Shown here: piece after piece, positions 1 to 64,000 of the stretch
Layout: every line of letters starts with the position of its first letter
How positions within the stretch are numbered: the first letter of the stretch is position 1
Assembly (NCBI GenBank): GCA_963663225.1
Contig: OY760142.1
Span: 3,104,001-3,168,000 of the forward strand
Direction of reading: 5' to 3'
DNA: 64,000 bases
Source: Nitrospirota bacterium
GTDB taxonomy: Bacteria; Nitrospirota; UBA9217
Notes under the pieces: model-generated
Told to the model about the DNA's origin: nothing
What the model saw: only the letters and a program-made list of their open reading frames with translations
Databases searched by the model: none
Made by a program: the position numbers and the translations under genes

Positions 1-653
1 GCAACTTCCATGCGCCTCCCGGCTGATTCATAATGCTGATAGTGACGCGCTCCATCCTTGTGTTTGTGCCAATGCATGCCTGTTGTCTGGCGGTCATACA
101 TCTGCATCCGGTACATGCCGACATTCGTAATTTTTGAAACGGGGTCGACGGTACAAACCATTGGAAGGGTAATGAATTTTCCGCCATCGCCGGGCCAGCA
201 TGTGAGTATTGGTATTTTAGAAAGATCAACCTGGTCCCCTGTCAAGACTACCTCCTGACAGGAAGCTTTCCGGACTGTTTTAGGAAAAAACTTCGCGAGT
301 TCAGAAAGTTTCGGCAGAATCTGAAGCTTATCCATGATTCCCGCATCCGGGCCCGGAAAAAGGCCGGTCGGATCCACCAGCTCTTTTATTCTCAATCCGA
401 TTTCATCCAGATTGTCGACCTCAAGCGCGAGACATATTCGCTTCATGGACCCAAAGGCATTGGTCAATACCGGAAAAGAGACCCCTTTCACCCGTTCGAA
501 CAAAAGCGCTTTATTTTCAGCGCCCTTCTGTTTTGAAACGCGGTCCGTAATTTCCGCAATTTCCAGAGTTGGATCAACTTCGGCAGTTACTCTGAATAGT
601 TCCTTGTTTTTCTCAAGGATATTGATATATTCTCTTAAAGATTCGTATGCCAT
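1..653 (-). CDS. ubiD: UbiD-family decarboxylase (menaquinone-pathway type); 3' end runs off the window
   Basis: Manual translation from ATG at 653: MAYESLREYINILEKNKELFRVTAEVDPTLEIAEITDRV...WPGDGGKFITLP...NVGMYRMQ...MHWHKHKDGA, typical UbiD motifs. Absent from the ORF track because it has no stop in the window. Confidence 0.85.
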   Translation of the reverse strand, partial: MAYESLREYINILEKNKELFRVTAEVDPTLEIAEITDRVSKQKGAENKALLFERVKGVSFPVLTNAFGSMKRICLALEVDNLDEIGLRIKELVDPTGLFPGPDAGIMDKLQILPKLSELAKFFPKTVRKASCQEVVLTGDQVDLSKIPILTCWPGDGGKFITLPMVCTVDPVSKITNVGMYRMQMYDRQTTGMHWHKHKDGARHYQHYESAGRRMEV

Positions 654-692
654 GGATTTTTGATTGTAGCCAAATCAGGATTGTTTTGCAAT

Positions 693-2072
693 CTAAAATT
701 CCCGGTGAGTCTGCAGAGCTTCATATTTCTGGAGGCGATGCCTGAATGACCTGAAAGAAAGCCCAAGAAGCTTTGCTGCTTCTGTTTTTACTCCTCCGGC
801 CTTTTTTAAAGCTTTTGTGAGAAGCGTGTTTTCCACATGTTCCAACAATTTCTCCAGATCAATGCCTGAATCAGGGATTTCAGAAGGAAGTATTTCGGAA
901 GTGGATTGCAGATTTCTGAGAGTATCGGGTATATGTTCCGGACGGATTGTATCCTCTGAAGTTAATATTGCCAGGCGCTCCACGGTGTTTTCGAGTTCCC
1001 GGACATTGCCCGGCCACCGATAGCTCAGAAGGTGTTTCAGAGTTTCAGGGGCCAAAACCTTAGGCATTTTGGAGCCTGAAACTTTTTTAAGAAAATAGTC
1101 CGTCAGAAGAGGAATATCTTCCTTTCTTTCTCGAAGGGGCGGGAGATACACAGGCAGTACGTTTAATCGGTAGTAAAGATCTTCCCGAAATGCACCTTTT
1201 GAAACTTCCTCAAGGAGATCTTTGTTGCTTGCCGCAATGACTCGAACGTCCACCTTAATGGTCGTTGTCCCGCCGACGCGCATAAACTCTTTGTCCTGCA
1301 GAACACGCAGCAATTTCACCTGCAGTGCGGCTGTGGTAGAACTGATTTCGTCAAGAAAAATAGTACCGCCGTTGGCAGCCTCAAAAAGCCCCTGTTTGTT
1401 CGAAATCGCCCCCGTAAAAGCCCCCTTCATATATCCAAAAAGTTCACTTTCCAGGAGTGTTTCCGGCAGAGCACCGCAGTTAACCGTCACAAAAGGTCTG
1501 TCTTTTCTGAGACTGTTGAAATGGATGGCTTTCGCCACCAGTTCTTTCCCAGTGCCGCTTTCTCCCATAATCAGCACCGTTCCTGCGGTATCAGCGATTT
1601 GCCTGATCAGAGCGAATACTTTCTGCATGGCTTCGCTCTTTCCGATGAAGTTTTCGAAACCTGCCCGCGATTTTATCTCGCGCTTTAAAAGAATGTTTTC
1701 TTTTCTTAAAAAACGTTTTTCGAGCGCTTTTTGAATAATCAGCTTGATCTCGTCTATTTTGAATGGCTTCATAATATAATCATAGGCGCCGAGTTTCATG
1801 GCTTCGACTGCAGTTTCCGCAGTGGCAAAGGCAGTGATCATAATTACGATAGTATCTGATGAGACCTCCTTGATTGCTTTCAGGAGGCCGATGCCGTCCA
1901 GACCAGGCATTTTTACGTCGGTTATGACCAGATCAAATATTTCCGACTGCACTGCTTTGAGCGCGTCTACGCCGTTTTCTGCCGTGATAACCTCATGGCC
2001 TTCTTTTTTGAGCATGATCGCCAGAAAATCGCGCATGCTCTGTTCGTCATCAATAACAAGTATTTTATTCAT
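693..2072 (-). CDS. pilR: Sigma54-dependent response regulator PilR
   Basis: Receiver domain, GESGTGKE, GAFTGA, WPGNVREL, C-terminal Fis-type HTH; directly downstream of pilS/pilC. Confidence 0.9.
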   Translation of the reverse strand: MNKILVIDDEQSMRDFLAIMLKKEGHEVITAENGVDALKAVQSEIFDLVITDVKMPGLDGIGLLKAIKEVSSDTIVIMITAFATAETAVEAMKLGAYDYIMKPFKIDEIKLIIQKALEKRFLRKENILLKREIKSRAGFENFIGKSEAMQKVFALIRQIADTAGTVLIMGESGTGKELVAKAIHFNSLRKDRPFVTVNCGALPETLLESELFGYMKGAFTGAISNKQGLFEAANGGTIFLDEISSTTAALQVKLLRVLQDKEFMRVGGTTTIKVDVRVIAASNKDLLEEVSKGAFREDLYYRLNVLPVYLPPLRERKEDIPLLTDYFLKKVSGSKMPKVLAPETLKHLLSYRWPGNVRELENTVERLAILTSEDTIRPEHIPDTLRNLQSTSEILPSEIPDSGIDLEKLLEHVENTLLTKALKKAGGVKTEAAKLLGLSFRSFRHRLQKYEALQTHREF

Positions 2073-3766
2073 AGTATATGCTCATCACCGATGCTTTTTT
2101 TAGCATATGGCAACTTTTCTGCCTCGGATGCGGCAGCAAACTCATCCAACATCGGAATGACAATTTTAAATTGCGTTCCTTTTCCCTGCACGCTATCCAC
2201 GGTGATCGTTCCTCCGTGATCTTCAATAATACGATAAACAATGGCAAGGCCTAAACCGGTACCTCCTGTTTTTGTCGTAAAGAACGGGTCGAAAATTTTG
2301 TCAAGAAACGCTCGCCCTATTCCCATGCCTGTATCTGAAATAATAATTTCACATATTTTCGAAGACAAAGAGATAGCTGAAACCATTATTTTCCCGCCGT
2401 TCGGCATAGCATGGCACGCATTCATCAGAAGGTTCCAAAACACCTGGCGGAGGCGTTGTGCATCTCCATCCACGACGATATGTGGATCAACTTTGCAATC
2501 GATATGAATATTTTCTGAAAAATCTCTGCTGTTTTTCAGCAGCATAATGGTTTCTTCAAATATCGGCAGTAGTTCTACCGGTTCGGTCTGTGATGTTTTT
2601 GCGCGCGCATATTCCAGAAATTCGGTTATAATTTCATTAAGGCGGTCGGTTTCCTTGACCACGATATTCATAAGCCTTTTGTTGTCCCCCTGAAGATCAA
2701 GTTCTCCCTGAAGCATCTGGATTGAACCGCTGAGTGATGCGAGAGGATTGCGGATTTCATGCGCAATGCCTGCTGCAAGACTGCCGACTGTCGCCAGTCT
2801 TTCCTGCCGCCTGACCTGTTCCTCCATTTCAATAATTTTGGTGATATCCTGGAAAACAAGAATAATGCCACGTACGGTATCTGCTTCATCCTTGAGAAGG
2901 GATGCCGTCATCCCGAGGATAGCGGCGGTGCCATTTTTTTTCATAATCTGCCCGTCAAAACGAAATGGCCGTTCTTTGAGCGCATCCGTATGGCCGAAAA
3001 TTCCCTTCATGGTGTCACCGAAAACTTCTTTCCAGCAATTGCGTATTTCTTCAAACGTATAGCCGGTAATCTGTTCCGCAGCAGGATTCCAAGACGCTAT
3101 TTTGCCCTGCAAATCCATGGTAAATACACCACTCCCAACGCTTCGTAAAATGTGCTCCTGAAGAAATCTGAGATCATCAAAATCTACACTCTTCTTATGG
3201 AGTTCCTGACTTGTTTTTCGAAGTCGTTCAGCAAGAGCTCCGCTTAGAAATGCCACGATATAAAACGAAAAGATGCTGATAAAAACATGATACAACACCT
3301 GCACGGCTGTAAAATTCGGACTCCTGACAAAACCGGCGATGTTATAAAATTGCATATCAAGCATTGCGCCGTATAAAATGCTCGACAGTGAAGCAGCTAG
3401 ATAGCCGCCTCTCCGATAGAGAATAGTGCTTGCTGAAATAATCACTAATAAATACAGCAATGAAAAACCGCTATCAATACCGCCGGTAATGTGCGTAAGA
3501 ACGGTTATGAGAAGGATATCGCCTGACATTTGCAGATAAGCGAGGAAAGGAAGATTTGCTATTTTTTTCAGGAGGTACGCATAGAGGGCTGTCAGGCCGT
3601 AGGTAATCAGAAGGAAATAGTATAAGTAATCGGTATTAAATGAGTAGATCCTGTAATGCCCTTGGAAAAAAATAAGAGATCCGACCAAAAGAGTCGAGAG
3701 CACTACTCTGCTCAAAATAAGCCATTTTATGCGGACAGAGTATTCTTCTCTTGAAAATTCTTGCAC
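2069..3766 (-). CDS. pilS: Sensor histidine kinase PilS
   Basis: Multi-TM N-terminus, PAS, AHEIRNPL H-box, DTGMGI / FFTTK / GTGLGL boxes; overlaps pilR start. Confidence 0.9.
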   Translation of the reverse strand: MQEFSREEYSVRIKWLILSRVVLSTLLVGSLIFFQGHYRIYSFNTDYLYYFLLITYGLTALYAYLLKKIANLPFLAYLQMSGDILLITVLTHITGGIDSGFSLLYLLVIISASTILYRRGGYLAASLSSILYGAMLDMQFYNIAGFVRSPNFTAVQVLYHVFISIFSFYIVAFLSGALAERLRKTSQELHKKSVDFDDLRFLQEHILRSVGSGVFTMDLQGKIASWNPAAEQITGYTFEEIRNCWKEVFGDTMKGIFGHTDALKERPFRFDGQIMKKNGTAAILGMTASLLKDEADTVRGIILVFQDITKIIEMEEQVRRQERLATVGSLAAGIAHEIRNPLASLSGSIQMLQGELDLQGDNKRLMNIVVKETDRLNEIITEFLEYARAKTSQTEPVELLPIFEETIMLLKNSRDFSENIHIDCKVDPHIVVDGDAQRLRQVFWNLLMNACHAMPNGGKIMVSAISLSSKICEIIISDTGMGIGRAFLDKIFDPFFTTKTGGTGLGLAIVYRIIEDHGGTITVDSVQGKGTQFKIVIPMLDEFAAASEAEKLPYAKKSIGDEHIL

Positions 3767-3890
3767 GAAGATCCCTTTATTTCAAAAGAAAAAAGCTGAT
3801 TTCACCAACTGAAGAAAAATTATAGAGGTCTACAGATTAATCAATAACCACCAAAAGAACAGTTTGTATACTATTGTGTATATTTTTTCT

Positions 3891-5105
3891 TTATTTACCC
3901 GCCAATGCACCCATCTGGAATATCGGCATGTACATGGCTACAATCACAAATCCAACTGTTATGCCCAAAAAAATCATAAGCATGGGTTCCAACAGAGAAG
4001 TAAGTGTCGCCACCGCGGAATCCACTTCATCATCATAAAAATCTGCAATCTTGTTTAGCATGTTATCCAAAGCTCCGGTTGCTTCTCCAACGGCAATCAT
4101 CTGGGTAACCATTGCAGGAAATATTTTTGACTTACCAAGTGGCTCTGCGAGCGTTTTACCTTCGCTTACGCTCTGTCTGGTGGAAACAATTGCATTCTCC
4201 ACAATTTTATTGCCTGCTGTCCGGGATACGATCAGCAATCCTTCGAGAATAGGTACACCACTCGTCATCAACGTGCCGAGCGTACGGGTAAATTTCGCCA
4301 CAGACACTTTCTGTATTAAATCACCAAAAACAGGCACTTTCAATGCAATACTATCCGTCATGATCAAACCTTTAGTTGTTTTTCTGAATTGTCTGAGTCC
4401 TACAAAAAAACCGATGATAGCTATCAATAAAGCAAGACCGCCCCATCCCTTGAGGAAATTACTGATGCCAATCACAATACGCGTGGGCAACGGCAAAGCC
4501 TGACCCATATCAGCAAACATGCCGGCCAGCATGGGAACCACTACGATCATAAGAAGCGTCACAACAGCCACTGCGACAAATAAAATGACCGCAGGATAGA
4601 TCATTGCCGACTTTACCTGGCTTTTTATCTTGGCGAATTTTTCCATATACGCTGCAAGCCGCTGCAAAATGGTATCAAGAATACCACCGGCCTCGCCTGC
4701 TGCAACCATGTTAACATAAAGATTGTCAAATACTTTGGGATGTTTTTTGAGTGCCTCTGCAAAAGTGGCACCGCTCTCAACGTCTGACCTGACTTGAGTA
4801 ATGACTTTTGCAAGTGCCTTACTATCGGTCTGGCTGCCCAGAATATCAAGGCATTGCACGAGCGGCAAGCCTGCATCAATCATAGTGGCAAGCTGACGGG
4901 TAAGAATTACTACATCTTTGTCGGTAACTTTCTTTTCGCCGAATTTTAATTTAAGTTCCTTTGGTTTGGCAGCCACATTGATTGGCAGAATGTTCTGCTT
5001 GCGAAGGAGGGCGATAACATCTTCTTTGCTGTTTGCCGCAAGCTCGCCTTTTTGCACCGTACCCTGGCGTGTTTTTCCTTCCCATATATATACACTTGTA
5101 GCCAT
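3891..5105 (-). CDS. pilC: Type IV pilus platform protein PilC
   Basis: T2SS-F family motifs TRQLATMIDAGLPL, AGEAGGILD, MYMPIF. Confidence 0.95.
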   Translation of the reverse strand: MATSVYIWEGKTRQGTVQKGELAANSKEDVIALLRKQNILPINVAAKPKELKLKFGEKKVTDKDVVILTRQLATMIDAGLPLVQCLDILGSQTDSKALAKVITQVRSDVESGATFAEALKKHPKVFDNLYVNMVAAGEAGGILDTILQRLAAYMEKFAKIKSQVKSAMIYPAVILFVAVAVVTLLMIVVVPMLAGMFADMGQALPLPTRIVIGISNFLKGWGGLALLIAIIGFFVGLRQFRKTTKGLIMTDSIALKVPVFGDLIQKVSVAKFTRTLGTLMTSGVPILEGLLIVSRTAGNKIVENAIVSTRQSVSEGKTLAEPLGKSKIFPAMVTQMIAVGEATGALDNMLNKIADFYDDEVDSAVATLTSLLEPMLMIFLGITVGFVIVAMYMPIFQMGALAGK

Positions 5106-5164
5106 TTATTACCTCCGTCAGATGATCAGCTGAATACTGTCATGGCTTTTCAAGACTTTTTATG

Positions 5165-6268
5165 CTAGCGATATTCCTTCTGAGCGGTCTGTCCAGCTGC
5201 GAGCCCGGAGCGTCCAAGTATCTGAAGAAGTTCATCGACATTTGAAGACCGTCCGACACAATCTTCATACGAAATCATTTTTTTGAGGTAGAGATCATAG
5301 AGCGATTGGTTCAGTGTTTGCATGCCGAATTTTGCCTGACCTGTCTGCATACTGGAATAAATTTGCTGAATTTTATCTTCCCGGATCAGATTGCGGATTG
5401 CGGCATTCGGAATCATAATTTCGAGCGCAACCACTCTGCCGCCGCCTATTTTTGTGATAAGCTGCTGGGAAATGACGCCTTCAAGCACAAAAGAAAGCTG
5501 CGCTCTGACCTGAGATTGCTGGTGCGGTGGGAACACATCGATAATGCGGTTCATAGTTTGGGCGGCAGAATTCGTATGCAGCGTTGCAAAGGTAAGGTGG
5601 CCAGTTTCGGCGATAGTCAACGCCGCTTCAATGGTTTCCAAATCCCGCATTTCGCCCACCAGCACTACATCGGGATCCTGTCGAAGAATATATTTCAGTG
5701 CATCTTTAAATGACTTGGTATCTGCGTTTACCTCGCGCTGATTAACCAGACATTTTTTGTGGGGATGAAGATATTCAATGGGGTCTTCTATCGTTATGAT
5801 ATGCTCCTGGCGTTCGCTGTTGATTTTGTCAATCATCGATGCAAGCGTGGTTGATTTTCCGCTGCCGGTCGGGCCGGTGACCAGGATCAATCCCCGGGGT
5901 TTTTTGCAGAGATCAGAAACTACTTCCGGAAGGCCCAATTCATGGAATGTTCTGATTTTGAATGGAATCGTCCTGATGGCGGCAGCGACAGCGCCGCGTT
6001 GTACAAATATGTTCGCGCGAAATCGGGACAGGTTTTTAACGCCAAAAGAAAGATCAAGTTCATTGTTTTCTTCGAATTTATGTTTTTGCGCGTCGGTAAG
6101 AATGCTGTAGCAAAGGTCTTTGGTTTGGGTGGCAGTGAGAGGTTCTAATCCGGGCACCGGCTTCATTTTGCCGTCGATGCGTATTGACGGCGCAATGCCG
6201 GTGGTAATATGCAGATCTGAAGCACCTTTTTCTATCATATACTTGAGCAGGTCGTGCAAATTTGCCAT
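5165..6268 (-). CDS. pilT: Type IV pilus retraction ATPase PilT
   Basis: GPTGSGKSTT, TIEDPIE, RQDPDVVLVGEMRD, AIRNLIRE. Confidence 0.95.
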   Translation of the reverse strand: MANLHDLLKYMIEKGASDLHITTGIAPSIRIDGKMKPVPGLEPLTATQTKDLCYSILTDAQKHKFEENNELDLSFGVKNLSRFRANIFVQRGAVAAAIRTIPFKIRTFHELGLPEVVSDLCKKPRGLILVTGPTGSGKSTTLASMIDKINSERQEHIITIEDPIEYLHPHKKCLVNQREVNADTKSFKDALKYILRQDPDVVLVGEMRDLETIEAALTIAETGHLTFATLHTNSAAQTMNRIIDVFPPHQQSQVRAQLSFVLEGVISQQLITKIGGGRVVALEIMIPNAAIRNLIREDKIQQIYSSMQTGQAKFGMQTLNQSLYDLYLKKMISYEDCVGRSSNVDELLQILGRSGLAAGQTAQKEYR

Positions 6269-6322
6269 ATCTGTGGCCCCTTCATAACTTGAAATAGATA
6301 ACTATATACTGTACTGCCAGCG

Positions 6323-8164
6323 CTAATTATCCGGAAAAGTATTTTCTACAACTTCTTCAAGCGAGGTAAGACCGGCTTTTACTTTCAGAAGTCCGCTTTT
6401 CCGGAGCGTTTTCATGCCAAGACTTACTGAAAGCTTTTTAATATCCATTACTGAAGCACCTTGCAAAATCAGCTCTTTTATTTCATCCTTGACCGGCATC
6501 ACCTCATAGAGCGCCACCCTGCCCTTATAGCCGGTCTGGTTGCAGACTTCGCAGCCCGAGCCTTTATAGCTTACAACCCCGGTTGCTTCTTCCGGTGTGA
6601 ATCCGGCATCGATAAACGTCTGGGCCGGCAATTTTTCCGGTTTTTTGCAGTTCTGGCATGTTTTTCGCACAAGCCGTTGTGCCATGATGCAGATGACAGC
6701 GGATGAAACGAGGAAAGGCTCCACTCCCATATTCAGGAGCCGGTTGATGGTACTCGGGGCATCATTCGTGTGCAATGTGGAAAGCACCAGATGGCCGGTA
6801 AGCGCCGCCTTGACGCCGATTTCTGCCGTTTCATAGTCGCGGATTTCACCCACCATGATGATGTCCGGATCCTGCCGCAGAAAAGATCGGAGCGCAGCCG
6901 CAAAATTGAGACCGATTTCATCCTTCATCTGCACCTGGTTGATGCCCATCAGGTTGAATTCGACGGGATCTTCTGCAGTCATAAGATTCACGTCATCTTT
7001 ATTCAGCTCGGAAAGCGCCGAGTACAGTGTGGTGGTTTTTCCGCTTCCGGTCGGCCCCGTAACCAGAACCATTCCAAACGGTTTATTGATGGCATCTTTA
7101 AAATCCTTGAGCTGGTCCGGATCAAAACCAAGCTTGGTCATATCGAGCTGGAGATTGGATTTGTCAAGAAGCCGCAGGACGATTTTTTCACCAAACAGCG
7201 TGGGAAGCACGGAAACACGGAAATCCATTGTTTTCGACTTCCCCATTTTCAGTTTGATTCTGCCGTCCTGGGGAAGCCGCCGTTCGGCGATATCAAGCTG
7301 AGACATGATCTTGACGCGGGATATGATGGCATTCTTGATTTTCATGGGCAATCCCATGACCGTTGTGAGAACGCCGTCAAGCCGGTACCGGACCCTGAAT
7401 TTCTTTTCGTAGGGCTCGATGTGAATATCGCTCACACCCATTTTAGCCGCCCGGAGCAAAACACCATTGACCAGTTTCACAATAGGAGCTTCGACTTCCC
7501 CTGACAGGGCATCAAGTTTTTCATCCTCGACGACTTCCAAATCTTCAACCGCGCCGTGTACCAGGTCATCGAAATCGTCCACATCCACTACGCCGCCGGT
7601 GTCTATGTCGTCGATAAATTCATTTCCCATCTGGGATTCATCAAGTTCATAGTCCTTCACATCCACAGCAAGCTTCTGGTCCTGTTTCGAAGTCGGCAGC
7701 GAGCCTCCCGCCTTCGACGCAACAAGAGATTTCGCACCGCCGTAATATTTTTTGATCGCATCAATAATGGCGCCTTCTGTGGCCACTACTGCTTCCACAT
7801 TGTATCCGGTCATGAACTTGATGTCGTCGATTGCGAATATATTGGAAGGGTCCACCATGGCGATCGTAATGGTGGAGCCTGCTCTATTGATGGGCATAAT
7901 GCGGTATTTTTGTGCAACTTCGGTGGGAATATGCTTGATAACGGCCGGGTTAATTTCAAATTTGTTCAGGTCAACATAGGGAACGCCATACTGCTTGCTC
8001 AAAAACGTCATCAGTTTATCTTCTTGCACAAAGCCAAGCTTTACCAGAATGGTGCCAAGCCTGCCGCCCTCGCTTTTCTGTGAGGACAATGCTTTTTTCA
8101 ACTGATCATCAGTAATGAGGCCCGATGATACGAGCATCGAACCAAGTCTTCCTGACATTGACAT
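6323..8164 (-). CDS. pilB: Type IV pilus extension ATPase PilB with N-terminal MshEN c-di-GMP-binding domain
   Basis: Walker A GPTGSGKTTT, RQDPDIIMVGEIRD, tetracysteine motif; two RLGxxLVxxG(L/F)(I/V)xxxxLxxxLxxQ motifs at aa 6-58. Confidence 0.95.
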   Translation of the reverse strand: MSMSGRLGSMLVSSGLITDDQLKKALSSQKSEGGRLGTILVKLGFVQEDKLMTFLSKQYGVPYVDLNKFEINPAVIKHIPTEVAQKYRIMPINRAGSTITIAMVDPSNIFAIDDIKFMTGYNVEAVVATEGAIIDAIKKYYGGAKSLVASKAGGSLPTSKQDQKLAVDVKDYELDESQMGNEFIDDIDTGGVVDVDDFDDLVHGAVEDLEVVEDEKLDALSGEVEAPIVKLVNGVLLRAAKMGVSDIHIEPYEKKFRVRYRLDGVLTTVMGLPMKIKNAIISRVKIMSQLDIAERRLPQDGRIKLKMGKSKTMDFRVSVLPTLFGEKIVLRLLDKSNLQLDMTKLGFDPDQLKDFKDAINKPFGMVLVTGPTGSGKTTTLYSALSELNKDDVNLMTAEDPVEFNLMGINQVQMKDEIGLNFAAALRSFLRQDPDIIMVGEIRDYETAEIGVKAALTGHLVLSTLHTNDAPSTINRLLNMGVEPFLVSSAVICIMAQRLVRKTCQNCKKPEKLPAQTFIDAGFTPEEATGVVSYKGSGCEVCNQTGYKGRVALYEVMPVKDEIKELILQGASVMDIKKLSVSLGMKTLRKSGLLKVKAGLTSLEEVVENTFPDN

Positions 8165-8275
8165 ATAAGAGCTCCTTCTTTCTATAAGAGAAGACGTATC
8201 TTGTTCATATTACTTGAATATTATATCGCTGTCAAGATGTCACGCAGGTTCTTTTCGGGTGTTTTGTGACGTACG

Positions 8276-9121
8276 TCACTTCATCTGGCCTGCTAGCGCA
8301 CTTTTCATGACCGACACGGGCGCTTTCCTGCCTGTCCATATCTCGAAGGCAATCACTCCCTGATATAAAAGCATTCCAATCCCGGAAAGTCTTCCGGCAC
8401 CACGAATCTTCGCTTCTTTCAAAAGCCTCGTTTCAACAGGATTATAGACAAGATCACAGACAAGATGTTTCTTCTGAATATGATCCTTGTGGATGGGCAA
8501 GGGGTCTGTCATTTTCAAACCAAGCGGAGTGGCATTAATAATACAGTCGGCCTCTTTCGCGTGCAATGCCAGCATGGTATCGGAAATTGACATCGTATCA
8601 ACGCCGGTCCCCTTCCGGATATCGCGGGCAAGGGCTTCCGCCCTTTTTGAATCTATATCTCTCAACACGATTTTTTTCGCGCAGGCAAGTGCCAGACTGA
8701 AGGCCACGGCACGGGCCGCCCCGCCGGACCCGATAAAAAGAAATGTTTTCCCTTTCGGATTGAATCGTGCATCTTCTTTCAGAGACCGCAAAAAACCCCT
8801 GCCGTCCGTATTGTGTCCGATCAGCTTCCCACCTTTTACTTCTATCGTGTTCACTGCCTTGATTAGTTGTGCCTCCTGTGAGAGTTCATCAAGATGTGCA
8901 ATAACACGCTCTTTATGAGGCACGGTTATGTTCAGTCCCCGGACACCAAGCGACACGACAGATCTCATCGCGTTCTTTAAATGTTCCGGCTTCACCGCGA
9001 ACGGCACGTAGCACGCATCGAGACGGAGTTTTTCGAATGCTGCGTTGTGCATCTCCGGCGAAAACGTGTGCTCTACCGGATACCCGAAGATTCCATACAG
9101 GGCTGTTGTTCCGGATATCAT
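8276..9121 (-). CDS. aroE: Shikimate dehydrogenase
   Basis: HTFSPEMHN, NITVPHKE, AVNT, NTDG, GSGGAARA, DLVYNP, GMLLYQG. Confidence 0.93.
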   Translation of the reverse strand: MISGTTALYGIFGYPVEHTFSPEMHNAAFEKLRLDACYVPFAVKPEHLKNAMRSVVSLGVRGLNITVPHKERVIAHLDELSQEAQLIKAVNTIEVKGGKLIGHNTDGRGFLRSLKEDARFNPKGKTFLFIGSGGAARAVAFSLALACAKKIVLRDIDSKRAEALARDIRKGTGVDTMSISDTMLALHAKEADCIINATPLGLKMTDPLPIHKDHIQKKHLVCDLVYNPVETRLLKEAKIRGAGRLSGIGMLLYQGVIAFEIWTGRKAPVSVMKSALAGQMK

Positions 9122-10413
9122 GATCGTTGTCCTCCCAGGCTGCGCAACAACGTTATCATATGGCTGTATCCATCCACCTTCACAACCCTCGTTGCAAGCC
9201 GTTGTGATAAAAGATCAAGGCTCATGCCATCAAGAAAAATATCTTCATCTTCCTTGAGTGCCTCCGAAGGAACCATAACCAGGCCACCCAGTTGTTTTCC
9301 TTTCAAAGTTCGAAGGATGTCCTGTCCCGTCAGAAGTCCTGCGACCGTCACCGACGGACCGAAAAAACCGTTCGGCACAACGATCTGCCTGACAGCAGCG
9401 CCCTTGATATTCCGTAACCGTTTTAAAACTGTTTTGAGTATGGTGCCGAAAGACACACTGGTTACTACCGAAGCCTTTAGGGGCGGCAGCATCTTCGGCA
9501 ATCTGGTACGGGACACTTCACGCAAGAAACCTGCGACCATCCCCACACCGTTCTCAATCTGGGGAAAATCTTCATAAAACGATGCGGAAGGTACGGGCTC
9601 TCCTGCCTTCAGATAAAACTCATCAGCCGGAAAAACAAGCCGGGTCCCATATACCTTTTTGAAGCGCGTCCCGATCGGAATGATGTTTTTCAGAATTTCG
9701 CGGGCTTCCGGTCTGGTAAATGTCCGAAGTTGAAAAAGCTTCCTTCTGAAAGCAGTAAGTCCGACCGGCACCACCGCGATGGAAGAAACGGCCGGAAACA
9801 GACTGGACAAGTCCTCGATCGTCTTGAGCAGGTGGCGTCCGTCGTTGATGCCGGGACAGAGCACAATCTGCGTATGCATCCGGATACCGCCCGCGGCCAA
9901 ACGGTGCAGACATGACATAATATCGGGGGCATTTTTATTGCCGAGCATGAACGACCGGAGTTGTGGATCCGTCGTATGGATGGAAATATAAAGCGGCGTC
10001 AACCGAAGACGAAAAATTCGCTCCCAATCTTCCTCGGAAAGTGCACTTAACGTAATATAATTGCCGTACAGAAAAGAAGCGCGGTAGTCCTCGTCTTTAA
10101 CATACAGACTCTTACGGCAGCCCTTGGGCATTTGATCGACAAAACAGAAAATGCAACGGTTTTTACACCGTTTCATGCGAAAGGAAGTGCATTCAATCCC
10201 GATGTCGTCATCGGGATCTTTGTGAATGGAAAGAAACCTGGTCTCGCCATCGGGACGGCGAACCTGAAGCGCCACCTGTTCATCAGCGGCTAAAAAACGG
10301 TAATCAATGACGTCATCAACGTTCTGGCCATTGACCGAAACAATGCTGTCCCCTCTGTGCAGCCCCAAACCGGCGGCAATGCTGCCGGGCAGGATGTCTG
10401 CGATTTCGAGCAA
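9118..10413 (-). CDS. PDZ + radical SAM (DUF512) Fe-S protein
   Basis: N-terminal PDZ-like segment, CKNRCIFC, QIENGVG, VAGLLTGQD. Confidence 0.85.
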   Translation of the reverse strand: MLEIADILPGSIAAGLGLHRGDSIVSVNGQNVDDVIDYRFLAADEQVALQVRRPDGETRFLSIHKDPDDDIGIECTSFRMKRCKNRCIFCFVDQMPKGCRKSLYVKDEDYRASFLYGNYITLSALSEEDWERIFRLRLTPLYISIHTTDPQLRSFMLGNKNAPDIMSCLHRLAAGGIRMHTQIVLCPGINDGRHLLKTIEDLSSLFPAVSSIAVVPVGLTAFRRKLFQLRTFTRPEAREILKNIIPIGTRFKKVYGTRLVFPADEFYLKAGEPVPSASFYEDFPQIENGVGMVAGFLREVSRTRLPKMLPPLKASVVTSVSFGTILKTVLKRLRNIKGAAVRQIVVPNGFFGPSVTVAGLLTGQDILRTLKGKQLGGLVMVPSEALKEDEDIFLDGMSLDLLSQRLATRVVKVDGYSHMITLLRSLGGQRS

Positions 10414-10848
10414 TCAGGCGCTCCTCTTGGAGGCGAACATGAAGTCAACGTATCCTGTTATCTGCACCCGTGCTTCATCAGATACCTGCCGGAATTTTCT
10501 GAGCATCATGATTTCGTCAATGCTCAAAATCTTTTCCAGATAATTGATCTGCTCTTCAGAAAGAGGGTATTTTCGTTTGCCCCGTTTGATCTTGGCCTGC
10601 GAAGGGGAAAGAAAGAATCCCTTGACCTCGTCAGGCACCTTTTCCTGATGTGCCGCGAGAATGAGAACGGATTTATCAAGCCCGAGTTTGGTTGCAATCA
10701 TGATCAGCGTTTTGTCTTTTGGTATATGTCCCTTATTGATGGTAACCCGAAGAAGTTCCGGACTGATCCCGAGGACCTTGGATGCATCTTTAAGGTTTTT
10801 AAATCCCTTTTTCTCCAGCGCTTGCCTGATCATTTCTGATATTTTCAT
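10414..10848 (-). CDS. HTH-type DNA-binding protein
   Basis: Xre-like N-terminus (LKDASKVLGISPELLRVTINKGHIP); in operon with the DUF512 gene. Confidence 0.6.
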   Translation of the reverse strand: MKISEMIRQALEKKGFKNLKDASKVLGISPELLRVTINKGHIPKDKTLIMIATKLGLDKSVLILAAHQEKVPDEVKGFFLSPSQAKIKRGKRKYPLSEEQINYLEKILSIDEIMMLRKFRQVSDEARVQITGYVDFMFASKRSA

Positions 10849-10952
10849 TTGCGGCCTCCAAGAGAAATAACATTCTAAAATTGTGTCTCATAGCATACAT
10901 ACAACGAGGAGTGATCATTAATTGTCACAATAAAAACAGTATTTTGTTCTTT

Positions 10953-11516
10953 TCAGTCAGTTTTTCCAGATGTATTCTGCTGATCATTTCCAACAATCTT
11001 TGCACCCCGCGCAATATATTGGATACCGGACGCTACCGTGAAGCCTGCTGTTACCCAATATAACAGCTGCATCCAGGGGGTTTTAATTCCGTAAATTCTC
11101 AGAATAAGCGAAAGCGTCACGGTAAGAAGCTGGAAAACAGTTGTTGCTTTGCCTGCGATAGAGGGTTGGGCCTTGAACTCATGCCCCATGTAATAGATTA
11201 CGATGCTGCCGAGCACGAGGATCACGTCCCGGCTTACGACGACCATAACAAGCCATACCGGCAAAATTCCGTTCAACACAAGGGTAACGAACGCAGAAAC
11301 GATCAGGAGCTTATCGGCAATCGGATCGAGAAAAGCCCCCAAATCCGTTTTTTTATTGGTAAGCCGCGCAATCATGCCGTCCAAAGCGTCCGTTACACAG
11401 GCAAGCAAAAAAACAGCGGTTGCAATACGGTAATGATGGTAAATCATCAAACCAATAAAAAAAGGCGCAATTACGATGCGTACCAGGGTAATGAAATTCG
11501 GAAGGTTCATGAACAC
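10953..11516 (-). CDS. CDP-alcohol phosphatidyltransferase (PgsA-like)
   Basis: NLPNFITLVR and DALDGMIAR...GAFLDPIADK signature. Confidence 0.9.
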   Translation of the reverse strand: MFMNLPNFITLVRIVIAPFFIGLMIYHHYRIATAVFLLACVTDALDGMIARLTNKKTDLGAFLDPIADKLLIVSAFVTLVLNGILPVWLVMVVVSRDVILVLGSIVIYYMGHEFKAQPSIAGKATTVFQLLTVTLSLILRIYGIKTPWMQLLYWVTAGFTVASGIQYIARGAKIVGNDQQNTSGKTD

Positions 11517-12081
11517 TCCGCTGCAGGCTTTATTAAAACATCTTTTTAATATTAACCATACTTATTTTGGTTGTCAACCTTTTTCTTTTTGTTTTTATTG
11601 TATAAGATATATTTTTTATGATTTAAAGTAGCACTATGGTAGGACATACCAGCAAAAAAAAATTGGAACTGGGCAATTTAACAGATGGCTATGGCTCAGT
11701 CATATTATAACAACATATTGTTTTATAACAACTAAATAAACAAATAATTCTTACGCAGCCTTTTCAACACAAAACAAGTATTTTTTTTACTACAAAAAAA
11801 TAGCAAAAAGTTGCTCTTTAACAAAAACAAATATTTATTGTTGAATGAGTAATTGTCCCCTCTTGTAGAGGTTTGAGGACAACTACCAAGAGATAATGTG
11901 CTTTTACATTTTTTGATAATTACAACAGAGAATCTGCATTATATAGGTAGGAAGACAAACAACTGCAGATAAGCGCCTGGCATGCCGGGGAAAAGTTTCT
12001 TAATCTACCTATCTGTAACACCTACAATCCAAGCGTTAGCAAATCGTCAACAGCATAGCAGAATACCAGTTGTCTCTCACA

Positions 12082-12139
12082 CATGAACACGCAGGTGAGG
12101 AGCGTGTCTTTCGCGACTCACTCGACCCGGTCGTTGGTT
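12082..12139 (-). repeat. attC-like imperfect palindrome
   Basis: Minus strand AAC-gaccg-GGTCGAG...CTCACC-tgcgt-GTT, 58 bp, with an extrahelical G on the opposite strand; lies just 3' of the ORF ending at 12179. Confidence 0.5.
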
Positions 12140-12178
12140 TGTTGTCCGTTTATCTACTATGGTTTATTTGTCACGCTC

Positions 12179-12550
12179 TCAGGTGCTTGGCTTGATATCT
12201 TTCCGCTTTATCCTTCTCATTATGAATCCAGCAACAATACTGACTATGATCAGCAGAACGAGCAAATAACTGACAACAACATAAATTTTCCCGGCCTCTA
12301 TTACGATGTCGCGACCGACATAAGGATCGAGAATTTCTTCTATTAATCCGTAAAAATAGAATGCAGCAATCGCTCCGGGTAACCATAATAGACGCGGTTT
12401 ATAACGCGCAGACAAGAAACATAAAACAGCACCTGCGAAGCCCCATATCAAGTTGGTTAATAATGTTGGTTCCTTATCCATAACTTCGGCTTGTGCAGGG
12501 CTGGACAATGCAAGGAGACAAACAAATATTTGGAGGTAAACAGTTCTCAT
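12179..12550 (-). CDS. Hypothetical membrane protein with signal peptide
   Basis: Likely start MRTVYLQ; AQA-EV signal site, three hydrophobic helices. Confidence 0.65.
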   Translation of the reverse strand: MRTVYLQIFVCLLALSSPAQAEVMDKEPTLLTNLIWGFAGAVLCFLSARYKPRLLWLPGAIAAFYFYGLIEEILDPYVGRDIVIEAGKIYVVVSYLLVLLIIVSIVAGFIMRRIKRKDIKPST

Positions 12551-12813
12551 TTTTTTCAAAACCAACCAGTCATTGAGCAGACCCCGTATGTTAACGCGCA
12601 TATCTACGGGGTCTATTTAACACTGCAAAATGTGTGCATAGTTAGGTGGTATAGACTTCTGATTAATTTATTGCAAGATTATGTTACGAATATAGGCTTT
12701 CTACTGTTCTCTGCCAACGATGTTGAGACAGCTTTTCAGGAAGTGTTTTCAGTTTCGGGATGAAACATACAATCCGGTGTAGCTGATTAAAACAAGAAGT
12801 ACAGGAAGCATTC

Positions 12814-13275
12814 TTATGGCGTTATCACTATATCATCTGCAATAGGAAGTAGTTCACCTTCCTTTAATTTCATCGGCGGTCGTGGAAGGTGAGCTTCTCT
12901 AAAATGCTGAGCAAAGCAACGTGATACAGCTGTACTTGGCTCAACCTCGACAGAAGAAACCACTCCAGATGCCGACACATCAGCGACAAACGTGAATCTG
13001 CCAAGATTGGCAGATTCGGATGAGCCTATCGGGATACATGTATGAAGGATTGTACCCATGACCTCTCCCCAGGATGCTTCATATTGCTGTCCCTCTGGAC
13101 TTCCCAATGCCTGTTTTCCAGCCTTGGCTCGAGCAGCAAAATCACTGGCATAAACCGTCCCAACAAAGAAAATAATTGATACCAATAAACATCCAATACA
13201 CTTCGGCCAATAATCGAATCGATTGTCTCGGCATTTCATAACAATACCTCCTATATAGGCTTGTGTATCTTTCAA
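12814..13275 (-). CDS. Hypothetical exported protein
   Basis: Signal-like hydrophobic stretch and paired Cys; start uncertain. Confidence 0.6.
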   Translation of the reverse strand: MKDTQAYIGGIVMKCRDNRFDYWPKCIGCLLVSIIFFVGTVYASDFAARAKAGKQALGSPEGQQYEASWGEVMGTILHTCIPIGSSESANLGRFTFVADVSASGVVSSVEVEPSTAVSRCFAQHFREAHLPRPPMKLKEGELLPIADDIVITP

Positions 13276-13419
13276 GCGATCTTGCTTTTGAACATCGCAT
13301 CGGTGAACGATACATCATCAAGAATACACGATGCGTTCAACAATACAACATCAAAACTGCATACTCGCTTTCATCACGAGGTGTGCAGAAATCAGGAAGG
13401 AACAAATCAAGGCTTCTTT

Positions 13420-14034
13420 TTACTTATGTTTGATTTTAATGGATCTCTCCCTAGTGTCCTCACCTGATAATTCTTTATAAAGACTATACTTATAAAACAG
13501 TTTCTCTTTTTCAGTGTCGAGCCTTGTTATAATAAAACCCGGCCCAGGGTTACTCGTTGTAAATTTTTTTCCCGATGGAACAATTTGTTTATAACTCCTC
13601 CTGACTAAATCAAGTTCATAAATGACTCCAGAACCATATATACCTGATGTAGCGATATACAGTGTCATACCATCGGGTCCCCAAGCATAACTTGTAACAT
13701 CTGAAGCCCATACGGGATCCTGCCACATCCTGTTCCCGAGCGACCAAATTTTATAAAAGCTATTTTTCTCAGATTCTGACAACTTGCGCACAAAATCGGT
13801 CGGACTTGGTGCTTCCATATGTCCATAATAAACTAGTCCGGCATAATTACCCACAGCATCTTCGCAAAAAAGTATAATTGCCATCGGTCCACTCGGTTGC
13901 TGATGCAAGCCTTGCTTACAACCGTCTTTTTCTAGTATCCACATTTGAGCGGTTGGTGTTTCACTTTTAGCAGCGTTAGAAAAGAGCATAGTTGCTAATA
14001 TGAAGAAAAACGATAATATTGCTATTTTAGGCAT
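13420..14034 (-). CDS. Hypothetical exported protein
   Basis: N-terminal signal peptide, SD GAGG upstream, low GC. Confidence 0.7.
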   Translation of the reverse strand: MPKIAILSFFFILATMLFSNAAKSETPTAQMWILEKDGCKQGLHQQPSGPMAIILFCEDAVGNYAGLVYYGHMEAPSPTDFVRKLSESEKNSFYKIWSLGNRMWQDPVWASDVTSYAWGPDGMTLYIATSGIYGSGVIYELDLVRRSYKQIVPSGKKFTTSNPGPGFIITRLDTEKEKLFYKYSLYKELSGEDTRERSIKIKHK

Positions 14035-14130
14035 CTATTTTGTCCTCTAATTCCAGTAGTACTATGCAATCCAGCACACCCGGACATTTTGCAACCTTCA
14101 GGAAGACTTCTTTATATTTGACTCGCCACG

Positions 14131-14718
14131 TTAATGCTTACCGATATAGTTCATAATATCGCCAACCACGGCCTCGATCGCACCGTGTAGTGTTGTGCCT
14201 GATCGACCAAAATTGCGGAATTTGGCAACAGCCCTGTTATTATCATCGCGCAATTCCATCTCAACCCCGACGCCGGCCAGACTTTGATGCCTCCCTACAT
14301 AAGGAATCAATCTCCTTACTCGGCTGTACTCTTGCGCTTCATAAATACAAATAAGAGCTGTCAAGGTCCCTTTAGCTTCTTTTTCACTGATGGCGACAGA
14401 GTAATCCTCGACAACATCTTTAGCAGTCGCTGCCAGTGACGCGCTTCTAACCTCCGACCTGTTTTCACTAGTACCAACCTTAATTTTGTATAATGAAAGT
14501 TTCACTGATGGGTCGATCCATATCCAATTAACACCATCACCTTCTACTAAATTTGAATAATCATCAATAATAGCTTTCGGAAAATCTCTACGATATTCAC
14601 GACTATCAATAAATCTTTGCGGTTCTGACCAAGATGTTAACGGTATAGTTAATGTCATAATAAGAATAAGCAATATTAAGCGATTTGGAGTATTTTTAAT
14701 TGTATGAAATATATACAC
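14131..14718 (-). CDS. Hypothetical exported protein
   Basis: SD AGGAGG upstream, signal-like segment. Confidence 0.7.
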   Translation of the reverse strand: MYIFHTIKNTPNRLILLILIMTLTIPLTSWSEPQRFIDSREYRRDFPKAIIDDYSNLVEGDGVNWIWIDPSVKLSLYKIKVGTSENRSEVRSASLAATAKDVVEDYSVAISEKEAKGTLTALICIYEAQEYSRVRRLIPYVGRHQSLAGVGVEMELRDDNNRAVAKFRNFGRSGTTLHGAIEAVVGDIMNYIGKH

Positions 14719-15407
14719 GACAAAATCCTCCTTCTATTTAGCCTATTTGAGTCCAGTTTGTCGGTTGGGTAGAACGAAGTGAAATTAAATATCTCTTTTA
14801 TGTGTCTTGCCGGTTCTCATATTCAGAGCGCCGATACCATAATCAAGACTGTCGGGTGAAGCAGAGCAAAACACGACCTCCCGACTATACTTAACAATGA
14901 TTCAAGAAAACTACATCAAAGTTTTATTCGAGCAACTCCCTAGAAAATGCAGAATTCAGGAAAAGTTTAGTATTTATTATATGCATTGTCAAATAGATAA
15001 AACAAAATAATTCGCTCAATCATAACCGAGATGCCAGCTTTAACTCTCATCGTATTCGTAGCAATCATAAAGACGGCGACAGACCTGTCCGAAGCTTCAC
15101 TTTCTTATCAGGGACTGAGACCACTACATTCCCTTTCAGCCGAGCAAAGGATTGATTGCCCGTATAGAATCAGCAAAACATGATATTACGAAACAGACTT
15201 ACAAAATACTTGATAAAAACCTTAGTACTACTTCCACCAATGAGTAATAAAGCTACATAGTCTATAGGAAAAAACAGCATATTACACAGTATTTTTTTAC
15301 TTAAAAATACGTAACTTATTGAAAACACAATGGTGGCATGGCCTGTGCAGTAACAATTTGCAAATAACGTTAACACGGCCACAATCAACGCCGGGAAGGA
15401 GAACGCC

Positions 15408-17117
15408 ATGAGAGTAGCAGAAGCCATCGTAAAAATAATGGAGAACGAAGGGGTAACCGATGTATTCGGTATTCCCGGCGCGGGGATAAACCCGGTATAC
15501 AAATATCTTGCAGATTCGCATACCATCACGCATTATACGATGCGGCATGAGGAGGCGGCGACTCACGCTGCGGACGCTTATTATCGGGCAAGTGGACGGA
15601 TGTCCGTCGCGCTCTGCACGTCCGGCCCGGGGGCGACGAATTTTATTACCGGCTTGTATACGGCATACGCGGATTCTATTCCATTCATTGCCATTACCGG
15701 ACAGTGCGCCACATCCATGTTTGGGAAGGAAGCGTTCCAGTACGTGGACATCGTGGCCATGGCCAAACCGGTCGCAAAGGCCGCATGGTGCATTACCAAG
15801 GCTGAGGACGCACCGAGAATCATGCGGGAGGCGTTTCGGACCGCGCGGGAAGGACGGCCAGGCCCGGTTCTCATCGATCTGCCCCTGGACGTGCAGATGG
15901 CAGAAATCGAGTACGATATGGAAAAAGACGCGCCGCTGCCTCTCCCGGTCGTCAGTCCTGACCGCGACCAGATTACGAAGGCGGTCGAGCTCTTGAGACA
16001 GGCAAAGGCACCAGTTATGATCATGGGCGGTGGTGTCGTGTTGTCCAATGCGGTCAAAGACAGCATTGAGTTCGCAGAGTTCATGCGGCTGCCGGTCATA
16101 ACGACCTACATGGCGAAGGGCGGCATGCCAGTCAATCATCCGCTCAACGCAGGACATATGGGAACTCAGGTTGGAACCCCTTTGGGCAACCGCATATTCC
16201 TGGAATCCGACGTGGTTCTGGGGATAGGTTGCCGCTTCGGCGATCGGCATACCGGTGACCTTAAAGTTTATGTCGGAGACAGAAAGTTCATCCATATCGA
16301 TATCGACCCCGGTCAGATCAATAGGATAGTCAAAGCGGATATCGGTATTGTATCGGATGCGAAACTCGCGCTGCAGGCACTTCTGGATGAAGCACGAACA
16401 ACGGGTCCGCGGCAGAAGGCTTCGGAACGGGTGAGAGACATCCCCCGGCTCCGGGAGGCTCTGAAGAGAAAAACAAATTACAGTGAAAATCCGATGAAGC
16501 CTCAGCGGGTCTTTCACGAAATGAATAAATTCTTTTTCCTGGCGGACAAAAAAACGATCTTTACAACAGGATGCGGTTTGGCCCAGATATGGTCCGGTCA
16601 GCTCCAGGAAGTCGGAGAACCGCGCCACTATTTACCGTCGGGCGGGGCCGGCACGCTTGGATTCGACATTCCCGCTGCGATCGGAGCCAAGATAGCGAAG
16701 CCTGATCATAACGTGGTGGCAGTTCTGGGAGATTTCGGTTTCACATTCATGGTTGAAGAGCTCGCGGTGGCCGCGGCTCAGAAAATACCCATCATTGTGG
16801 TGATAGTGAACAACGCATACCTCGGCCTCATTCGGCAGGGCCAGAAGTATGGACTGCAGTTTGAATACGGCGTTTCCATGGAAGAGAACCAGACTGAGAT
16901 CGATTATGTCAAGGTCGCAGAGGGGTTCGGGTGCAGGGCTGAACGCATAACGGATCCGGAAGAAATCTCGGCAGCGCTTGAACGGGCTGTCTTGTCGAGA
17001 AAGCCCACGGTCATCGATATTATTGTTGAACGGGATACGGATTGTTCGATGGGTCCGAGCATCGCGGCAGTGCGGGAATTCTCCGAGGAGGTTGCACATT
17101 CCTTGGTAACGGCGTGA
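15408..17117 (+). CDS. gcl: ThDP-dependent enzyme, glyoxylate carboligase-like
   Basis: FGIPGAGINP, SGPGATN, GDFGFTFMVEELAV...NNAYLGLIRQ (Gcl-type C-terminus); SD GGAAGGAG. Confidence 0.7.
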   Translation: MRVAEAIVKIMENEGVTDVFGIPGAGINPVYKYLADSHTITHYTMRHEEAATHAADAYYRASGRMSVALCTSGPGATNFITGLYTAYADSIPFIAITGQCATSMFGKEAFQYVDIVAMAKPVAKAAWCITKAEDAPRIMREAFRTAREGRPGPVLIDLPLDVQMAEIEYDMEKDAPLPLPVVSPDRDQITKAVELLRQAKAPVMIMGGGVVLSNAVKDSIEFAEFMRLPVITTYMAKGGMPVNHPLNAGHMGTQVGTPLGNRIFLESDVVLGIGCRFGDRHTGDLKVYVGDRKFIHIDIDPGQINRIVKADIGIVSDAKLALQALLDEARTTGPRQKASERVRDIPRLREALKRKTNYSENPMKPQRVFHEMNKFFFLADKKTIFTTGCGLAQIWSGQLQEVGEPRHYLPSGGAGTLGFDIPAAIGAKIAKPDHNVVAVLGDFGFTFMVEELAVAAAQKIPIIVVIVNNAYLGLIRQGQKYGLQFEYGVSMEENQTEIDYVKVAEGFGCRAERITDPEEISAALERAVLSRKPTVIDIIVERDTDCSMGPSIAAVREFSEEVAHSLVTA

Positions 17118-17288
17118 ACTGCAGGAGAACGGAACGGCATCCTTGATCCACGCTGGTATCTTTGCCGACCATAAGCAAGACGCTAAAGTACAGGTATCCA
17201 TTGAATGGTCATGGTTAGTACGTACAGGATCCAGCGTACCCTGAGTGCAAATGGATATCATTTTGCGAGTTTTTTAGGATTATAAATG

Positions 17289-17326
17289 AATAAGGCTTCC
17301 AAGCTACTGGAAGCCTTATTTTTTTT
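17289..17326 (+). terminator. Intrinsic terminator, probably bidirectional
   Basis: AATAAGGCTTCCA-agctac-TGGAAGCCTTATT followed by a T-run; abuts the displaced tRNA 3' end. Confidence 0.8.
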
Positions 17327-17327
17327 A

Positions 17328-17375
17328 TGGAGCCGGCGATCCGGGTTGAACGGACGACCTGCTGATTACGAATCA
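17328..17375 (-). repeat. Left att junction: displaced 3' half of tRNA-Thr
   Basis: 44/48 identical to 62710-62757; perfect 23-bp core GACGACCTGCTGATTACGAATCA at 17353-17375. Confidence 0.93.
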
Positions 17376-17540
17376 TATGTGCGTTTTATTTCGTTTTTAT
17401 ATTCATGCAGTTATGAGGCTTTTTACCGTCTTATAAGACAGGAGGTGATGAATATGGGCAATGGTGGCGGGAAAAAGAAGCCAAGCAAGCCTCGCGGCGG
17501 ATGCTAAGAAGCAAAAATCTCATTCAGGAGGAAAAAGAGT

Positions 17541-17897
17541 ATGGGCGTTATTGTTCCAACAGTAGGAAGAAAGGTTTGGTATCGTCCTGGCGGTGAACAG
17601 GACTTGATCATGTCGGTTAACGGCCAGGATCCGCTTGACGCAACTATTGTTGCGGTGCACAGCGATAAAATGGTGAATCTCGTCGTATTCGATTCGAACG
17701 GTACTCAATTCGTTCGTCACTCCGTCGAACTCGTACAGGCAGAGGATACGAAACCTGATGGTATAGGTTTCTGTCATTGGATGCCGTACCAGATTGGCCA
17801 GGCTGCAAAAACTGAAGAAGTAATGTCGACAGCAATGGTCAAGCCGGTTCCTATCGGGAAAAGCCCGAAAACCGCAACAGGAGATGTAGGAGAGTAA
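17541..17897 (+). CDS. Conserved phage hypothetical protein
   Basis: SD AGGAGG; PTVGRKVWY...VNLVVFD...WMPYQ pattern typical of a small phage family. Confidence 0.75.
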   Translation: MGVIVPTVGRKVWYRPGGEQDLIMSVNGQDPLDATIVAVHSDKMVNLVVFDSNGTQFVRHSVELVQAEDTKPDGIGFCHWMPYQIGQAAKTEEVMSTAMVKPVPIGKSPKTATGDVGE

Positions 17898-18359
17898 TTT
17901 TTTTTGTGTCTATGATTAATACTTTTGTTGTATGAATTGGAAGGACGGGGGTAAACCACGGCGATCCAATTCAGATGTGCCGGAAGCGCGGTTTCTCATG
18001 CCGGCGGGGTGGGTGCGAAGGATTAGAGCCCGAGATGGTGAGGTTTCCGGACCTCAAGACAGTCTGATCCAACTGGCAGCGCCGGAAAACGTCTGCCAGC
18101 CCATAAAGCCAACCGACTCACACCGGGGCAAAAGGCTTATTATCGGGTATGCACGAACAGAATTGTCCAAAACGGTCAATTTTGCCTGGGAGTGCTATGC
18201 CCGAATAGCTCCCAATCTACAACCGAAGCATATAGATGCAAAAGATTTAGAATCTTATATATATATAGTACAAACACCTCGTTTTCCCCCATTTTTTCGC
18301 AAAAATCTCATATTTTCAACAATTTCCAGCCATAAACTCCACTTATTTCACTTCATTAC

Positions 18360-18388
18360 TTGACAAAGTAATACTTTAGTGCTATTCG
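18360..18388 (+). promoter_or_regulatory. Sigma70-type promoter of the packaging/virion operon with operator-like palindrome
   Basis: TTGACA-17bp-TATTCG with AAAGTAATACTTT (18365-18377) in the spacer. Confidence 0.55.
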
Positions 18389-18434
18389 TTCGCTCAAAAG
18401 TGTTGCAAATTTACCACAGTTTAAAAAAACGGAC

Positions 18435-18809
18435 ATGGCGAAGCGGATAACCGACGAATCGGCTCAAGAAAACTCAAAAAAGGCCATCAACTCACTCTCC
18501 AAGGAGGCGAAGAAGGTAGGCAAATTTCTGCTTGGCGTCATTAACGGATCCGTCGGGGATGAAGTTTTCGACAAAGACGGAAATCCAATTCTAGACAAAA
18601 GCGGAAAGCAGATCAAACGCAAGGCCACTCTGCAGGTCCGGGTACAGGCTGCCAGAACGTACAAAGAACTGATCCTTGACAAGATTGTGCCGGATAAAAA
18701 GCACGATCCAAAAGTAAAGAACAAGGACGCAAATACATTTGCTGAGGCATTAAGGCAGGTGCATGAAGAGCAAGTACAGCAAGCCGCTGCGAACGCGGAA
18801 AAAAACTGA
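18435..18809 (+). CDS. Probable terminase small subunit
   Basis: Small basic ORF immediately upstream of TerL; assigned by position. Confidence 0.55.
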   Translation: MAKRITDESAQENSKKAINSLSKEAKKVGKFLLGVINGSVGDEVFDKDGNPILDKSGKQIKRKATLQVRVQAARTYKELILDKIVPDKKHDPKVKNKDANTFAEALRQVHEEQVQQAAANAEKN

Positions 18810-18886
18810 CCGCTCGCCCCTTGTGTGAGAGTAATCGGGACATGGGGGTGTCGTAGGCTCCCGAAGCGGAACCCTAAAGGAGAAAA

Positions 18887-20305
18887 ATGGTTGTTCAAGT
18901 AAATAACGTGAACGACCAACTTGTAGAAATATCGCGGTCCTTCTGGAACGACAGAGTAGGATTCGTCAAAACTATTTTCAAAACCACTCCCACCGAACAA
19001 CAAGGCAACGCTCTCCGGGCACTCGACACAGAAGATTTCATATCAGTTGCGTCCGGCCATGGTTGCGGAAAGTCCACCGTAGAAGCATGGCTTATCTGGC
19101 ATTATCTCTGCTGCAGATACTTCCCAAAAATCCCCTGCACCGCACCGTCAAAACATCAGCTGTACGACGTTCTTTGGGCCGAAATTTCGAAATGGCACCG
19201 GAAGATGAGCCCTATTTACCGGTTTCAATTCGAGTGGACAAAAGAAAAAGTATTTAATGTTGACTTCCCTGAGGAGTGGTTTGCGGCCGCCAGGACCGCC
19301 ACAAAAGAGAATCCTGACGCTCTGCAGGGTATCCACGCTGATTATGTTTTGCGTGTCGTCGACGAGGCCAGCGGCGTACCAGAACCAATATTTGAAGTTT
19401 CCGACGGCGCTCACGGAAAAATTGAAACGAAAGAAATTATGTGCGGCAACCCGACGAAGTTGGAGGGTACTTTCTTTCGATCACACCATAAGGACAAGGA
19501 CCACTACCGCACATTTCAATGGTCCTGCCTGGACAGCCCTATTGCACCAAAGCGTTATGCAATACGCATGGAGCGCAAATACGGCAAGGACTCGAATATC
19601 TATCGCGTCCGCGTCCTGGGCCTGTTCCCTCTGGCAGATGGCGATTCGTTTATCCCCTTCTATCTCGTAGAAGATGCAAGGCACCGCGACATTATTCCTC
19701 AAGTCGGAATGCCCGTTGTGTTCGGTGTTGACGTCGCTCGGTACGGAGACGATTCAACGGTTATAGCAATACGGCAGGGCGACGAATTCAAGCCATATCA
19801 CACTCTCCGAAACAAAAACAACATGGAAGTTGCCGGCTACGTTGCCGCTCTCGCGAACGATCATAAGCCCACTCAAATTTTCATTGATGTTATCGGAGTA
19901 GGCGCCGGAGTCCATGACAGGCTCGAAGAGCTTGGATATCCGGTTGTCGGGATAAACGTGTCCGAGGCCCCGGCGTACAGCACGAACAAATACCGCCGAC
20001 TGCGCGACGAGCTTTGGGGAAATATGCGGACCTGGCTAGAAGCAAGGCGCGGAAAACTGTGGGACAACAGCGAAGAGGATCTTCTTGGACAGATTACCAC
20101 CCCGAAATATTCAATGACTTCCAATGGGCTCATCGTAATTGAGAGCAAGGATGATTTGAAAAAACGAGGCTTTGAATCTCCGAATATTGCCGACGCCCAC
20201 AATCTTACCTTTGCAATGCCTGTTTCCTATTACACGAAGCCCGATACCGGAATGTATGACGATGAAGAAGATAATCGGCCTTTTGATCCGGAGGTTGGTT
20301 ACTGA
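18887..20305 (+). CDS. terL: Terminase large subunit
   Basis: Walker A SGHGCGKS, Walker B VVDEASG, GNP motif, nuclease GVDVARYGDDS and SPNIADA. Confidence 0.95.
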   Translation: MVVQVNNVNDQLVEISRSFWNDRVGFVKTIFKTTPTEQQGNALRALDTEDFISVASGHGCGKSTVEAWLIWHYLCCRYFPKIPCTAPSKHQLYDVLWAEISKWHRKMSPIYRFQFEWTKEKVFNVDFPEEWFAAARTATKENPDALQGIHADYVLRVVDEASGVPEPIFEVSDGAHGKIETKEIMCGNPTKLEGTFFRSHHKDKDHYRTFQWSCLDSPIAPKRYAIRMERKYGKDSNIYRVRVLGLFPLADGDSFIPFYLVEDARHRDIIPQVGMPVVFGVDVARYGDDSTVIAIRQGDEFKPYHTLRNKNNMEVAGYVAALANDHKPTQIFIDVIGVGAGVHDRLEELGYPVVGINVSEAPAYSTNKYRRLRDELWGNMRTWLEARRGKLWDNSEEDLLGQITTPKYSMTSNGLIVIESKDDLKKRGFESPNIADAHNLTFAMPVSYYTKPDTGMYDDEEDNRPFDPEVGY

Positions 20306-20514
20306 TGGCGGAACCAAAGTTGAAGTTGATAAACAGCCCCATGACCAGAGATGCAAGGAAAGTTTTAGAAGATGCAATTGCAGAGGATTTTGAAACCGTA
20401 ATTATTTTTGGTTTCAAGGACGGAATGGTTACAACCACGGCATCACGCAGAAAAAACTCGCTTGAAATCCTTGGAGCATTGGAAGCGGCCAAATGTTCTA
20501 TTTGGGAGAGATAG
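20305..20514 (+). CDS. Small phage hypothetical protein
   Basis: Translationally coupled between terL and portal. Confidence 0.65.
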   Translation: MAEPKLKLINSPMTRDARKVLEDAIAEDFETVIIFGFKDGMVTTTASRRKNSLEILGALEAAKCSIWER

Positions 20515-20517
20515 GCA

Positions 20518-22725
20518 ATGCCAGAAAAACTACAAGAAAAGAAGACAGATGATCATGGAGAACAGCCCGGAAATGGGAACCTGTCTAATTGGGTTTTAGG
20601 AATATTCGAATCATTCAAGACCGCACGGCAGCCTTTTGAGGAAATGTGGATTGAGTGCTGGTACAACTATCTCGCAAAATATCAGCAGGAAACGGCGTGG
20701 CGCAAACAGACCGAAGGGCAAGAAGGCAATAGCCGGATATTTATAAAGCTGACAACGCTCAAGTGCAACACGGCCCACGCGAAAATAATGGATATGGCGT
20801 TTCCGACGAGCGGCGGCGAGGAAGTGCCTTTTGACATTATCCCCATACGCACCGAAGTTCATGCCGGTGTTGACGATGAGCAGCTTAAAAAGATTGCCGA
20901 GAATCTAAAGCAGCGACTTCGCGATCACCACAAAGAAATCGAGCTTATTGAAAATATCGACAATGGCGTTCTTGAATTGGCGATCATGGGAACGGCTGTT
21001 ATCAAGGGCCCGATTATCGACTACCGGAGAGTGAAACGGTTCAACCCGAGGACCATTTTCGGGTTGCCGGTATCTCATTTTGACCCCTCTATAAATCCGT
21101 TTGAAATTCAGCACGAAGATATGCCCCTGCCCGTTTTTAAGCATATCCCCCTGTGGAGCTACTATTGCGATCCGAACGCTGAGAACAATCGTAAGAGCAT
21201 AGGAGAAATCCATTTTGACAGGATGTTGCCGAGCGAATTCCTTGGGCTGAAATCCGTTGGCGGATACCGAGCCGACATGATTGACGCTGTTAAAGAGAAA
21301 TGTGCCGTCGTCGACGAATCCACGGAAGATTTTAAATACGTCCAGCTTGCGGACAACTACACGGGCAAATCCGGCGAGAAGGACAAGAAAATAAGCGTCC
21401 TTGAGTATTGGGGCCTCGTAAAAGCCGGCGATCTTCGCGCTGAGAAAGAAGAAGTGCCGGAGGAAATAGGCGACGAGGATCTTGTTGAAGCGCTTATCTG
21501 CATAGCCGGCAGCGGAGAGGTCATAAAGGCAAAAATGAACCCGATGGGCCGGCGCGTGTTCAACGTCTGCCCTTACAAGAAAATTCCTCATTGCATTTTT
21601 GGCCATGGTGTTGCCTGGGCCATGCGCGACTCGCAAAAGATGGTCAATTCATCGTACCGGATGATTATAGACAACAAGGCCATTTTTGGCCCCGGGATGC
21701 TGGCCGTCAACCTGGACCGAATCAACACAAAGCGCACCAAGGACCTGAAAATATACCCGAAGAAGGTTTGGTATGTAAAAGGAAACTTCGCCCCAAAGGA
21801 CGTAATCGACAACATTAAATTTCAGGATGCTTCCCGCGACCTGCGTGAGCTTGCCATGGACTTTGACAGGTTTGCGGACGAGGAAACAGGTATCCCGAAA
21901 TTTGAGACAGGCGATCAAGCGTCATTCCTGAACAAAACCGCGTCCGGTATGTCAATGCTCATGCGCCGCACGGATGTGAATATCAGGCCGGCTATCAAGA
22001 ACATTGACGACTATTGGATTGAGCCGATTGTTGAGGCCGAAGCTGATTGGTTTGTCGAAATGGATCCCGACCCGAATATCAAGGTCCCCTTCAAGATAAA
22101 AGCCACCGGAACGTCAACGCTCATTTCGAACGAAATCAAGATGGAAAACATGGCGAAGTTCATGCAGATAACGGGGGCCAATCCTGCAGACGCCATATTT
22201 GTTGATCGTCCAAAAGCCATGAGGGAATGGGCCCGTATGCTCGACACGCAAGACATTATGCGGACCGAGGATGAAATAAAACAGATCATGGCCGAGATGG
22301 ACCAACGCGCCAACGAACCGAAAGACCTGCGCGAGTATGTTCAATTCGACAAGTTGTTTCCGCTCCTTACCTCATCAGAGCAATGCCAGATATTGACGCA
22401 GCTTGGCATTACTCCTGACCAGAATGGCAGAGCGGTTATCGCGAACACAGACCTGCAACTGAAACAGGCAGAGATAAACGAAAAGAACGCAAAGGCCAAA
22501 GCGCCGGCGACCGCTCCCGCTCAATCCGCGACTCAAAGCCCACCTGCTCCTGCAAGTGCGACTACTCCTAATCAGGCGGCTTCGCCGGCGCAAATGACTT
22601 TCAACCTGGGAACGCACCCGCAGAACCAGAAGAAAAAAATAACTCTCAAAAAGAACCCCGCTGGCCATTACGAGGCCCATGTTGAGCCGGCAGCGGAGGA
22701 GATAACAGGAGGTAACGCGCAATGA
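20518..22725 (+). CDS. Portal protein (podovirus type)
   Basis: 735 aa after TerL; GTAVIKGP, VLEYWG, GHGVAWAMRDSQ, KTASGMSML motifs; Ala/Pro-rich C-terminal extension. Confidence 0.9.
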   Translation: MPEKLQEKKTDDHGEQPGNGNLSNWVLGIFESFKTARQPFEEMWIECWYNYLAKYQQETAWRKQTEGQEGNSRIFIKLTTLKCNTAHAKIMDMAFPTSGGEEVPFDIIPIRTEVHAGVDDEQLKKIAENLKQRLRDHHKEIELIENIDNGVLELAIMGTAVIKGPIIDYRRVKRFNPRTIFGLPVSHFDPSINPFEIQHEDMPLPVFKHIPLWSYYCDPNAENNRKSIGEIHFDRMLPSEFLGLKSVGGYRADMIDAVKEKCAVVDESTEDFKYVQLADNYTGKSGEKDKKISVLEYWGLVKAGDLRAEKEEVPEEIGDEDLVEALICIAGSGEVIKAKMNPMGRRVFNVCPYKKIPHCIFGHGVAWAMRDSQKMVNSSYRMIIDNKAIFGPGMLAVNLDRINTKRTKDLKIYPKKVWYVKGNFAPKDVIDNIKFQDASRDLRELAMDFDRFADEETGIPKFETGDQASFLNKTASGMSMLMRRTDVNIRPAIKNIDDYWIEPIVEAEADWFVEMDPDPNIKVPFKIKATGTSTLISNEIKMENMAKFMQITGANPADAIFVDRPKAMREWARMLDTQDIMRTEDEIKQIMAEMDQRANEPKDLREYVQFDKLFPLLTSSEQCQILTQLGITPDQNGRAVIANTDLQLKQAEINEKNAKAKAPATAPAQSATQSPPAPASATTPNQAASPAQMTFNLGTHPQNQKKKITLKKNPAGHYEAHVEPAAEEITGGNAQ

Positions 22726-23315
22726 GCAAGATGTCGAATTACCTGGAAAACCAGATTGGAAAACTGCTGCTGTGTACGCAGACGGCATGGAAGCCGTCGG
22801 CAATCTACATTGCCTTATTCAAGGCCACAAAAGGGCTGTGGGCTGCCAGTACTGCGTATTCGTCGAACGACACGATTTGTCCGACTACTGCAAACGGGCG
22901 GATGTATCGGTGCTCAACGGCGGGCACAAGCGCGGCAACCGAACCAACTTGGCCAACTACGGACGGCGGTACTGTTTCCGACGGTACGGCCGTATGGACT
23001 GAAATGACCCCGGACTTTGACGCCGCAACGAATCTCAACGAAGTGTCCGGCGGATCGTATGCGCGGGTTGGTGTAACCCAGGCTGACGCTCAATGGAACA
23101 TCCCGACGACAACCGGCTTGTTCGACAACGTGAACGCAATAACTTTCGCGTCACCTACGGCCAATTGGGGAACGATAGGAGCATTCGGAATCTATGACGC
23201 CTCAGCAAGCGGGAATCTTTTAATCCATGGAGTTTTGACAACTCCTAAAACAGTAAACAACGGCGATGCGGCCCCGAGCATTGCAGCCGGAGCTTTAGAT
23301 ATCACCTTCGCATAG
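22722..23315 (+). CDS. Virion structural/fibre-like protein with inserted carbohydrate-binding-like module
   Basis: SNYLEN...YIALF...EVSGGSYAR...TANWGTI...GALDITF scaffold interrupted by WAASTAY...GTSAATEPTW...DGTAVW. Confidence 0.65.
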   Translation: MSKMSNYLENQIGKLLLCTQTAWKPSAIYIALFKATKGLWAASTAYSSNDTICPTTANGRMYRCSTAGTSAATEPTWPTTDGGTVSDGTAVWTEMTPDFDAATNLNEVSGGSYARVGVTQADAQWNIPTTTGLFDNVNAITFASPTANWGTIGAFGIYDASASGNLLIHGVLTTPKTVNNGDAAPSIAAGALDITFA

Positions 23316-23325
23316 GGAGGCTTAA

Positions 23326-23514
23326 ATGGCACAGGAATACCGGGTGTTGGTAACCGCGACGTTTGACAACGCAAAGGACCGCGACAAATGCGCAGAAGAT
23401 GTCAAGGCGCTTTTTAACTCAAAGAAAGCGGTTGGAGATGTGATTAAAAAAGCGAATCTCACAAAAGACGATTACGATATTCCGGACCTTGCAGTGGTGA
23501 CTGAGTCCTTATAA
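23326..23514 (+). CDS. Small phage hypothetical protein
   Basis: SD GGGAGG; coupled to the next ORF. Confidence 0.7.
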   Translation: MAQEYRVLVTATFDNAKDRDKCAEDVKALFNSKKAVGDVIKKANLTKDDYDIPDLAVVTESL

Positions 23515-25067
23515 TGGCGAATGGTTTTGTTACATCGCGGCCGAGCGCACGGGCCGGTTCTGATACCGCCGGATGGCCGATAGACAACTCTGGATACGTC
23601 GGAGCAATTAAGTTTGTTGCCCCCGGATCAGGCGCATTGAGCGTTACAGAAATAGGCGCTTGGTTCAATAACAACGGATCCGGCGCCGCAATGCGTGTGG
23701 CAATTTTTACGCATGACTCGGTAAACGACTGCCCCGAATCAATGGTGTCCAACTCGGAAAGTGGAACGCTTACAGAATCAACATCAACCGTAAGCATCCA
23801 CTATTCTGCGCTCTCAAACTGTTCTATCACGGGTGGGCAGACTTATTGGCTGGTTGGGTTTAATGGAAGCTCGACGGGATTTGATCAGCGTACCGTAAGT
23901 GGTGGAGATTTTAAAGGTGTGCGAGGAGCAACCCCGTATACATGGCCTACCGGAGCATCGTGGCACTCGTACGATGATTCAGACACAACAATAGAACTTG
24001 GTCTTTATGCAATATACAGCGCTGGCAGCAGCGGGGCGGATCTCGCGGCTGCGTCTACCTGTGCTTGCACGGCGTCCGCGTCCCTCACAACGTCAGTTAC
24101 GTTGGGGGCGGCTCCTTCTTGTTCTGTAGCAGTCCAGGCGCAACTTACCACTCAGGTCCGGATGGCTGCAGCTGTGACCGCTGCAGTTACTGCGTCCGCC
24201 GATCTTACAACGCAAACAAGACTCGCTGCGGCAGTCACTTGTTCTGCATCTCTTTCTGCCAGCCTCACTACTCAAATAACCATGGCCGCGGCTGCGCTCT
24301 GTGCTGCAAGCGCATCAGGGACTATTGGATCAAAAGCAGAACTCACGGCACAGGCAATCTGTTCCTGTTCCATTTCGGCAGACCTCACAACCAGCATTGA
24401 GCTGTCAGCATCGGCGCGCTGCTCCTGCACCGCACAGGCGGATCTTACCGCTGGAACGGCAAGCATACCTTTAGCTGCGTCCGTGGTGTGCTCAAGCATA
24501 GCTTTAGCTAACCTTACCACTCAAATTCTTATGTCGGCGGTTGCAAATTTAAGCGCTACCGCAACGGCAAGTCTTTTTGAAGAGAAGCCGGCCATTATTG
24601 TGCCCCCTGCTCTGTCCGAAGGCGGCGGCAGAAAACCCCACAAAAAGAAAAAACAGAGTGATTGGATTCCCTGGCCTCCACCGGAGCGAATTGAATCCGT
24701 ATTGCATCCGGAAACGGTTGAGAATCCTTCCGTCGATGAAGCCGAGCGCATTGTGCGCGAGTACCAAGAACTCATTGACGATATGCAAAAAGCCTTGGCA
24801 GAGGACAACACCCCGCCAATTGTTTCCGGACAACGCAACTCTTTGTCGCTGGACTTCTCGACTCCCCTGAAAGACGCCGTTTCGAAGATATCCGAGAGGA
24901 AAAAGCAGGAAGTAGAAAAGCTGAAAGCGATAAAGAAACAACGTGAAGATGAGCTTTTTAAGGCGAGGCTCGCGCTCGACGTTGCCAATTTGAAGCTGAC
25001 AATAGCAATCGAACAAGAGGAGGAGGCGGTCATGGCAGCGCTTATGGCCGTACTGCACGATGAGTAA
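23514..25067 (+). CDS. Putative virion fibre/decoration protein with nine ~20-aa Ala/Cys/Thr repeats
   Basis: Beta-rich N-domain, repeats LAAAxxCSxxASADLTTxxx, charged coiled-coil C-terminus. Confidence 0.6.
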   Translation: MANGFVTSRPSARAGSDTAGWPIDNSGYVGAIKFVAPGSGALSVTEIGAWFNNNGSGAAMRVAIFTHDSVNDCPESMVSNSESGTLTESTSTVSIHYSALSNCSITGGQTYWLVGFNGSSTGFDQRTVSGGDFKGVRGATPYTWPTGASWHSYDDSDTTIELGLYAIYSAGSSGADLAAASTCACTASASLTTSVTLGAAPSCSVAVQAQLTTQVRMAAAVTAAVTASADLTTQTRLAAAVTCSASLSASLTTQITMAAAALCAASASGTIGSKAELTAQAICSCSISADLTTSIELSASARCSCTAQADLTAGTASIPLAASVVCSSIALANLTTQILMSAVANLSATATASLFEEKPAIIVPPALSEGGGRKPHKKKKQSDWIPWPPPERIESVLHPETVENPSVDEAERIVREYQELIDDMQKALAEDNTPPIVSGQRNSLSLDFSTPLKDAVSKISERKKQEVEKLKAIKKQREDELFKARLALDVANLKLTIAIEQEEEAVMAALMAVLHDE

Positions 25068-25272
25068 TTTCACGGATGGCATTAAAAAAATATTCGAGGA
25101 GGGATTGCAAGATGAAATAGAAGGAAAAATCAAAGAACGATTAAGCGAAGTGCAAAAAATTCTCGATGATGGAGAAGGCATAGAACTTCACCGGGCTCAA
25201 GGTGCAAAGCGGGAGCTTGCCGCGATCCTTGAATTACCCGAAAGCATTTTGGAAGAAGCAAAAGAAGAGTAA
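25060..25272 (+). CDS. Small phage head-region protein
   Basis: ELHRAQG...ILELPE pattern typical of genes between portal and scaffold. Confidence 0.7.
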   Translation: MSNFTDGIKKIFEEGLQDEIEGKIKERLSEVQKILDDGEGIELHRAQGAKRELAAILELPESILEEAKEE

Positions 25273-25383
25273 CCACCGGACTACCGCGAAAGCGACCCGG
25301 AAAAAACGTAGTGGACTACCGAATGGCGCGGACCTCAGAAATTTGAGACTACCCGACGACAGGAGGCCCAAAGGAGGATTTAC

Positions 25384-26361
25384 ATGGAAGGCAAAGACGA
25401 TGTGAAAGACCAGAAAGACGAACAGAAGGTAGACGAAATCGTTGACGAAAAAGAAGGATCCAAGGGCGCAGAGTACGACGAGGAATGGGACCGGCTTGAT
25501 GCAGAGGAAAAGGGAGAACAGAAGCCAGAACCAAAACAGACGGACAAGCAAATCGAGGAACCGGCAGCCGGAGAAGGCGACAAAATCCTCCCTGAAACCA
25601 AAGAAGAGCCGAAACCAGACGACAAAAAGGACCAAAGCAAAGCGGCCCTTTCCGGAGTAGACAAGGCTCTGCACGACACAAAGAAATGGGCCACCGAGCT
25701 TGTTGAGGAGAACAAAAAACTCAAGCAAGCGATTGCCGAGAAGGAATCGGCTGAAAAGTCGGCCAAGGTAGAGGCCGCGGAGAAAGCGCAGAAAGCGGCC
25801 CAGGAAAAACTAAACGGATCCTTGGAGGAGGCTTACAAGGAATACCCGGAACTCAAGGGTGTGCTCGACGAGATGAAATCTCAACTCGACGCGACGCAGA
25901 AAGAAATCAACGACATTAGAACTGCGGACGCAAAGAAAAAAGAGGCGAGCGAAAAACTGCAAGCCGACAGAGACTTTTTCGAACAGAACATAAAACCTGA
26001 AATCGTCAAAACGCACAAAGACTTTGATGCCATCGTAAATTCGCCAGATCATCAGTTTTTTAAGTGGGCAGAGAAGCAATCGCCGGCCATCAAGTTTGCC
26101 GTGTTTAATTCGAACTCTCCGGCGGACATGGTTATGGCCCTTGATGCTTTTAAGAAAGACAAATCATCCGGCTATTTGAAGGAAAAGAAGGAAACGGACA
26201 CAAAACTGAAAGACAGCAAACTTGAAAGCGCTCAATCCCTAAAGGGGGGCGTCACCATTCCAGAAAACATTGAACCCGGCACCGGTCCGAGTAGCAAGGA
26301 CAATTACGATGCCGGATGGGAAGCGGCTGACAAGCTCCTCAAGGATCAGGGCGTAACCTAA
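25384..26361 (+). CDS. Capsid scaffolding protein
   Basis: Acidic, coiled-coil, directly upstream of the major capsid gene; SD AAGGAGG. Confidence 0.8.
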   Translation: MEGKDDVKDQKDEQKVDEIVDEKEGSKGAEYDEEWDRLDAEEKGEQKPEPKQTDKQIEEPAAGEGDKILPETKEEPKPDDKKDQSKAALSGVDKALHDTKKWATELVEENKKLKQAIAEKESAEKSAKVEAAEKAQKAAQEKLNGSLEEAYKEYPELKGVLDEMKSQLDATQKEINDIRTADAKKKEASEKLQADRDFFEQNIKPEIVKTHKDFDAIVNSPDHQFFKWAEKQSPAIKFAVFNSNSPADMVMALDAFKKDKSSGYLKEKKETDTKLKDSKLESAQSLKGGVTIPENIEPGTGPSSKDNYDAGWEAADKLLKDQGVT

Positions 26362-26381
26362 CCCGAAAGGAGTAACACAAG

Positions 26382-27359
26382 ATGCTTTATTCAGATATCA
26401 GCCCCAGGACTCAGGCATATGCCGATAGACGGCTTCTGACCAGAGCAAAAACGAACAACATCTTGGGACAGTTTGGACAGTCCCGAACCCTGCCGTCAAA
26501 ATCGTCACAGACGATTAAATTCAGACGGTACAACCGGCTCGCGCCCGCAACCACGCCGCTCATGGAAGGCGTAACTCCGTCCGGAAAAACTCTCAGCAAG
26601 ACGGATATTTCCGTCAGTCTGCAGCAGTTTGGCGACTTCGTAACCATTACCGACGTTATTCAGGACACCCATGAGGATCCGGTTCTTGCCGAGGCCACGG
26701 ACATTCTTGGCGAACAGGCCGGGGATACCTGGGACATTCTTCGCGCCGGTGTGCTCAAGGCCGGGACCAACGTACTGTATGCAAACGGCACCACAAGAAG
26801 CGCCGTCAATACTGTTGCCGCAATTGGCACATTCAGGACGGCAACCCGGTTGCTCAAGCGCCAGGAAGCCAAGCAGCTTAAATCAATCATCAAGGCCGGT
26901 CCGAATATCGGGACCGCTCCTATTGCTGCCGGCTTTATCGGTGTTTGCCATGCTGACCTCGAACCGGATCTTGTCCAGTTGTCCGGTTGGAAATATGTGC
27001 ATGAGTATGCAAGCAGCGACGGCTTGATTGACGGCGAAATCGGTGCTGTTGCCGGTATTCGTTTCGTTATCGACAACAACCTTACCCCCTGGGCTGATGG
27101 TGGCGGATCAAAAGGATCCACCCTTTCGACCTCCGGCACTTCTTCCGACGTTTATCCGATCCTGATTTTTGGCAAGGACGCTTATGCGACGGTTGCGCTT
27201 GCTGGCAAGAACGCCGTGAGCACCTACGTCAACAACCCGAAACCCATCACCGGGGACGAACTGGCGCAGCGCGGTTCTGTTGGATGGAAGGGCTACACCG
27301 CAACGTCAATCCTTAATGATCTGTGGATGATCAGGATTGAAACGGCGGCCAACGGATAA
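26382..27359 (+). CDS. Major capsid protein, N4-gp56 family
   Basis: TIKFRRY, LMEGVTP, QQFGDFVTITD, GEIGAV, DELAQRGSVGWK. Confidence 0.92.
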   Translation: MLYSDISPRTQAYADRRLLTRAKTNNILGQFGQSRTLPSKSSQTIKFRRYNRLAPATTPLMEGVTPSGKTLSKTDISVSLQQFGDFVTITDVIQDTHEDPVLAEATDILGEQAGDTWDILRAGVLKAGTNVLYANGTTRSAVNTVAAIGTFRTATRLLKRQEAKQLKSIIKAGPNIGTAPIAAGFIGVCHADLEPDLVQLSGWKYVHEYASSDGLIDGEIGAVAGIRFVIDNNLTPWADGGGSKGSTLSTSGTSSDVYPILIFGKDAYATVALAGKNAVSTYVNNPKPITGDELAQRGSVGWKGYTATSILNDLWMIRIETAANG

Positions 27360-27366
27360 ATAGCCG

Positions 27367-27393
27367 GGAAGGGGTAACTCCCCTTCCTTTTTT
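27367..27393 (+). terminator. Intrinsic terminator after the capsid gene
   Basis: GGAAGGGG-taact-CCCCTTCC-TTTTTT. Confidence 0.85.
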
Positions 27394-27418
27394 ATCAACC
27401 ATCGAAAGGAGAAGTACC

Positions 27419-27976
27419 ATGAGTGATTTGATTAAAGTCGGCTCCTTCGCGGGAACCGGGGCAATTCTTAACGTAGAGTGCGGGTTTGTGCCGAGCTATG
27501 TGAAGCTCTTCAACCCGAACGATGCCGGATCTCTCATGCCTACGCTTGAGCGTTTTTCAGGTATGGCAGCAGCGTCCGGATTCAAAACCAAGTCCATTAC
27601 GGACAACGCAACAACTGCAAACAAGTCGTCTGAGTATATCACCTCGAACGGCCTGAGCGACTTCGTTGGCGAAGTCCCCGGCAAGGTCCTTGACGGTACC
27701 GCTGCAATTACCGCGGGGGCAAAGTCAATTACCGGAACCAACACGAAGTTTCTCACCGACCTGCGCGCTAGCGATGTTATCACGATTGGCGGCAATCAGT
27801 ACACGGTGGCCGCTGTTAGCTCTGCAACCGCAGCGACAATCGTAGAGGCCGCAGTTAAGACCGAAAGCGCGGCGAATATGACCCGCGTAACCGGCCGTAC
27901 TGCAGGATTCACACTCGGGGCCGAAACGGACCTGAACGTATCCGGCGAATCAGTATTTTACATTGCAGAAAAATAA
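27419..27976 (+). CDS. Capsid decoration/structural protein
   Basis: GSFAGTG...CGFVPSYVKL...YIAE scaffold with an inserted ITGTNTKF fibre-like segment. Confidence 0.65.
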   Translation: MSDLIKVGSFAGTGAILNVECGFVPSYVKLFNPNDAGSLMPTLERFSGMAAASGFKTKSITDNATTANKSSEYITSNGLSDFVGEVPGKVLDGTAAITAGAKSITGTNTKFLTDLRASDVITIGGNQYTVAAVSSATAATIVEAAVKTESAANMTRVTGRTAGFTLGAETDLNVSGESVFYIAEK

Positions 27977-28027
27977 ACCAAAGGGCCGGCCTGGACCGGC
28001 CCATTTTCTCAAAAGGAGGAAATTAAA

Positions 28028-28432
28028 ATGGCTGAAACTCAAACAGTAAACGAAAACACGGGCGCTGCTCCTTTGCCTGCCAAAAATCCATTTTCAGAAG
28101 AAGAAGCAAAGGAAGTCGTGAAAAAAAAACCGGGGCTCAGGTCTGACGATCCTGGCATAACAACGAAAACGAGGGATGAATTGCACAAGCAGAGAATGGT
28201 GCGAATCATTATTGACTCTACCAGAGAAGAAAAAGAAGATGTGCCGGTATCTGTGAACGGCCATTCTTATCTCATAAAGCGCGATAAAGAGGTTGAGCTT
28301 CCGTTGAGCGTCTTGGAAGTGCTCGACAATGCCGAAATGACCGATTATAAGCAGGTCCGGCGGGAAAACGGAGAAGGCTACGACATGGTGCCAACCAAGG
28401 TAAAGCGGTTTCCTTATCGCAGAGTGTTCTAG
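28028..28432 (+). CDS. Conserved phage protein downstream of capsid
   Basis: VPVSVNG..YLIKR...VELP..VLEVL...RFPY motif; strong SD. Confidence 0.75.
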   Translation: MAETQTVNENTGAAPLPAKNPFSEEEAKEVVKKKPGLRSDDPGITTKTRDELHKQRMVRIIIDSTREEKEDVPVSVNGHSYLIKRDKEVELPLSVLEVLDNAEMTDYKQVRRENGEGYDMVPTKVKRFPYRRVF

Positions 28433-28441
28433 GGGGGATAA

Positions 28442-29347
28442 ATGTTTTCTATCACTCACAGGGATGTTGGCGGGAAAACAAGCCTGTATGCTCATGTTCT
28501 ACGCATGGACGACGGTAAGTATTGGGATGAAAGTGCCGATGCCTGGGTAGCAACCGAATCGGGAATGTGCAATGTATCGCTTGCGGAAGATACTACCATG
28601 CCCGGACGGTATGCCGGATCCGCTAATTTTAATCCTTCCCATGGCACGACATACGATATTTCAATTTTTGAAGCTGACGGGACCATGATAGTAAAAACCA
28701 GCCAGCCGTATGTGAGTGATAAGAAAACAGCCTTACAGCTTGTAAACGATATTCAGCAGGAATTGAGATTGCCGAAATCCGCAGACTTTACGGCCCCTCA
28801 TGCAAAGTCCGTTCTGGCGCAACTGAACAAGGCCATTCAAGTTATGAACGAGTCTGACGGTTGGCCGGAGATGAACGTAAAAGGTTCATTTATGACTAAG
28901 GTTGGCGTGTCCGTCTATTCCCTTCGACCGATAAATGCGTCCTATGTGGATATCCTCAAGCGTATGCAGATAGGAACGAACGTGCCCCTCGCAAAACGCA
29001 CCGACGGGAATTTTAAGACGCTGCAGAAAATGAATACAGCCCCGGCGCAGCCGACCGATTACCGGATATTCGGAAGGGCCGGCGGAGTTCTTATTGTTGA
29101 GCTTACTCCTGCCCCGGATATCGCATATCAGGTTGATTTTGAATTACTGATGCGGAATGAATTACTCGCGGCTGTTACGGATATCCCGTTGCTCGACACA
29201 AATGCGATCTATATTGGCGGCTTGGCCTTTACAAAGAAGGATCAAGGCTCATGGTATCAGGACGACATGGCATTGTTTCAAAATCTTGTATCTGCACACG
29301 CTGACAACCAATCAGAGCCTAATTGGGGAGATGCAGAAACGATATGA
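28442..29347 (+). CDS. Head-tail adaptor-like protein
   Basis: TALQLVNDIQQEL...PTDY...PAPD pattern; position before the nozzle gene. Confidence 0.6.
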   Translation: MFSITHRDVGGKTSLYAHVLRMDDGKYWDESADAWVATESGMCNVSLAEDTTMPGRYAGSANFNPSHGTTYDISIFEADGTMIVKTSQPYVSDKKTALQLVNDIQQELRLPKSADFTAPHAKSVLAQLNKAIQVMNESDGWPEMNVKGSFMTKVGVSVYSLRPINASYVDILKRMQIGTNVPLAKRTDGNFKTLQKMNTAPAQPTDYRIFGRAGGVLIVELTPAPDIAYQVDFELLMRNELLAAVTDIPLLDTNAIYIGGLAFTKKDQGSWYQDDMALFQNLVSAHADNQSEPNWGDAETI

Positions 29348-30828
29348 AGAAGAACCAACAGATTGAAGCATTGACCGTTACCCTTAATGACTTTTCCGGT
29401 GGCGAGGCAGATTTACCACTTACCAAAATGAGCGCGAAGTTTGCGACAAAAATGGTGAACGTCTATCCGACCATGACCGGAGGCATTGGGTTTGTTCCTG
29501 GGTATGCTCGCGTGAACCAGATACGATCGAACGAGGCGTTTCAGTCTGGCCACGTTTACATTAAGGCAGACGGGACAAAGATTGTTCTCGTTGCCGGCGG
29601 AGGAAAAATATACCGGGCAAACGGCACAACGCTTGTGTCAATAAAAACAGGATTAAATGCCGGCGCTATTGTTCGGTTCATAACGGCAAACGATTATTGC
29701 ATCATGCTGAACGGTGTTGACGCGCCGATGAAATACGACGGTACTACGGTAACAACCCTTGGTGGCACTCCTCCGGCTACTGCATTTAAGGGTGTGTACC
29801 ACAAGGGCCGCGTATGGATGATCGAACGCACAAACAAGATGCTGGCAAGCTATTCCGGGCTGAACGCCATAGAGGACTACACCACGGCGCACAATGCCGG
29901 ATATATTGATTTCAGGTATGTGCTTAAAACAGGCGACGAACTCACGGATATTGAGAGCTATGTTGACCTGATCGTGTTCTATTTTAAAAACCACGTTGTC
30001 GTGTATTCGGGAAACACGCCTACCGATTACGGAGATTTTCAAATTGTCATACAGCTTGAAGGGGCCGGAGCGTTTACCGACACGGTGAAGGCCACGGGTC
30101 TTGATCATTTATTCCTTTCTCAAATTGGCGCACGTTCTCTCAAGCAGGTAATAAACACCGGCGCGAATCCGGAACAGCTTATTTCAAAAAATATCTTCCA
30201 GCGGCTTTCTGGCGCGATATCCTCGAATCCGAACGGCCCATTTGGATCCGCTCATTTTCAACGCCTCGGCTGGTTCATGGTGCTGATTGGCGACGAAATA
30301 TGGTGCTATGCCTACAACCGGGGTGCATGGTTCAGGATAATAGGGGCCGATGCCCTTGGTATGTTCTCTGACTCTGACGGTTCAAGCGTTTACTTCTGTG
30401 GCCGGGGCTATCTCTATAAATTCGATCAGGGATGGACGTTCGACGGTGCTCCTATGTGGCGCGAGTGGGACATGGGATGGCTAAAGTTTTTCAAGAACGA
30501 AGAGCGAGGGTTTCCGAAGATACTGCAGATTTACGCAACTCCTTCGCAACCGATTACGGTATCAGTCGGAACGCGGTTTGACCTTAATGCCGGAACTCCG
30601 GACTCATTTCAATCTTTCATGCTCGACATGGCCCCTTCCCTTATGGATGAAACGGTGCCCGACATTTGGGAAAACTGCTTTTATATGGACTCAGAAGAAT
30701 ATGCGCCGGAGCGATTGCCATTATTCGGGGGCGGTTCGATGATGCAGTTATGCTTTACCTGCCAGGACACAGCCGGCCCCTGCGAGATAAATAGTCTGAA
30801 AATTCAATTCACCCCAGGAGGCGATTAA
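29344..30828 (+). CDS. Tail nozzle / DNA stabilisation protein
   Basis: DFSGG start, NGVDAPMKYDG, beta-propeller-like composition; ATG overlaps the previous stop. Confidence 0.7.
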   Translation: MKKNQQIEALTVTLNDFSGGEADLPLTKMSAKFATKMVNVYPTMTGGIGFVPGYARVNQIRSNEAFQSGHVYIKADGTKIVLVAGGGKIYRANGTTLVSIKTGLNAGAIVRFITANDYCIMLNGVDAPMKYDGTTVTTLGGTPPATAFKGVYHKGRVWMIERTNKMLASYSGLNAIEDYTTAHNAGYIDFRYVLKTGDELTDIESYVDLIVFYFKNHVVVYSGNTPTDYGDFQIVIQLEGAGAFTDTVKATGLDHLFLSQIGARSLKQVINTGANPEQLISKNIFQRLSGAISSNPNGPFGSAHFQRLGWFMVLIGDEIWCYAYNRGAWFRIIGADALGMFSDSDGSSVYFCGRGYLYKFDQGWTFDGAPMWREWDMGWLKFFKNEERGFPKILQIYATPSQPITVSVGTRFDLNAGTPDSFQSFMLDMAPSLMDETVPDIWENCFYMDSEEYAPERLPLFGGGSMMQLCFTCQDTAGPCEINSLKIQFTPGGD

Positions 30829-32747
30829 TGAGTTATCAGCGCCCTAGCGGTACGACGAGATTTGCATTACGATCTGCAGCTAAATTGGCACTTCCGAGCG
30901 CATGGATAGATGAAGAGCTTAACAGCATATATACGACGCTTAACTCCATGACGCTCTCGGTGAATTCAAGCGAATGGCCGTTGTTCAACGCTACTGCGAC
31001 ATACATAGACGCAAGCAATTTTTCCTGTTCTGGCGATCAGACGGGGATATTCAACGTAAAGCGACGGATCAAAGCCAACCTTTCCGGCACTTATGTTTAC
31101 AGCAAGATATCTACGGCCACTTATAATAGCGGGACCGGGATTACTACCGTCACGCTTGCCGATGCCGTTCTTACCAGTTCCCTTTCTCAAATTTTCTATA
31201 GCATCTTTGATTCTGTGAATAATTCTGTAAGTGCGGAGCTTATTGCTTGCGATGCCGTAGGAGAATTAATATCAACAGAGGTACAAGCCGCCATAGCCGA
31301 AATAGAAGCAAAAAAATTAAAAGAAACCGACATTCTTGGCGATTTTGTAATTTCAGGACTTTTGGGAACGGCCCCGTCAAACAGCCTGTCAATGACGACC
31401 CCAGCAGGAAAAATTTGGCAGAGTGGAGTAAGGATTTCATCCGCAGGATTCACACAGACCTATACGGCTTCACGGGATACCTACGATTCAATAAACAACA
31501 CCGGTGTAATTACCCATACCGAGGTTGCAAATGGCGCTGCAGCGCCAACATTGCCGGCAAATTCTCAATGGATACAGAAAGTAGTTACTGATGCAACAAA
31601 AATAATGACCGTAACAGATTTAAGGTCAATAGCATCAATGCTGCCGGCAGGAGAGATTTTATCTGACTGTGTTGTATCCGGACTGCTTGCCACCGCTCCG
31701 GCGTCTGGTTTCTCTATGACAACGCCAGGAGGAGTGTTTTGTATAAAAGGGAAAAGGACAGTTAAGGCCCCGAGTGATGCCGACCTGACTCACACCTATA
31801 CAGCGAGCAAAGACACATATGTTGATATAGACAGTTCGGGAAATATTGCCAATGTTGAAGTTTCAAATAATGATTATGCTGTAAATGGGCTTCTTTCTAG
31901 TGTTATAAACGCCGGCAGTCTTTTACAGTCAATCCCAGGTGGATCCGCCTGGGTAAAAGGGAAGTACGTTGTCTCCCCTCCCGTGCAGTATACCTATTCG
32001 GCCAATTCAGACACGTACGACAGTATCGACAATACGGGGACCATTACCCATACGGCGGTAAGCAATGGGGCCGCACAACCTTCCCTTCCGGCAAATTCTA
32101 TGTGGCTGCAAAAGGTAGTTACCAACGCAACCCAGGCTACAGCCTTTACCGATTTAAGAAACTTGACCACCAATGAGCCGGCCGTCACGATAAATTCAAT
32201 ACGAATTCAAAAGGTAGTGGCTGACTCATCAAAAATACAGTCCGTGATTGATTATCGAACGCTCAATAAGCCTATTTTGTCAAGGCCGGCGTATCGCGGG
32301 GCATTGGTACGCAGAACGACAAACCAAACTCTCACCGTTGGTGGATACACAACGGTTGATTGGGAAGCAGAGGTTAGAGATACCGATAATATTCACAACG
32401 CAAGCTTAAACACAACAAGACTTACTGTTCCAGCAGGAGCTTCTAAGGTAAGGCTTAGATTTAATGGTTATATTGCTCATGGCGGAACCCCGAACGGAAC
32501 GGCGGCAGCTTACCTATATAAAAATGGTGGAAGTAATTATGTTGGGGCTTGCTGCGATATTATTTACCCTTCGCAATACTCAGGGGCCATTTTTACCCCG
32601 CTTATAGTGTCACCTGTGCTTGACGTTATTCCTGGTGATTTTTTTGAAATAGTAGTTGTGGGAGCCTCCGGGTCTACTTCTGCAACTTTAAGAGGTGGAG
32701 GGGACGGGACGTATTCCGCTTTCTTTGAAATGGATATTGTTGAATGA
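30828..32747 (+). CDS. Tail fibre / receptor-binding protein with three internal repeats
   Basis: Ser/Thr-rich; three ~100-aa repeats ending in QKVV motifs; C1q-like C-terminus (TRLTVPAG...GDFFEI). Confidence 0.75.
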   Translation: MSYQRPSGTTRFALRSAAKLALPSAWIDEELNSIYTTLNSMTLSVNSSEWPLFNATATYIDASNFSCSGDQTGIFNVKRRIKANLSGTYVYSKISTATYNSGTGITTVTLADAVLTSSLSQIFYSIFDSVNNSVSAELIACDAVGELISTEVQAAIAEIEAKKLKETDILGDFVISGLLGTAPSNSLSMTTPAGKIWQSGVRISSAGFTQTYTASRDTYDSINNTGVITHTEVANGAAAPTLPANSQWIQKVVTDATKIMTVTDLRSIASMLPAGEILSDCVVSGLLATAPASGFSMTTPGGVFCIKGKRTVKAPSDADLTHTYTASKDTYVDIDSSGNIANVEVSNNDYAVNGLLSSVINAGSLLQSIPGGSAWVKGKYVVSPPVQYTYSANSDTYDSIDNTGTITHTAVSNGAAQPSLPANSMWLQKVVTNATQATAFTDLRNLTTNEPAVTINSIRIQKVVADSSKIQSVIDYRTLNKPILSRPAYRGALVRRTTNQTLTVGGYTTVDWEAEVRDTDNIHNASLNTTRLTVPAGASKVRLRFNGYIAHGGTPNGTAAAYLYKNGGSNYVGACCDIIYPSQYSGAIFTPLIVSPVLDVIPGDFFEIVVVGASGSTSATLRGGGDGTYSAFFEMDIVE

Positions 32748-32986
32748 AGTTGCTTTCCTTACTGTCTGGACCGCTCGACGCTCGGGACCGGGATATTTTA
32801 AATCAAGTCCTTCGAGCGCAATGGTGGATCAATCCCCTGCTGAACCCGGAATGCGGGAAGGTAGAGCCGGAGCCGAAATACGTGCGAATGGTGGCCTATG
32901 CGAACGGAACGGATTGGAACCCCGGGGGAAATGGCGTGGTGGGATATTACCGATGGACCGGGACGGCCTGGGTATATGTGGGGTGA
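32744..32986 (+). CDS. Small tail-associated protein
   Basis: YANGTDWNPG...YYRWTGTAW motif; coupled to the tail fibre gene. Confidence 0.65.
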   Translation: MKLLSLLSGPLDARDRDILNQVLRAQWWINPLLNPECGKVEPEPKYVRMVAYANGTDWNPGGNGVVGYYRWTGTAWVYVG

Positions 32987-32988
32987 AT

Positions 32989-33447
32989 ATGAGATTAATA
33001 CCTTACGAATATAAGCATAATGCCCGCCTCATGGAAATTTATAAAATAACCGAGCCGTGGGTTGAGTTTCACCGAGCAAAGTTTGACGCATGGTTTGCCG
33101 GCAGAGAAGGATTTGTATTGGTTTCAAGCTGCGGCAAGATAGTTGGGGCCATCACGTTCACAAATTATCAGCCGAATTCTGATATTACAATTCATTGCTC
33201 TGTTCTTCCTGAATACCAAAAACGGTGGCTGACAAAATCCATATACAAGCAGGTATTTGACGTACCGTTTGTAAAATTGGGGCTTGAACGCTGCAGCGGG
33301 TTTATTATCGACGGTTGCACTCCAAGAGGGTTTCACGAAAGACTTGGATTTAAATATGAAGGAACTTTAAGAAGGTCCATAAGGGTACAAGGCGAATACA
33401 GGGATGTTCACCTGTACGGCATGACCAAGGATGAAAGACGATGGTAA
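32989..33447 (+). CDS. GNAT (RimJ/RimL-like) acetyltransferase
   Basis: Likely start MRLIPY; VLPEYQKRW, RLGFKYEGTLR, DVHLYGM. Confidence 0.8.
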   Translation: MRLIPYEYKHNARLMEIYKITEPWVEFHRAKFDAWFAGREGFVLVSSCGKIVGAITFTNYQPNSDITIHCSVLPEYQKRWLTKSIYKQVFDVPFVKLGLERCSGFIIDGCTPRGFHERLGFKYEGTLRRSIRVQGEYRDVHLYGMTKDERRW

Positions 33448-34466
33448 AACGGGTTCTCTTCTGTTTCTATGCAATACCGCTGCATTATAACCACGGGGTA
33501 GCGCTCCTGTCTCGCCTGTGCAAAGACGCTGGCATAGAAGTGGATATTTATATGCCTGAGGACCTTTACCTATTTCAAGAAAAATTGAGAAGCAAAAAAT
33601 ACGACCTTGTTGGATTTTCTATTTCCATACTGAAAGACTTTAATCTGTGCAAGCCTTATATAGATTTGGCTTTGAGAAACGGCAATGAGGTTGCGCTTGG
33701 AGGCACGTTCTTTCGGCGCAACAATCCTAATGAGTATGATGGACGTTGTTTTATCTGTCGGGGAGAAGGTGAACTGTTGCCAGAATTTATTTTGCATGGT
33801 GATGAAACAATATTTAATACCCGTTTCGTAAACCCTGACATTGAGAGCCTACCCCTTCCAGATTTTGAAGCTCCTATGCGGTACGACGGTGACATACCGA
33901 GATTCAAGCCGAGAAAGATGGTGCCCTACTATGCCAGCCGCGGATGTATCGGTAAATGCAACTTCTGCGACGTACAGCATCAGACGGGGGTTGTGCGGAT
34001 CCGGCGTAAAGCCAAAGAGGATATGCAGAATATCGTTAATATCCATTCTCCGGAAATGATTTTTATAGGCGACGAAACGGCACCCTACTACGACGACGGA
34101 TGGCGTGAGTCCTGGGAAGATTTCAAATTCCCATTTTACGCCTACATTCGAGCCGACATACCGAAGGAAACTCTTTTATGGCTTATTGAACGCGGCATGG
34201 TTGGGTGCGCGTTCGGCGTTGAGAGCGGAGATGAGGCGTACCGAAATGATGTGCTTGGCAAAAACCTGTTTGATCGGGATATTTATAGAACCGCTGAAAT
34301 TCTTAGGCAACACAATCGTCACTTCGTCCATTTCTACATGACAGGGACAAGAGGGGAAACGAACGAATTGAAATACAAGACAATAAAATTTATGGAAAGC
34401 ATCGGGGGCTATCCTGTGCTTTTTGGATACACAGAGGTGAAACACGATTTAAGGAAGGGGGCATAA
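33441..34466 (+). CDS. B12-binding-domain-like radical SAM protein
   Basis: DLVGFS...ALGG...CRGEGE N-domain, SRGCIGKCNFC, FGVESG. Confidence 0.85.
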   Translation: MVKRVLFCFYAIPLHYNHGVALLSRLCKDAGIEVDIYMPEDLYLFQEKLRSKKYDLVGFSISILKDFNLCKPYIDLALRNGNEVALGGTFFRRNNPNEYDGRCFICRGEGELLPEFILHGDETIFNTRFVNPDIESLPLPDFEAPMRYDGDIPRFKPRKMVPYYASRGCIGKCNFCDVQHQTGVVRIRRKAKEDMQNIVNIHSPEMIFIGDETAPYYDDGWRESWEDFKFPFYAYIRADIPKETLLWLIERGMVGCAFGVESGDEAYRNDVLGKNLFDRDIYRTAEILRQHNRHFVHFYMTGTRGETNELKYKTIKFMESIGGYPVLFGYTEVKHDLRKGA

Positions 34467-34467
34467 A

Positions 34468-35568
34468 ATGTCTATTGCCATTATAGGCGCTGTTTGTGCG
34501 GTTGGATCTTTGGGACTTGGTATTTATAGCGCTGTCGCCGGCGGGGGTGGTTACAGTTTTGGCGGGACTTCTGTGCCGGCAAATATGATTACTTACGACG
34601 AGAACGGAAACGTATCTCAAGAAGTTATATGGAACGCATCAAAACAGGCGTACGAACAAAAGTCTTATCCTTATGGCAAGGCTCCCGACAAGCCGGCCGC
34701 CCCTACCGCTCCCGATCAGACGCAATATTATGCGAAGGACCAAGACGGAAATTATATACTCGATAAGAACGGGCAGGCTACAGTAGATCAGGCCACTTGG
34801 AATAACGCACAGGCACAGTACCAGATTGAATTAAAAAAATACAACGAAGAAACCCTTCCTCAATGGGAAAAGGATAATGCTACTTGGGTTAAAGCAAAAT
34901 CCGAGTACGAGGCCGACAAGGCTCTTACCGATGAAATTTTAAAAAATAAAAAAACATCTCTTAATATGAGTTGGGAGGAGCGTGTTTCTCATTACAACGA
35001 ATATGCAGATGATTTTGTAAAGCAGCAACACGCCATTCTTGATCCTCAGTTTGAGAAAGAGAAACAAACCGTTGCAGAATCAATGGCATCGCGAGGCATG
35101 ACCGGATCAAGGGCGGAGGTAGACACTAACGCTGAACTTGAAAAGGCAAAATCAAAATCAGACGAAGAGGTTTCCACAAATGCAAATATGTATAAATACG
35201 CCCTTGCGAATCAGGAATTGCAGGGAGATTTAAGTATATACAACGCTATAAAAGCCGGCCAAGGGGCTGATACTGCGCTTGCCCTACAGAAGCAGACCGC
35301 GGGAGTCCAGGGGGCAGTATTGGGCACACAAGCATCATTGGCAAGCACAACTGCCGCAAACAACGCATCTTATCAATCGTGGCTGTCAAATTACCTAGTG
35401 AACCAAAGCCGGTCTAAAAGCTTAACGGATACCGCCTCCGGCTTGGCGTACCTGTACGGATACGGGAAAAAGGCGGGATGGTGGAGCCCTGCGAATTCTG
35501 GTGGCGGGTCTGGTGTTTTAAGCAACTCTACTTCTGGTTATTTACCAGCAACGGCGGATATTGGATAA
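34468..35568 (+). CDS. Internal virion/ejection protein
   Basis: Hydrophobic Gly/Ala N-terminus, MASRGMTGS motif, helical Q/A-rich body. Confidence 0.65.
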   Translation: MSIAIIGAVCAVGSLGLGIYSAVAGGGGYSFGGTSVPANMITYDENGNVSQEVIWNASKQAYEQKSYPYGKAPDKPAAPTAPDQTQYYAKDQDGNYILDKNGQATVDQATWNNAQAQYQIELKKYNEETLPQWEKDNATWVKAKSEYEADKALTDEILKNKKTSLNMSWEERVSHYNEYADDFVKQQHAILDPQFEKEKQTVAESMASRGMTGSRAEVDTNAELEKAKSKSDEEVSTNANMYKYALANQELQGDLSIYNAIKAGQGADTALALQKQTAGVQGAVLGTQASLASTTAANNASYQSWLSNYLVNQSRSKSLTDTASGLAYLYGYGKKAGWWSPANSGGGSGVLSNSTSGYLPATADIG

Positions 35569-36415
35569 GGAGATAATCATGGCCTCTCTTGCAAGCATTT
35601 TTGCGAAACCGAACTCAGGCGTAAGCGATAGCGATGCAACAAACAGATTATTAAGCGCGAGGGCGGGAGTTACCAATACCACGATGAACATGATACCGCG
35701 TTCTGGTTTTGCCGCCCCTCTTGTGTCTGGACTGCTTGGGTATCAGACTGCGGGGCAAGAAATTGATGCTGAAGGGCAAAAGAAAATGACAGATTTCTTG
35801 TCTACGTTTCAAAAGCTCTCCAGGGTAAGCAAGCTGATGGCCGTGAAGTTTTTTAACGAGAACGGCCCCGAAGTAGGAATTGATGCACCGATAGATGGGG
35901 TTGAGTCACAGCCTGATATTACGTCGGCCCACTTTAAAGACGGCCACATTGTCGGACTTGGTATGGACGGAATTTATATGCCTGGACCGGATGGGAAATG
36001 GACACCTGCTACATCTGACTTTCTAGACCAGTTAAGACAAGATAATCTTACAAAAAAGAAGTCAAGCGGCGGGTCCGGAAGCACAGAAAAACGCACAACG
36101 GTATTAAATTCGTATACCAACATAAATCAAAAAATTATTTCAGCAACAAATAATATGGTTGGCCAGACGGCAACGCAAAAAGTACAGACTCAAGCCGTTA
36201 TTGATGACCTTGTTCGTCAAAAAAAGAATATGGAAAAATTGTACCCTTGGCTTGTCGATAAATCTGCCGCACCGACAGGAGAAGTCGCCCCCGCACCGCC
36301 CGCACCAGCGCCGGCAGCCAATAATAACGACACGCTCGGCAGCATACTGAAAAGATTACAGCCAAACTATACCCAAAGCCCCTTACAAGCTGACGATAAT
36401 GGACTGTATAAATGA
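35561..36415 (+). CDS. Internal virion/ejection protein
   Basis: Lies between ejection-type genes; start may be ATG at 35579. Confidence 0.55.
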   Translation: MDKEIIMASLASIFAKPNSGVSDSDATNRLLSARAGVTNTTMNMIPRSGFAAPLVSGLLGYQTAGQEIDAEGQKKMTDFLSTFQKLSRVSKLMAVKFFNENGPEVGIDAPIDGVESQPDITSAHFKDGHIVGLGMDGIYMPGPDGKWTPATSDFLDQLRQDNLTKKKSSGGSGSTEKRTTVLNSYTNINQKIISATNNMVGQTATQKVQTQAVIDDLVRQKKNMEKLYPWLVDKSAAPTGEVAPAPPAPAPAANNNDTLGSILKRLQPNYTQSPLQADDNGLYK

Positions 36416-39400
36416 GCGAATGGGACGACATTATTGCAGACAAGAGATTTATTGATCTGCCCGACGAGGACAAGCAGAAGGTTGCCGATATTTATTTTAA
36501 CGATAAGATTGTAACCGATAGACGTTGGAGTGAATTGGACCAGGCGACACAGGATCAGGTACGCACCGAATTTATGAAGTCTGTTTCCCCTGCCCCCATA
36601 CAGCAATCCGTTCCGGCTACAGTATCGTCCATGCCGTCCACGGCTTTGATTACGAAAGGCCCCGAGGATATATACTCCTCATTCGGTAGTGGCGTTAATA
36701 CGGCTGCGGCGACTATGGCCAAAGGCATGGATTCTATTGCGACGTATATAAGCGAGAAAACCGGATTACCAAAAGGCGGACTATTCGAAAAAGCAGCAAA
36801 GGAATATGAATCAAACGCCGCATATTGGAACCAGAAGATTAAGGAGAACGGTGTTGATGCGATCACGCAGATTGTAGGCAAAGCTGCCGGCGGAGCGGTC
36901 CCCGGTCTTGCAGATTTTGCGTTAGGACCAGCGTATTACGGCGTAAAGGGCGCGGCGGAAGCCGGAAATAAGGGTGAATCAGAAGCGTGGGGCGCTTTCA
37001 AAGGGGCGTCAGAGCGGTACATTACCGGCAGAGTTCTTGAAGCGCTGAATATGCTTAAAATGGCGTACCGTATCCCTGGTATGGGCGGACTTGGCGCCGC
37101 ACAAGCGACCGTAGAGGGCGGAGATGTGGCCGAAAGCGCCGGCACCATGGCGCTGTATGGCATCATGGGTCCGCGTGGGGGAATGGGCCCAAAAGACGTT
37201 GTGAGAGAGTTTAAATCTTCGATGGCAACGGGAGAGGGCACACCGGCCCCTATCCCTGAACCTCCCGCCGGTCCTCCTCCTACCGGCGGGGCTCCTAATG
37301 AAACCGCGCAGGGCGGCGAACGACGTACGAATCAAACGCTCCGCGATATGATATCAGATTATGAAACACGCGCAGTCGGCGGCGACAGAGAATCATTGCA
37401 GCATCTTATTGACTCCGGAGTTTGGGGCGATCCTCTTACCGGGCTCCTGAATAAAAACGGAATAGAAAAAATGAGGCCAGCCGTCGATGCGAAGCCGGAT
37501 AAATTTTATCTCGACCTCGACAACTTTAAGCAGATTAACGACAAGCTTACTCATGCCGGAGGCGATCAGATAATTTCCGAAGTCGGCAAAAAAATGCGCG
37601 AGATTTTTTCTGAGGACGATATTGCCGCACGGCATGGCGGGGATGAGTTTTCCGGAGGCGGGACAGCGCTTGCAGGAAAACTCGAACGATTGAGAAGTGA
37701 CCTTGAAAATGCTATAATTCAAATCAGAATACCAAAGGGCTCGGAGTTTCCTAAAGATAGCGGAAACATTCTGCAGAACGATCTTGTCCTTGAGCAGCCG
37801 GGTATAAGGTTGTCTTTTGGTGTTGGGAAAACGAATGAGGAGGCTTACAATGCGAACACCGCAAATAAAAGTGAAAGGCTTAAAGCTGGCCTCCGTACCG
37901 AACGCAACAAAGCGGCTTCCGACGTTGGGACAGCTGTCGAAGATATTACCAAAGGGATCCAAGTTCCTGGGGATCAAGTGGCCAGAGGCAGCCAAAGCGC
38001 CACAGCTACCGCAGATAGACCAGCAACAGCCGGAAGAATAGAATTACCTACCCCTGAGAAAATCACTCATAATCCGAACGCTGCAGACAATAAGTGGCCT
38101 TCTGGTAAATTTCGAGAACACGCCCCATTCTCCGAAGAGGACAAAGGTTGGCTTAACGATCTTCGCTCTCTCATCGCCGGTATTGAAGCGCCCGGCAAGC
38201 TTAACCCGAACGGAACAGTATCAACCTCTACCCTGCCCCCTCACCTGAGAAGCCTTGGACTGACCAAAGCCGATTATGACGTTGTGAATATGGCTTCTAA
38301 GGGCGAGCCTATTACCTGGAACCAGTACGTTAAAATTCAATCTTGGGTTGAAGAGCATAAAGTTGCGTTTGGCTTCCGGCCGGGTGAAGGATGGCCAAAG
38401 CCAGAGGATTTTTTTAAAGACGACTTTGTGACCGATGAAGAAGTGCCTTTTGAACGCGGGGCTCCCGGCGATTTTAAACTTACTCCGGACGAGCAAAAAC
38501 CACAAAAACAGAAGCCGCAACAGCAGGGCCTTAACCTTGGTATGAAGGGCGAAGATATGAGAGCGCCCAAAAAAGAGGGTCCGGGCGTTACGATGGATGA
38601 AACAGAGCTTGGCAAGGCCACGAACGCGGCCAAGGACCGCGAGGCGCAAGAGCGGCTATTTGACGCATCAAACTATGATCCGGCTGCAGTTCATTCCGAA
38701 ATGGAAATGCCGGAGATTGTGCAGCTGGTCAAAAAATTAACCGACCGATATCCTCAAGTCAACAAAGGCAAGATATCCGTGGCCATTGGGAAGGCCATAG
38801 GTTTTTTCGAGCCGTCAACCCGTCGCATTGTAATTTCGAATCACCTGTCAGAATTTGAAGGCTTGGCAGAGCGCGTCTTGGCGCATGAGCTTGGCCATGC
38901 CGTAGACTTCTCCGGCGCTCCGGGTAACGAAACAATGAGCCGCGGCAATATCCTTGGACGCATTGCATCACTCCGAAAGTATATGCAAGACCTTCTCGAA
39001 GAGCACCCTGGGGCAACCGAGGGCATACTTACTGATGCGGACCGAGCCCGGTTCGCGAAGGAAGCCGAGAGAATGGCAAAAGAGGAACAGGCTGGTCGGC
39101 AAGAAAGTGGCGGCACGGTCCCGCCCGAGGATATTCTTGCCATTTGGCGCGATGCGAGTGCGCGGGATAAAAACAAGGACCTGTACGACTATATTGCAAA
39201 GCTGTCCGCTGCGGAAAAGTCCAAAATCGTCAAGGACGCCATGAAGGGCATATCAAATATCACCCTGCGGGATCAGATTGCCGGCGGACATTACGAGCGC
39301 CTTGCACAGCGCGAGAAGGAAATATACCAAGACCTGCTCCGCCAGGAAATCATTAAACGGCGTCTGTATGAAAAAGAAACCATCATGGACGAGTTGAAAA

Positions 39401-42249
39401 AACTCACTCAAATAATCAAGCCGTTCGATGATGGCATAAACCCCGCAATTACGAAATACCGCTATTCTTCGCAAGAACTGTACGCCGATGCCGTATCACA
39501 GTTGCTTGTCGATCCTTCCCTACTCAAGAACACCGCCCCGACATTTCATAAGGCGTTTATGAGTTACCTTGAACGGAAGCCGGATTTTAAAGCCGAATGG
39601 GACCGGCTGCAGGATCTTGCCAAGGACCGCGAGGATATTCTATCTGAACGCCAGCAAAGAACATACGAGGGATATAAAGAACAAGAGGATTTGATTGCAG
39701 AGAACAGCAAGGAGCGCAAAATTCCGCTCATGCACGAAGTATTTAAGGCCCTGGTTGAGAAGAACGCGGATCTTTACGAAAAGGTAAAAGAAGTAAAGCG
39801 GCGCGACGGCGTTATTGAAGATACCAAAAACCCTCGCTACTGGACTGAACAATTACCGTATATAAATGGCCCCGTATTTACGTTTCTGCATGATGTGAAT
39901 GGCAAGGTAATGAACATTTCCAAGAAGCACAATATTACCCTTGATCAAATCGGAGAAATTTTCGAGCGGATGAGGGTTTCGACAGAACGGAAGAACATAC
40001 CGAACCCCGGCGGAATGACCGAGAAAACATCATTGGACGCCCTGGGAAAGTTAAAAGCAGATTTGGGGCCGGAGAGATTTGACGCTTTAAAGAAGGCCTA
40101 TGATGATTTTCAGTCTGCTTGGCAAAAACACGTTGTCGACAAAGTGCGGGAAGCTAATATGTGGAGCAAGGAACTGCAGGAATACGCCGAGAAAAACCTT
40201 AACTATGCCACCTTCCAGCACGTTCGGGAGTTTACCGGGAAACTCGAAGAACAAATAGGATACGAGAACAGCGCCAGGGTTTTTAAGCAGGTAGGCACAT
40301 TCGCGGAAATTCGCAACCCCTTTGTGGCCACCATTATGAAGGGCATGGCATTAGTGCGCGCTGCCGAAATTAACATGGCTAAAAAGGCAACCACGGATTT
40401 TTTGCTTAGAAACTTCGGGTCCGACACCATTCAAAAGGCAAAAGGCCGCTTTAATGGCAAATTCATGGAGTTTAAGAACGTGGACAGCGAAAAGGTCGGG
40501 ACCATCGTTTACATGGAAGAGGGAAAACTTCATGCCTATTACGTTCCGAAAGGAATAGCTGAATCGTTTGAGCGCGAGCCGCATATGGCGCAAATGATCA
40601 TGCGCGTATGGAATTTGATGAACGTGCCAATTCGCAATATCCTCGTTAGCCGCAATCCCCTCTGGATGGCGTTTAACGTGCCAAGAGACTTTATCGAAAC
40701 ATGGAAAAATACTCCGGACCTTACCATGTTCAAATTATTGCAGCGGTACGCCCAGGCCGTGCCTCATGCGTATAAAGAGGCATTTAAGGGAGAGCTTACG
40801 CCGACGGTTCGCAAGATGTACGAGAACAAGGAGCTTGTTATAGAGCGACATTTCCGGACGCTCGAAACCGACGATCCCATGAACGAGCTTAAAGATACTA
40901 TGCGGTCCTTTGGGCTGGCCCCGCAGCGGTACAACAATATCGTCTTAAAACCACTCAAAGCATTGTGGGACTTCCTTGGCAATACGGGGAAGTTTACAGA
41001 ACGGCTTGGCAAGGTTGCCGGATCCATAGAACTGCAGGAGCGGGTGAACCGTGGAACCATGGGACAAATGGAGAAGGCGCACCGCGTTAGACAACTGGTA
41101 GGCACTCCCGATATTCATGCTGGCGGATATTTAAAGCCGTTTTACAATAATATTTTCCTCTTCTCCAACGTGGCGATGAGAGGCTTCTATGCTTCGTATG
41201 AGGCATTTAGGGCCCGGCCGGTCGACTATCTGTGGAAAACAACGAAGTACAATGTAATGCCAAAATTGGTCATGGCTGCAGCTGCGGCCGGATTGCTCGG
41301 TGATGAGTTAAAGAAAATATATGCGGGGGTTTCTGAATACTACAAGACGAATTATCAGGTTATACCTCTTGGTCTTACCGAGAAGGGGAAGAGCGTTATT
41401 ATAACCCTTCCGCAAGACTACGCCGGCACGGGCATAGGGGCATTGGTTTGGAAGGCGTCTCAAGGGAAGTGGGTCGGTAAAAAAGGAATGACCGCGGCTA
41501 TGGTCCAGCAAACGCCGTATAGCTTTAATCCCCTGCTTAAAGTTGGCGCGGACTTGGCAAACTACCTTTCCGCGTCCCAGGTCTACGATGATTACAGGGG
41601 GAAAACGGTAATTTCCGACACCGAGGCGAAGGCTGCGGATTGGCATACCGCAATAAAGCTGGCAAAGTACGAGGCCGGACAGCTTGGGGCGAACGCTGTC
41701 TATCGGTTTGAATATGACGATCCTGCCCGCGTGAAATCGGACTTGGAAAAAATGCTCGACTATCCGCCCGGAAATGTTATTGGCAGATATCTAAAGGTGA
41801 CGGATTACGGGAACAGAGAGCAGCTTGAAGAGGTGACGGATCCTGTACAGCAAAAGGCCGCGCGAAGAACACTAAAAATAAACGACAAGATTAAAGACAG
41901 CATCCGTGAGTCCGGCGGCAAGTATGACGAAAAGAACATAGAGGACTTGTACGAGAAATTAAGAAACGATGGAACTCTTGAGCCGGGAGCCTCCGGATCA
42001 ACATTCAGGCAATTTAAGGCGAAGTACAACCGGTTTGCAGAGGGAAGATTTGACAATTACAAAATAGACGCCTTTGTGAAGGCGACAACAAGCGATGAAA
42101 AAGCCGCGCTGCTGAGTCACTATAAAGACATTATGCCGGCCAAAGAGTATGACGCCCTGTATGATCAGCTTATCGAAGAGGGTTTTTTAAAACGAGGGAC
42201 CGTGAAGTCTCTGAATCGAATGAACGAAAGGGAGGGCAGCAAGAAATGA
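36412..42249 (+). CDS. Large polyvalent ejection protein with GGDEF and zincin (HExxH) domains
   Basis: 1945 aa, last structural gene before lysis; DPLTGLLN...DLDNFKQIND...HAGGD...ARHGGDEF; LAHELGHAVD...ELYAD; LPD38-like C-terminal region. Confidence 0.85.
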   Translation: MSEWDDIIADKRFIDLPDEDKQKVADIYFNDKIVTDRRWSELDQATQDQVRTEFMKSVSPAPIQQSVPATVSSMPSTALITKGPEDIYSSFGSGVNTAAATMAKGMDSIATYISEKTGLPKGGLFEKAAKEYESNAAYWNQKIKENGVDAITQIVGKAAGGAVPGLADFALGPAYYGVKGAAEAGNKGESEAWGAFKGASERYITGRVLEALNMLKMAYRIPGMGGLGAAQATVEGGDVAESAGTMALYGIMGPRGGMGPKDVVREFKSSMATGEGTPAPIPEPPAGPPPTGGAPNETAQGGERRTNQTLRDMISDYETRAVGGDRESLQHLIDSGVWGDPLTGLLNKNGIEKMRPAVDAKPDKFYLDLDNFKQINDKLTHAGGDQIISEVGKKMREIFSEDDIAARHGGDEFSGGGTALAGKLERLRSDLENAIIQIRIPKGSEFPKDSGNILQNDLVLEQPGIRLSFGVGKTNEEAYNANTANKSERLKAGLRTERNKAASDVGTAVEDITKGIQVPGDQVARGSQSATATADRPATAGRIELPTPEKITHNPNAADNKWPSGKFREHAPFSEEDKGWLNDLRSLIAGIEAPGKLNPNGTVSTSTLPPHLRSLGLTKADYDVVNMASKGEPITWNQYVKIQSWVEEHKVAFGFRPGEGWPKPEDFFKDDFVTDEEVPFERGAPGDFKLTPDEQKPQKQKPQQQGLNLGMKGEDMRAPKKEGPGVTMDETELGKATNAAKDREAQERLFDASNYDPAAVHSEMEMPEIVQLVKKLTDRYPQVNKGKISVAIGKAIGFFEPSTRRIVISNHLSEFEGLAERVLAHELGHAVDFSGAPGNETMSRGNILGRIASLRKYMQDLLEEHPGATEGILTDADRARFAKEAERMAKEEQAGRQESGGTVPPEDILAIWRDASARDKNKDLYDYIAKLSAAEKSKIVKDAMKGISNITLRDQIAGGHYERLAQREKEIYQDLLRQEIIKRRLYEKETIMDELKKLTQIIKPFDDGINPAITKYRYSSQELYADAVSQLLVDPSLLKNTAPTFHKAFMSYLERKPDFKAEWDRLQDLAKDREDILSERQQRTYEGYKEQEDLIAENSKERKIPLMHEVFKALVEKNADLYEKVKEVKRRDGVIEDTKNPRYWTEQLPYINGPVFTFLHDVNGKVMNISKKHNITLDQIGEIFERMRVSTERKNIPNPGGMTEKTSLDALGKLKADLGPERFDALKKAYDDFQSAWQKHVVDKVREANMWSKELQEYAEKNLNYATFQHVREFTGKLEEQIGYENSARVFKQVGTFAEIRNPFVATIMKGMALVRAAEINMAKKATTDFLLRNFGSDTIQKAKGRFNGKFMEFKNVDSEKVGTIVYMEEGKLHAYYVPKGIAESFEREPHMAQMIMRVWNLMNVPIRNILVSRNPLWMAFNVPRDFIETWKNTPDLTMFKLLQRYAQAVPHAYKEAFKGELTPTVRKMYENKELVIERHFRTLETDDPMNELKDTMRSFGLAPQRYNNIVLKPLKALWDFLGNTGKFTERLGKVAGSIELQERVNRGTMGQMEKAHRVRQLVGTPDIHAGGYLKPFYNNIFLFSNVAMRGFYASYEAFRARPVDYLWKTTKYNVMPKLVMAAAAAGLLGDELKKIYAGVSEYYKTNYQVIPLGLTEKGKSVIITLPQDYAGTGIGALVWKASQGKWVGKKGMTAAMVQQTPYSFNPLLKVGADLANYLSASQVYDDYRGKTVISDTEAKAADWHTAIKLAKYEAGQLGANAVYRFEYDDPARVKSDLEKMLDYPPGNVIGRYLKVTDYGNREQLEEVTDPVQQKAARRTLKINDKIKDSIRESGGKYDEKNIEDLYEKLRNDGTLEPGASGSTFRQFKAKYNRFAEGRFDNYKIDAFVKATTSDEKAALLSHYKDIMPAKEYDALYDQLIEEGFLKRGTVKSLNRMNEREGSKK

Positions 42250-42581
42250 TCATTTTCGGGCGCAGACTGAAAGACAACTGGTTAATGAAAATTTTGATTA
42301 TTCTTTTCTTTGCCGTTACTCCGGTGGTAGTCCTGGGCGCTGCGAACCCGTCACAAGCGGTCATTGCTTACCCTACTCCTTCGTGGATTGATCATATTGA
42401 TGTGGTCAGGGCCTTGATTGGCGGACTATTCGCGATAATAGGTTTTTTTGTCGTGAGGCTGTTATTAAAATTTGACAGGAATAATAGCGAAATTTTCCGA
42501 CGGCTGAAAGAAGTAGAATCAAAACACGCTTGGCTTGAAGGATATTGCGCGGGGCAGCACGGACGAAAGAAAGAAGGTTGA
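42246..42581 (+). CDS. Holin-like membrane protein
   Basis: Two hydrophobic segments and a charged tail; first gene of the lysis cassette. Confidence 0.55.
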   Translation: MIIFGRRLKDNWLMKILIILFFAVTPVVVLGAANPSQAVIAYPTPSWIDHIDVVRALIGGLFAIIGFFVVRLLLKFDRNNSEIFRRLKEVESKHAWLEGYCAGQHGRKKEG

Positions 42582-42583
42582 TA

Positions 42584-43069
42584 ATGCCGAAAAAAATAGA
42601 CAACATCATCATTCATTGCAGCGACAGCGTTTGGGGCTGCGCTCGGGAAATAAAACTCTGGCATACCCTTCCCCCGCCAGATGGCCGAGGCTGGTCTGAT
42701 ATCGGGTATCATTTCGTCATTCTGAACGGTCGAATTACTCCAAAACAAGAACTTTCTGCACTTGACGGCTGCGTTGAGTGTGGCAGGTATCTTGACGAGG
42801 ACGATATTATAGCGCCGTTCGAGATTGGTATTCATTGCCTGGGATACAATGACCACTCTATCGGAATATGCCTTGTCGGGAAAAGTCAATTCACGCAAAA
42901 CCAGATGGAATCGCTCAAGGACCTGTGCCTAGAGCTTTGCCAGCTGCATGAGATACCGGCTAACAATATCTTGGGGCATTGCGAAACCGTGAGCGGCCAG
43001 AAGGAAGGAAAGAGTTGCCCTAATTTCGACGTTGCGGAAATCAGGGAATATTTGAGAGGTGCGTTATGA
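42584..43069 (+). CDS. Endolysin, N-acetylmuramoyl-L-alanine amidase (T7 lysozyme-like)
   Basis: IIIHCS, GWSDIGYHFVI, SIGICLVG, GHCE, KSCP. Confidence 0.92.
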   Translation: MPKKIDNIIIHCSDSVWGCAREIKLWHTLPPPDGRGWSDIGYHFVILNGRITPKQELSALDGCVECGRYLDEDDIIAPFEIGIHCLGYNDHSIGICLVGKSQFTQNQMESLKDLCLELCQLHEIPANNILGHCETVSGQKEGKSCPNFDVAEIREYLRGAL

Positions 43070-43311
43070 ATTTTCTTAAATCAATCGCCCGATTCGTTGC
43101 AAAAGGCAAAACTGTAATGTTCGCTTACACGATGAGCATGATAGCCCTGTCCTGGTACGCGACGGTTGCTAAGACGCCGATTGACGGCAGCGTGGCGACG
43201 ATGTATAGCGCCGCCCTTGTTGCATACGCCGGTTCAAAAGGCCACGAACTTTACGAGGCGAACAAAAACAAAATAACTCTCAAGGAGGGAGAGATAAATG
43301 CGAGTGCTTAA
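43066..43311 (+). CDS. Holin/antiholin-like small membrane protein
   Basis: Two TM-like helices; overlaps the endolysin stop. Confidence 0.6.
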   Translation: MNFLKSIARFVAKGKTVMFAYTMSMIALSWYATVAKTPIDGSVATMYSAALVAYAGSKGHELYEANKNKITLKEGEINASA

Positions 43312-43729
43312 ATTTTCGATTGCCATTATTTTCGCAATGCTGCTGGCATCGTGCTCGACAACGAAGTACCTGCCGGCAATGATATCTGAAACCGGCAAGA
43401 TTGTGCAGGAAATAAAACCGCCGGCAACAGAGAGTAGAATAAACGTGCCGCCCGGTGTGGACCCCGGAGATATTCTTGTTCACGGAAAGACACAAGATGG
43501 CGCGGAGTTTTGGGTTGAGAAAAGAACTTTTCATAAGGAACGTATTTTTACAACCGGCAGCACAACAGCATCACCACTTATTGAATTCACCAAAATGAAA
43601 CGAGATTGGTCCTGGGCGTGGTGGACTGGCGGAATTCTCGTTTTTCTCGTTTTAGCCAACTATTTGCTCAAATCGTTTTGCGGAATCAATCCTTTCGGCT
43701 GGATAATCGGCAAATTCCTGAAAAAATAA
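43298..43729 (+). CDS. Probable unimolecular spanin
   Basis: Lipobox LLAS-C at the N-terminus plus a C-terminal TM helix; last gene of the lysis cassette. Confidence 0.7.
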   Translation: MRVLKFSIAIIFAMLLASCSTTKYLPAMISETGKIVQEIKPPATESRINVPPGVDPGDILVHGKTQDGAEFWVEKRTFHKERIFTTGSTTASPLIEFTKMKRDWSWAWWTGGILVFLVLANYLLKSFCGINPFGWIIGKFLKK

Positions 43730-43769
43730 CTCGTTCATAGCTAAAATCTAGGATAAAAGTATTAAAAAT

Positions 43770-43813
43770 GCCAGAATTTAGGCCTAAACAGCCTTAATTC
43801 TGGTTTGCTTTTT
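43770..43813 (+). terminator. Terminator of the late operon
   Basis: GCCAGAATTTAGGC...GCCTTAATTCTGGT followed by a T-rich tract. Confidence 0.6.
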
Positions 43814-43881
43814 ATTCCAGAAAGTAATACTTTTATTCATCTATTTTGTAATACTTTTGTTGCAATGATAGGAGGTCTTAC

Positions 43882-44106
43882 ATGGGCTCAATGCCGGCAG
43901 CATATAAAAGCAGACATTACGAAGCCGAGAGAAACAAACTGATCCCCGTGGCTATTGCCCATGCAAACAGAATGGCAGGATTGAGGCCAAGAAAAAAAAT
44001 GCACAAAGGGCAGAACGACGACCCCGAGCTTACCGCGTGGGTTGCAAACTGGAATTACGCCTATCACCAGAAGATGAACGATCTGGCGAAGGCGATCAAA
44101 TTATAG
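43882..44106 (+). CDS. Phage hypothetical protein
   Basis: SD AGGAGGT. Confidence 0.7.
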   Translation: MGSMPAAYKSRHYEAERNKLIPVAIAHANRMAGLRPRKKMHKGQNDDPELTAWVANWNYAYHQKMNDLAKAIKL

Positions 44107-44116
44107 GAGGCATTGT

Positions 44117-45076
44117 ATGACAGAGAATGGATTGGTTAAGATTTCCGGAACGGATACGGTTATTCCCAAGGATCAATACGAACTGGTTGTTAGAACAGTC
44201 GCAAAAGGGCTCGACGAAAACGAGCTTGGCTTGTTTTTCTACGAGTGTAAGCGGCGAGGAGTACACCCGCTCGACAGGATGATTTACGCGATCAAGCGCA
44301 AGGACAACTCAGAAGAGGGGGCGGCCGCTCGCGTTACCTTTCAATGTTCCATAGATTACTACCGTGCGGCGGCAGAGGATACCGGCAAATATCTCGCACA
44401 GGAGCCGGTGGTATTTGGCGAACAAATGTCGCTGTCAAAAGCGTGTAAGAGCGGCGCGGGGCATGACGATGTTGTAGTTCCTGAATTTGCAACGGCTACA
44501 GTTGTGCGAAAAAACGAAGAAGATGGCGAAACAATGAAAATAAGCGCTACAGCCTATTTCCGTGAGTATTATCCTGGCGAGAGGATGGGCCATATGTGGC
44601 GCAAAATGCCGTTTGGCCAGCTGGCAAAGTGCGCCGAGGCCCTTGCACTCCGTAAAGCGTTCCCGCGCAAGCTTGGTGGGTTATATGTCAATGAAGAAGT
44701 TGAAAGGCCGACTGATGATATCCCATTTGCAAAAGATACGGTTAAGCCGAAAGAAAAGCCTTTGCCGGCCCCTTCATCCCCTGCCCCGCAGCAGCCTAGA
44801 GAGCCGGGGCAAGACGAAGGAGAAGGAGAAGCGCCACAAAGAACATTCTGGCAGATACCAAATCAGATGGACAGCAAGATAAAGATGGACCTCTACAACG
44901 AGCTTATGAATAGGGCTGGCGGCGATACGGAAATAGCCGAGGGATTGCTTAAAGAAGCCTCTGGATTCAAGGGAAACAATGGGCTGGTCTGTATGTCGTT
45001 TAATGCTCTGGAAAAATGGACAGACTCATGGTGTTCAAGAGCACTTGCAAAACTTCGCGAAACGGGAGGCAGATAA
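44117..45076 (+). CDS. bet: Bet/RecT-family ssDNA annealing protein
   Basis: ELGLFFYECK...IYAIKR...SIDYYR...MWRKMPFGQLAKCAEALALRKAFP...GLYVNEE. Confidence 0.9.
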   Translation: MTENGLVKISGTDTVIPKDQYELVVRTVAKGLDENELGLFFYECKRRGVHPLDRMIYAIKRKDNSEEGAAARVTFQCSIDYYRAAAEDTGKYLAQEPVVFGEQMSLSKACKSGAGHDDVVVPEFATATVVRKNEEDGETMKISATAYFREYYPGERMGHMWRKMPFGQLAKCAEALALRKAFPRKLGGLYVNEEVERPTDDIPFAKDTVKPKEKPLPAPSSPAPQQPREPGQDEGEGEAPQRTFWQIPNQMDSKIKMDLYNELMNRAGGDTEIAEGLLKEASGFKGNNGLVCMSFNALEKWTDSWCSRALAKLRETGGR

Positions 45077-45604
45077 ATGGACTGGATAGCAAATATTTTC
45101 GTGACGGTAATACAGGCGTGGATATCATGGCAGAGTGGTCTTTCGGTCGTGGCTAATTTATGGCTTATCGCAAAGGCATCTTTGTTTTGGACGGGGATAT
45201 TTTTGCTTGCCTCGTTTTTGCTTTGGGGGTTCTTCATTGGCGGCATGAACATACAGCGCGTCTACGAGAAGAGAAAAAAAGAATATTCGGCAGGTACGCG
45301 GAAGAATATATTCACCCCAATACAATGGATATTTGCTGCTCCGTTCATTGCTTTCGCCGTGATTATTGACGTCCTGTATCGGTACACGTTTGGAATAATT
45401 TGCTTCTTCCCATATTTCAGGGGGTTCTTTTCTGATGTTACATTCAGTAAAGAGTTGGAAGCAATTATGGGGACAAGAATATATATCGGTACTCGCAACT
45501 ACAAGGTAGCTCGGTGGATTGCGGCAAACCTGATTAATCCTTTCAGTTATGACGGTGAGCATATCAGGATGCCCTTTGAGCCGAAGGAAAATTGGATTGC
45601 ATAA
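45077..45604 (+). CDS. Phage membrane protein
   Basis: Several hydrophobic helices; SD GGGAGG. Confidence 0.65.
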   Translation: MDWIANIFVTVIQAWISWQSGLSVVANLWLIAKASLFWTGIFLLASFLLWGFFIGGMNIQRVYEKRKKEYSAGTRKNIFTPIQWIFAAPFIAFAVIIDVLYRYTFGIICFFPYFRGFFSDVTFSKELEAIMGTRIYIGTRNYKVARWIAANLINPFSYDGEHIRMPFEPKENWIA

Positions 45605-45727
45605 ACAGCGGGGGAAATCGGGCTGACGGTCGGCAGGGCAACCCGACGCCGCTCTTTAAGACTCCTAAAGGTAATTTGGCCTCTAACAATCCGAAAGTAC
45701 CCCGCATCTAAAAGGAGGAGGAGAACT

Positions 45728-45955
45728 ATGGCAACATTGGCGGAAAAGTTAAAAAGGGCAAGGAAAAGAAACAATCTGTCTATGGGTGAGGTAGCGAGAA
45801 AATCTTGGCAACCAGAATTCAAGCACGATAAACGTGCATGGATCACGCAGGGCTATATTTCACGCCTCGAAGCCGGCACAGAAACAAACCCTTCATATCT
45901 CAAGCTGAAAACGCTCTGTGCGATTTATAACATCAAACCGGGCAGTCTGTTCTAG
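45728..45955 (+). CDS. Xre-family HTH regulator
   Basis: LKRARKRNNLSMGEVA...ITQGYISRLEAG..TNPS...LKTL. Confidence 0.85.
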   Translation: MATLAEKLKRARKRNNLSMGEVARKSWQPEFKHDKRAWITQGYISRLEAGTETNPSYLKLKTLCAIYNIKPGSLF

Positions 45956-45970
45956 TGGAGGGGGTCAACT

Positions 45971-46690
45971 ATGGGTTATAAGACTATTGCACTCAAGCGT
46001 GGCTTCACCGAGGTATCTGTATTATACAACTTAGCCGTAGAAAATAATGCGGTAATTTGCGGCGGATACGCACGATATTGTGCGTCACCATTACCGACGG
46101 CCAGGGTTGTTCCGGCTGGCGATTGTGATTTGTTTCCTAAAACACCGGAAGCTACAGATAGATTAAAAGAGCTGCTTATTAACATGGGCTTTGAAATCAG
46201 ACATGAAAACCACGTTAGCATAACTTTCAAGCCGACTGAGGCAAAGAAAGCAGAACTGTCGTATATGCCTATTCCGCAGGTAATTAAGCCAGTTATTGAA
46301 GGGAAAATAGTGGCCGTTGGGACCGTCGAGGAAATACTAGACAATTTTGATTTTACTATCGTTCGGGCAGCTATTATTTCTCCTACTGAGGTAATGGTTG
46401 ATGATGATTTTGAAAAAAACGAAGAGAATAAGTACCTGCGACTGAAAAACATACATTGTCCAATCAGTTCCCTTCTTCGATGTTGCAAATATGCAAGAAA
46501 AGGATATTTCATGCGGCCAATTGAGGCACTTAAACTGTTTATAGATTGGACAAATCGAGGAGGAGAATACCAAGATCGCATCATAGAGTTATTCAAAGAA
46601 TCGGCAAAGGGAAAGCAGAACGAGGAAAACCCGGACGGCATGACACAGGAAGAAATTGACGAGCTTGAAACTCTACTAAGGGTTGACTAA
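45971..46690 (+). CDS. Phage nucleotidyltransferase (class II CCA/poly(A) polymerase head-like)
   Basis: VICGGYAR...GDCDLF (DxD) and DNFDFTIVRAA (RDFT-like). Confidence 0.7.
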   Translation: MGYKTIALKRGFTEVSVLYNLAVENNAVICGGYARYCASPLPTARVVPAGDCDLFPKTPEATDRLKELLINMGFEIRHENHVSITFKPTEAKKAELSYMPIPQVIKPVIEGKIVAVGTVEEILDNFDFTIVRAAIISPTEVMVDDDFEKNEENKYLRLKNIHCPISSLLRCCKYARKGYFMRPIEALKLFIDWTNRGGEYQDRIIELFKESAKGKQNEENPDGMTQEEIDELETLLRVD

Positions 46691-46710
46691 ACGGGGGAAG
46701 GAAAATAAAA

Positions 46711-47340
46711 ATGCTCGAATTTAATCCTGATACGCATGAATACAAGTATGACGGCAAGGTAGTGCTGTCGGTTACTCAAGTCCTTGGCGAGTGGATATTG
46801 GTAAACGGATATTACGTCAATACCTATAATCCGAAAATCGTCATTGCCGAGTCTGTCATGCGTCAAGCTGCAGACCACGGCACGGCGGTCCATCAAGGTG
46901 TCAATATCATTCTGACCGACAATCTGGACTGGAAGGCGCTGGATCACTCCCTGCTCAATCCCCTGCGGCAATTCGAGGCATGGAAGGCCGAATATAATCC
47001 GGAACTGGTGAGCACGGGCTATAAGATGTACTCGCGGCGGCTCAAGTATTCTGGTACGCCTGACCCGTTCTATGTTATCAAGATTGGTCGGCGCCATGTG
47101 CTGTGTTTCGTTGAGATAAAGACTGGTGCACATATGCTTGCAGGGCCGCAGCTTGCTGCGTATGTTCAATTGTATCGGGAATTTTCGCGTTTTAAGGGAG
47201 AGGTGCAGCGTTGGGTGCTTGAGCTTCCAAGGGAGGGCAAATATTCATTCTTGAAATGCCAGAATCGTTACGACGGGCAGTTTTTTGAGTCGTGCTTGTT
47301 CCGAAACAGTTTTATCGGGCAGGTGCAGAATGGCCTTTAA
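46711..47340 (+). CDS. PD-(D/E)XK exonuclease-like protein
   Basis: SVTQVL, HGTAVH, YSGTPD, VEIKTG, QLAAY. Confidence 0.8.
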   Translation: MLEFNPDTHEYKYDGKVVLSVTQVLGEWILVNGYYVNTYNPKIVIAESVMRQAADHGTAVHQGVNIILTDNLDWKALDHSLLNPLRQFEAWKAEYNPELVSTGYKMYSRRLKYSGTPDPFYVIKIGRRHVLCFVEIKTGAHMLAGPQLAAYVQLYREFSRFKGEVQRWVLELPREGKYSFLKCQNRYDGQFFESCLFRNSFIGQVQNGL

Positions 47341-47527
47341 GTACAAAATTATCGGATCCCTGTTTACCGGGAAACAGGCAAAAGGATCCGGTGACGAGTA
47401 TTGGACCGGCAGGATAAACGTGGACGGCAAAGAGATAAGGATAACGGTCTACCGGAACAAAAACAAGTGGGACGCAAAGAAACCGGATTTAATAATCTAT
47501 GGCGAAGGAGGAGGAAGGAATGACTGA
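47330..47527 (+). CDS. Small OB/DUF736-like protein
   Basis: IGSLF...YWTGRINVDGK...NKNK...KPD. Confidence 0.55.
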   Translation: MAFKYKIIGSLFTGKQAKGSGDEYWTGRINVDGKEIRITVYRNKNKWDAKKPDLIIYGEGGGRND

Positions 47528-48443
47528 ACTGAATACGGCTTTAGAGGTTTTCGAGCAGTCTGCAATAAAGTTGCCGAATACCGCTGTCGAGGTCCATGCG
47601 TTTGTGCGGGACGCTCTGATTGCAAAGACCAAGGAAATTGCCTCGGAGATAGACGATCTTAACCGGAAGAGCCTGACTATTTCCGTGAAGGATGAAACGT
47701 CGGCGGCAATGGCGCGTGAAATCATCCTGCACAAAAAAGAGCTTGCGGATAAGGTCGACGCGGCTCTTGGATTGATCAAGAAGAAGGCTCACAGTCTGCA
47801 TAAAGGCGTAAAGGCCGCGGAAGAGCTTTTGCTTAGCCCTCTTGACAGCATTGAAGAGCGCGAAAAAAGCAAGATTGGCGATTGGGTAAAGGCTGAACAG
47901 GCTCGACAGCGGAAAGAATATCTCGAAGAGCAAGAGCGGCAGCAGAAGGAGAAAGACCGGAAAATTAAAGCCGCGCAAAAGAAAGCCGACGATCTACTGG
48001 CCGGCATAACGGATCTGAACAAACAGGCCGAAACCCTGGAAGCGGCCCTGAATAATCCCGAAATCACTCAAGAGGAATCGGATGCCCTGTCCTCAAAAAT
48101 ATCCGCACTCCGGGCGCAGCTGACCAGCAAGCAGGTCCAGCTTGACAGCAAGACAACAGAAATTCACGATCTGAGCAAGACCGTTCCCCCGCCCGTACAA
48201 ATACAAACAAAGCTGGCCGGCACAGGCATTAAGCCGATCTGGAAAGTAACTGTTCAAAACCCCATGACGCTGCTTAACGCTGTTGTGAGCGGCTTGGTGG
48301 CTATCAGCGTGGTTGAGTTCTCCGCTTCGCAATTAAAGAAGCTGGCGAATGGCGGAGGCGTCCCGTCCCTGTCAACTCCGGAGCGCCCGGTTATCCCCGG
48401 TTGCGTTCTCGAAGAGGACATACAAATTTCTACGCGGAGGTAA
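47520..48443 (+). CDS. Coiled-coil phage protein
   Basis: Long E/K/Q coiled coil and IPGCV C-terminal motif typical of recombination-region proteins. Confidence 0.7.
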   Translation: MTELNTALEVFEQSAIKLPNTAVEVHAFVRDALIAKTKEIASEIDDLNRKSLTISVKDETSAAMAREIILHKKELADKVDAALGLIKKKAHSLHKGVKAAEELLLSPLDSIEEREKSKIGDWVKAEQARQRKEYLEEQERQQKEKDRKIKAAQKKADDLLAGITDLNKQAETLEAALNNPEITQEESDALSSKISALRAQLTSKQVQLDSKTTEIHDLSKTVPPPVQIQTKLAGTGIKPIWKVTVQNPMTLLNAVVSGLVAISVVEFSASQLKKLANGGGVPSLSTPERPVIPGCVLEEDIQISTRR

Positions 48444-48448
48444 TACCC

Positions 48449-48637
48449 ATGGCTCCTAAACAATCAAATAATAAATGTATAGGCACTTGCTCCGAGTGCA
48501 GGTTTATCGGAAAAAAGCGGGTTCTGGTGGAAACCGACAATTTAAAGATGTTCCCATGTAATCACGAAACGAAGATTGACTATTTCGTGATGGATACGAA
48601 AAATTACGGCTGCTGGCAATGGGAGGTTAAAAAATGA
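48449..48637 (+). CDS. Small Cys-rich phage protein
   Basis: SD GGAGGT; CSEC...GCWQWE. Confidence 0.6.
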   Translation: MAPKQSNNKCIGTCSECRFIGKKRVLVETDNLKMFPCNHETKIDYFVMDTKNYGCWQWEVKK

Positions 48638-48930
48638 ATGGTATACAAGCAGCTCAAAAATTAAATGATCATATATCCAAAATGCCCGATAATTTGCGGC
48701 TGCCCTTAGACGGGGCCGCTGATGTGGTGGATTATCCTGTGATACTCAAGTTGCCCCGGTGCGCTATAAGATTTATGGAGAGCCAATCAAAAACAATACC
48801 ACCCTCTTATTTAATTGAGGAGGCCATGTTGAATCAAATTTTAAACAACCCCATGTCGGCGGTTTTAATGCTAGCATGTTATGCGGAAAGCGAAGGTAAA
48901 AAGAAAAATGAAATGGACTCCGTTTCCTGA
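48634..48930 (+). CDS. Phage hypothetical protein
   Basis: ATGA overlap and SD GGAGG. Confidence 0.6.
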   Translation: MNGIQAAQKLNDHISKMPDNLRLPLDGAADVVDYPVILKLPRCAIRFMESQSKTIPPSYLIEEAMLNQILNNPMSAVLMLACYAESEGKKKNEMDSVS

Positions 48931-49303
48931 GTGCAACACGAAGCTGGCAAATAATCCGCCGCCGGCACAAGCGCCCTTCTTTCCCGGCAAGTTTTACAGC
49001 GACGGCGCAAACTCTGTGTATTGCTTCAAGGCAAGCTGGATAGAACGGCTGTCAATTCTCTTCTTCGGGCGCATTTGGCTTACGCTGCGGCTTGGTAAGG
49101 ACATCGCCCCGCCTATGCAGTTGCAGGGCAAGAAAACGATATTTGAGAAGCTAACAAAGCCCGAAAGTCCGCTGGTGGCAAAATCAGGCTGCCGAATATG
49201 CCACGGCACGGGCAGAGAGGGAAGATTTAACGGCAAGGATCTTCCCTGCCGGTGCTTGCGCCCGAAAGATGAGGTAATTGCGAAAGGGCATAAGGTGAAT
49301 TGA
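48908..49303 (+). CDS. Phage hypothetical protein with Zn-finger tail
   Basis: SWIERLSILFFGRIWL; CRICHGTG...CRC. Confidence 0.6.
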   Translation: MKWTPFPECNTKLANNPPPAQAPFFPGKFYSDGANSVYCFKASWIERLSILFFGRIWLTLRLGKDIAPPMQLQGKKTIFEKLTKPESPLVAKSGCRICHGTGREGRFNGKDLPCRCLRPKDEVIAKGHKVN

Positions 49304-49686
49304 TGTTTCACTTACCTGAAAAATACAGGTTAAAAAATTGTGGGCCCTGGTCGTCGAATAAATCGTTTGGAAATAATGGGGCCGCAGAAATACCGGGGCC
49401 TTGCGGCAGGACATTGTTATGCGTGTGTTCTGATGGTGCTGGATGGGAGCACGTTAGCATAAGCACGGAAAAGCATACCCCGAATTGGAAAGAGATGTGT
49501 TTTGTAAAGGATATTTTTTGGGATGATGAGGACACAGTAATACAATTTCATCCGCCAAAGTCAGATTATGCCAATATGCACCCTTATTGTTTGCACCTGT
49601 GGCGTCCTGTGGGTATAGGCTACCCGAGGCCGCACTATTCCCTTGTGGGACTGAAAGGAGAAAAACTAAAATGTCAACAACCGTAA
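49300..49686 (+). CDS. Conserved phage protein
   Basis: GWEHVSIS...PNWKEMCFVKDIFW...HPPKSDY.NMHPYCLHLW. Confidence 0.8.
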   Translation: MMFHLPEKYRLKNCGPWSSNKSFGNNGAAEIPGPCGRTLLCVCSDGAGWEHVSISTEKHTPNWKEMCFVKDIFWDDEDTVIQFHPPKSDYANMHPYCLHLWRPVGIGYPRPHYSLVGLKGEKLKCQQP

Positions 49687-50081
49687 TCCGTACGCTTAGT
49701 TGCGATTTGAGATATGCCGAAATACACAAATACGGCGAAGAGTTATCAAAAACCATCGAGAGCTTGGCCGAGGCAAACGACTTAAAGAAGGCCAGCGCAG
49801 CATATCACGCCGAAAAGATTGCTTCTCTTGAAAAGGACGTTCGCCAGCTGTCCAGAAAGATAAGCACGAAAAAAGAGGACCGTGAAGTTAAATGCGAGTG
49901 GCAATACCGTTGGGAAGAAGGAATGAAAGACTTGGTGCGCCTGGATACGTTTCAAATCATTGAAACCTTGCCGATATCGGACGCGGACCATCAAACCCGT
50001 TTAGAGCTCGAAAAGCCAGAAAATGACCTGCCGGACACGCCAGAGCCGGAAGGTGCGGCGGTCGAAAAAATACCCGAATAG
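49671..50081 (+). CDS. Phage hypothetical protein
   Basis: Start MSTTVIR with SD AAGGAG; coiled coil then EDREVKC...RLDT. Confidence 0.7.
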   Translation: MSTTVIRTLSCDLRYAEIHKYGEELSKTIESLAEANDLKKASAAYHAEKIASLEKDVRQLSRKISTKKEDREVKCEWQYRWEEGMKDLVRLDTFQIIETLPISDADHQTRLELEKPENDLPDTPEPEGAAVEKIPE

Positions 50082-50086
50082 GCGTA

Positions 50087-50115
50087 TTGACAAAGTATAT
50101 ACCTTATGATAACAT
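50087..50115 (+). promoter_or_regulatory. Sigma70-type promoter
   Basis: TTGACA-17bp-TAACAT with GTATATAC palindrome in the spacer. Confidence 0.65.
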
Positions 50116-50133
50116 CGGAGGTACGAAATCGAA

Positions 50134-50661
50134 ATGCCGGTATGCCCTAATTGTGGGGTTGAGTTTGACGAAAATAAAAAGCAAAGCATACCGTACGCAG
50201 AAATCATAGAGGACCTTAACGCGGTATGCAGATTTAAAGAGCGCGGAAAAAAGGGGTTTTCTCATAAATCAAGCTCTAACCAGCGTCTTATTAATGGGCG
50301 GTGGAAAGATGGGTATAGACTCGACGACTTTAAGGCGGTCCATAGAAATATGGCCGCCAAGTGGCTTGACGATCCCAAAATGGAACAGTTTCTACGACCG
50401 GTTACGCTGTACTGTGCCAGTAAGTTTGAGGGATATTTAAGTCTAAGCCTAAACTCTGACAAGAAGGCGGACATATTCACGGCGCTGTGTGATGCCATGG
50501 ATAAGAAAGAAGCTCCGAAAGATGAGATTGCCCGGAAGGTTGGTTTTATGATAGGATGGGACCGGGTAAAAAGTCTGCTGCAGTCCGAGGCCGGGCGCGA
50601 TGCCTTGAAAACTCCTTTTGACCGGGCATATAAAACGGTTATAGCGGAGATGGAAAAATGA
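50134..50661 (+). CDS. Phage replication-initiator-related protein (Phg_2220_C-like)
   Basis: LINGRWKDGY..DDFKAV...KW..DPKMEQFLRPVTLY..SKFEGYL. Confidence 0.75.
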   Translation: MPVCPNCGVEFDENKKQSIPYAEIIEDLNAVCRFKERGKKGFSHKSSSNQRLINGRWKDGYRLDDFKAVHRNMAAKWLDDPKMEQFLRPVTLYCASKFEGYLSLSLNSDKKADIFTALCDAMDKKEAPKDEIARKVGFMIGWDRVKSLLQSEAGRDALKTPFDRAYKTVIAEMEK

Positions 50662-51131
50662 ATATATTGGCTCTTGACCTTGCTACTCGGACCGGGTGGG
50701 CGCTCGAAGAGAACGGGCGGCGCGAATCCGGAGTGCAGGTTTTTGATGTTAAGCGCGGGGAATCTCCGGGTATGCGATTTGTTAGGTTTAATCGCTGGCT
50801 TGATGAAATGGCAAAAATAATCACAAGGCCATGCGTAGTCGTATTTGAGCAAGCGCATCACCGAGGAGGAGCGGCGACCGAATGTGCTGCGGGATTCTCT
50901 ACGAGAGTTCTTGAGTTCTGCGCGACACATGGATTCGAGCATTCATCTGTTCACACTCAAACGCTCAAGAAGTTCGCAACCGGATCCGGGCGCGGAGATA
51001 AAAGCGCCATGATTGCTGCGGCCAGGGTTAAGCTTGGATTTGCCGGCGACGACGACAACGAGGCCGATGCTCTTTGGCTTCTGGAATTCGCGAAAAAAGA
51101 GATTGTAGGGGGAGTGCCATGCCAAAGGTAG
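50658..51131 (+). CDS. RuvC-like Holliday junction resolvase
   Basis: ILALDLAT.TGWA, VVFE, TLKKFATG.G...KSAM, DDNEADA. Confidence 0.85.
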   Translation: MNILALDLATRTGWALEENGRRESGVQVFDVKRGESPGMRFVRFNRWLDEMAKIITRPCVVVFEQAHHRGGAATECAAGFSTRVLEFCATHGFEHSSVHTQTLKKFATGSGRGDKSAMIAAARVKLGFAGDDDNEADALWLLEFAKKEIVGGVPCQR

Positions 51132-51316
51132 TCAATGATGCAAAGAAGTCTTATATTTTAATCAAAGTTTCTCCGTCTGAAAAAGAGAGATTCGAAAAGC
51201 TGTCACGGCGTCTGAATGACGGAGAGGAAAACACCCTTTCCCGCACCATTCGGCAGCTGCTTCGGAAAAAATACCGCGAAACCTTCCCCGAGGAGTTCGA
51301 ACAATCCGGGGATTAG
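51119..51316 (+). CDS. Ribbon-helix-helix DNA-binding protein
   Basis: ILIKVSPSEKERFEKL...TLSRTIRQLL (beta-alpha-alpha). Confidence 0.7.
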   Translation: MPKVVNDAKKSYILIKVSPSEKERFEKLSRRLNDGEENTLSRTIRQLLRKKYRETFPEEFEQSGD

Positions 51317-51330
51317 TCCCCGGATTTTAT
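51303..51330. terminator. Terminator between convergent operons
   Basis: AATCCGGGGA-ttag-TCCCCGGATT-TT. Confidence 0.75.
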
Positions 51331-51770
51331 TCTGTGACCTTTGAAGGTAGATAGCCAAGTTTTCCGCGCAACTCATTAATCCCCTGTATTTTCCTCTGCT
51401 GCGAGCTCAACCAATTACCGTTTAAACGATACCCAAGTTGAGCAACAATAGCCTCTGATCTTGCATCGAGAAACAGCACTTGATAGCTTGCAAGATAAGG
51501 CGACAAATCCCAGGACTTAACGAAGGAATATTTTACAAGCATATCTGCCGGCAAAGGCTTTTCTGGTGGTTTTTTGTTATAAACCTGAAATCCCATGTCG
51601 CCCAGCTCGCTGATCAGAAATGTTCCTATATTAAATTCATCTTCCGGGGCCATCTCAATGTAGGCGTTTTTGTAAGACTTGAAATCTCTGTCAGGCATAA
51701 CCAGCGCATTATTTACAGCACAACCAGAAAAGAAGAAGAGGAAAAAAACAAGGCAGGATAATCTTTTCAT
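51327..51770 (-). CDS. Lipoprotein (moron-like)
   Basis: Lipobox FSG-C; last gene of the leftward operon. Confidence 0.75.
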   Translation of the reverse strand: MKRLSCLVFFLFFFSGCAVNNALVMPDRDFKSYKNAYIEMAPEDEFNIGTFLISELGDMGFQVYNKKPPEKPLPADMLVKYSFVKSWDLSPYLASYQVLFLDARSEAIVAQLGYRLNGNWLSSQQRKIQGINELRGKLGYLPSKVTE

Positions 51771-51795
51771 ATAAACCCCCTTTAGTGAGGAGGCG

Positions 51796-52137
51796 CTAAC
51801 CTCCCCTTGAAAGTCTATGCCGAGATATCCATAGTTTGACTTTAGTTATTGGTAAAGTAAAGTGCTCTGGAAGTGGTGCAATTATATCATTCTTAAATTC
51901 CTGATGCAAGCGCAAAGCATCCCCTTCGTCAAGGCCCATATCTAAAAGTATGGCAAGGGCCAGCTGCGCGGGACCGCTGCCGCCATATCCCCAGGCAAAC
52001 CCGTCCGGGCTGTGATTAAACGCCTTCTGACTTGGCCGCGGGTCCAAGTTGCGACCGCGGATCACCCGGCGCGTGTCTGGCTCTCCGTGATACGCTTCGG
52101 GCGGTTTAGGGTATTCTGATCCAAGTATTGTCGTCAT
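51796..52137 (-). CDS. DUF6166-like phage protein
   Basis: NHSPDGFAWGYGGSGPAQLALAIL. Confidence 0.8.
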   Translation of the reverse strand: MTTILGSEYPKPPEAYHGEPDTRRVIRGRNLDPRPSQKAFNHSPDGFAWGYGGSGPAQLALAILLDMGLDEGDALRLHQEFKNDIIAPLPEHFTLPITKVKLWISRHRLSRGG

Positions 52138-52370
52138 AGTTTTATTTCCTCCTGCCTCGGTACAATCTTTGCGATGATAGACGGGTCAGCCTCGATCATT
52201 TCAATCGTGTTCTTTTTCGCCTGTTCAAACCCTTTTCCGTGGTTCTTACCGCCGCATATACACCGGCACTTGTCATGCTTGGCATTATAGCACGTTGCAT
52301 CACATCTACGCGTACTTCCATTGCTGTTGTGATTTATTATAAGAGTAGCCATTATTTCACCTCCTCCCAT
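52134..52370 (-). CDS. Small Cys-rich phage protein
   Basis: CDATCYNA...CRCICGGKNHG. Confidence 0.7.
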   Translation of the reverse strand: MGGGEIMATLIINHNSNGSTRRCDATCYNAKHDKCRCICGGKNHGKGFEQAKKNTIEMIEADPSIIAKIVPRQEEIKL

Positions 52371-52372
52371 TA

Positions 52373-52795
52373 TTAAAATCTGAAACCAACTCCAATTTGA
52401 TAGTTTCGATAAACCTGATTTGCTTCAATCCCTATCCATACAGCTTGCCATACCTGCCGCGCCGGGATCTTCACGCCGAGGAATTCAATCTTTTTCGGCA
52501 GCGCGTACGCAATTGCAGCGTGGCCCACAATAGCAAGGGCAAAATAAGTGTTCACCCTGCCCTTGCTTGGATACCGGCCAAGTATAGGGTTTGTTTCTGC
52601 ATAGCAAACATGGCGCGATGGCTCAATTTTTCTGTGGTACTGTGTCGCCCAGGATGTTTGGCCCCAATCAACGACGATCAGCCCAATTGTGACCGCTTCT
52701 CCAATTGTGTCTACTGCGTCCCATTTGTCCGGCCATGCTTCCGCGCTGGCTGCGAGTCCGAGAGTTAATAAAATTGCAAGAGTTATATTTTTCAT
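52373..52795 (-). CDS. Exported/envelope phage protein immediately downstream of the hammerhead
   Basis: Signal peptide (AEA-W), DWGQT...ETNPILG, C-terminal GVGFRF. Confidence 0.75.
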   Translation of the reverse strand: MKNITLAILLTLGLAASAEAWPDKWDAVDTIGEAVTIGLIVVDWGQTSWATQYHRKIEPSRHVCYAETNPILGRYPSKGRVNTYFALAIVGHAAIAYALPKKIEFLGVKIPARQVWQAVWIGIEANQVYRNYQIGVGFRF

Positions 52796-52800
52796 TTTCG

Positions 52801-52857
52801 GGCCTCCTCAGTTGCCGCATGACGACAAGACGGGGTCAGCTGCGCCCCGTTTCGGCC
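52801..52857 (-). ncRNA. Type II hammerhead ribozyme
   Basis: Minus strand GGCC-GAAA-CGGGG(cgcagcuga)CCCCG-UC^UUGUCG(ucaug)CGGCAA-CUGAGGA-GGCC: all core nucleotides and three stems present; GUC cleavage site between 52829 and 52828. Confidence 0.88.
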
Positions 52858-52858
52858 T

Positions 52859-53230
52859 TTAATATTCTTCCGGCAGCATGATCGTAAAACCTTCATATTC
52901 GCTGAATACCAGCCACATTTTTTTTGTAACACCCTTCCCCGGAGATGTTTGATAAATTACCCTGAATTCAACAAGGCGCTTGTCTCCCTTGTCTTTTCTG
53001 AAAGCGTGTGCAGCCATATATAGAGTGTCCCAAAGTCTCCCCTTGTAATCCTGCATACCCCTGAGCGATTCGGGGACGTTAACAAGCGAGTGAACGCCAC
53101 AGGTCAGACAAATAGGAATTTTAAAACCGGCTTCTTTCGCTTCGCTCGTTTCGGATACGTCAATCAGTTGTCCGTCCTCAATAGCCTGTTTTCTGGTATA
53201 GGTGCTTATGACTTCTGAATTTTGAAACAT
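52859..53230 (-). CDS. DUF6573-like phage protein
   Basis: Likely start MFQNSEVISTYTRKQAIEDG...GRLWD...TIMLPEEY; SD AAGGAGG. Confidence 0.75.
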   Translation of the reverse strand: MFQNSEVISTYTRKQAIEDGQLIDVSETSEAKEAGFKIPICLTCGVHSLVNVPESLRGMQDYKGRLWDTLYMAAHAFRKDKGDKRLVEFRVIYQTSPGKGVTKKMWLVFSEYEGFTIMLPEEY

Positions 53231-53247
53231 ATCTATCCTCCTTTCAG

Positions 53248-53463
53248 TTAAGGAATATAAACACATCCCTCAACGAAAAAATTGGTTACGTCTGATTCCT
53301 GCGCCCGTTGGCTATTCATCCAGCGTACGCTTCCGGGCTCGCAGCGCCGGTGCCGGTATTTGTCTTGCCCGATGTATACCGGCTCACCGGTGATTTTGTG
53401 GCTGCAAACATAGCAGACTTGCAGCGTTCGGCGTTCTTTGGGTTCGTCAAGTTTGCGCCTCAT
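53248..53463 (-). CDS. Small Zn-binding phage protein
   Basis: CYVC...HRRC; purine-rich SD. Confidence 0.55.
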   Translation of the reverse strand: MRRKLDEPKERRTLQVCYVCSHKITGEPVYIGQDKYRHRRCEPGSVRWMNSQRAQESDVTNFFVEGCVYIP

Positions 53464-53477
53464 CGTAATTTCCCCCC

Positions 53478-53690
53478 TTAATAAATGAAAGTCGCGCCGG
53501 ACTGCGCCTCTTCGATTTTTGCTTCTCGTTCTCGTCGTGACAAACCTTCTTCTTTCATATCGTCTTCGTCAAGCAATACCACGCTCAGGTTGATCTTAGA
53601 TAATGCCTTGTTCACGGTTGAATCTACGGAAACAGCACGTAAACATCCGCCCTCAATGTGCACGTATATCTTACCCACCTTCTTTGCCAT
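53478..53690 (-). CDS. Phage hypothetical protein
   Basis: IYVHIEGG...LLDED; SD AAGGAGG. Confidence 0.7.
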   Translation of the reverse strand: MAKKVGKIYVHIEGGCLRAVSVDSTVNKALSKINLSVVLLDEDDMKEEGLSRREREAKIEEAQSGATFIY

Positions 53691-53758
53691 GTCCCTGCCC
53701 TCCTTTGCCGGATTAACTGCTTTATGAGCGCCCCGATGATCGGAGCGCCGAAAAGAAG

Positions 53759-53899
53759 TTAATACATGGTTTTATCCTCCTTTTCTTCCATTTCTTCATG
53801 ATCTGCGAAAACTTCAAGCATGCCTTGAAGTGCAGAGCATAGGGCCGCCGCTGCATCCTTCAAGATGGCTTCTTTGTTTATCCTCCTGCTTTTTAACAT
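53759..53899 (-). CDS. 46-aa phage hypothetical protein
   Basis: Manual translation MLKSRRINKEA...EDKTMY*; SD GAGGAG. Confidence 0.45.
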   Translation of the reverse strand: MLKSRRINKEAILKDAAAALCSALQGMLEVFADHEEMEEKEDKTMY

Positions 53900-54091
53900 G
53901 GGCTTTTGTCTCCTCTCTTTGAATTGTCGCTTTAATAATCCTGTCTATCTCTGCGATGCGTCCGGGGCTTATCATGGCAGCACCATGCGAAAAACTATAC
54001 TGTTTATCAAGTTGTCGATCTGCTGCGCTATCCAGTACAAAACCCCGCCAATGATGCCGATTAAAATAAAAGCTGTTGAGTGGTTCATGGC

Positions 54092-54289
54092 TTAACCCTC
54101 CTGCTTTTCTGCTGCGTGGTGCATTTCGCTGTCTTGTACGGCTCCGTCAAAGTCTATGCCTGCCCGGTCGCAGTAGTGCCGCAGGTCAGCCAGCAAATCA
54201 GTAACATTGGCTTCTGGTACGTCCTCATAGAATGTCAAAGCGTTTTCTGCTCTGGTTGCTCGTTCTTCATTGGATACTGTGAGCTTCAT
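54092..54289 (-). CDS. Phage hypothetical protein
   Basis: NEERATRA...TDLLADLRHYCD..GIDF. Confidence 0.7.
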   Translation of the reverse strand: MKLTVSNEERATRAENALTFYEDVPEANVTDLLADLRHYCDRAGIDFDGAVQDSEMHHAAEKQEG

Positions 54290-54369
54290 ACTGTCCCCTT
54301 TCTCCTGCCGGATTTAAAAGCACTCTATAAAGCGCCGGGGCTGCATAGTCCGGCGCTCAAACAATGGTT

Positions 54370-54930
54370 TTACCAGCTTGAGTGATAGGAATAGTCAACC
54401 CTGCTGTCGTCTGGTTCGGACAATGCGGACTCAAGGATTTTGATTGTGTCGTCGATATCCTGTATATAGTATTCGTCGTACTCTGTGGAACCGAAGAAAA
54501 AGCCTGATTCTGTTGGCAGTAGTGCTGCGGCTATTTCCGGGTTACTCAAGATTTTTCCGGGCTCATAATGGTGTACTTTTTCTCCCTTTTCATCAAACGT
54601 GTACCCGGTTGAAACCGGCCCGTCAATAAGCGTGGTTTTCTCTTTTATTTCTTTGCAAATATCGAGAAGAGATTGCAATTGCTCCCTTGACACATAAGCA
54701 TCCCGGCAGTCGTCCTCTCCGCTCTGACAGTTCGCAACAAACCACTTGTGAATATGGTTAGCCTTGCACCAATAGCCGATATCTTCCGAAATCTCTTTGA
54801 TACGTTCTGCCTTTATGTGTCCTACAGGCGTATCATTCTGTAAAACGGTTACGGTGTGGCGTTCTTCTGGCTTCATGTAATCCCAATTTTTAACGTAGGT
54901 TTTTTTGGTCAGGTACATATCAAGTCCCAT
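54370..54930 (-). CDS. Conserved phage early protein
   Basis: MGLDMYL...YWCKANHIHKWFV...LLPTESGFFFGS.EYDEYY...YHSSW. Confidence 0.85.
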   Translation of the reverse strand: MGLDMYLTKKTYVKNWDYMKPEERHTVTVLQNDTPVGHIKAERIKEISEDIGYWCKANHIHKWFVANCQSGEDDCRDAYVSREQLQSLLDICKEIKEKTTLIDGPVSTGYTFDEKGEKVHHYEPGKILSNPEIAAALLPTESGFFFGSTEYDEYYIQDIDDTIKILESALSEPDDSRVDYSYHSSW

Positions 54931-54953
54931 GTTATTTGTCTCCCTTCTATGGT

Positions 54954-55124
54954 TTACGCTCCGGATTTAACGGATACGGTTAATCTTGCCGGCGGGTTGG
55001 CGCCCAGGGCATACTTCTTGACGTACAGCGTCCCGATCTTCGGTTGTATAGTGTCCTCCTCCTCATAAACGTATGTGCCCTTGGTTTCCTTCTTCAGCTT
55101 GAAAGTCGTCGTAAAGTCTGCCAT
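54954..55124 (-). CDS. 56-aa phage hypothetical protein
   Basis: Manual translation MADFTTTFKLKKETKGTYVYEE...TLYVKKYALG...; SD GGGAGG. Confidence 0.65.
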   Translation of the reverse strand: MADFTTTFKLKKETKGTYVYEEEDTIQPKIGTLYVKKYALGANPPARLTVSVKSGA

Positions 55125-55160
55125 GGTGCGCCTCCCCTTTTCTTTGGTCTGTGTTTGTGT

Positions 55161-55466
55161 TTATGCTGCTGCCGTTACTGCCTTGATGCCGCCCTTTTCC
55201 CGCTGGTAAATAAGCCACTCGTAAGCCGTAGGTTCCTTGATGTGCAGAACCATGGCTAAAATAGCCGCTGCATCCGCAAGCGTAATGTTGTGCGCCTTCA
55301 TCGCAACACTCGCAAAGCGTACCATTGCTGATTTGCCCGGTACTTTCGCAAAGCGATATGCGGTGATCAGGTCAAGGCGAGAGTACAAAGAGCGCTGGTA
55401 CCGGAGCAATCGCAGCGTGTAGCCTTTTGTTGCCAGCAATCCGAGATTCTTTCCTGTTATGGCCAT
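55161..55466 (-). CDS. First gene of the leftward operon, hypothetical
   Basis: SD AGGAGGTGA, downstream of a consensus promoter. Confidence 0.7.
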   Translation of the reverse strand: MAITGKNLGLLATKGYTLRLLRYQRSLYSRLDLITAYRFAKVPGKSAMVRFASVAMKAHNITLADAAAILAMVLHIKEPTAYEWLIYQREKGGIKAVTAAA

Positions 55467-55528
55467 AAGCGTTTATTCACCTCCTTTCTTTACTATATTA
55501 CTATATCGTTATTACATTGTTAATATAT

Positions 55529-55556
55529 ATTATAATAAGGTATATACCATTGTCAA
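55529..55556 (-). promoter_or_regulatory. Consensus sigma70 promoter of the leftward operon
   Basis: Minus strand TTGACA-16bp-TATAAT with GGTATATACC palindrome in the spacer. Confidence 0.75.
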
Positions 55557-55939
55557 GTAAAAAAATAGCAGAGAGTGCAAATATATTTCTGCAACAATCT
55601 GCTTTTTGGCATAGAATATGCAATATATCTATATATATATAAATATATGTAAATATATCTATTTACTTATATATAGATATAAATAAATAAGAATCTTTAA
55701 AATCTTTATAATAATAGATACACACCTTTTTCTTTTGCTTCTTTTCTTTTTAAAAAGGTGAAGGTGCAATTATTGATGCTGCCGATCTGAAGCGGTATAA
55801 ATCGGAATGACTAAAACAGGGAATCCAGAGGATAGAGGGAAACCCATTATTCAAGAGCTTTTCTCGTATGCGTATGAAACAAGCACGGCAAAAAGGCATA
55901 TAAAAACAATGTGTTGTATAAGTATCTGATAACATAACA

Positions 55940-55967
55940 ATGTCGCAGAATGTAGATTATGTCAAAT
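55940..55967 (+). other. dif-like (XerC/XerD) site 1
   Basis: ATGTCGCAGAA-TGTAGA-TTATGTCAAAT, 11-6-11, compared with E. coli dif GGTGCGCATAA-TGTATA-TTATGTTAAAT. Confidence 0.7.
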
Positions 55968-56001
55968 ACTAACATATTGATATATAAAGAAATGTTCACC
56001 A

Positions 56002-56029
56002 TTTCTACACAATAAATATTATGTCAAAT
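56002..56029 (+). other. dif-like site 2
   Basis: TTTCTACACAA-TAAATA-TTATGTCAAAT; XerD arm identical to site 1, direct orientation, 62 bp offset. Confidence 0.55.
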
Positions 56030-56345
56030 GCAACAATATGCAAAACAGGTATAAAAGTGTTGCAAAATAGACACACTTTCGATCTGGATTGACCTTAAAA
56101 TGGTCAGATATCGGCTTCCAGGCCAAAGACCCCCCCTACCCCCGCCCCTCACGCTTCCGGAGTCCCCCCTATTTTCGATTTTCCTCCCATACCATGAGTG
56201 TTTCCATTAAATAATACTTTGGTATCAAATTTGAGGCCTTTCCGTTCGAATTCCGGGGGTGTCTGTTTTTGAAATTTTTTTCCCGGAAAAATTCCATGGG
56301 GTTTTTGGGGTGGATAATTAAATTCCATTTTGTAATACTTTAGTA

Positions 56346-56524
56346 TTGACATTTGGAAAAAACGTGGTAGAGTTTGAAATGTCGGCAGGACAGGACGGTT
56401 TCATCATCTTTGACATATCAGCATTGGCATTTTTGGTTTCGGCGCACCAGCCGAATTGAAAGGCCGCCTGTAAATTGGTCCTCATCCTGCCGGATTGAAG
56501 ATTTAAACAGGCGGCTTTTCTTAT
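56346..56524 (+). promoter_or_regulatory. Rightward promoter plus attenuator-like leader
   Basis: TTGACA-16bp-TAGAGT (extended -10 TG), then a leader ending in AAAGGCCGCCTGT...ACAGGCGGCTTTT. Confidence 0.65.
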
Positions 56525-56549
56525 TTGAACGAATGAGGAGGACGGCACA

Positions 56550-56729
56550 ATGAAGGCGTTAAAGAAAACGATAATTATTACGGCAGAGGTTTTGAGCATT
56601 GACGCGGCGCCGTCAATTATTCACCAGGCGCTTGCTCAAATCAGTAGCGAGTGTCCTGAGGGAAAGTTGGTTATGGACGACGGTGATACGGTGGCCTGGG
56701 CGACCGCTTCGAGGATAGTAGAGTTTTGA
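56550..56729 (+). CDS. 59-aa phage hypothetical protein
   Basis: SD GAGGAGG; MKALKKTIIITAEV...RIVEF*. Confidence 0.6.
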   Translation: MKALKKTIIITAEVLSIDAAPSIIHQALAQISSECPEGKLVMDDGDTVAWATASRIVEF

Positions 56730-56926
56730 GAACGAAGGAAAAGGTTTGGGCGCATTACCCAGACGGGACGAAGCGCAAAGAGCCCATGGTTTTTTGCGAT
56801 ATCTGCGGTTGGGGCGATTGTATTGTGGAAACTCGGGGAACTTATGATTTCTGCCGACGGCATAAGAAGGCGGAGATTGACGCCTGGATGAAGGGGCCGC
56901 GGAAAAGATACAATCCGGAGGTTTAG
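56726..56926 (+). CDS. Small Cys-containing phage protein
   Basis: Overlaps the previous stop; CDIC...FCRRH. Confidence 0.5.
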   Translation: MRTKEKVWAHYPDGTKRKEPMVFCDICGWGDCIVETRGTYDFCRRHKKAEIDAWMKGPRKRYNPEV

Positions 56927-56928
56927 CC

Positions 56929-57237
56929 ATGTCTCAAGACAACTGGCAGCACAAAAGCGAAATGATGCTGTGCAAGACTTGTATGTTTTTCGTGCCGAAG
57001 ATGCCGCCGGTATTTTTGGGTGTCGATCCTGCGAAATTCAACCCGGAAGATTTAAAGGATCTTAAGCCGGGCAAGGTAATACTTTGCAAGGATCCTCCCG
57101 TTCCCATTAAATACGATTGCAAAATTGGCCGCTGCCGGCGCCATGCTCCAACGCTCGGAGGCTGGCCGGTTTTGTTTGTTACAGATTGGTGTGGTGATCA
57201 CAAGCTTGACGCTGAAAAGATGGAGGCTCCGGCATGA
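56929..57237 (+). CDS. Cys-rich phage protein
   Basis: CKTCMFF...GRCRRHAP...WP...DWCGDH; SD GGAGG. Confidence 0.75.
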   Translation: MSQDNWQHKSEMMLCKTCMFFVPKMPPVFLGVDPAKFNPEDLKDLKPGKVILCKDPPVPIKYDCKIGRCRRHAPTLGGWPVLFVTDWCGDHKLDAEKMEAPA

Positions 57238-57674
57238 TGATAGACGACGATCATCCCATTGTTCGTGCGCTGTTGGTCCTGGTTGCCGTGCTCTTTTTTC
57301 TTTCCACGGCGTCGTTCACGGCGAAAACGTACATTAACAAGCAAATCGAGCTTGAGCGAATCCGGCAGCACCAAAAGTTTCAACTGCTCATCAAGGAGAT
57401 GGTAAAACGTGAATCGAGCGGAAGGCATGAAGGCTGTTGGGGAAAGGCCGGAGAGTACGGAGCCGCACAATGGCTTTACAGTTCATTCGAGTATTGGAAA
57501 AAGAAAATGAAAATGCCGCGTCTGGAATGGACCAAGCGCGCAGATCAAATAGTTCTTATGTGCAGAGTGGTACAGGCTGGCCATGGTTACGAGTGGACTG
57601 TTTATAAAAAGGCGTACAGGACCGTGTACGGCCAGGATCCTCCGTCGAGAGGAGTGAGAATAATAAGTGTTTAA
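57234..57674 (+). CDS. Membrane-anchored lytic transglycosylase-like protein
   Basis: N-terminal TM helix; KRESSG (catalytic Glu), YGAAQW..SSF, DQI motifs of the lysozyme-like fold. Confidence 0.6.
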   Translation: MMIDDDHPIVRALLVLVAVLFFLSTASFTAKTYINKQIELERIRQHQKFQLLIKEMVKRESSGRHEGCWGKAGEYGAAQWLYSSFEYWKKKMKMPRLEWTKRADQIVLMCRVVQAGHGYEWTVYKKAYRTVYGQDPPSRGVRIISV

Positions 57675-58232
57675 AGCGTGATAACGGGTAGCCTGTCTGC
57701 AGCAGGTCCGGGCCGGGGCGTTACGCGAGTGGCCAGTTTGGTGAGGGAAAAAATCGGGAGGTATCCGTGACGATGGAAGAACCGATCCAAAAGCCAACCT
57801 ATCCGTATTCACCATAAATACACCGAGGGGGCTTTAAGCGTATTGCGAATATGATTGCGGAAGTACGCTGCTGAGTCATTCCCTGTCCTGGGAGTCTGGC
57901 GGGTGAACAGGACGACGAAATATAAGGGCGGACGCCAGAGCAAAGCCCCGATATGACACGCGGCGGTTTTCGGTGACGGTGCAGGTGATCCTGCATGTAG
58001 GAACCGGATCATCTTGCTTATCATCCTACGGCGTGGGCGCTACTCTCCGGTTCGGGGAACCGGCCGGAGAGCATAATTAAATCCCTCGCTGCGGCGTGTA
58101 TGCCAGCGAGTAAGTATACGGCGGCGACCGAAAAAGTCATGGGGACAGCCCATGCACTATACTGCTAGTCTTGATAGCTTATGTGCGCTCAGTAGGAGCA
58201 ACAGCCAGAACTCGGTGCAGTAGCCGCCCAAT
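57675..58232 (+). ncRNA. Candidate large structured non-coding RNA(s)
   Basis: ~560-nt gap without a credible ORF in a gene-dense operon; many stems and a possible pseudoknot. Confidence 0.45.
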
Positions 58233-58246
58233 TTGAAAGGAAAGGT

Positions 58247-58423
58247 ATGGAAAAGAGCGTTGATGAACAAATAGATGCCCTATCTCGTCAGGTAGCAAAT
58301 GCCGACATTCAGCAGGTAAAACGAGTGCTGTATGCAGCATATTACCTCGGTTTAAAAAATGCTCTCCTGCCAGACTCCATTCAAGAGGCTCTCAATTCTG
58401 GTGATGGAGTTTACAGGCCATAG
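58247..58423 (+). CDS. 58-aa phage protein
   Basis: SD GAAAGG; ends EALNSGDGVYRP*. Confidence 0.65.
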   Translation: MEKSVDEQIDALSRQVANADIQQVKRVLYAAYYLGLKNALLPDSIQEALNSGDGVYRP

Positions 58424-58455
58424 TAGCTAATTCGCTGTTTGGTGAAAGGAGAGGT

Positions 58456-58734
58456 ATGGCAAAGTTTAAAAAGAAACCCGTAGTAATAGAAGCAATAAAA
58501 TGGGACGGGACTCTCACAGGAAAACATTATATTGATCTCCTATTTCAAGACCTTTGCACAACGTCAATTACATACAACAAGCAAGACAATATCGTAAGTG
58601 CATGGTTTATTGGTACGGTTATAGGTCATTGCAGAGTATCAAATGGAGACTATATTATTCGTGGCGTAAATGGTGAATACTACCCATGCAAACCGGAAAT
58701 TTTTGAAAAAACATATGATGCCGTGAACGATTAA
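58456..58734 (+). CDS. Conserved phage protein (PGDYG-like)
   Basis: KFKKKPVVIEAIKW...GDYIIRGVNGEYYPCKPEIFEKTY. Confidence 0.8.
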   Translation: MAKFKKKPVVIEAIKWDGTLTGKHYIDLLFQDLCTTSITYNKQDNIVSAWFIGTVIGHCRVSNGDYIIRGVNGEYYPCKPEIFEKTYDAVND

Positions 58735-58771
58735 GTAGCGTAGCCAATCCGCTATTACAGGAGATAAAAAA

Positions 58772-59524
58772 ATGATTGCGTACAAACTCACGTCACAGGA
58801 TTTTATGACTCGTAATAATACAATATGGGGCAATAATATTACTCATAGTGTACCCAAAAAAGATAATCCCCAATTATGTACAGGGGATGTAGTCCACTGG
58901 TATAAATCTCCTACGCTGGCGTTATTATTGAATCCACAGCACGCCGATATTACAAATCCTGTACTTTGGGAGGCAGAAGCTGACTGTGAAGCAGTATCGG
59001 ATTGGGGAAAATCAGGATGCTTCTCACTCACCACCAAACGTATTATCCGCACAAAAATAACAGATGACCAAATGCACCATATTAGAGTGCAATTTGCAGT
59101 TCTCTGTGCAGAATCCGTATTACATTTATACGAAAAACAGTACCCTATCGATGATAGGGTAAAAAAAGCTATTGAAGCAGCAAAAGAATATTTAAAAAAT
59201 CCAACCGCCGATGCCGCCGCCGATGCCGCCGCCGATGCCGCCTATGCCGCCGATGCCGCCGCCCGTGCCGCCCGTGCCGCCGATGCCGCCCGTGCCGCCG
59301 ATGCCGCCTATGCCGCCTATGCCGCCCGTGCCGCCGATGCCGCCTATGCCGCCTATGCCGCCTATGCCGCCCGTGCCGCCTATGCCGCCTATGCCGCCGC
59401 CTATGCCGCCTATGCCGCCGCCCGTGCCGCCGATGCCGCCTATGCCGCCTATGCCGCCCGTGCCGCCGCCATAGACTTTAATGAATTAGCCAACAAAGCT
59501 TTTATGCTTGTTATGAGTAAATAG
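58772..59524 (+). CDS. Phage protein with Imm5-like segment and Ala-rich repeat tail
   Basis: FAVLCAESVLHLYEK.YP.DDRVKKAIEAAKEY followed by AAY/AAD/AAR repeats. Confidence 0.75.
   Translation: MIAYKLTSQDFMTRNNTIWGNNITHSVPKKDNPQLCTGDVVHWYKSPTLALLLNPQHADITNPVLWEAEADCEAVSDWGKSGCFSLTTKRIIRTKITDDQMHHIRVQFAVLCAESVLHLYEKQYPIDDRVKKAIEAAKEYLKNPTADAAADAAADAAYAADAAARAARAADAARAADAAYAAYAARAADAAYAAYAAYAARAAYAAYAAAYAAYAAARAADAAYAAYAARAAAIDFNELANKAFMLVMSK
59207..59470 (+). repeat. In-frame GCC-based minisatellite
   Basis: 88 codons using only GCC, GAT, TAT and CGT. Confidence 0.95.
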
Positions 59525-59541
59525 CTATTACAGGAGGGGGT

Positions 59542-59772
59542 ATGGGGAAAAGCTATACAAGAGGTGATTGCGAAGTAATAGTAGTTCCAAAAAGCATAAT
59601 TCCTAACGGAGCAACTTTATGCGAATGCTACGAGACGAAAACGCAATTTATAATTGTTGGCGATCCTGAACCAGACGACGAAACGCATAACTGCGATGTT
59701 ATGGGATGTGGTTCATTAAGCCATGTTTTGTATAGATTTAATAAATCCCCCTCCCCTGAAAGGAGCAGGTGA
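59542..59772 (+). CDS. Phage hypothetical protein
   Basis: SD AGGAGG; HNCDVMGCGS. Confidence 0.65.
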   Translation: MGKSYTRGDCEVIVVPKSIIPNGATLCECYETKTQFIIVGDPEPDDETHNCDVMGCGSLSHVLYRFNKSPSPERSR

Positions 59773-59773
59773 T

Positions 59774-59962
59774 ATGGACGCTTTTCGAGAATTGATTTTT
59801 AAGTGTGAGCTTGAACAGTTGATAACTGAAAGAGTAGCCATGCAAGCTGAAAATACTTTCAGAGAATATTCTGGACGGGCAATAGCTTATAGTGAAGATA
59901 GCTTCTTGCGGATTAATGATAAGATTGCCCAACTTTCTGAGCGCGTTCGGAACGAAGGATAA
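59774..59962 (+). CDS. Phage hypothetical protein
   Basis: Likely start MDAFRE; AMQAEN..R...G.AIAYSEDSF motif. Confidence 0.65.
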   Translation: MDAFRELIFKCELEQLITERVAMQAENTFREYSGRAIAYSEDSFLRINDKIAQLSERVRNEG

Positions 59963-59974
59963 GTGAGGTCTCCC

Positions 59975-60178
59975 ATGAGAATTGACATTGAATACATTAA
60001 GGCGATTATCGCCGCACGAAGGCTGTTTAATTCCATTCCATTGGAAGATATTGAATTTTACGAAAACGGGGAAAAGCTGGAAATACCTAAGGGAGTAATT
60101 CACGAATTTCAGTTCACCGGACTGTATAATTCTGATTTCGTTGATAATGAGTTTTGGAAAGAGGTCTCCCATGAGTGA
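59975..60178 (+). CDS. Phage hypothetical protein
   Basis: Start MRIDIEY after SD GAGGT. Confidence 0.6.
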   Translation: MRIDIEYIKAIIAARRLFNSIPLEDIEFYENGEKLEIPKGVIHEFQFTGLYNSDFVDNEFWKEVSHE

Positions 60179-60181
60179 GCT

Positions 60182-60328
60182 ATGAGATTGTGTCCAGTAT
60201 GTAAAAAATCAGAGTTGGAAATGGTGCTATTTTGGGATGATAAACTAATATGCCCGAAGTGCGGATATTTTTGTGATAGGGATAAAGCATTGAGCACCCG
60301 CCCGCAGCGGGAGGAGGAGAGAAAATAA
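60182..60328 (+). CDS. 48-aa Zn-ribbon protein
   Basis: Manual translation MRLCPVC...ICPKCGY...ERK*. Confidence 0.5.
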   Translation: MRLCPVCKKSELEMVLFWDDKLICPKCGYFCDRDKALSTRPQREEERK

Positions 60329-60558
60329 TGGCATTACCTACATTAGAGTTAAGTTACAAAATGTCAAAGATGATAGTGTTCTTGGTAAACAATATTCAAT
60401 TGGATATGCAGAAATATCCTGATCAATGCAATAGTCTCATTAATTTATGTTACGAAATAGGTCAGTTAGATGCCGATCCGTGTGATTGTTGCGTTGTACC
60501 AATTGAGAATTGCCCCGGATTAGACACATGCCGTGGCAAATTAAAAATGTACGATTAA
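60328..60558 (+). CDS. Small Cys-rich phage protein
   Basis: SD GGAGGAG; TAATG coupling. Confidence 0.6.
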   Translation: MALPTLELSYKMSKMIVFLVNNIQLDMQKYPDQCNSLINLCYEIGQLDADPCDCCVVPIENCPGLDTCRGKLKMYD

Positions 60559-60800
60559 CCATGCTCACCGGACGGGAGGAGGAGAGATAGCCATGGCCAT
60601 TGTATTGAAGTGGATTACTATAGCCGGTCTTGTTATATTCGGGCTGCTTCTGCTTTTAGTGCTGGCGGCTCATATTTCTTGGAAAAATCATTGCAGGAAT
60701 ATCAACAAAAAAGCAACGTGGAGAAATTACCATTATAAGTGAAAAGCATTGATTTTTAATATTATTATATGTATTGACATTTTTAAAAAGGTATTATAAA

Positions 60801-60995
60801 ATGGAATCAGTCGAGCGCGAATTGCAGGAAATAAAAGCGGCCATTTTATCAATTGGCAATACGGTTACGGAGATAGCCTCTAATCTTGAACGCCATGGAA
60901 TAGGAGCACACAAAAAGGCTAACATCGTAGAAATAAAAGATTGGGCAAAAAAACAGGCGGAGCGTCATGTCAATAAAACCAGTAGGAAAAGATAA
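60801..60995 (+). CDS. Small protein overlapping the integrase start (possible excisionase/RDF)
   Basis: Assigned by position only; TTGACA-17bp-TAAAAT just upstream. Confidence 0.4.
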   Translation: MESVERELQEIKAAILSIGNTVTEIASNLERHGIGAHKKANIVEIKDWAKKQAERHVNKTSRKR

Positions 60996-62019
60996 GTGGG
61001 AGCTTGACATAAGCCTGGGCTACGTCGATGGCGCTCAACATAGAGTAAGGCGAATATTTTCAGGAACGCAAGAGAACGCCGTAATTGCTGAGATTGAACT
61101 TACCAAACAACTCGGAAAGCCTTCAGTAGAAAGAAAAAAAATTGAGGACTTTACAGAAGAATATCTTGAATGGGTTGGCAAATACCAGAGCGAAAAAACA
61201 TACCACGATAAAAAGAAAATGCTATTCGGCTATCTATTGCCCTTCTTTGGCAATATGCGGCCAGATTTCATAACAAAGAGCTTACTTGAAGCATACCAAA
61301 CCAGCAGACTAAACGCTCCAATAAAATTTTCGAAGCACGGAAAGCCATTAAAACAATACAAAAGGTCCCGCGCCGTTAATCTTGAAATACTCTGCCTGTC
61401 CTCAATGATTGAATGGGGAAGAGAACACGGATATTGCGTCGATCCTCTCGTAAAAATCAAACCACTACCGTATAAAAAACCGCTTCCAAGTGTATTGTCC
61501 GCTGAGGAAATAAAATCTTTTCTGTCTGAGTGTCCCCCTGTTTATAAAGCCTATCTTTTGGCCCTGTATCATTGCGGCATGAGAAAGAATGAGGCTAAAA
61601 ATTTAAAATGGACAGATGTAGATTTTGAACGCGGTATTATTCATATTATCGGAAAAGGCAACAAAGAGCGTATTGTGGGGTTGACGGATACGCTTAAAGA
61701 ATCTCTGCAGTCGTTACAGAGGGCCGATATTCGTGTTTTCGTTTCGCCGAGGACAAATATGCCGATTGGGGATATAAGAAAGACGATTGAATCGGCAAGA
61801 AAGCGCGCCGGGATCCAGCGGCACATAAATCCTCACCTACTACGGCATACTTTTGCAACTCATTTGCTTGAACTCGATGTTGATTTAAGGACCATTCAGG
61901 ACCTTCTTGGCCACGCCGATGTAAGCACAACCCAAATTTACACCCATGTTTCGATAAACAGGATATTGAGCGCAGCCAAAGCGCTTGATGAAGCGCTAAA
62001 GAAGAAAGGAATAGCATAG
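60967..62019 (+). CDS. int: Tyrosine integrase
   Basis: CGMRKNE, GKGNKER, PHLLRHTFAT, LLGHADVSTTQIY; about 700 bp from the att site. Confidence 0.95.
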   Translation: MSIKPVGKDKWELDISLGYVDGAQHRVRRIFSGTQENAVIAEIELTKQLGKPSVERKKIEDFTEEYLEWVGKYQSEKTYHDKKKMLFGYLLPFFGNMRPDFITKSLLEAYQTSRLNAPIKFSKHGKPLKQYKRSRAVNLEILCLSSMIEWGREHGYCVDPLVKIKPLPYKKPLPSVLSAEEIKSFLSECPPVYKAYLLALYHCGMRKNEAKNLKWTDVDFERGIIHIIGKGNKERIVGLTDTLKESLQSLQRADIRVFVSPRTNMPIGDIRKTIESARKRAGIQRHINPHLLRHTFATHLLELDVDLRTIQDLLGHADVSTTQIYTHVSINRILSAAKALDEALKKKGIA

Positions 62020-62358
62020 TTGCCAAAGTACGATGAAATAAACGATCTGATTGCCGAAAAAATAATGGGAGGGAGAACAGGAAACTACTCAACAGAGATA
62101 TCCGAAGCCTGGGCGGTCATTAAGAAGCTCGAAAGATACAGGCCCCTGATTGGAAAGTCAGGGAAAAAGGGTTGGAGGGCAGTTTTTTACAAAACAAAGT
62201 CTCCCCTATCCTCTATTTTTTACGATGCGACGACGGCACCGCTGGCAATTTGCCAAGCAGCGCTTTTATTAAAGGGGCACACGGGAACAATTATGTCGAT
62301 TGACGACGTAATTGAAGAAGAAGGCAAAAAACTGGAAGAGTTTCTTACGACTGATTGA
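62020..62358 (+). CDS. Phage ABA-sandwich-like protein
   Basis: NYSTEISEAWAVIKKL...TAPLAICQAAL. Confidence 0.7.
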   Translation: MPKYDEINDLIAEKIMGGRTGNYSTEISEAWAVIKKLERYRPLIGKSGKKGWRAVFYKTKSPLSSIFYDATTAPLAICQAALLLKGHTGTIMSIDDVIEEEGKKLEEFLTTD

Positions 62359-62566
62359 CCATTTTTTTATTTGCGACCGAAAGAATATGCAGGGCCTTTG
62401 CTTTGCTGATTTTATTGCATAGGCCCTGAAATTTTGATCGTTTATTTTTTAAATTTTCTATTTTGCCGTTTACCAGTACAAGAATGTCGGCAAATGCTTC
62501 TTTGTAAAAGCAGTTTTGAGGAGATGGACAAGTTTTACATTCGCAGGTTTTTGTATTGGTTATCAT
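62345..62566 (-). CDS. Small hypothetical protein
   Basis: ORF with a Cys cluster; weak RBS. Confidence 0.3.
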   Translation of the reverse strand: MITNTKTCECKTCPSPQNCFYKEAFADILVLVNGKIENLKNKRSKFQGLCNKISKAKALHILSVANKKMVNQS

Positions 62567-62709
62567 ACTGTTATAATATCGGCAGGTAACTTAAAAAGTT
62601 TAATTTTTATAAGCAAATTTTTTTACCGTAAATGAATGGCCATAAGACAGTCGTAAGACAGTTTGAGTGTTTTTGATGGTGTTAAAAAGTCTGGAAGTCT
62701 TTGAAAATG

Positions 62710-62784
62710 TGGAGCCGGCGGTCAGGATTGAACTGACGACCTGCTGATTACGAATCAGCTGCTCTACCACTGAGCTACGCCGGC
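62710..62784 (-). tRNA. tRNA-Thr(CGT), intact, contains the right att junction
   Basis: GCCGGCGTAGCTCAGTGGTAGAGCAGCTGATT-CGT-AATCAGCAGGTCGTCAGTTCAATCCTGACCGCCGGCTCCA; cloverleaf with encoded CCA. Confidence 0.97.
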
Positions 62785-62891
62785 TTTTCGGATAGAGGCT
62801 ATTTATACCTTATACATGCTTTGGGTGTCAAGTGAATCTTTATCATTTCGTTTCCAGGAAAACTTTTAATCTCTGAAACCCCTCTCCCCTT

Positions 62892-63515
62892 CTAGTCTTT
62901 CAGCTTCGATTTGAAATAATATGGAGAGTAAACCGCCGCAAGCGGATTATGGCCGGTGACCCGGTCTTTAACTGCAAGAATAGTAACCGGCGCCTCAGAA
63001 TGTTTTATAAACAGCATATCATGCCCCACGCAAAGACCGAGCAGAATGTTCATTTCGGTTTGCGCCTTGTTTAAAAGCATTGCCTGGGCTATGGGATTGC
63101 AGAATGCCTCGAATTTTCCGGGATGCACCTTTTCCTGATCTTTGATCCCCAGTTCTTCTTTCGGCCTTCCCCCGGTTTTACACACCAGTGATGCCACAGT
63201 AAACCCGCTGTCCTCAAAAATTCTGGTTACGGTTTTCGCTTCTTCCCGCAGCCCCGTACAGAAAGCAAGTCCCAAATTGGTAAAGCCGGCCGATTTCGCA
63301 AATTCCATGATTTCGCGGACTCGGGGCCACTTCCCGTATCCGGCTGATTCTATCCTGGCAGACCGGCAGGCAAGCTGCTTAGGATCTTCACGGTATAGAG
63401 ATAATGCCTTGTCGTATACTGCGGCATTATCACGAATCGGGCACATGTTTGGCAGGTGCTCCAGGTCCCCTTGTTCACAAGGGTATTTTCCGCATTTCGC
63501 GCAATTCAACATCAT
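62892..63515 (-). CDS. DUF1847-family metal-binding protein
   Basis: GLAFCTGL, CKTGG, CNPIAQA, GLCVGHD, KDRVTGHNPLAA. Confidence 0.85.
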   Translation of the reverse strand: MMLNCAKCGKYPCEQGDLEHLPNMCPIRDNAAVYDKALSLYREDPKQLACRSARIESAGYGKWPRVREIMEFAKSAGFTNLGLAFCTGLREEAKTVTRIFEDSGFTVASLVCKTGGRPKEELGIKDQEKVHPGKFEAFCNPIAQAMLLNKAQTEMNILLGLCVGHDMLFIKHSEAPVTILAVKDRVTGHNPLAAVYSPYYFKSKLKD

Positions 63516-63561
63516 TCCTCCCTGACTATCATTATAACTGATTTAAGAACTTCAATATCTG

Positions 63562-64000
63562 CTACGGCATGGGTATTTGCGCCACACGAACAAAAAGCTG
63601 GTTTCCCAGATAATGCAAAAACTGTTCGACATTATCCTGCGGTACCGGTTTGTTCGGGTCATGGCTGTCCAGCAGTCTCAGAACCCACTCGGAAGATTCA
63701 CCCAGTATCCTCCAGCCATGCTCGACATTTGCCCCGTTCAAACAACTGATGTCCACGGTATCCAATGAAGGAGGATCCGGCACCTGCATTTTGCGGCTCA
63801 TGAAACAGTATTCCGGAAGGCTGCGGATAAAAACATCCCGATCCACAGAAGCCGCAAGCGACATCCGCAAATGAAGATAGATTCCTTTATCGCTCTTCCT
63901 CGTCGGCACGCCGCTTTTTCTATCATGCACAAGAAACGAATACCAGGTAATGGACCCTGCCGCTGTCAGTGCGCGAATAAGCGGGGCCACTCGCGACCGA
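63562..64000 (-). CDS. Hypothetical protein, 5' end outside the window
   Basis: Reading frame stays open to the window edge. Confidence 0.55.
   Translation of the reverse strand, partial: RSRVAPLIRALTAAGSITWYSFLVHDRKSGVPTRKSDKGIYLHLRMSLAASVDRDVFIRSLPEYCFMSRKMQVPDPPSLDTVDISCLNGANVEHGWRILGESSEWVLRLLDSHDPNKPVPQDNVEQFLHYLGNQLFVRVAQIPMP

Follow-up and report, generated by a model that had tools for sequence, protein, structure and literature searches.

The window, i.e. the whole 64,000-nucleotide stretch analysed here, contains a prophage bounded on one side by a tRNA-Thr(CGT) gene (62710–62784, minus strand). This gene carries attR, with an integrase gene at 60967–62019, and attL (17328–17375) is a partial copy of the tRNA-Thr end, showing 92% identity (44/48 bases) to positions 62710–62757. 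The packaging and structural module (18887–36415, plus strand) encodes a terminase, an SU10-type portal, a Gp80-like protein, a major head protein, tail and virion proteins, an acetyltransferase and a radical SAM protein. Its last gene (36412–42249, plus strand), delineated by ORF calling, Pfam and comparison with relatives, encodes a polyvalent-type giant protein of 1,945 residues, designated P0001. Gene annotation places P0001 at the close of the structural block, and a lysis block (42246–43729, plus strand), including an amidase gene (42545–43069), begins immediately 3' of it. The prophage is podovirus-like, and the P0001 gene ends its virion/tail module. The host pilB gene (6323–8164, minus strand) lies outside the prophage. 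The host genome is complete and measures 3.26 Mb.

Fold of the GGDEF module

The translation of the 36412–42249 reading frame contains all the elements that the original prediction, made from the letters of the window, had assigned to the last structural gene: DPLTGLLN, YLDLDNFKQIND, HAGGDQII and ARHGGDEF. The active-site codons GGC GGG GAT GAG TTT, encoding residues 409–413, lie at 37636–37650 of the plus strand, exactly where they had been placed. A Pfam search, suggested with that prediction as a check, returned a PF00990 match with an E value of 1.9e-13 and a score of 50.9 bits, above the cut-off of 23.8, spanning residues 340–413 and profile positions 4–84 of 161, that is, the first half only; TIGR00254 matches at an E value of 3.6e-14. 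The GGDEF profile match is far above chance. An HMM of the clade built without P0001 scores it at 95.2 bits over positions 15–170, and when 27 clade members are combined in a profile, 49 GGDEF chains of known structure are matched at E≤1e-5, with 3ign at the top (E 3.7e-24, profile positions 8–154 of 175).

The module as folded comprises residues 310–510 (37339–37941, plus strand), with a fold core at approximately residues 335–495, as delimited by AlphaFold (AF2), VIA-align and Pfam. The AF2 model has a pLDDT of 90.4 and a pTM of 0.84. Foldseek searches with this model yielded GGDEF-domain chains for all top matches, mostly cyclases, with a probability of 1.0, and VIA-align superimposed model residues 26–186 on DgcR (6zxb) with a Z score of 16.8 and an rmsd of 1.9 Å over 138 residues. 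Structure prediction, likewise proposed as a check for residues ~335–495, gives a complete GGDEF fold, an α/β palm-like domain including the half after the motif, with the set of GTP-binding residues kept. The Pfam match ends at GGDEF because the second half of the domain has diverged, not because it is absent. The strands after GGDEF had been described as shortened, which holds only in part: the stretch that follows the motif, FSGGG, is indeed glycine-rich and three residues shorter than in 26 relatives, but every secondary-structure element is predicted in the second half and superposes on solved cyclases. The alignment also reveals a 14-residue insertion, EFPKDSGNILQNDL, in a later hairpin of the module, private to P0001 relative to the same 26 sequences.

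Homodimer prediction of the module (two copies, 27-row alignment) yielded scores of 0.13 and 0.09, below the 0.42 mark, and speaks neither for nor against a dimer. An N-terminal membrane anchor finds no support, since a Kyte-Doolittle scan detected no strongly hydrophobic segment in the N-terminal 300 residues; the sole 19-residue window with a mean above 1.2 covers residues 1615–1633, within the core.

Active site and phage-type lineage

The RxxD inhibitory site, five positions upstream of GGDEF, reads SEDD (residues 400–403; 37609–37620, plus strand) in both the translation and the clade alignment, as the original prediction had noted, and the RxxD arginine is therefore absent from P0001. 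Arginine is found at this column in 0/27 aligned clade members, and a control set of 12 host GGDEF domains, defined as those in which a motif search found GG[DE]E[FY], retains RxxD in 11. Over the 27 aligned sequences, D368 is kept in 27, N376 in 26 and D385 in 24, G410 and E412 are present throughout (27/27), and the R407 column is R in 21 sequences and H in the other six. The roles of D368, N376, D385 and R407 are presumed to be those known from PleD work and structures, in which an Asp binds metal and an Asn and a further Asp contact guanine. The guanine-specifying Asp column carries T or N in three of the 27 members. In Hypr GGDEF domains, which synthesise cGAMP, Ser replaces this Asp; P0001 lacks the Ser and retains D385. 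No sensory or receiver domain is attached to the P0001 module.

The phage-type clade shares a distinct C-terminal tail, G-x-R ... R-G-x-x-P, visible in the alignment. Phylogenetic reconstruction, from which three host matches of partial length (2398430, 1696820 and 2083069) were omitted, yielded a 99/97 branch that splits all 27 host and cellular domains from 28 phage-type rows including P0001. The P0001 domain forms a long branch (1.67), and the tree does not fix its position inside the phage group. Host GGDEF domains score 127–177 bits on Pfam. Recent acquisition of the P0001 domain from its host was rejected, as the host domains lie across the 99/97 branch from that of P0001.

The giant-protein family and its virion context

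The C-terminal 1,200 residues of P0001 consist of an HExxH peptidase region and a large conserved core of ~900 residues (39637–42249, plus strand), which the family search and a core HMM identify as common to the whole family. Relatives of this C-terminal part number 71 in the protein collection (1,083–3,388 residues), giving a family of 72 with P0001, and 57 in viral contigs (IMG/VR). Their N-terminal modules, assigned by Pfam, include ddrB-ParB, InPase, PBECR1, ART-PolyVal, MuF_C, RelA_SpoT, SLT, LigT, RadC, M23, ResIII and DnaJ. GGDEF-type modules occur in 6/72 family proteins, five of them above the Pfam cut-off and the sixth, P0040, at 21.8 bits, and in 5/57 IMG/VR viral loci. In P0038, the closest relative, Pfam GGDEF matches over its full length (2–159 of 161), and the motif drifts to GGDEG in P0040 and GGDEI in P0047. 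InPase adjoins GGDEF in P0120 and P0212, an adjacency that would fit a pyrophosphate-releasing reaction. Among same-length proteins sharing the GGDEF region of P0001, no second copy of the exact fusion was detected; this search returned only cellular multidomain cyclases covering 35–59% of the region. Fusion relatives surfaced only when the C-terminal core served as the query.

Elsewhere, the best profile matches are giant proteins with LPD1, LPD5, LPD22, LPD38, LPD39, ART-PolyVal, MuF_C and InPase domains. At E≤1e-30, the phage-type GGDEF group counts 252 representatives. Pfam finds no LPD domain in P0001 at E≤1; the family-core HMM matches the LPD38-bearing P0238 at an E value of 2.7e-15, and the Atlas neighbours of P0001 by language-model features are LPD38/LPD39 clusters with scores of 0.96–0.98. 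By its pairing of GGDEF with an HExxH peptidase region and by the varied modules of its relatives, P0001 belongs to the described class of "polyvalent proteins", in which a conserved chassis is combined with an exchangeable effector.

The putative zincin-like metallopeptidase region spans residues 760–1075 (38689–39636, plus strand), with HELGH at residues 825–829 (38884–38898), and is defined by the HExxH motif, a weak Pfam DUF6782/M78 match, an AF2 model (pLDDT 73.9) and a fold match. HExxH is present in 70/72 family proteins. An exhaustive aligner identified a lethal-factor-type zincin as the best, though modest, match of the model (Z 8.9, rmsd 3.9 Å, 143 residues), the sole chain of 48,161 with Z≥8; Foldseek returned no match at E≤0.001, the best being selecase at E 0.37. 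A cleavage-site-like motif, A-D-T-G-G-Y, lies ~80 residues upstream of HExxH in 19/72 family proteins; in P0039 it borders the GGDEF module. In P0001 it is absent or degenerate (FDASNY), and we therefore make no claim of module release there.

The core shows no match to solved structures at E≤10 as a single sequence, and a 15-row family profile yields chance-level rows only (best E 0.43). Comparison with the C-terminal, encapsidation-linked region of the N4 virion RNA polymerase (N4 vRNAP) gave no hmmsearch match at E≤10 and an hhalign probability of 0.2% with a single-sequence template. Against T7 gp16 and gp15, hmmsearch E values are 0.074 and 0.29, and hhalign gives 0.4%, again with single-sequence templates.

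Genes adjoining the relatives encode tail fibre, tail and virion proteins, followed by an endolysin. In pelagiphage Baldr, tail tubular protein B and small proteins lie on one side of the homologue and the tail fibre on the other, the location that gp16 has in T7. The original prediction had read P0001 as an ejection protein, and this reading gains from the Baldr arrangement and from the terminal position of the gene in a podovirus-like virion/tail module, but the idea of an injected GGDEF domain was not new, having been put forward by Iyer et al. in 2017. Gene position and that 2017 computational argument together suggest that P0001 may be packaged and injected. Our search for virion proteomics covering P0001 or any relative found none. 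A database record note gives about 3 copies of gp16 per T7 virion.

Interpretation and relation to known systems

We propose that P0001 delivers a feedback-free phage GGDEF domain on a polyvalent chassis that raises c-di-GMP in the injected host, a reading to which we assign a probability of roughly 55%. The fold, the residues, the family membership and the gene neighbourhood are what the analysis shows, whereas packaging, injection, cleavage, dimerisation and product are inferred. In the proposed sequence of events, P0001 would be incorporated in the particle, with an internal or ejection role, would enter the cell with the DNA and might be cut by its own peptidase. Oligomeric P0001 would bring GGDEF modules together as a dimer, which would turn GTP into c-di-GMP free of feedback control. 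The host c-di-GMP network would be pushed to a "high" state ahead of phage transcription or irrespective of it, with pili, motility, matrix and competition with cyclic-nucleotide immune signals as candidate outputs through which we infer a benefit. Ejection proteins are present in few copies per virion, so the product could be small relative to the capacity of three host EAL enzymes.

A late gene product devoid of an off-switch could equally act in the producing cell. The module would then be an active, unregulated cyclase working late in infection or after induction, for example by stopping motility and holding the cell in a biofilm, or by altering the envelope before lysis, and packaging would be incidental. 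The P0001 gene indeed sits in the late structural operon, late proteins are far more numerous than the few virion copies indicated by gp16 of T7, and nothing visible keeps the enzyme off after synthesis, because RxxD and a sensor domain are both missing. We nevertheless regard this course as unlikely: chassis relatives carry early-strike effectors (ART-PolyVal, nucleases and the cell-wall hydrolases SLT and M23, among others) that are sensible only on entry, and the P0001 domain belongs to the same clade as small solo proteins from early/replication regions, such as that of Bordetella phage FP1.

The GGDEF fold might also serve other chemistry, producing cGAMP, c-di-AMP or linear pppGpG, or acting as a nucleotide sink or decoy against cyclic-nucleotide antiphage immunity. 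Interference with host nucleotide signals is among the options raised in the accessible portions of Iyer et al. (PMC5512222), nucleotide signals are the target of further modules in the family (RelA/SpoT and 2H phosphoesterase), the clade stands clearly apart from cellular cyclases in the tree, and three of 27 members have replaced the guanine-specifying Asp. The canonical guanine-contacting N376 and D385 of P0001, the missing Hypr Ser and the conservation of the entire GTP-binding set speak against this chemistry, which we consider quite improbable.

The glycine-rich shortening after GGDEF or the private 14-residue insertion could impair catalysis in P0001. These features, together with the long branch, the half-length Pfam alignment and the motif drift in P0040 and P0047, would suit a module that is catalytically dead or nearly so and whose role in an ejection protein lies in structure, GTP binding or oligomerisation. 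Every catalytic position of P0001 is intact, however, the prediction for its second half is confident and fits at 1.9 Å, and an active site conserved in 27 diverged sequences points to selection for catalytic function; we accordingly give little credence to a dead module.

The host is rich in c-di-GMP components, with 16 GGDEF genes of its own, three EAL matches, 26 PilZ matches and two c-di-GMP-I riboswitches. Its PilB is a predicted MshEN c-di-GMP receptor. The two full MshEN motifs that the original prediction had located at 7991–8149 were recovered as RLGSMLVSSGLITDDQLKKALSSQ, KSEGG and RLGTILVKLGFVQEDKLMTFLSKQ (residues 6–58), i.e. 24 residues each (6–29 and 35–58) around the five-residue spacer KSEGG, read with what we take to be the exact motif consensus. 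Pfam adds an MshEN match at residues 59–146 (E 3.5e-26). An architecture of two 24-residue motifs joined by a five-residue spacer is described in the available text of a review (PMC11656802). The further step, in which the injected cyclase acts via the MshEN of PilB and resets pilus assembly for superinfection exclusion, found no specific support and is very improbable: complete motifs, phage peptides (Tip, Aqs1 and Zip) said in the accessible part of that review to target PilB by other means (PMC11656802) and a YfiN-binding phage peptide reported, in the portions consulted, to target c-di-GMP signalling (PMC8085984, PMC11461919) speak for it, but about 9 kb of host DNA separate pilB from attL and hence from the prophage, the PilZ proteins and riboswitches offer many other candidate receptors, the relatives with GGDEF modules belong to unrelated metagenomic phages that are not known to be linked to pili, and c-di-GMP binding to MshEN favours pilus extension, not loss, in the systems covered by the available review text (PMC11656802), which is the wrong direction for a simple pilus-based exclusion.

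Returning to the injected cyclase, P0001 is a simple cyclase-plus-peptidase protein in a c-di-GMP-rich host and would suit tests of how a phage rewrites a second messenger independently of gene expression. A broader proposal is decidedly more tentative: the phage GGDEF lineage, with no I-site, no sensor, a signature tail and sometimes an InPase, may comprise ready-delivered or promptly made synthases, spread across injected polyvalent and small early proteins, that flood the host with c-di-GMP in the first minutes. If true, this would constitute the first virion-borne signalling-nucleotide synthase and a general route of host takeover. In the literature searched, no diguanylate cyclase carried by a phage had been put to an experimental test.

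Injected GGDEF-bearing polyvalent proteins have been in print as a computational concept since 2017. The accessible text of Iyer, Burroughs, Anand, de Souza and Aravind (J Bacteriol; PMC5512222) describes injected phage "polyvalent proteins", some of them with GGDEF, and their processing by a peptidase. It lists GGDEF and RelA/SpoT among the modules, suggests that nucleotide signalling in the host is disturbed, and gives as an example a prophage protein of Acetonema longum that combines GGDEF, SNF2, MTase, MPTase and ART domains. As far as that text describes these proteins of phages and conjugative elements, P0001 matches them in giant size, zincin-like HExxH hub, exchangeable effectors and virion context, and its relatives carry the same Pfam families (ART-PolyVal, PBECR1, InPase, MuF_C, ddrB-ParB and LPD1/5/22/38/39; PMC5512222). 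P0001 differs in being a simple two-enzyme version (GGDEF and peptidase) in which the link to LPD38 runs only through the family HMM and language-model features. Our analysis adds supporting details, namely the clade-wide missing feedback site and the pyrophosphatase pairing in some relatives.

With the cellular cyclases PleD, WspR, DgcR and Dcsbis, the P0001 module shares the fold (Z 15–17, rmsd ~2 Å), the GGDEF motif and the metal- and guanine-binding residues, whereas it lacks RxxD and a sensory or receiver domain, has its own C-terminal tail and lies across the 99/97 branch. T7 gp16-type internal proteins occupy the same genome position, as seen for the Baldr homologue, and P0046 and P0244 resemble gp16 in having an SLT domain at the N terminus; P0001 is much larger, contains a peptidase and has no sequence similarity to gp16 detectable by hmmsearch (E 0.074) or by single-sequence-template hhalign (0.4%). 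Solo phage GGDEF proteins, exemplified by APL99338.1 of Bordetella phage FP1 (annotated as a diguanylate-cyclase GGDEF domain protein), bear the same phage-type signature, and the FP1 sequence is the row most identical to the P0001 module (35% over 146 columns). Unlike P0001, these proteins are stand-alone, ~156 residues long, encoded in a siphovirus early/replication region and free of a virion chassis, and the FP1 protein has an AGDEF motif and no hairpin. The YfiN-interacting phage peptide likewise drives a rise in host c-di-GMP, but, in the available account, it is expressed and then binds a host cyclase (PMC8085984), whereas P0001 would be an enzyme brought by the phage itself.

The GGDEF domain and its phage-type relatives

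The giant protein P0001 (1945 aa), encoded on the plus strand at 36412-42249, carries all four sequence motifs cited in the original prediction of an injected diguanylate cyclase, with the GGDEF codons at 37636-37650. The Pfam GGDEF profile reaches 50.9 bits (E 1.9e-13; cut-off 23.8), limited to aa 340-413 or profile positions 4-84 of 161, and NCBIfam TIGR00254 also matches (E 3.6e-14). Domain alignments with the matching modules of relatives, comprising 6 and then 27 sequences, extend across the entire domain. The strands after GGDEF, earlier described as shortened, are so only locally, at a glycine-rich FSGGG 3 residues shorter than in most aligned modules; alignment and model span the whole domain, excluding truncation, and a later hairpin carries a private 14-residue insertion.

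AlphaFold2 prediction on the 27-row alignment yields the complete GGDEF strand and helix order (mean pLDDT 90.4, pTM 0.84). The best Foldseek matches in the PDB are all GGDEF-domain chains, mostly cyclases, with probability 1.0 (92 matches at E<=0.001), and VIA-align superimposes model residues 26-186 on DgcR (6zxb) with a Z of 16.8 and an rmsd of 1.9 Å over 138 residues. A profile of the phage-type clade retrieves 49 GGDEF chains among solved structures at E<=1e-5. The modelled domain holds a GGDEF fold with conserved key residues: D368, G410 and E412 in 27/27 aligned modules, N376 in 26/27 and D385 in 24/27, with R (21) or H (6) preceding GGDEF. By correspondence with PleD, D368 is the metal-binding Asp, and N376 and D385 are the guanine contacts. 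Hypr GGDEFs, which make cGAMP, bear a Ser signature at the position of D385; P0001 has Asp there, not the Hypr-type Ser.

The inhibitory RxxD site, five positions upstream of GGDEF, reads SEDD in P0001 and lacks its arginine, as first noted from the sequence; arginine is missing here from all 27 aligned modules. As a control, the host genome contains 17 GGDEF matches, 16 besides the prophage one, and RxxD stands at canonical spacing in 11 of the 12 host domains in which a motif search found GG[DE]E[FY].

A clade HMM built without the window's module scores that module at 95.2 bits (positions 15-170) and host domains at 30-82 bits. The maximum-likelihood tree covers 55 domains: 27 clade rows, a solo protein of Bordetella phage FP1, 13 host domains (three partial host matches being left out) and the 14 nearest cellular representatives. 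All 27 host or cellular rows are split from the 28 phage-type rows by a branch supported at 99/97. The window's row has a long branch (1.67) and a placement within the phage side that the tree does not fix; with that caution, its GGDEF domain appears to fall outside the cellular group. The FP1 'diguanylate-cyclase GGDEF domain protein' (viral locus L002, 7947-8417; 156 aa) reads AGDEF, lacks the domain's hairpin and is encoded in an early/replication region; the phage-type signature, including the tail G-x-R...R-G-x-x-P, extends to such small solo phage proteins.

Searched with the six-module profile, 1.84 billion representatives yield 506,166 proteins at E<=0.001, the entire GGDEF superfamily, of which 252 pass E<=1e-30, with giant proteins frequent among the top rows. 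All 16 giant proteins from these rows scanned with Pfam carry GGDEF, eight of them GGDEF only and one with SLT, and seven bear polyvalent markers (LPD1, LPD5, LPD22, one below cut-off, LPD38, LPD39, ART-PolyVal, MuF_C or InPase). Just 2 of 146 newly listed representatives have the window's core, the conserved C-terminal part of P0001; one kind of GGDEF module is therefore joined to several different polyvalent chassis. The inorganic pyrophosphatase domain InPase directly precedes GGDEF in two polyvalent proteins, P0120 (aa 1042-1383) and P0212 (aa 700-1019). This arrangement suggests a coupled pair of cyclase and pyrophosphatase, in which InPase would pull the pyrophosphate-releasing cyclase reaction forward.

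The polyvalent family, its putative peptidase and its core

Queried against proteins of similar length, the GGDEF region retrieves solely cellular multidomain cyclases; aa 740-1900 retrieve 71 relatives of 1083-3388 aa (E down to 0, 25-50% identity). Of the 72 family proteins, P0001 among them, 70 contain HExxH, mostly as HEIGH; the exceptions are P0048 and P0102. The N-terminal Pfam domains differ among relatives (ddrB-ParB, InPase, PBECR1, ART-PolyVal with methyltransferase), and MuF_C, RelA_SpoT, SLT, 2'-5' RNA ligase/LigT, DprA_WH, RadC, M23, ResIII and DnaJ also occur upstream of the conserved part. A GGDEF-type module is found in 6/72 proteins, not counting two further regex matches (P0048 and P0050). 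Five exceed the Pfam cut-off (P0001, P0038, P0039, P0041 and P0047), and P0040 reaches 21.8 bits with a near full-length match and the motif GGDEG. P0038, the closest relative (core 50% identical), matches Pfam GGDEF at full length, positions 2-159 of 161. Among 57 relative-encoding IMG/VR loci, some of whose longest frames end at contig ends, the clade HMM matches the longest frame in five (L004, L021, L005, L026 and, weakly, L051).

P0001 belongs to the polyvalent family of Iyer et al. 2017 (PMC5512222), in which phages and plasmids encode giant proteins whose injection together with the DNA is predicted. It has no Pfam LPD domain; the family-core HMM matches P0238, an LPD38/ART/LPD1/LPD5/GGDEF protein, at E 2.7e-15, in the Atlas the core neighbours viral LPD38/LPD39 clusters (scores 0.96-0.98), and UniRef names one relative 'Large polyvalent protein associated domain-containing protein'. 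The most frequent hub domain in the 2017 description is a zincin-like metallopeptidase, predicted to process the polypeptide.

The peptidase region (aa 760-1075), folded from 16 rows at pLDDT 73.9, has modest support for a zincin fold. In an exhaustive comparison the model best matches the anthrax lethal factor catalytic domain (Z 8.9, rmsd 3.9 Å, 143 residues), the sole chain of 48,161 with a Z of at least 8, followed by Pro-Pro endopeptidases, PprI and CapP; Foldseek returns no match at E<=0.001. A lethal-factor match for polyvalent-protein peptidases is likewise reported in PMC5512222.

The motif [AGSP]-D-[ATVS]-G-G-[YW], mostly ADTGGY, lies ~75-85 aa upstream of HExxH in 19/72 family proteins, among them P0039 (aa 484, 710) and P0047 (aa 1053, 1088, 1439); it recurs at module borders and flanks the GGDEF module in P0039. 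As a candidate site of self-cleavage by the zincin peptidase it could serve module release, and it is degenerate in P0001. No similarity emerged when profiles of the core were compared with N4 vRNAP, T7 gp16 and T7 gp15, each a single-sequence template, or with all PDB sequences. P0001 has a single strongly hydrophobic window of 19 residues, VMPKLVMAAAAAGLLGDEL (aa 1615-1633, about 41254-41310), which sits within a conserved stretch of the core and may form a membrane-inserting helix.

RelA/SpoT and GGDEF domains are listed in PMC5512222 as present in polyvalent proteins, 'while not very widespread', with the proposal that a cyclase there could disturb host nucleotide signalling or counter rival elements. 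The injected GGDEF concept is therefore a published computational prediction, and the window's gene a further member. Our search on phage-borne diguanylate cyclases, injected or virion GGDEF and polyvalent proteins retrieved the 2017 paper and follow-ups and no experimental study of such a cyclase; the only phrase match for a phage-encoded cyclase concerns a peptide binding a host cyclase (PMC11461919). Added here are the absence of the I-site across the clade with a host control, a phage-type GGDEF group set apart from cellular cyclases, a pyrophosphatase adjoining GGDEF in some relatives, and a compact, testable example within a complete genome.

Predicted cyclase output and candidate host receptors

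The GGDEF module of P0001 is probably active as a c-di-GMP synthase and, if so, likely free of product inhibition. GGDEF catalysis requires dimerisation; in P0001 an ejection-protein oligomer, or the helices just before the domain, would have to provide it. With cyclases turning over at roughly 0.1-1 per second, a rough estimate is that a few dimers could plausibly bring a femtolitre cell to micromolar c-di-GMP within minutes, a yield not generous against three host EAL enzymes.

Host PilB had been proposed as the receptor. Encoded outside the prophage (6323-8164, minus strand), it does carry two 24-residue RLG...Q motifs (aa 6-58, spacer KSEGG) in line with the MshEN consensus, and Pfam MshEN matches aa 59-146. 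The type IV pilus cluster, pilB-pilT-pilC-pilS-pilR (693-8164, minus strand), has an order typical of Geobacter-like bacteria. Shikimate dehydrogenase, a radical-SAM gene and others fill the approximately 9 kb between pilB and attL, the left end of the prophage, and the caution that pil-prophage proximity may be incidental was well placed, pilB being host DNA. The host genome matches the PilZ domain 26 times and EAL 3 times and contains 2 c-di-GMP-I riboswitches; PilB is therefore one of about thirty candidate receptors.

The N-terminal layout of PilB is the MshEN architecture given in a review (PMC11656802). In the systems covered there, MshEN-bound c-di-GMP promotes extension of the pilus; superinfection exclusion through a pilus block is therefore not a direct consequence. 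Phages tamper with PilB by other routes (Tip, Aqs1 and Zip; PMC11656802) and with c-di-GMP via a YfiN-binding peptide (PMC8085984, PMC11461919).

Genomic setting and proposed delivery

The prophage spans about 45 kb between copies of a 48-nt imperfect repeat (17328-17375 and 62710-62757; 92% identity, 44/48 bases), the right one within tRNA-Thr (62710-62784), with the integrase at 60967-62019. A 9-nt tandem array of GCC GCC GAT/TAT/CGT-type units (59198-59485; 22 overlapping 93-nt registers) lies inside or opposite an ORF at 58772-59524, close to the integrase end. Short AT-rich repeated words (TAATACTTT..., ...AAAGTAATACTTT) at 17917-17941, 43849-43873 and 56333-56357, and at 18356-18377 and 43812-43833, occur where the late, recombination and early gene blocks begin and could serve as phage promoters or operators.

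The late region comprises the terminase (18887-20305), an SU10-type portal (20518-22725), a podophage GP4 Gp80-like protein, the major head protein (26382-27359) and several virion/tail proteins. Two plus-strand genes at 32695-34466, within the tail/virion module, code for an acetyltransferase of 250 aa and a radical SAM/B12-binding protein of 341 aa, and two unknown genes and the giant gene come next; in viral locus L004 the place of this pair (3510-5151) is taken by genes for an enoyl-CoA hydratase-like protein and a radical SAM protein. The prophage has no match to tape-measure, tube or sheath families, which fits a podovirus. The giant gene closes the structural genes as originally described, with an amidase-containing lysis block directly next.

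The window genes w28442, w29323 and w34468, upstream of the giant gene, keep their order in four viral loci (L004, L005, L006 and L047), three of which also contain w30828. In L004, L021 and L024 the giant gene comes after genes for tail fibre, tail and virion proteins and is followed by one for an endolysin or tail protein; neighbour annotation yielded almost nothing for L007 and L015. P0001 sits in a virion module, the evidence for a virion or ejection role being positional, and we put the probability that it is packaged in the virion and enters the cell with the DNA at about 0.6. In the cultured pelagiphage Baldr, a 2329-aa homologue (25.6% identity over aa 741-1810, E 2e-53) comes after tail tubular proteins A and B, with three small or medium genes in between, and precedes the tail fibre, which corresponds to the genomic place of the internal virion protein gp16 in T7.

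What the first reader, a model, noticed from the sequence alone, without database searches (positions are those of the whole stretch)
52792..52861. Hammerhead ribozyme whose catalytic core is the Shine-Dalgarno and whose loop I can pair with the start codon
Seen: a complete type II hammerhead fills the 63-nt gap between a stop codon (52859-52861) and an ATG (52795). The core CUGAGGA plus stem II reads GAGGAGG, 7 nt upstream of the AUG. Loop I (UCAUG) is complementary to AUGA at the start codon (4 bp). Established: type II hammerheads often use a loop I pseudoknot for fast cleavage and leave a 5'-OH product. Inference: the folded ribozyme hides both SD and AUG. Self-cleavage and release of the upstream strand would give a hairpin-capped 5'-OH mRNA, acting as a timer or switch for an envelope protein and the genes after it.
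Basis: partly seen in the sequence, partly recalled or inferred. Interest (0 to 1): 0.85.

Follow-up and report, generated by a model that had tools for sequence, protein, structure and literature searches.

The report
Prophage hammerhead ribozyme carrying ribosome site
A small self-cutting RNA (a type II hammerhead ribozyme) of a kind common in phages fills the gap between two prophage genes, and part of its catalytic core also reads as the ribosome landing site of the next gene, a double use that recurs in related phage ribozymes.

Summary
The motif is real and sits at the stated coordinates on the minus strand. It has every hammerhead core residue and three perfect stems. Rfam Hammerhead_II scores it only 24.0 bits against a cut-off of 37. 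A pattern taken from it found 18 stretches in viral contigs, and 120 or more with another base at core position N7. Of 162 instances, 134 form both variable stems.

A model built from 39 of these, without the window, scores the window 61.7 bits, E 1.9e-15. The setting is a prophage with an integrase beside a tRNA.

AGGAGG (core A6 to stem II G10.2) lies 7 nt before the AUG and is that gene's only Shine-Dalgarno. Across phage hammerheads, N7=G goes with a start codon within 11 nt: 12 of 15, against 13 of 110 for other N7.

The proposed loop I–AUG pairing is no better than chance. Cleavage and any switch behaviour are untested. Verdict: a new member of a known ribozyme class. Its ribosome-site double use was not found in the papers I searched.

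The parts
52801..52858 (-). Type II hammerhead ribozyme: 5' A, stem II 3' strand, GAAA, stem-loop III, C17, stem-loop I, CUGAGGA, stem II 5' strand
   Evidence: Sequence. Only strict-descriptor hit in the genome. Custom model R1 gives 61.7 bits, E 1.9e-15. Rfam RF02276 gives 24.0 bits, below its cut-off of 37.
52828..52829 (-). Predicted cleavage site, 3' of C17 (52829). The 3' product would begin with a 5'-OH at U52828.
   Evidence: Position of GUC relative to stems III and I. The cleavage chemistry is that of the class (passages of PMC8782182). Not tested here.
52830..52850 (-). Stem-loop III: ACGGGG / CCCCGU, 6 bp, with the 9-nt loop CGCAGCUGA
   Evidence: Not called terminator-like, because no T run follows it.
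52812..52828 (-). Stem-loop I: 5 variable pairs plus the apex G-U-C-A-U-G-C, which fits the family consensus G-U-N-A-N-G-C
   Evidence: Apex statistics over 98 viral members: U 98/98, central A 73/98.
52805..52811 (-). Catalytic core C3-A9 = CUGAGGA, with N7 = G
52850..52853 (-). Catalytic core G12-A15.1 = GAAA
52803..52808 (-). Shine-Dalgarno AGGAGG (A6, G7, G8, A9, G10.1, G10.2), 7 nt upstream of the AUG. It is the only SD-like sequence before this start.
   Evidence: The host 16S tail carries CCUCC, and the neighbouring genes shown have G-rich SD-like motifs of the same kind upstream of their ATG.
52373..52795 (-). Downstream gene P0001, 140 aa, with an apparent N-terminal signal peptide; function unknown
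   Evidence: No Pfam, PHROG, PADLOC or NCBIfam match. Atlas score 0.94 to phage hypothetical-protein clusters.
52859..53266 (-). Upstream gene P0002 (DUF6573). Its likely true start is the ATG at 53230, which has an SD. Its TAA stop lies 1 nt before stem II.
   Evidence: Pfam PF20213, 61.5 bits. SD before the M13 codon.
51796..52370 (-). Genes that would ride on the 3' cleavage product: P0003 (a small Cys-rich protein, likely starting at 52352) and P0004 (DUF6166)
55529..55556 (-). Sigma-70-like promoter TTGACA-16-TATAAT (12 of 12), a candidate start of the leftward operon that holds the ribozyme
   Evidence: This is a consensus match only.
51776..51792 (-). Terminator-like hairpin after P0004, a candidate end of the operon
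   Evidence: This is a consensus match only.
60967..62019 (+). Phage integrase, marking the prophage end
   Evidence: Pfam PF00589, 132 bits.
62713..62784 (-). tRNA gene beside the integrase, a likely attachment site
   Evidence: Rfam tRNA, 71.7 bits.

Best explanation
This is a working-type type II hammerhead self-cleaving ribozyme. It belongs to a large family that packs the short gaps between phage genes. It lies inside a leftward prophage operon and would cut the transcript after C17 (52829).

The cut separates the DUF6573 gene from a three-gene tail: a small secreted or membrane protein, a Cys-rich peptide and a DUF6166 protein. The ribozyme's 3' part (A6-G7-G8-A9 of the core plus G10.1-G10.2 of stem II) is also the only Shine-Dalgarno sequence of the next gene.

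After the cut, only the 4-bp stem II holds the two pieces together, so it should fall apart. That leaves an mRNA with a 5'-OH, the stem I hairpin at its end, and a single-stranded AGGAGG 7 nt before the AUG.

Shown: membership of the family, the prophage setting, the SD overlap, and the family-wide link between N7=G and an abutting start codon.

Inferred: that it cleaves in the cell (about 0.85); that AGGAGG is used as the SD (about 0.8); that cleavage raises or times translation of the downstream genes rather than merely preceding it (about 0.3).
For: - Every core position matches the consensus, and the three stems are perfect.
- It is the only strict-descriptor hit in the genome. None as good appeared in 12 simulated genomes.
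- The pattern from it, GGCCGAAAC..GTC..CTGAGGAGGCC, hit 18 viral stretches. Of these, 15 form both variable stems; 2 of the other 3 still score 46.6 and 50.4 bits with R1.
- The N7=A/C/U form hit 120 or more stretches.
- Of 162 instances, the window's included, 134 pass the descriptor.
- On 39 viral members, 9 of 17 pairs show changes on both sides (149 cells). Pairing is 99.4%, against 35-47% when partners are slid.
- Model R1, built without the window, scores the window 61.7 bits, inside the family range of 29-75 bits.
- Features that were not in the search pattern also fit: the A 5' of stem II (125/125) and the stem I apex G-U-N-A-N-G-C.
- Two pattern members in L046 reach Rfam's Hammerhead_II gathering score.
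- Prophage context: integrase beside a tRNA, RecT, Phg_2220_C. Perreault 2011 report this setting (passages).
- SD: the host 16S tail has CCUCC. The neighbouring genes shown have G-rich SD-like motifs upstream of their ATG. P0001 has only the one inside the ribozyme.
- In viral contigs, window excluded, a start codon lies within 11 nt of A9 in 12 of 15 N7=G members and 13 of 110 others, Fisher p 1e-7. With one member per downstream-sequence cluster it is 10 of 12 against 13 of 102, p 9e-7.
- The N7=G pattern in genome contigs gave 16 instances; 8 pass the descriptor and 7 of those have an ORF; 5 of the 7 have such a start. Two of the 8 duplicate viral members.
- The stem II duplex in trans is predicted at -8.3 kcal/mol; SD with a recalled anti-SD string is -12.1.
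Against: - Rfam's curated model does not reach its cut-off: 24.0 bits against 37. It missed the site entirely in three wider searches. Five unrelated sites in 64 related genomes score 21-24 bits and are not hammerheads by my descriptor. The Rfam score alone therefore proves nothing.
- The MFE fold reproduces the three stems, but its energy is not unusual: z = -0.81, and 43 of 200 shuffles fold at least as well.
- In a 171-nt context the MFE forms stems I and III but not stem II. It pairs part of the SD with coding sequence, and the same holds in the predicted 3' product. Thermodynamic prediction therefore does not support a simple 'hidden before, free after' picture.
- No orthologous locus carries the ribozyme. 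DUF6573 homologues in 5 related loci are followed by terminator hairpins, and 2 loci with P0001 homologues have no hammerhead.
- Only one hammerhead lies in this window, whereas many phage contigs carry several.
- The family sample was fetched with a pattern copied from the window. The covariation alignment was pre-filtered for pairing. Part of the R1 score and of the 'paired %' figure is therefore by construction.
- There is no RNA or cleavage evidence.
Confidence: 0.78

Rival explanations
1. The ribozyme is active but acts purely as a processing site. The SD overlap is only genome packing, with no effect of cleavage on translation. Ribosomes open the 4-bp stem II as easily on uncut RNA, and the benefit lies in different stabilities of the two mRNA halves, or there is none.
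For: - Family members of every N7 type sit tightly behind the upstream stop codon, with a gap of -1 to 4 nt in most. That speaks for packing as a general force.
- Stem II is only 4 bp.
- Reviews offer processing of polycistronic transcripts as the leading idea and call function an open question (passages of PMC6765202, and PMC6155905).
- Folding predictions do not show a clear change in SD exposure on cleavage.
Against: In the folded ribozyme, G8 and A9 are engaged in the core and G10.1-G10.2 in stem II (class knowledge, recalled), so some competition with the ribosome is expected. Engineered hammerheads that hold the SD in a stem do gate translation in bacteria (passages of PMC5052635). Neither point is a test of this RNA.
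Confidence: 0.45
2. One reading: loop I (UCAU) pairs with AUGA at the start codon. This forms the tertiary pseudoknot needed for fast cleavage and hides the AUG as well as the SD, so the ribozyme acts as a timer or switch.
For: - The 4 complementary bases exist.
- Most type II hammerheads have a pseudoknot of 4 bp or more between loop I and the 3' tail (passages of PMC3088659).
- Two related viral members (L028, L033) have UCAU in loop I and AUGA directly after stem II.
Against: - Loop/tail complementarity of 4 or more Watson-Crick pairs occurs in 13 of 126 members, against 9.9 +/- 3.2 for permuted loop/tail pairs; 34 of 200 permutations reach 13.
- The loop follows the family consensus U-N-A-N-G, with the flanking U·G and G-C nearly invariant. 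That points to a different, sequence-specific contact.
- Three of the 7 unique UCAUG-loop members lack AUGA in the first 16 nt of their tail.
- Here AUGA starts 5 nt beyond stem II, not directly after it.
- In L028 and L033 the ATG is followed two codons later by a stop; the ORF starts at a GTG.
Confidence: 0.07
3. It is a chance look-alike or a dead relic. A G+C-rich hairpin after the upstream gene, a second hairpin and an ordinary SD happen to spell a hammerhead, and nothing is cut.
For: - The Rfam score is below the cut-off, at the level of background hits in related genomes.
- An SD supplies GAGGA of the core for free.
- DUF6573 homologues elsewhere are followed by a G+C-rich terminator hairpin.
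- The fold energy is not unusual.
- The first stage screened very many windows, so a match rated at about 1 in 300 genomes (my rough extrapolation) could arise somewhere by chance.
Against: - R1 gives 61.7 bits, E 1.9e-15.
- It agrees with family features that were not in the search pattern: the 5' A, the stem I apex motif, and stem lengths of 7/4/6.
- No core position deviates.
- The prophage context fits.
- The hairpin has no T run.
Confidence: 0.06
4. The ribozyme is active, but AGGAGG is not the functional ribosome site. P0001 would be translated by coupling to the upstream gene, or from another start.
For: The stop of P0002 is only 63 nt upstream. In 3 of 15 N7=G viral members with an ORF, the start lies 30-68 nt away and has its own SD.
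Against: - There is no other SD-like sequence between the stop and the AUG.
- The spacing of 7 nt and the AGGAGG sequence resemble those of the neighbouring genes.
- Cleavage would separate the two cistrons and so prevent coupling.
- The N7=G/near-start association holds.
Confidence: 0.08

Closest known systems
Type II hammerhead ribozymes of bacteria and phages (Perreault et al. 2011, PMC3088659; Rfam RF02276 Hammerhead_II)
   Same: The same core (CUGANGA, GAAA, GUC) and the same topology: stems I and III capped, stem II open and short. The setting is also the same, between small genes of prophages near integrases (passages). Two members of the phage family found here reach the Rfam cut-off.
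   Different: - It scores 24.0 bits against Rfam's cut-off of 37.
- Stem II is GGCC/GGCC, not the 2-bp stem plus AGCC tail of the Rfam consensus.
- Loop I is a 3-5 nt apex with consensus G-U-N-A-N-G-C, not a roughly 10-nt loop.
- No pseudoknot is supported.
- N7=G makes the core an SD.
- The paper's alignments (Dataset S1) are supplements I could not open. They may already hold such members.
The three Desulfovibrio vulgaris type II hammerheads shown to cleave in vivo and in vitro (cyPhyRNA-seq, PMC8782182)
   Same: Type II hammerheads near hypothetical and phage-like genes in a bacterial chromosome. They show that such elements are active in cells (passages).
   Different: I could not compare sequences, because they are in supplements. 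That paper does not mention ribosome binding or start codons: 0 occurrences of those terms.
Engineered hammerhead and twister platforms that sequester the Shine-Dalgarno sequence (Wieland and Hartig 2008, as cited in Felletti et al. 2016, PMC5052635)
   Same: The SD is built into the ribozyme fold, and cleavage changes its accessibility and hence translation initiation in bacteria (passages).
   Different: Those are designed, with the SD paired to an added anti-SD in an extended stem I, P1 or P3. Here the SD is the natural core plus stem II, and no effect on translation has been measured.
Self-cleaving ribozymes placed just upstream of ORFs in fungal and plant RNA viruses (PMC13725137)
   Same: A hammerhead fills a small intergenic UTR, with the cut a few nucleotides before the next start codon. 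It is proposed to serve translation initiation (passages).
   Different: Those are type I hammerheads in eukaryotic RNA viruses with cap- and IRES-type initiation. There is no Shine-Dalgarno and no DNA phage.

Membership tests
Hammerhead ribozyme, type II (Rfam RF02276) | Core strand C3-U4-G5-A6-N7-G8-A9 | tested here: met
   CUGAGGA at 52811-52805.
Hammerhead ribozyme, type II (Rfam RF02276) | Core strand G12-A13-A14 followed by the A15.1-U16.1 pair | tested here: met
   GAAA at 52853-52850; A52850 pairs with U52830.
Hammerhead ribozyme, type II (Rfam RF02276) | Cleavage triplet N-U-H, with position 17 not G | tested here: met
   GUC at 52831-52829.
Hammerhead ribozyme, type II (Rfam RF02276) | Three helices at the junction with type II connectivity: stems I and III hairpins, stem II formed by the two ends, and a G10.1-C11.1 pair | tested here: met
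   Stems of 7 (or 6), 4 and 6 bp abut the core. The MFE of the 91-nt stretch gives the same three helices.
Hammerhead ribozyme, type II (Rfam RF02276) | Helices supported by compensatory changes among relatives | tested here: met
   Among 39 viral relatives, 9 of 17 pairs change on both sides (149 cells). The slid controls pair at 35-47% against 99.4%. Caveats: the rows were pre-filtered for pairing, and no orthologue of this exact locus was found.
Hammerhead ribozyme, type II (Rfam RF02276) | Score at or above Rfam's gathering cut-off (37 bits) | tested here: not met
   24.0 bits, E 0.0024, and only when 86 nt were given. No hit. In 10 loci that hold 22 listed pattern matches, Rfam gathering found 4 Hammerhead_II hits, 2 of them at pattern matches.
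Hammerhead ribozyme, type II (Rfam RF02276) | Tertiary contact between stem I loop and the stem II side (a pseudoknot with the 3' tail in most type II members) | tested here: inconclusive
   A 4-bp UCAU/AUGA pairing is possible, but it lies 5 nt from stem II and is not above chance in the family. A conserved apex G-U-N-A-N-G-C and an invariant 5' A suggest another contact.
Hammerhead ribozyme, type II (Rfam RF02276) | Site-specific self-cleavage giving 2',3'-cyclic phosphate and 5'-OH ends | not testable with these tools
   No RNA run holds the locus.
Phage GGCC-stem-II hammerhead subfamily (defined here, model R1) | Full-length match to a covariance model built from viral members without the window | tested here: met
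   61.7 bits, E 1.9e-15, model positions 1-55 of 55. The viral range is 29-75 bits over 138 hits in 98 of the 138 viral loci.
Ribozyme-gated ribosome binding site (known only as engineered devices) | SD lies inside the ribozyme's folded part | tested here: met
   AGGAGG = A6 to G10.2.
Ribozyme-gated ribosome binding site (known only as engineered devices) | Translation of the downstream gene depends on cleavage | not testable with these tools
   This needs reporter or toeprint experiments. Folding predictions are equivocal.

The most novel reading that the evidence does not exclude
N7=G type II hammerheads are natural ribozyme-gated ribosome binding sites. The SD is locked in the core and stem II until self-cleavage lets the 4-bp stem II fall apart; conversely, an early-binding ribosome blocks folding. 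The phage would thereby set the timing and yield of the downstream cistrons independently of the upstream ones within one operon. This would give bacterial and phage hammerheads a defined function, as the natural counterpart of engineered SD-sequestering aptazymes.
Probability: 0.27. Interest if true: 0.8.

Novelty: new variant of a known kind. Interest (0 to 1): 0.58.

Why it matters
Thousands of hammerheads are known in bacteria and phages. Reviews still list their function there as an open question (passages of PMC6155905, and PMC6765202).

This locus, and the roughly 20 relatives with G at N7, tie the ribozyme physically to translation initiation of the next gene. The free core position N7 is G mainly where the start codon abuts the ribozyme, and G there turns the core into GAGGAGG.

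That gives a concrete test. Cleavage-dead mutants outside the SD can be compared with stem II-opening mutants. The same idea has only been realised by design in synthetic biology.

It also shows that Rfam's Hammerhead_II threshold misses most of a large phage subfamily, which matters for annotation.

If the overlap turns out to be mere packing, the finding reduces to one more phage hammerhead.

Tried and rejected
- **Rfam.** Gathering score on the whole window found only a tRNA. The E-value mode on 451 nt gave only a spurious scaRNA hit. RF02276 over the own genome gave 4 weak hits elsewhere, with 150 of 493 candidates scored.
- **Related genomes.** RF02276 over 64 genomes of the family gave one true hammerhead (L016, 53.1 bits) and five hits of 21-24 bits that fail my descriptor.
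- **Homologous loci.**
  - DNA of the two flanking genes against 61 genomes, the own genome among them.
  - P0001 in viral contigs gave 1 locus.
  - P0001 in genome contigs gave none.
  - No hammerhead lies next to any homologue.
- **Phage database.** BLAST of the 1-kb locus gave no match. The 86-nt element gave only 6 chance-level hits over the SD/start part, E = 3.
- **Other hammerheads in the genome.** A loose descriptor for types I, II and III gave only weak background hits and no second site in the window.
- **Order-level search with R1.** 2 of 63 other genomes matched.
- **RNA evidence.** No RNA holder is listed. Contigs of two runs were laid on 50500-56500; they were near-identical, with no variants, no joints and no information on ends.
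- **Folding.** Energies and unpaired probabilities before and after the cut were equivocal.
- **Gene function.** PADLOC gave nothing for the operon's proteins and NCBIfam only a sub-threshold lipoprotein hit for P0005. The Atlas gave only phage hypothetical-protein clusters.
- **Literature.** Searches found no paper describing a natural hammerhead whose core serves as an SD.
  - I saw passages only of PMC3088659, PMC6765202, PMC8782182, PMC6155905, PMC5052635, PMC13725137 and 10.64898/2026.10.21.760802.
  - Jimenez et al. 2011 (J Biol Chem) was not seen.
  - Supplements are closed, so alignments in Perreault's Dataset S1 may already contain such cases.
- **Not used.** Structure prediction, complex prediction, the search for homologous proteins and the search of protein representatives were not needed.
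Full report
**What is in the sequence.** On the minus strand the 63 nt between the TAA stop of a DUF6573 gene (52861-52859; Pfam PF20213) and the ATG of a 140-aa gene (52795-52793) read as follows:
- A52858;
- GGCC (stem II 3' strand, 52857-52854);
- GAAA (52853-52850);
- a 6-bp stem III with a 9-nt loop (52850-52830);
- C17 (52829);
- a stem-loop I of 17 nt (52828-52812);
- CUGAGGA (52811-52805);
- GGCC (stem II 5' strand, 52804-52801);
- CGAAA, then AUG.

Every position that the hammerhead class holds constant is at consensus. The connectivity is type II.

**Is it more than chance?** My strict descriptor is: core strings, A15.1-U16.1, position 17 not G, stem I of at least 4 bp, stem II of at least 3 and stem III of at least 5.
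- It finds this single site on both strands of the 3,255,001-base genome.
- Twelve first-order Markov copies of the genome gave 2 loose hits in all, and none with stems of 6/4/6 or better.
- A much looser scan for all three types gave only weak background hits and no second candidate in the window.

Several results cut the other way.
- Rfam found nothing at its gathering score, nothing in a 451-nt E-value search and nothing at this place in a whole-genome search.
- Given only 86 nt, it returned Hammerhead_II at 24.0 bits, E 0.0024, against a cut-off of 37.
- Five sites in 64 related genomes score 21-24 bits and are not hammerheads by my descriptor. The Rfam score by itself is therefore uninformative.
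- The fold energy is unremarkable: z = -0.81, and 43 of 200 shuffles fold at least as well.
- The first stage read very many windows, so comparative evidence was needed.

**The family.** A pattern copied from the site, GGCCGAAAC-gap-GTC-gap-CTGAGGAGGCC, matched 18 stretches of viral contigs.
- Fifteen of the 18 form both variable stems directly against the core, although the pattern did not ask for that.
- Two of the other three still score 46.6 and 50.4 bits with the later model.
Several contigs carry many copies.
- Over all fetched loci plus the window, 134 of 162 instances pass the descriptor; 126 are unique.

On an alignment of 39 diverse viral members (A1, window excluded):
- 9 of 17 pairs show changes on both sides, in 149 cells;
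- 99.4% of cells pair, against 35-47% when partners are slid by 1-3 columns.
- These rows had been pre-selected for pairing. The pass rate of 134 of 162 is therefore the fairer figure.

A covariance model from A1 (R1) gave:
- 61.7 bits, E 1.9e-15, full length, for the window's element; the next hit in the window is 15.1 bits;
- 138 matches of 29-75 bits in the 98 viral loci I gave it, out of 138 held.

About half of the model's positions were fixed by my pattern, so part of the score is by construction. The window also agrees with family features the pattern did not contain:
- an A 5' of stem II (125 of 125 viral members);
- a stem I apex G-U-N-A-N-G-C (U 98/98, central A 73/98, G 92/98).

Rfam at its gathering score recognises only 4 hammerheads in 10 of these loci. 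Two of them are pattern members, at 37.3 and 38.3 bits. This is therefore the Rfam class, but a subfamily that mostly falls under the threshold.

**Setting.** The window holds a prophage: an integrase at 60967-62019 beside a tRNA at 62713-62784, plus RecT and Phg_2220_C domains.

The ribozyme lies in a minus-strand gene block. The block has a 12-of-12 sigma-70-like promoter at 55556-55529 and a terminator-like hairpin at 51792-51776 (consensus matches only).

The flanking genes are small and of unknown function: DUF6573, a protein with an apparent signal peptide, a Cys-rich peptide and DUF6166. This is the context Perreault et al. 2011 and De la Peña's 2017 review describe for bacterial hammerheads (passages).

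No orthologous locus carries the element.
- DUF6573 homologues in five related loci are followed by terminator hairpins.
- Two loci with P0001 homologues have no hammerhead.
- Within the order, R1 hits 2 of 63 other genomes.

**The Shine-Dalgarno overlap.** AGGAGG runs from A6 to G10.2 (52808-52803), 7 nt before the AUG. The host's 16S tail has CCUCC. The neighbouring genes of the block shown have G-rich SD-like motifs upstream of their ATG. P0001 has no other candidate SD.

The free core position N7 is G here, and that is what makes GAGGAGG. In the viral family, N7 is C in 59, U in 51, G in 16 and A in 3 of 129 unique members with at least 200 nt downstream.

For each member I took the first ATG, GTG or TTG after A9 that opens 40 or more codons (window excluded).
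- A start lies within 11 nt of A9 in 12 of 15 N7=G members with an ORF, and in 13 of 110 others. Fisher p is 1e-7; the medians are 7 and 32 nt.
- With one member per cluster of downstream sequence it is 10 of 12 against 13 of 102, p 9e-7. No cluster mixes G and non-G.
- An earlier count with a 50-codon limit, including the window, gave 10 of 12 against 11 of 95.

The N7=G pattern in genome contigs gave 16 instances.
- Eight pass the descriptor.
- Seven of those have an ORF, and 5 of the 7 start within 11 nt.
- Two of the 8 are the same sequences as viral members.
- The eight that fail include likely chance matches in coding sequence.

Limits of this analysis:
- gene starts were called crudely;
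- both samples were fetched with stem II fixed as GGCC;
- relatedness of the ribozymes themselves is not corrected for.

A plausible reason for the link is my own inference. With N7 not G the only SD-like string is GAGG (G8-G10.2). It would lie too close to a start that abuts stem II. G at N7 adds a second GAGG register 3 nt further upstream.

**The loop I-AUG pairing.** UCAU in loop I can pair with AUGA, but the family gives no support.
- Four or more contiguous Watson-Crick pairs between loop I and the first 10 nt of the tail occur in 13 of 126 members. Permuted loop/tail pairs give 9.9 +/- 3.2, and 34 of 200 permutations reach 13. With G-U pairs allowed or a 16-nt tail the result is the same.
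- The loop fits the consensus U-N-A-N-G.
- Of the 7 unique UCAUG-loop members, 3 have no AUGA in the first 16 nt of their tail.
- Here the partner lies 5 nt beyond stem II, not directly after it as described for type II pseudoknots.

**Mechanism.** Shown: class, subfamily, context, SD overlap and its family-level association.

Inferred from the class: the RNA cuts itself after C17. The upstream piece ends in a 2',3'-cyclic phosphate. The downstream piece begins with a 5'-OH and the stem I hairpin.

Inferred from the anatomy: after the cut only stem II joins the pieces. It has 4 bp and is predicted at -8.3 kcal/mol in trans; SD with a recalled anti-SD string is -12.1. The upstream strand should therefore leave, and AGGAGG should become single-stranded.

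Whether this matters for translation is open. Longer-context folding does not form stem II at all, and it pairs part of the SD with coding sequence both before and after the cut. A 4-bp helix is also a small obstacle for a ribosome. I put cleavage-dependent translation at about 0.3. No RNA run holds the locus, and the laid contigs added nothing.

**Known or new?** Type II hammerheads in prophages are well known. Some have been shown to cleave in cells.

In six literature searches I found no description of a natural hammerhead whose core serves as the SD.
- 'Shine' does not occur in PMC3088659, PMC6765202 or PMC8782182.
- The nearest things are engineered SD-sequestering hammerhead and twister devices, and ribozymes placed before ORFs in eukaryotic RNA viruses.
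- I read only passages, could not see supplements, and did not see Jimenez et al. 2011. The claim of novelty is therefore limited to what was searched.

**Verdict.** It is unsupported on the loop I-AUG pseudoknot and untested on the switch. The element is a new member of a known class. The N7=G, SD-carrying subfamily is a modest but testable new variant that bears on the open question of what phage hammerheads are for.

Noticed in passing
L046 (viral contig, 8.5 kb held): At least 11 hammerheads of this family lie in 8.5 kb: 7 pattern matches plus further R1 hits at 174-236, 411-473, 889-947 and 4739-4794. Nearly every small gene there appears to be flanked by a ribozyme.
   Followed up: partly
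L161:1501-1559 and L162:1501-1559 (minus strand; two genomes of the same order): These are R1 hits of 53.8 and 43.2 bits whose stem II begins with U-G. A9-U10.1-G10.2 therefore spells AUG, and a frame stays open from it for the 28 or so codons printed. Here the start codon itself seems to sit inside the ribozyme. L162 has mismatches in stem II.
   Followed up: partly
Family alignment A1 and 125 viral members; window 52858 and 52818-52824: An A is invariant 5' of stem II (125/125), and the stem I apex G-U-N-A-N-G-C is nearly invariant. Neither is needed for secondary structure. They may form the stem I/stem II tertiary contact that replaces the usual type II pseudoknot in this subfamily.
   Followed up: partly
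window 36412-42249 (+): A 1945-aa ORF in the phage structural region has a GGDEF (diguanylate cyclase) domain hit at residues 340-413, 50.9 bits. That is unusual for what looks by size and place like a tail or tape-measure-type giant protein.
   Followed up: no
L006, L008, L009, L010, L014 (related genomes): DUF6573 homologues (64-68% identical protein) all end with a conserved GAGCCCCGGA...TCCGGGGCTC terminator-type hairpin. In the window the same gene is followed by the ribozyme and further genes.
   Followed up: partly
window 53230 and 52352 (minus strand): The listed ORF starts of P0002 (53266) and P0003 (52370) have no SD. Internal ATGs at 53230 and 52352 are preceded by AAAGGAGG and GGGAGGAGG, and are the likelier starts.
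   Followed up: partly
L016:1501-1612 (genome of the same family): This is a canonical Rfam-type Hammerhead_II (53.1 bits). It begins within the upstream TAA stop and has AAGGAAAATCAACCAATG after its 3' tail. Tight stop-ribozyme-start packing is thus also seen in the classical subfamily.
   Followed up: no
window 58772-59524 (+): A 250-aa protein near the integrase end of the prophage has an Imm-5-like immunity domain hit (27.9 bits, cut-off 25). It had no PADLOC match.
   Followed up: no
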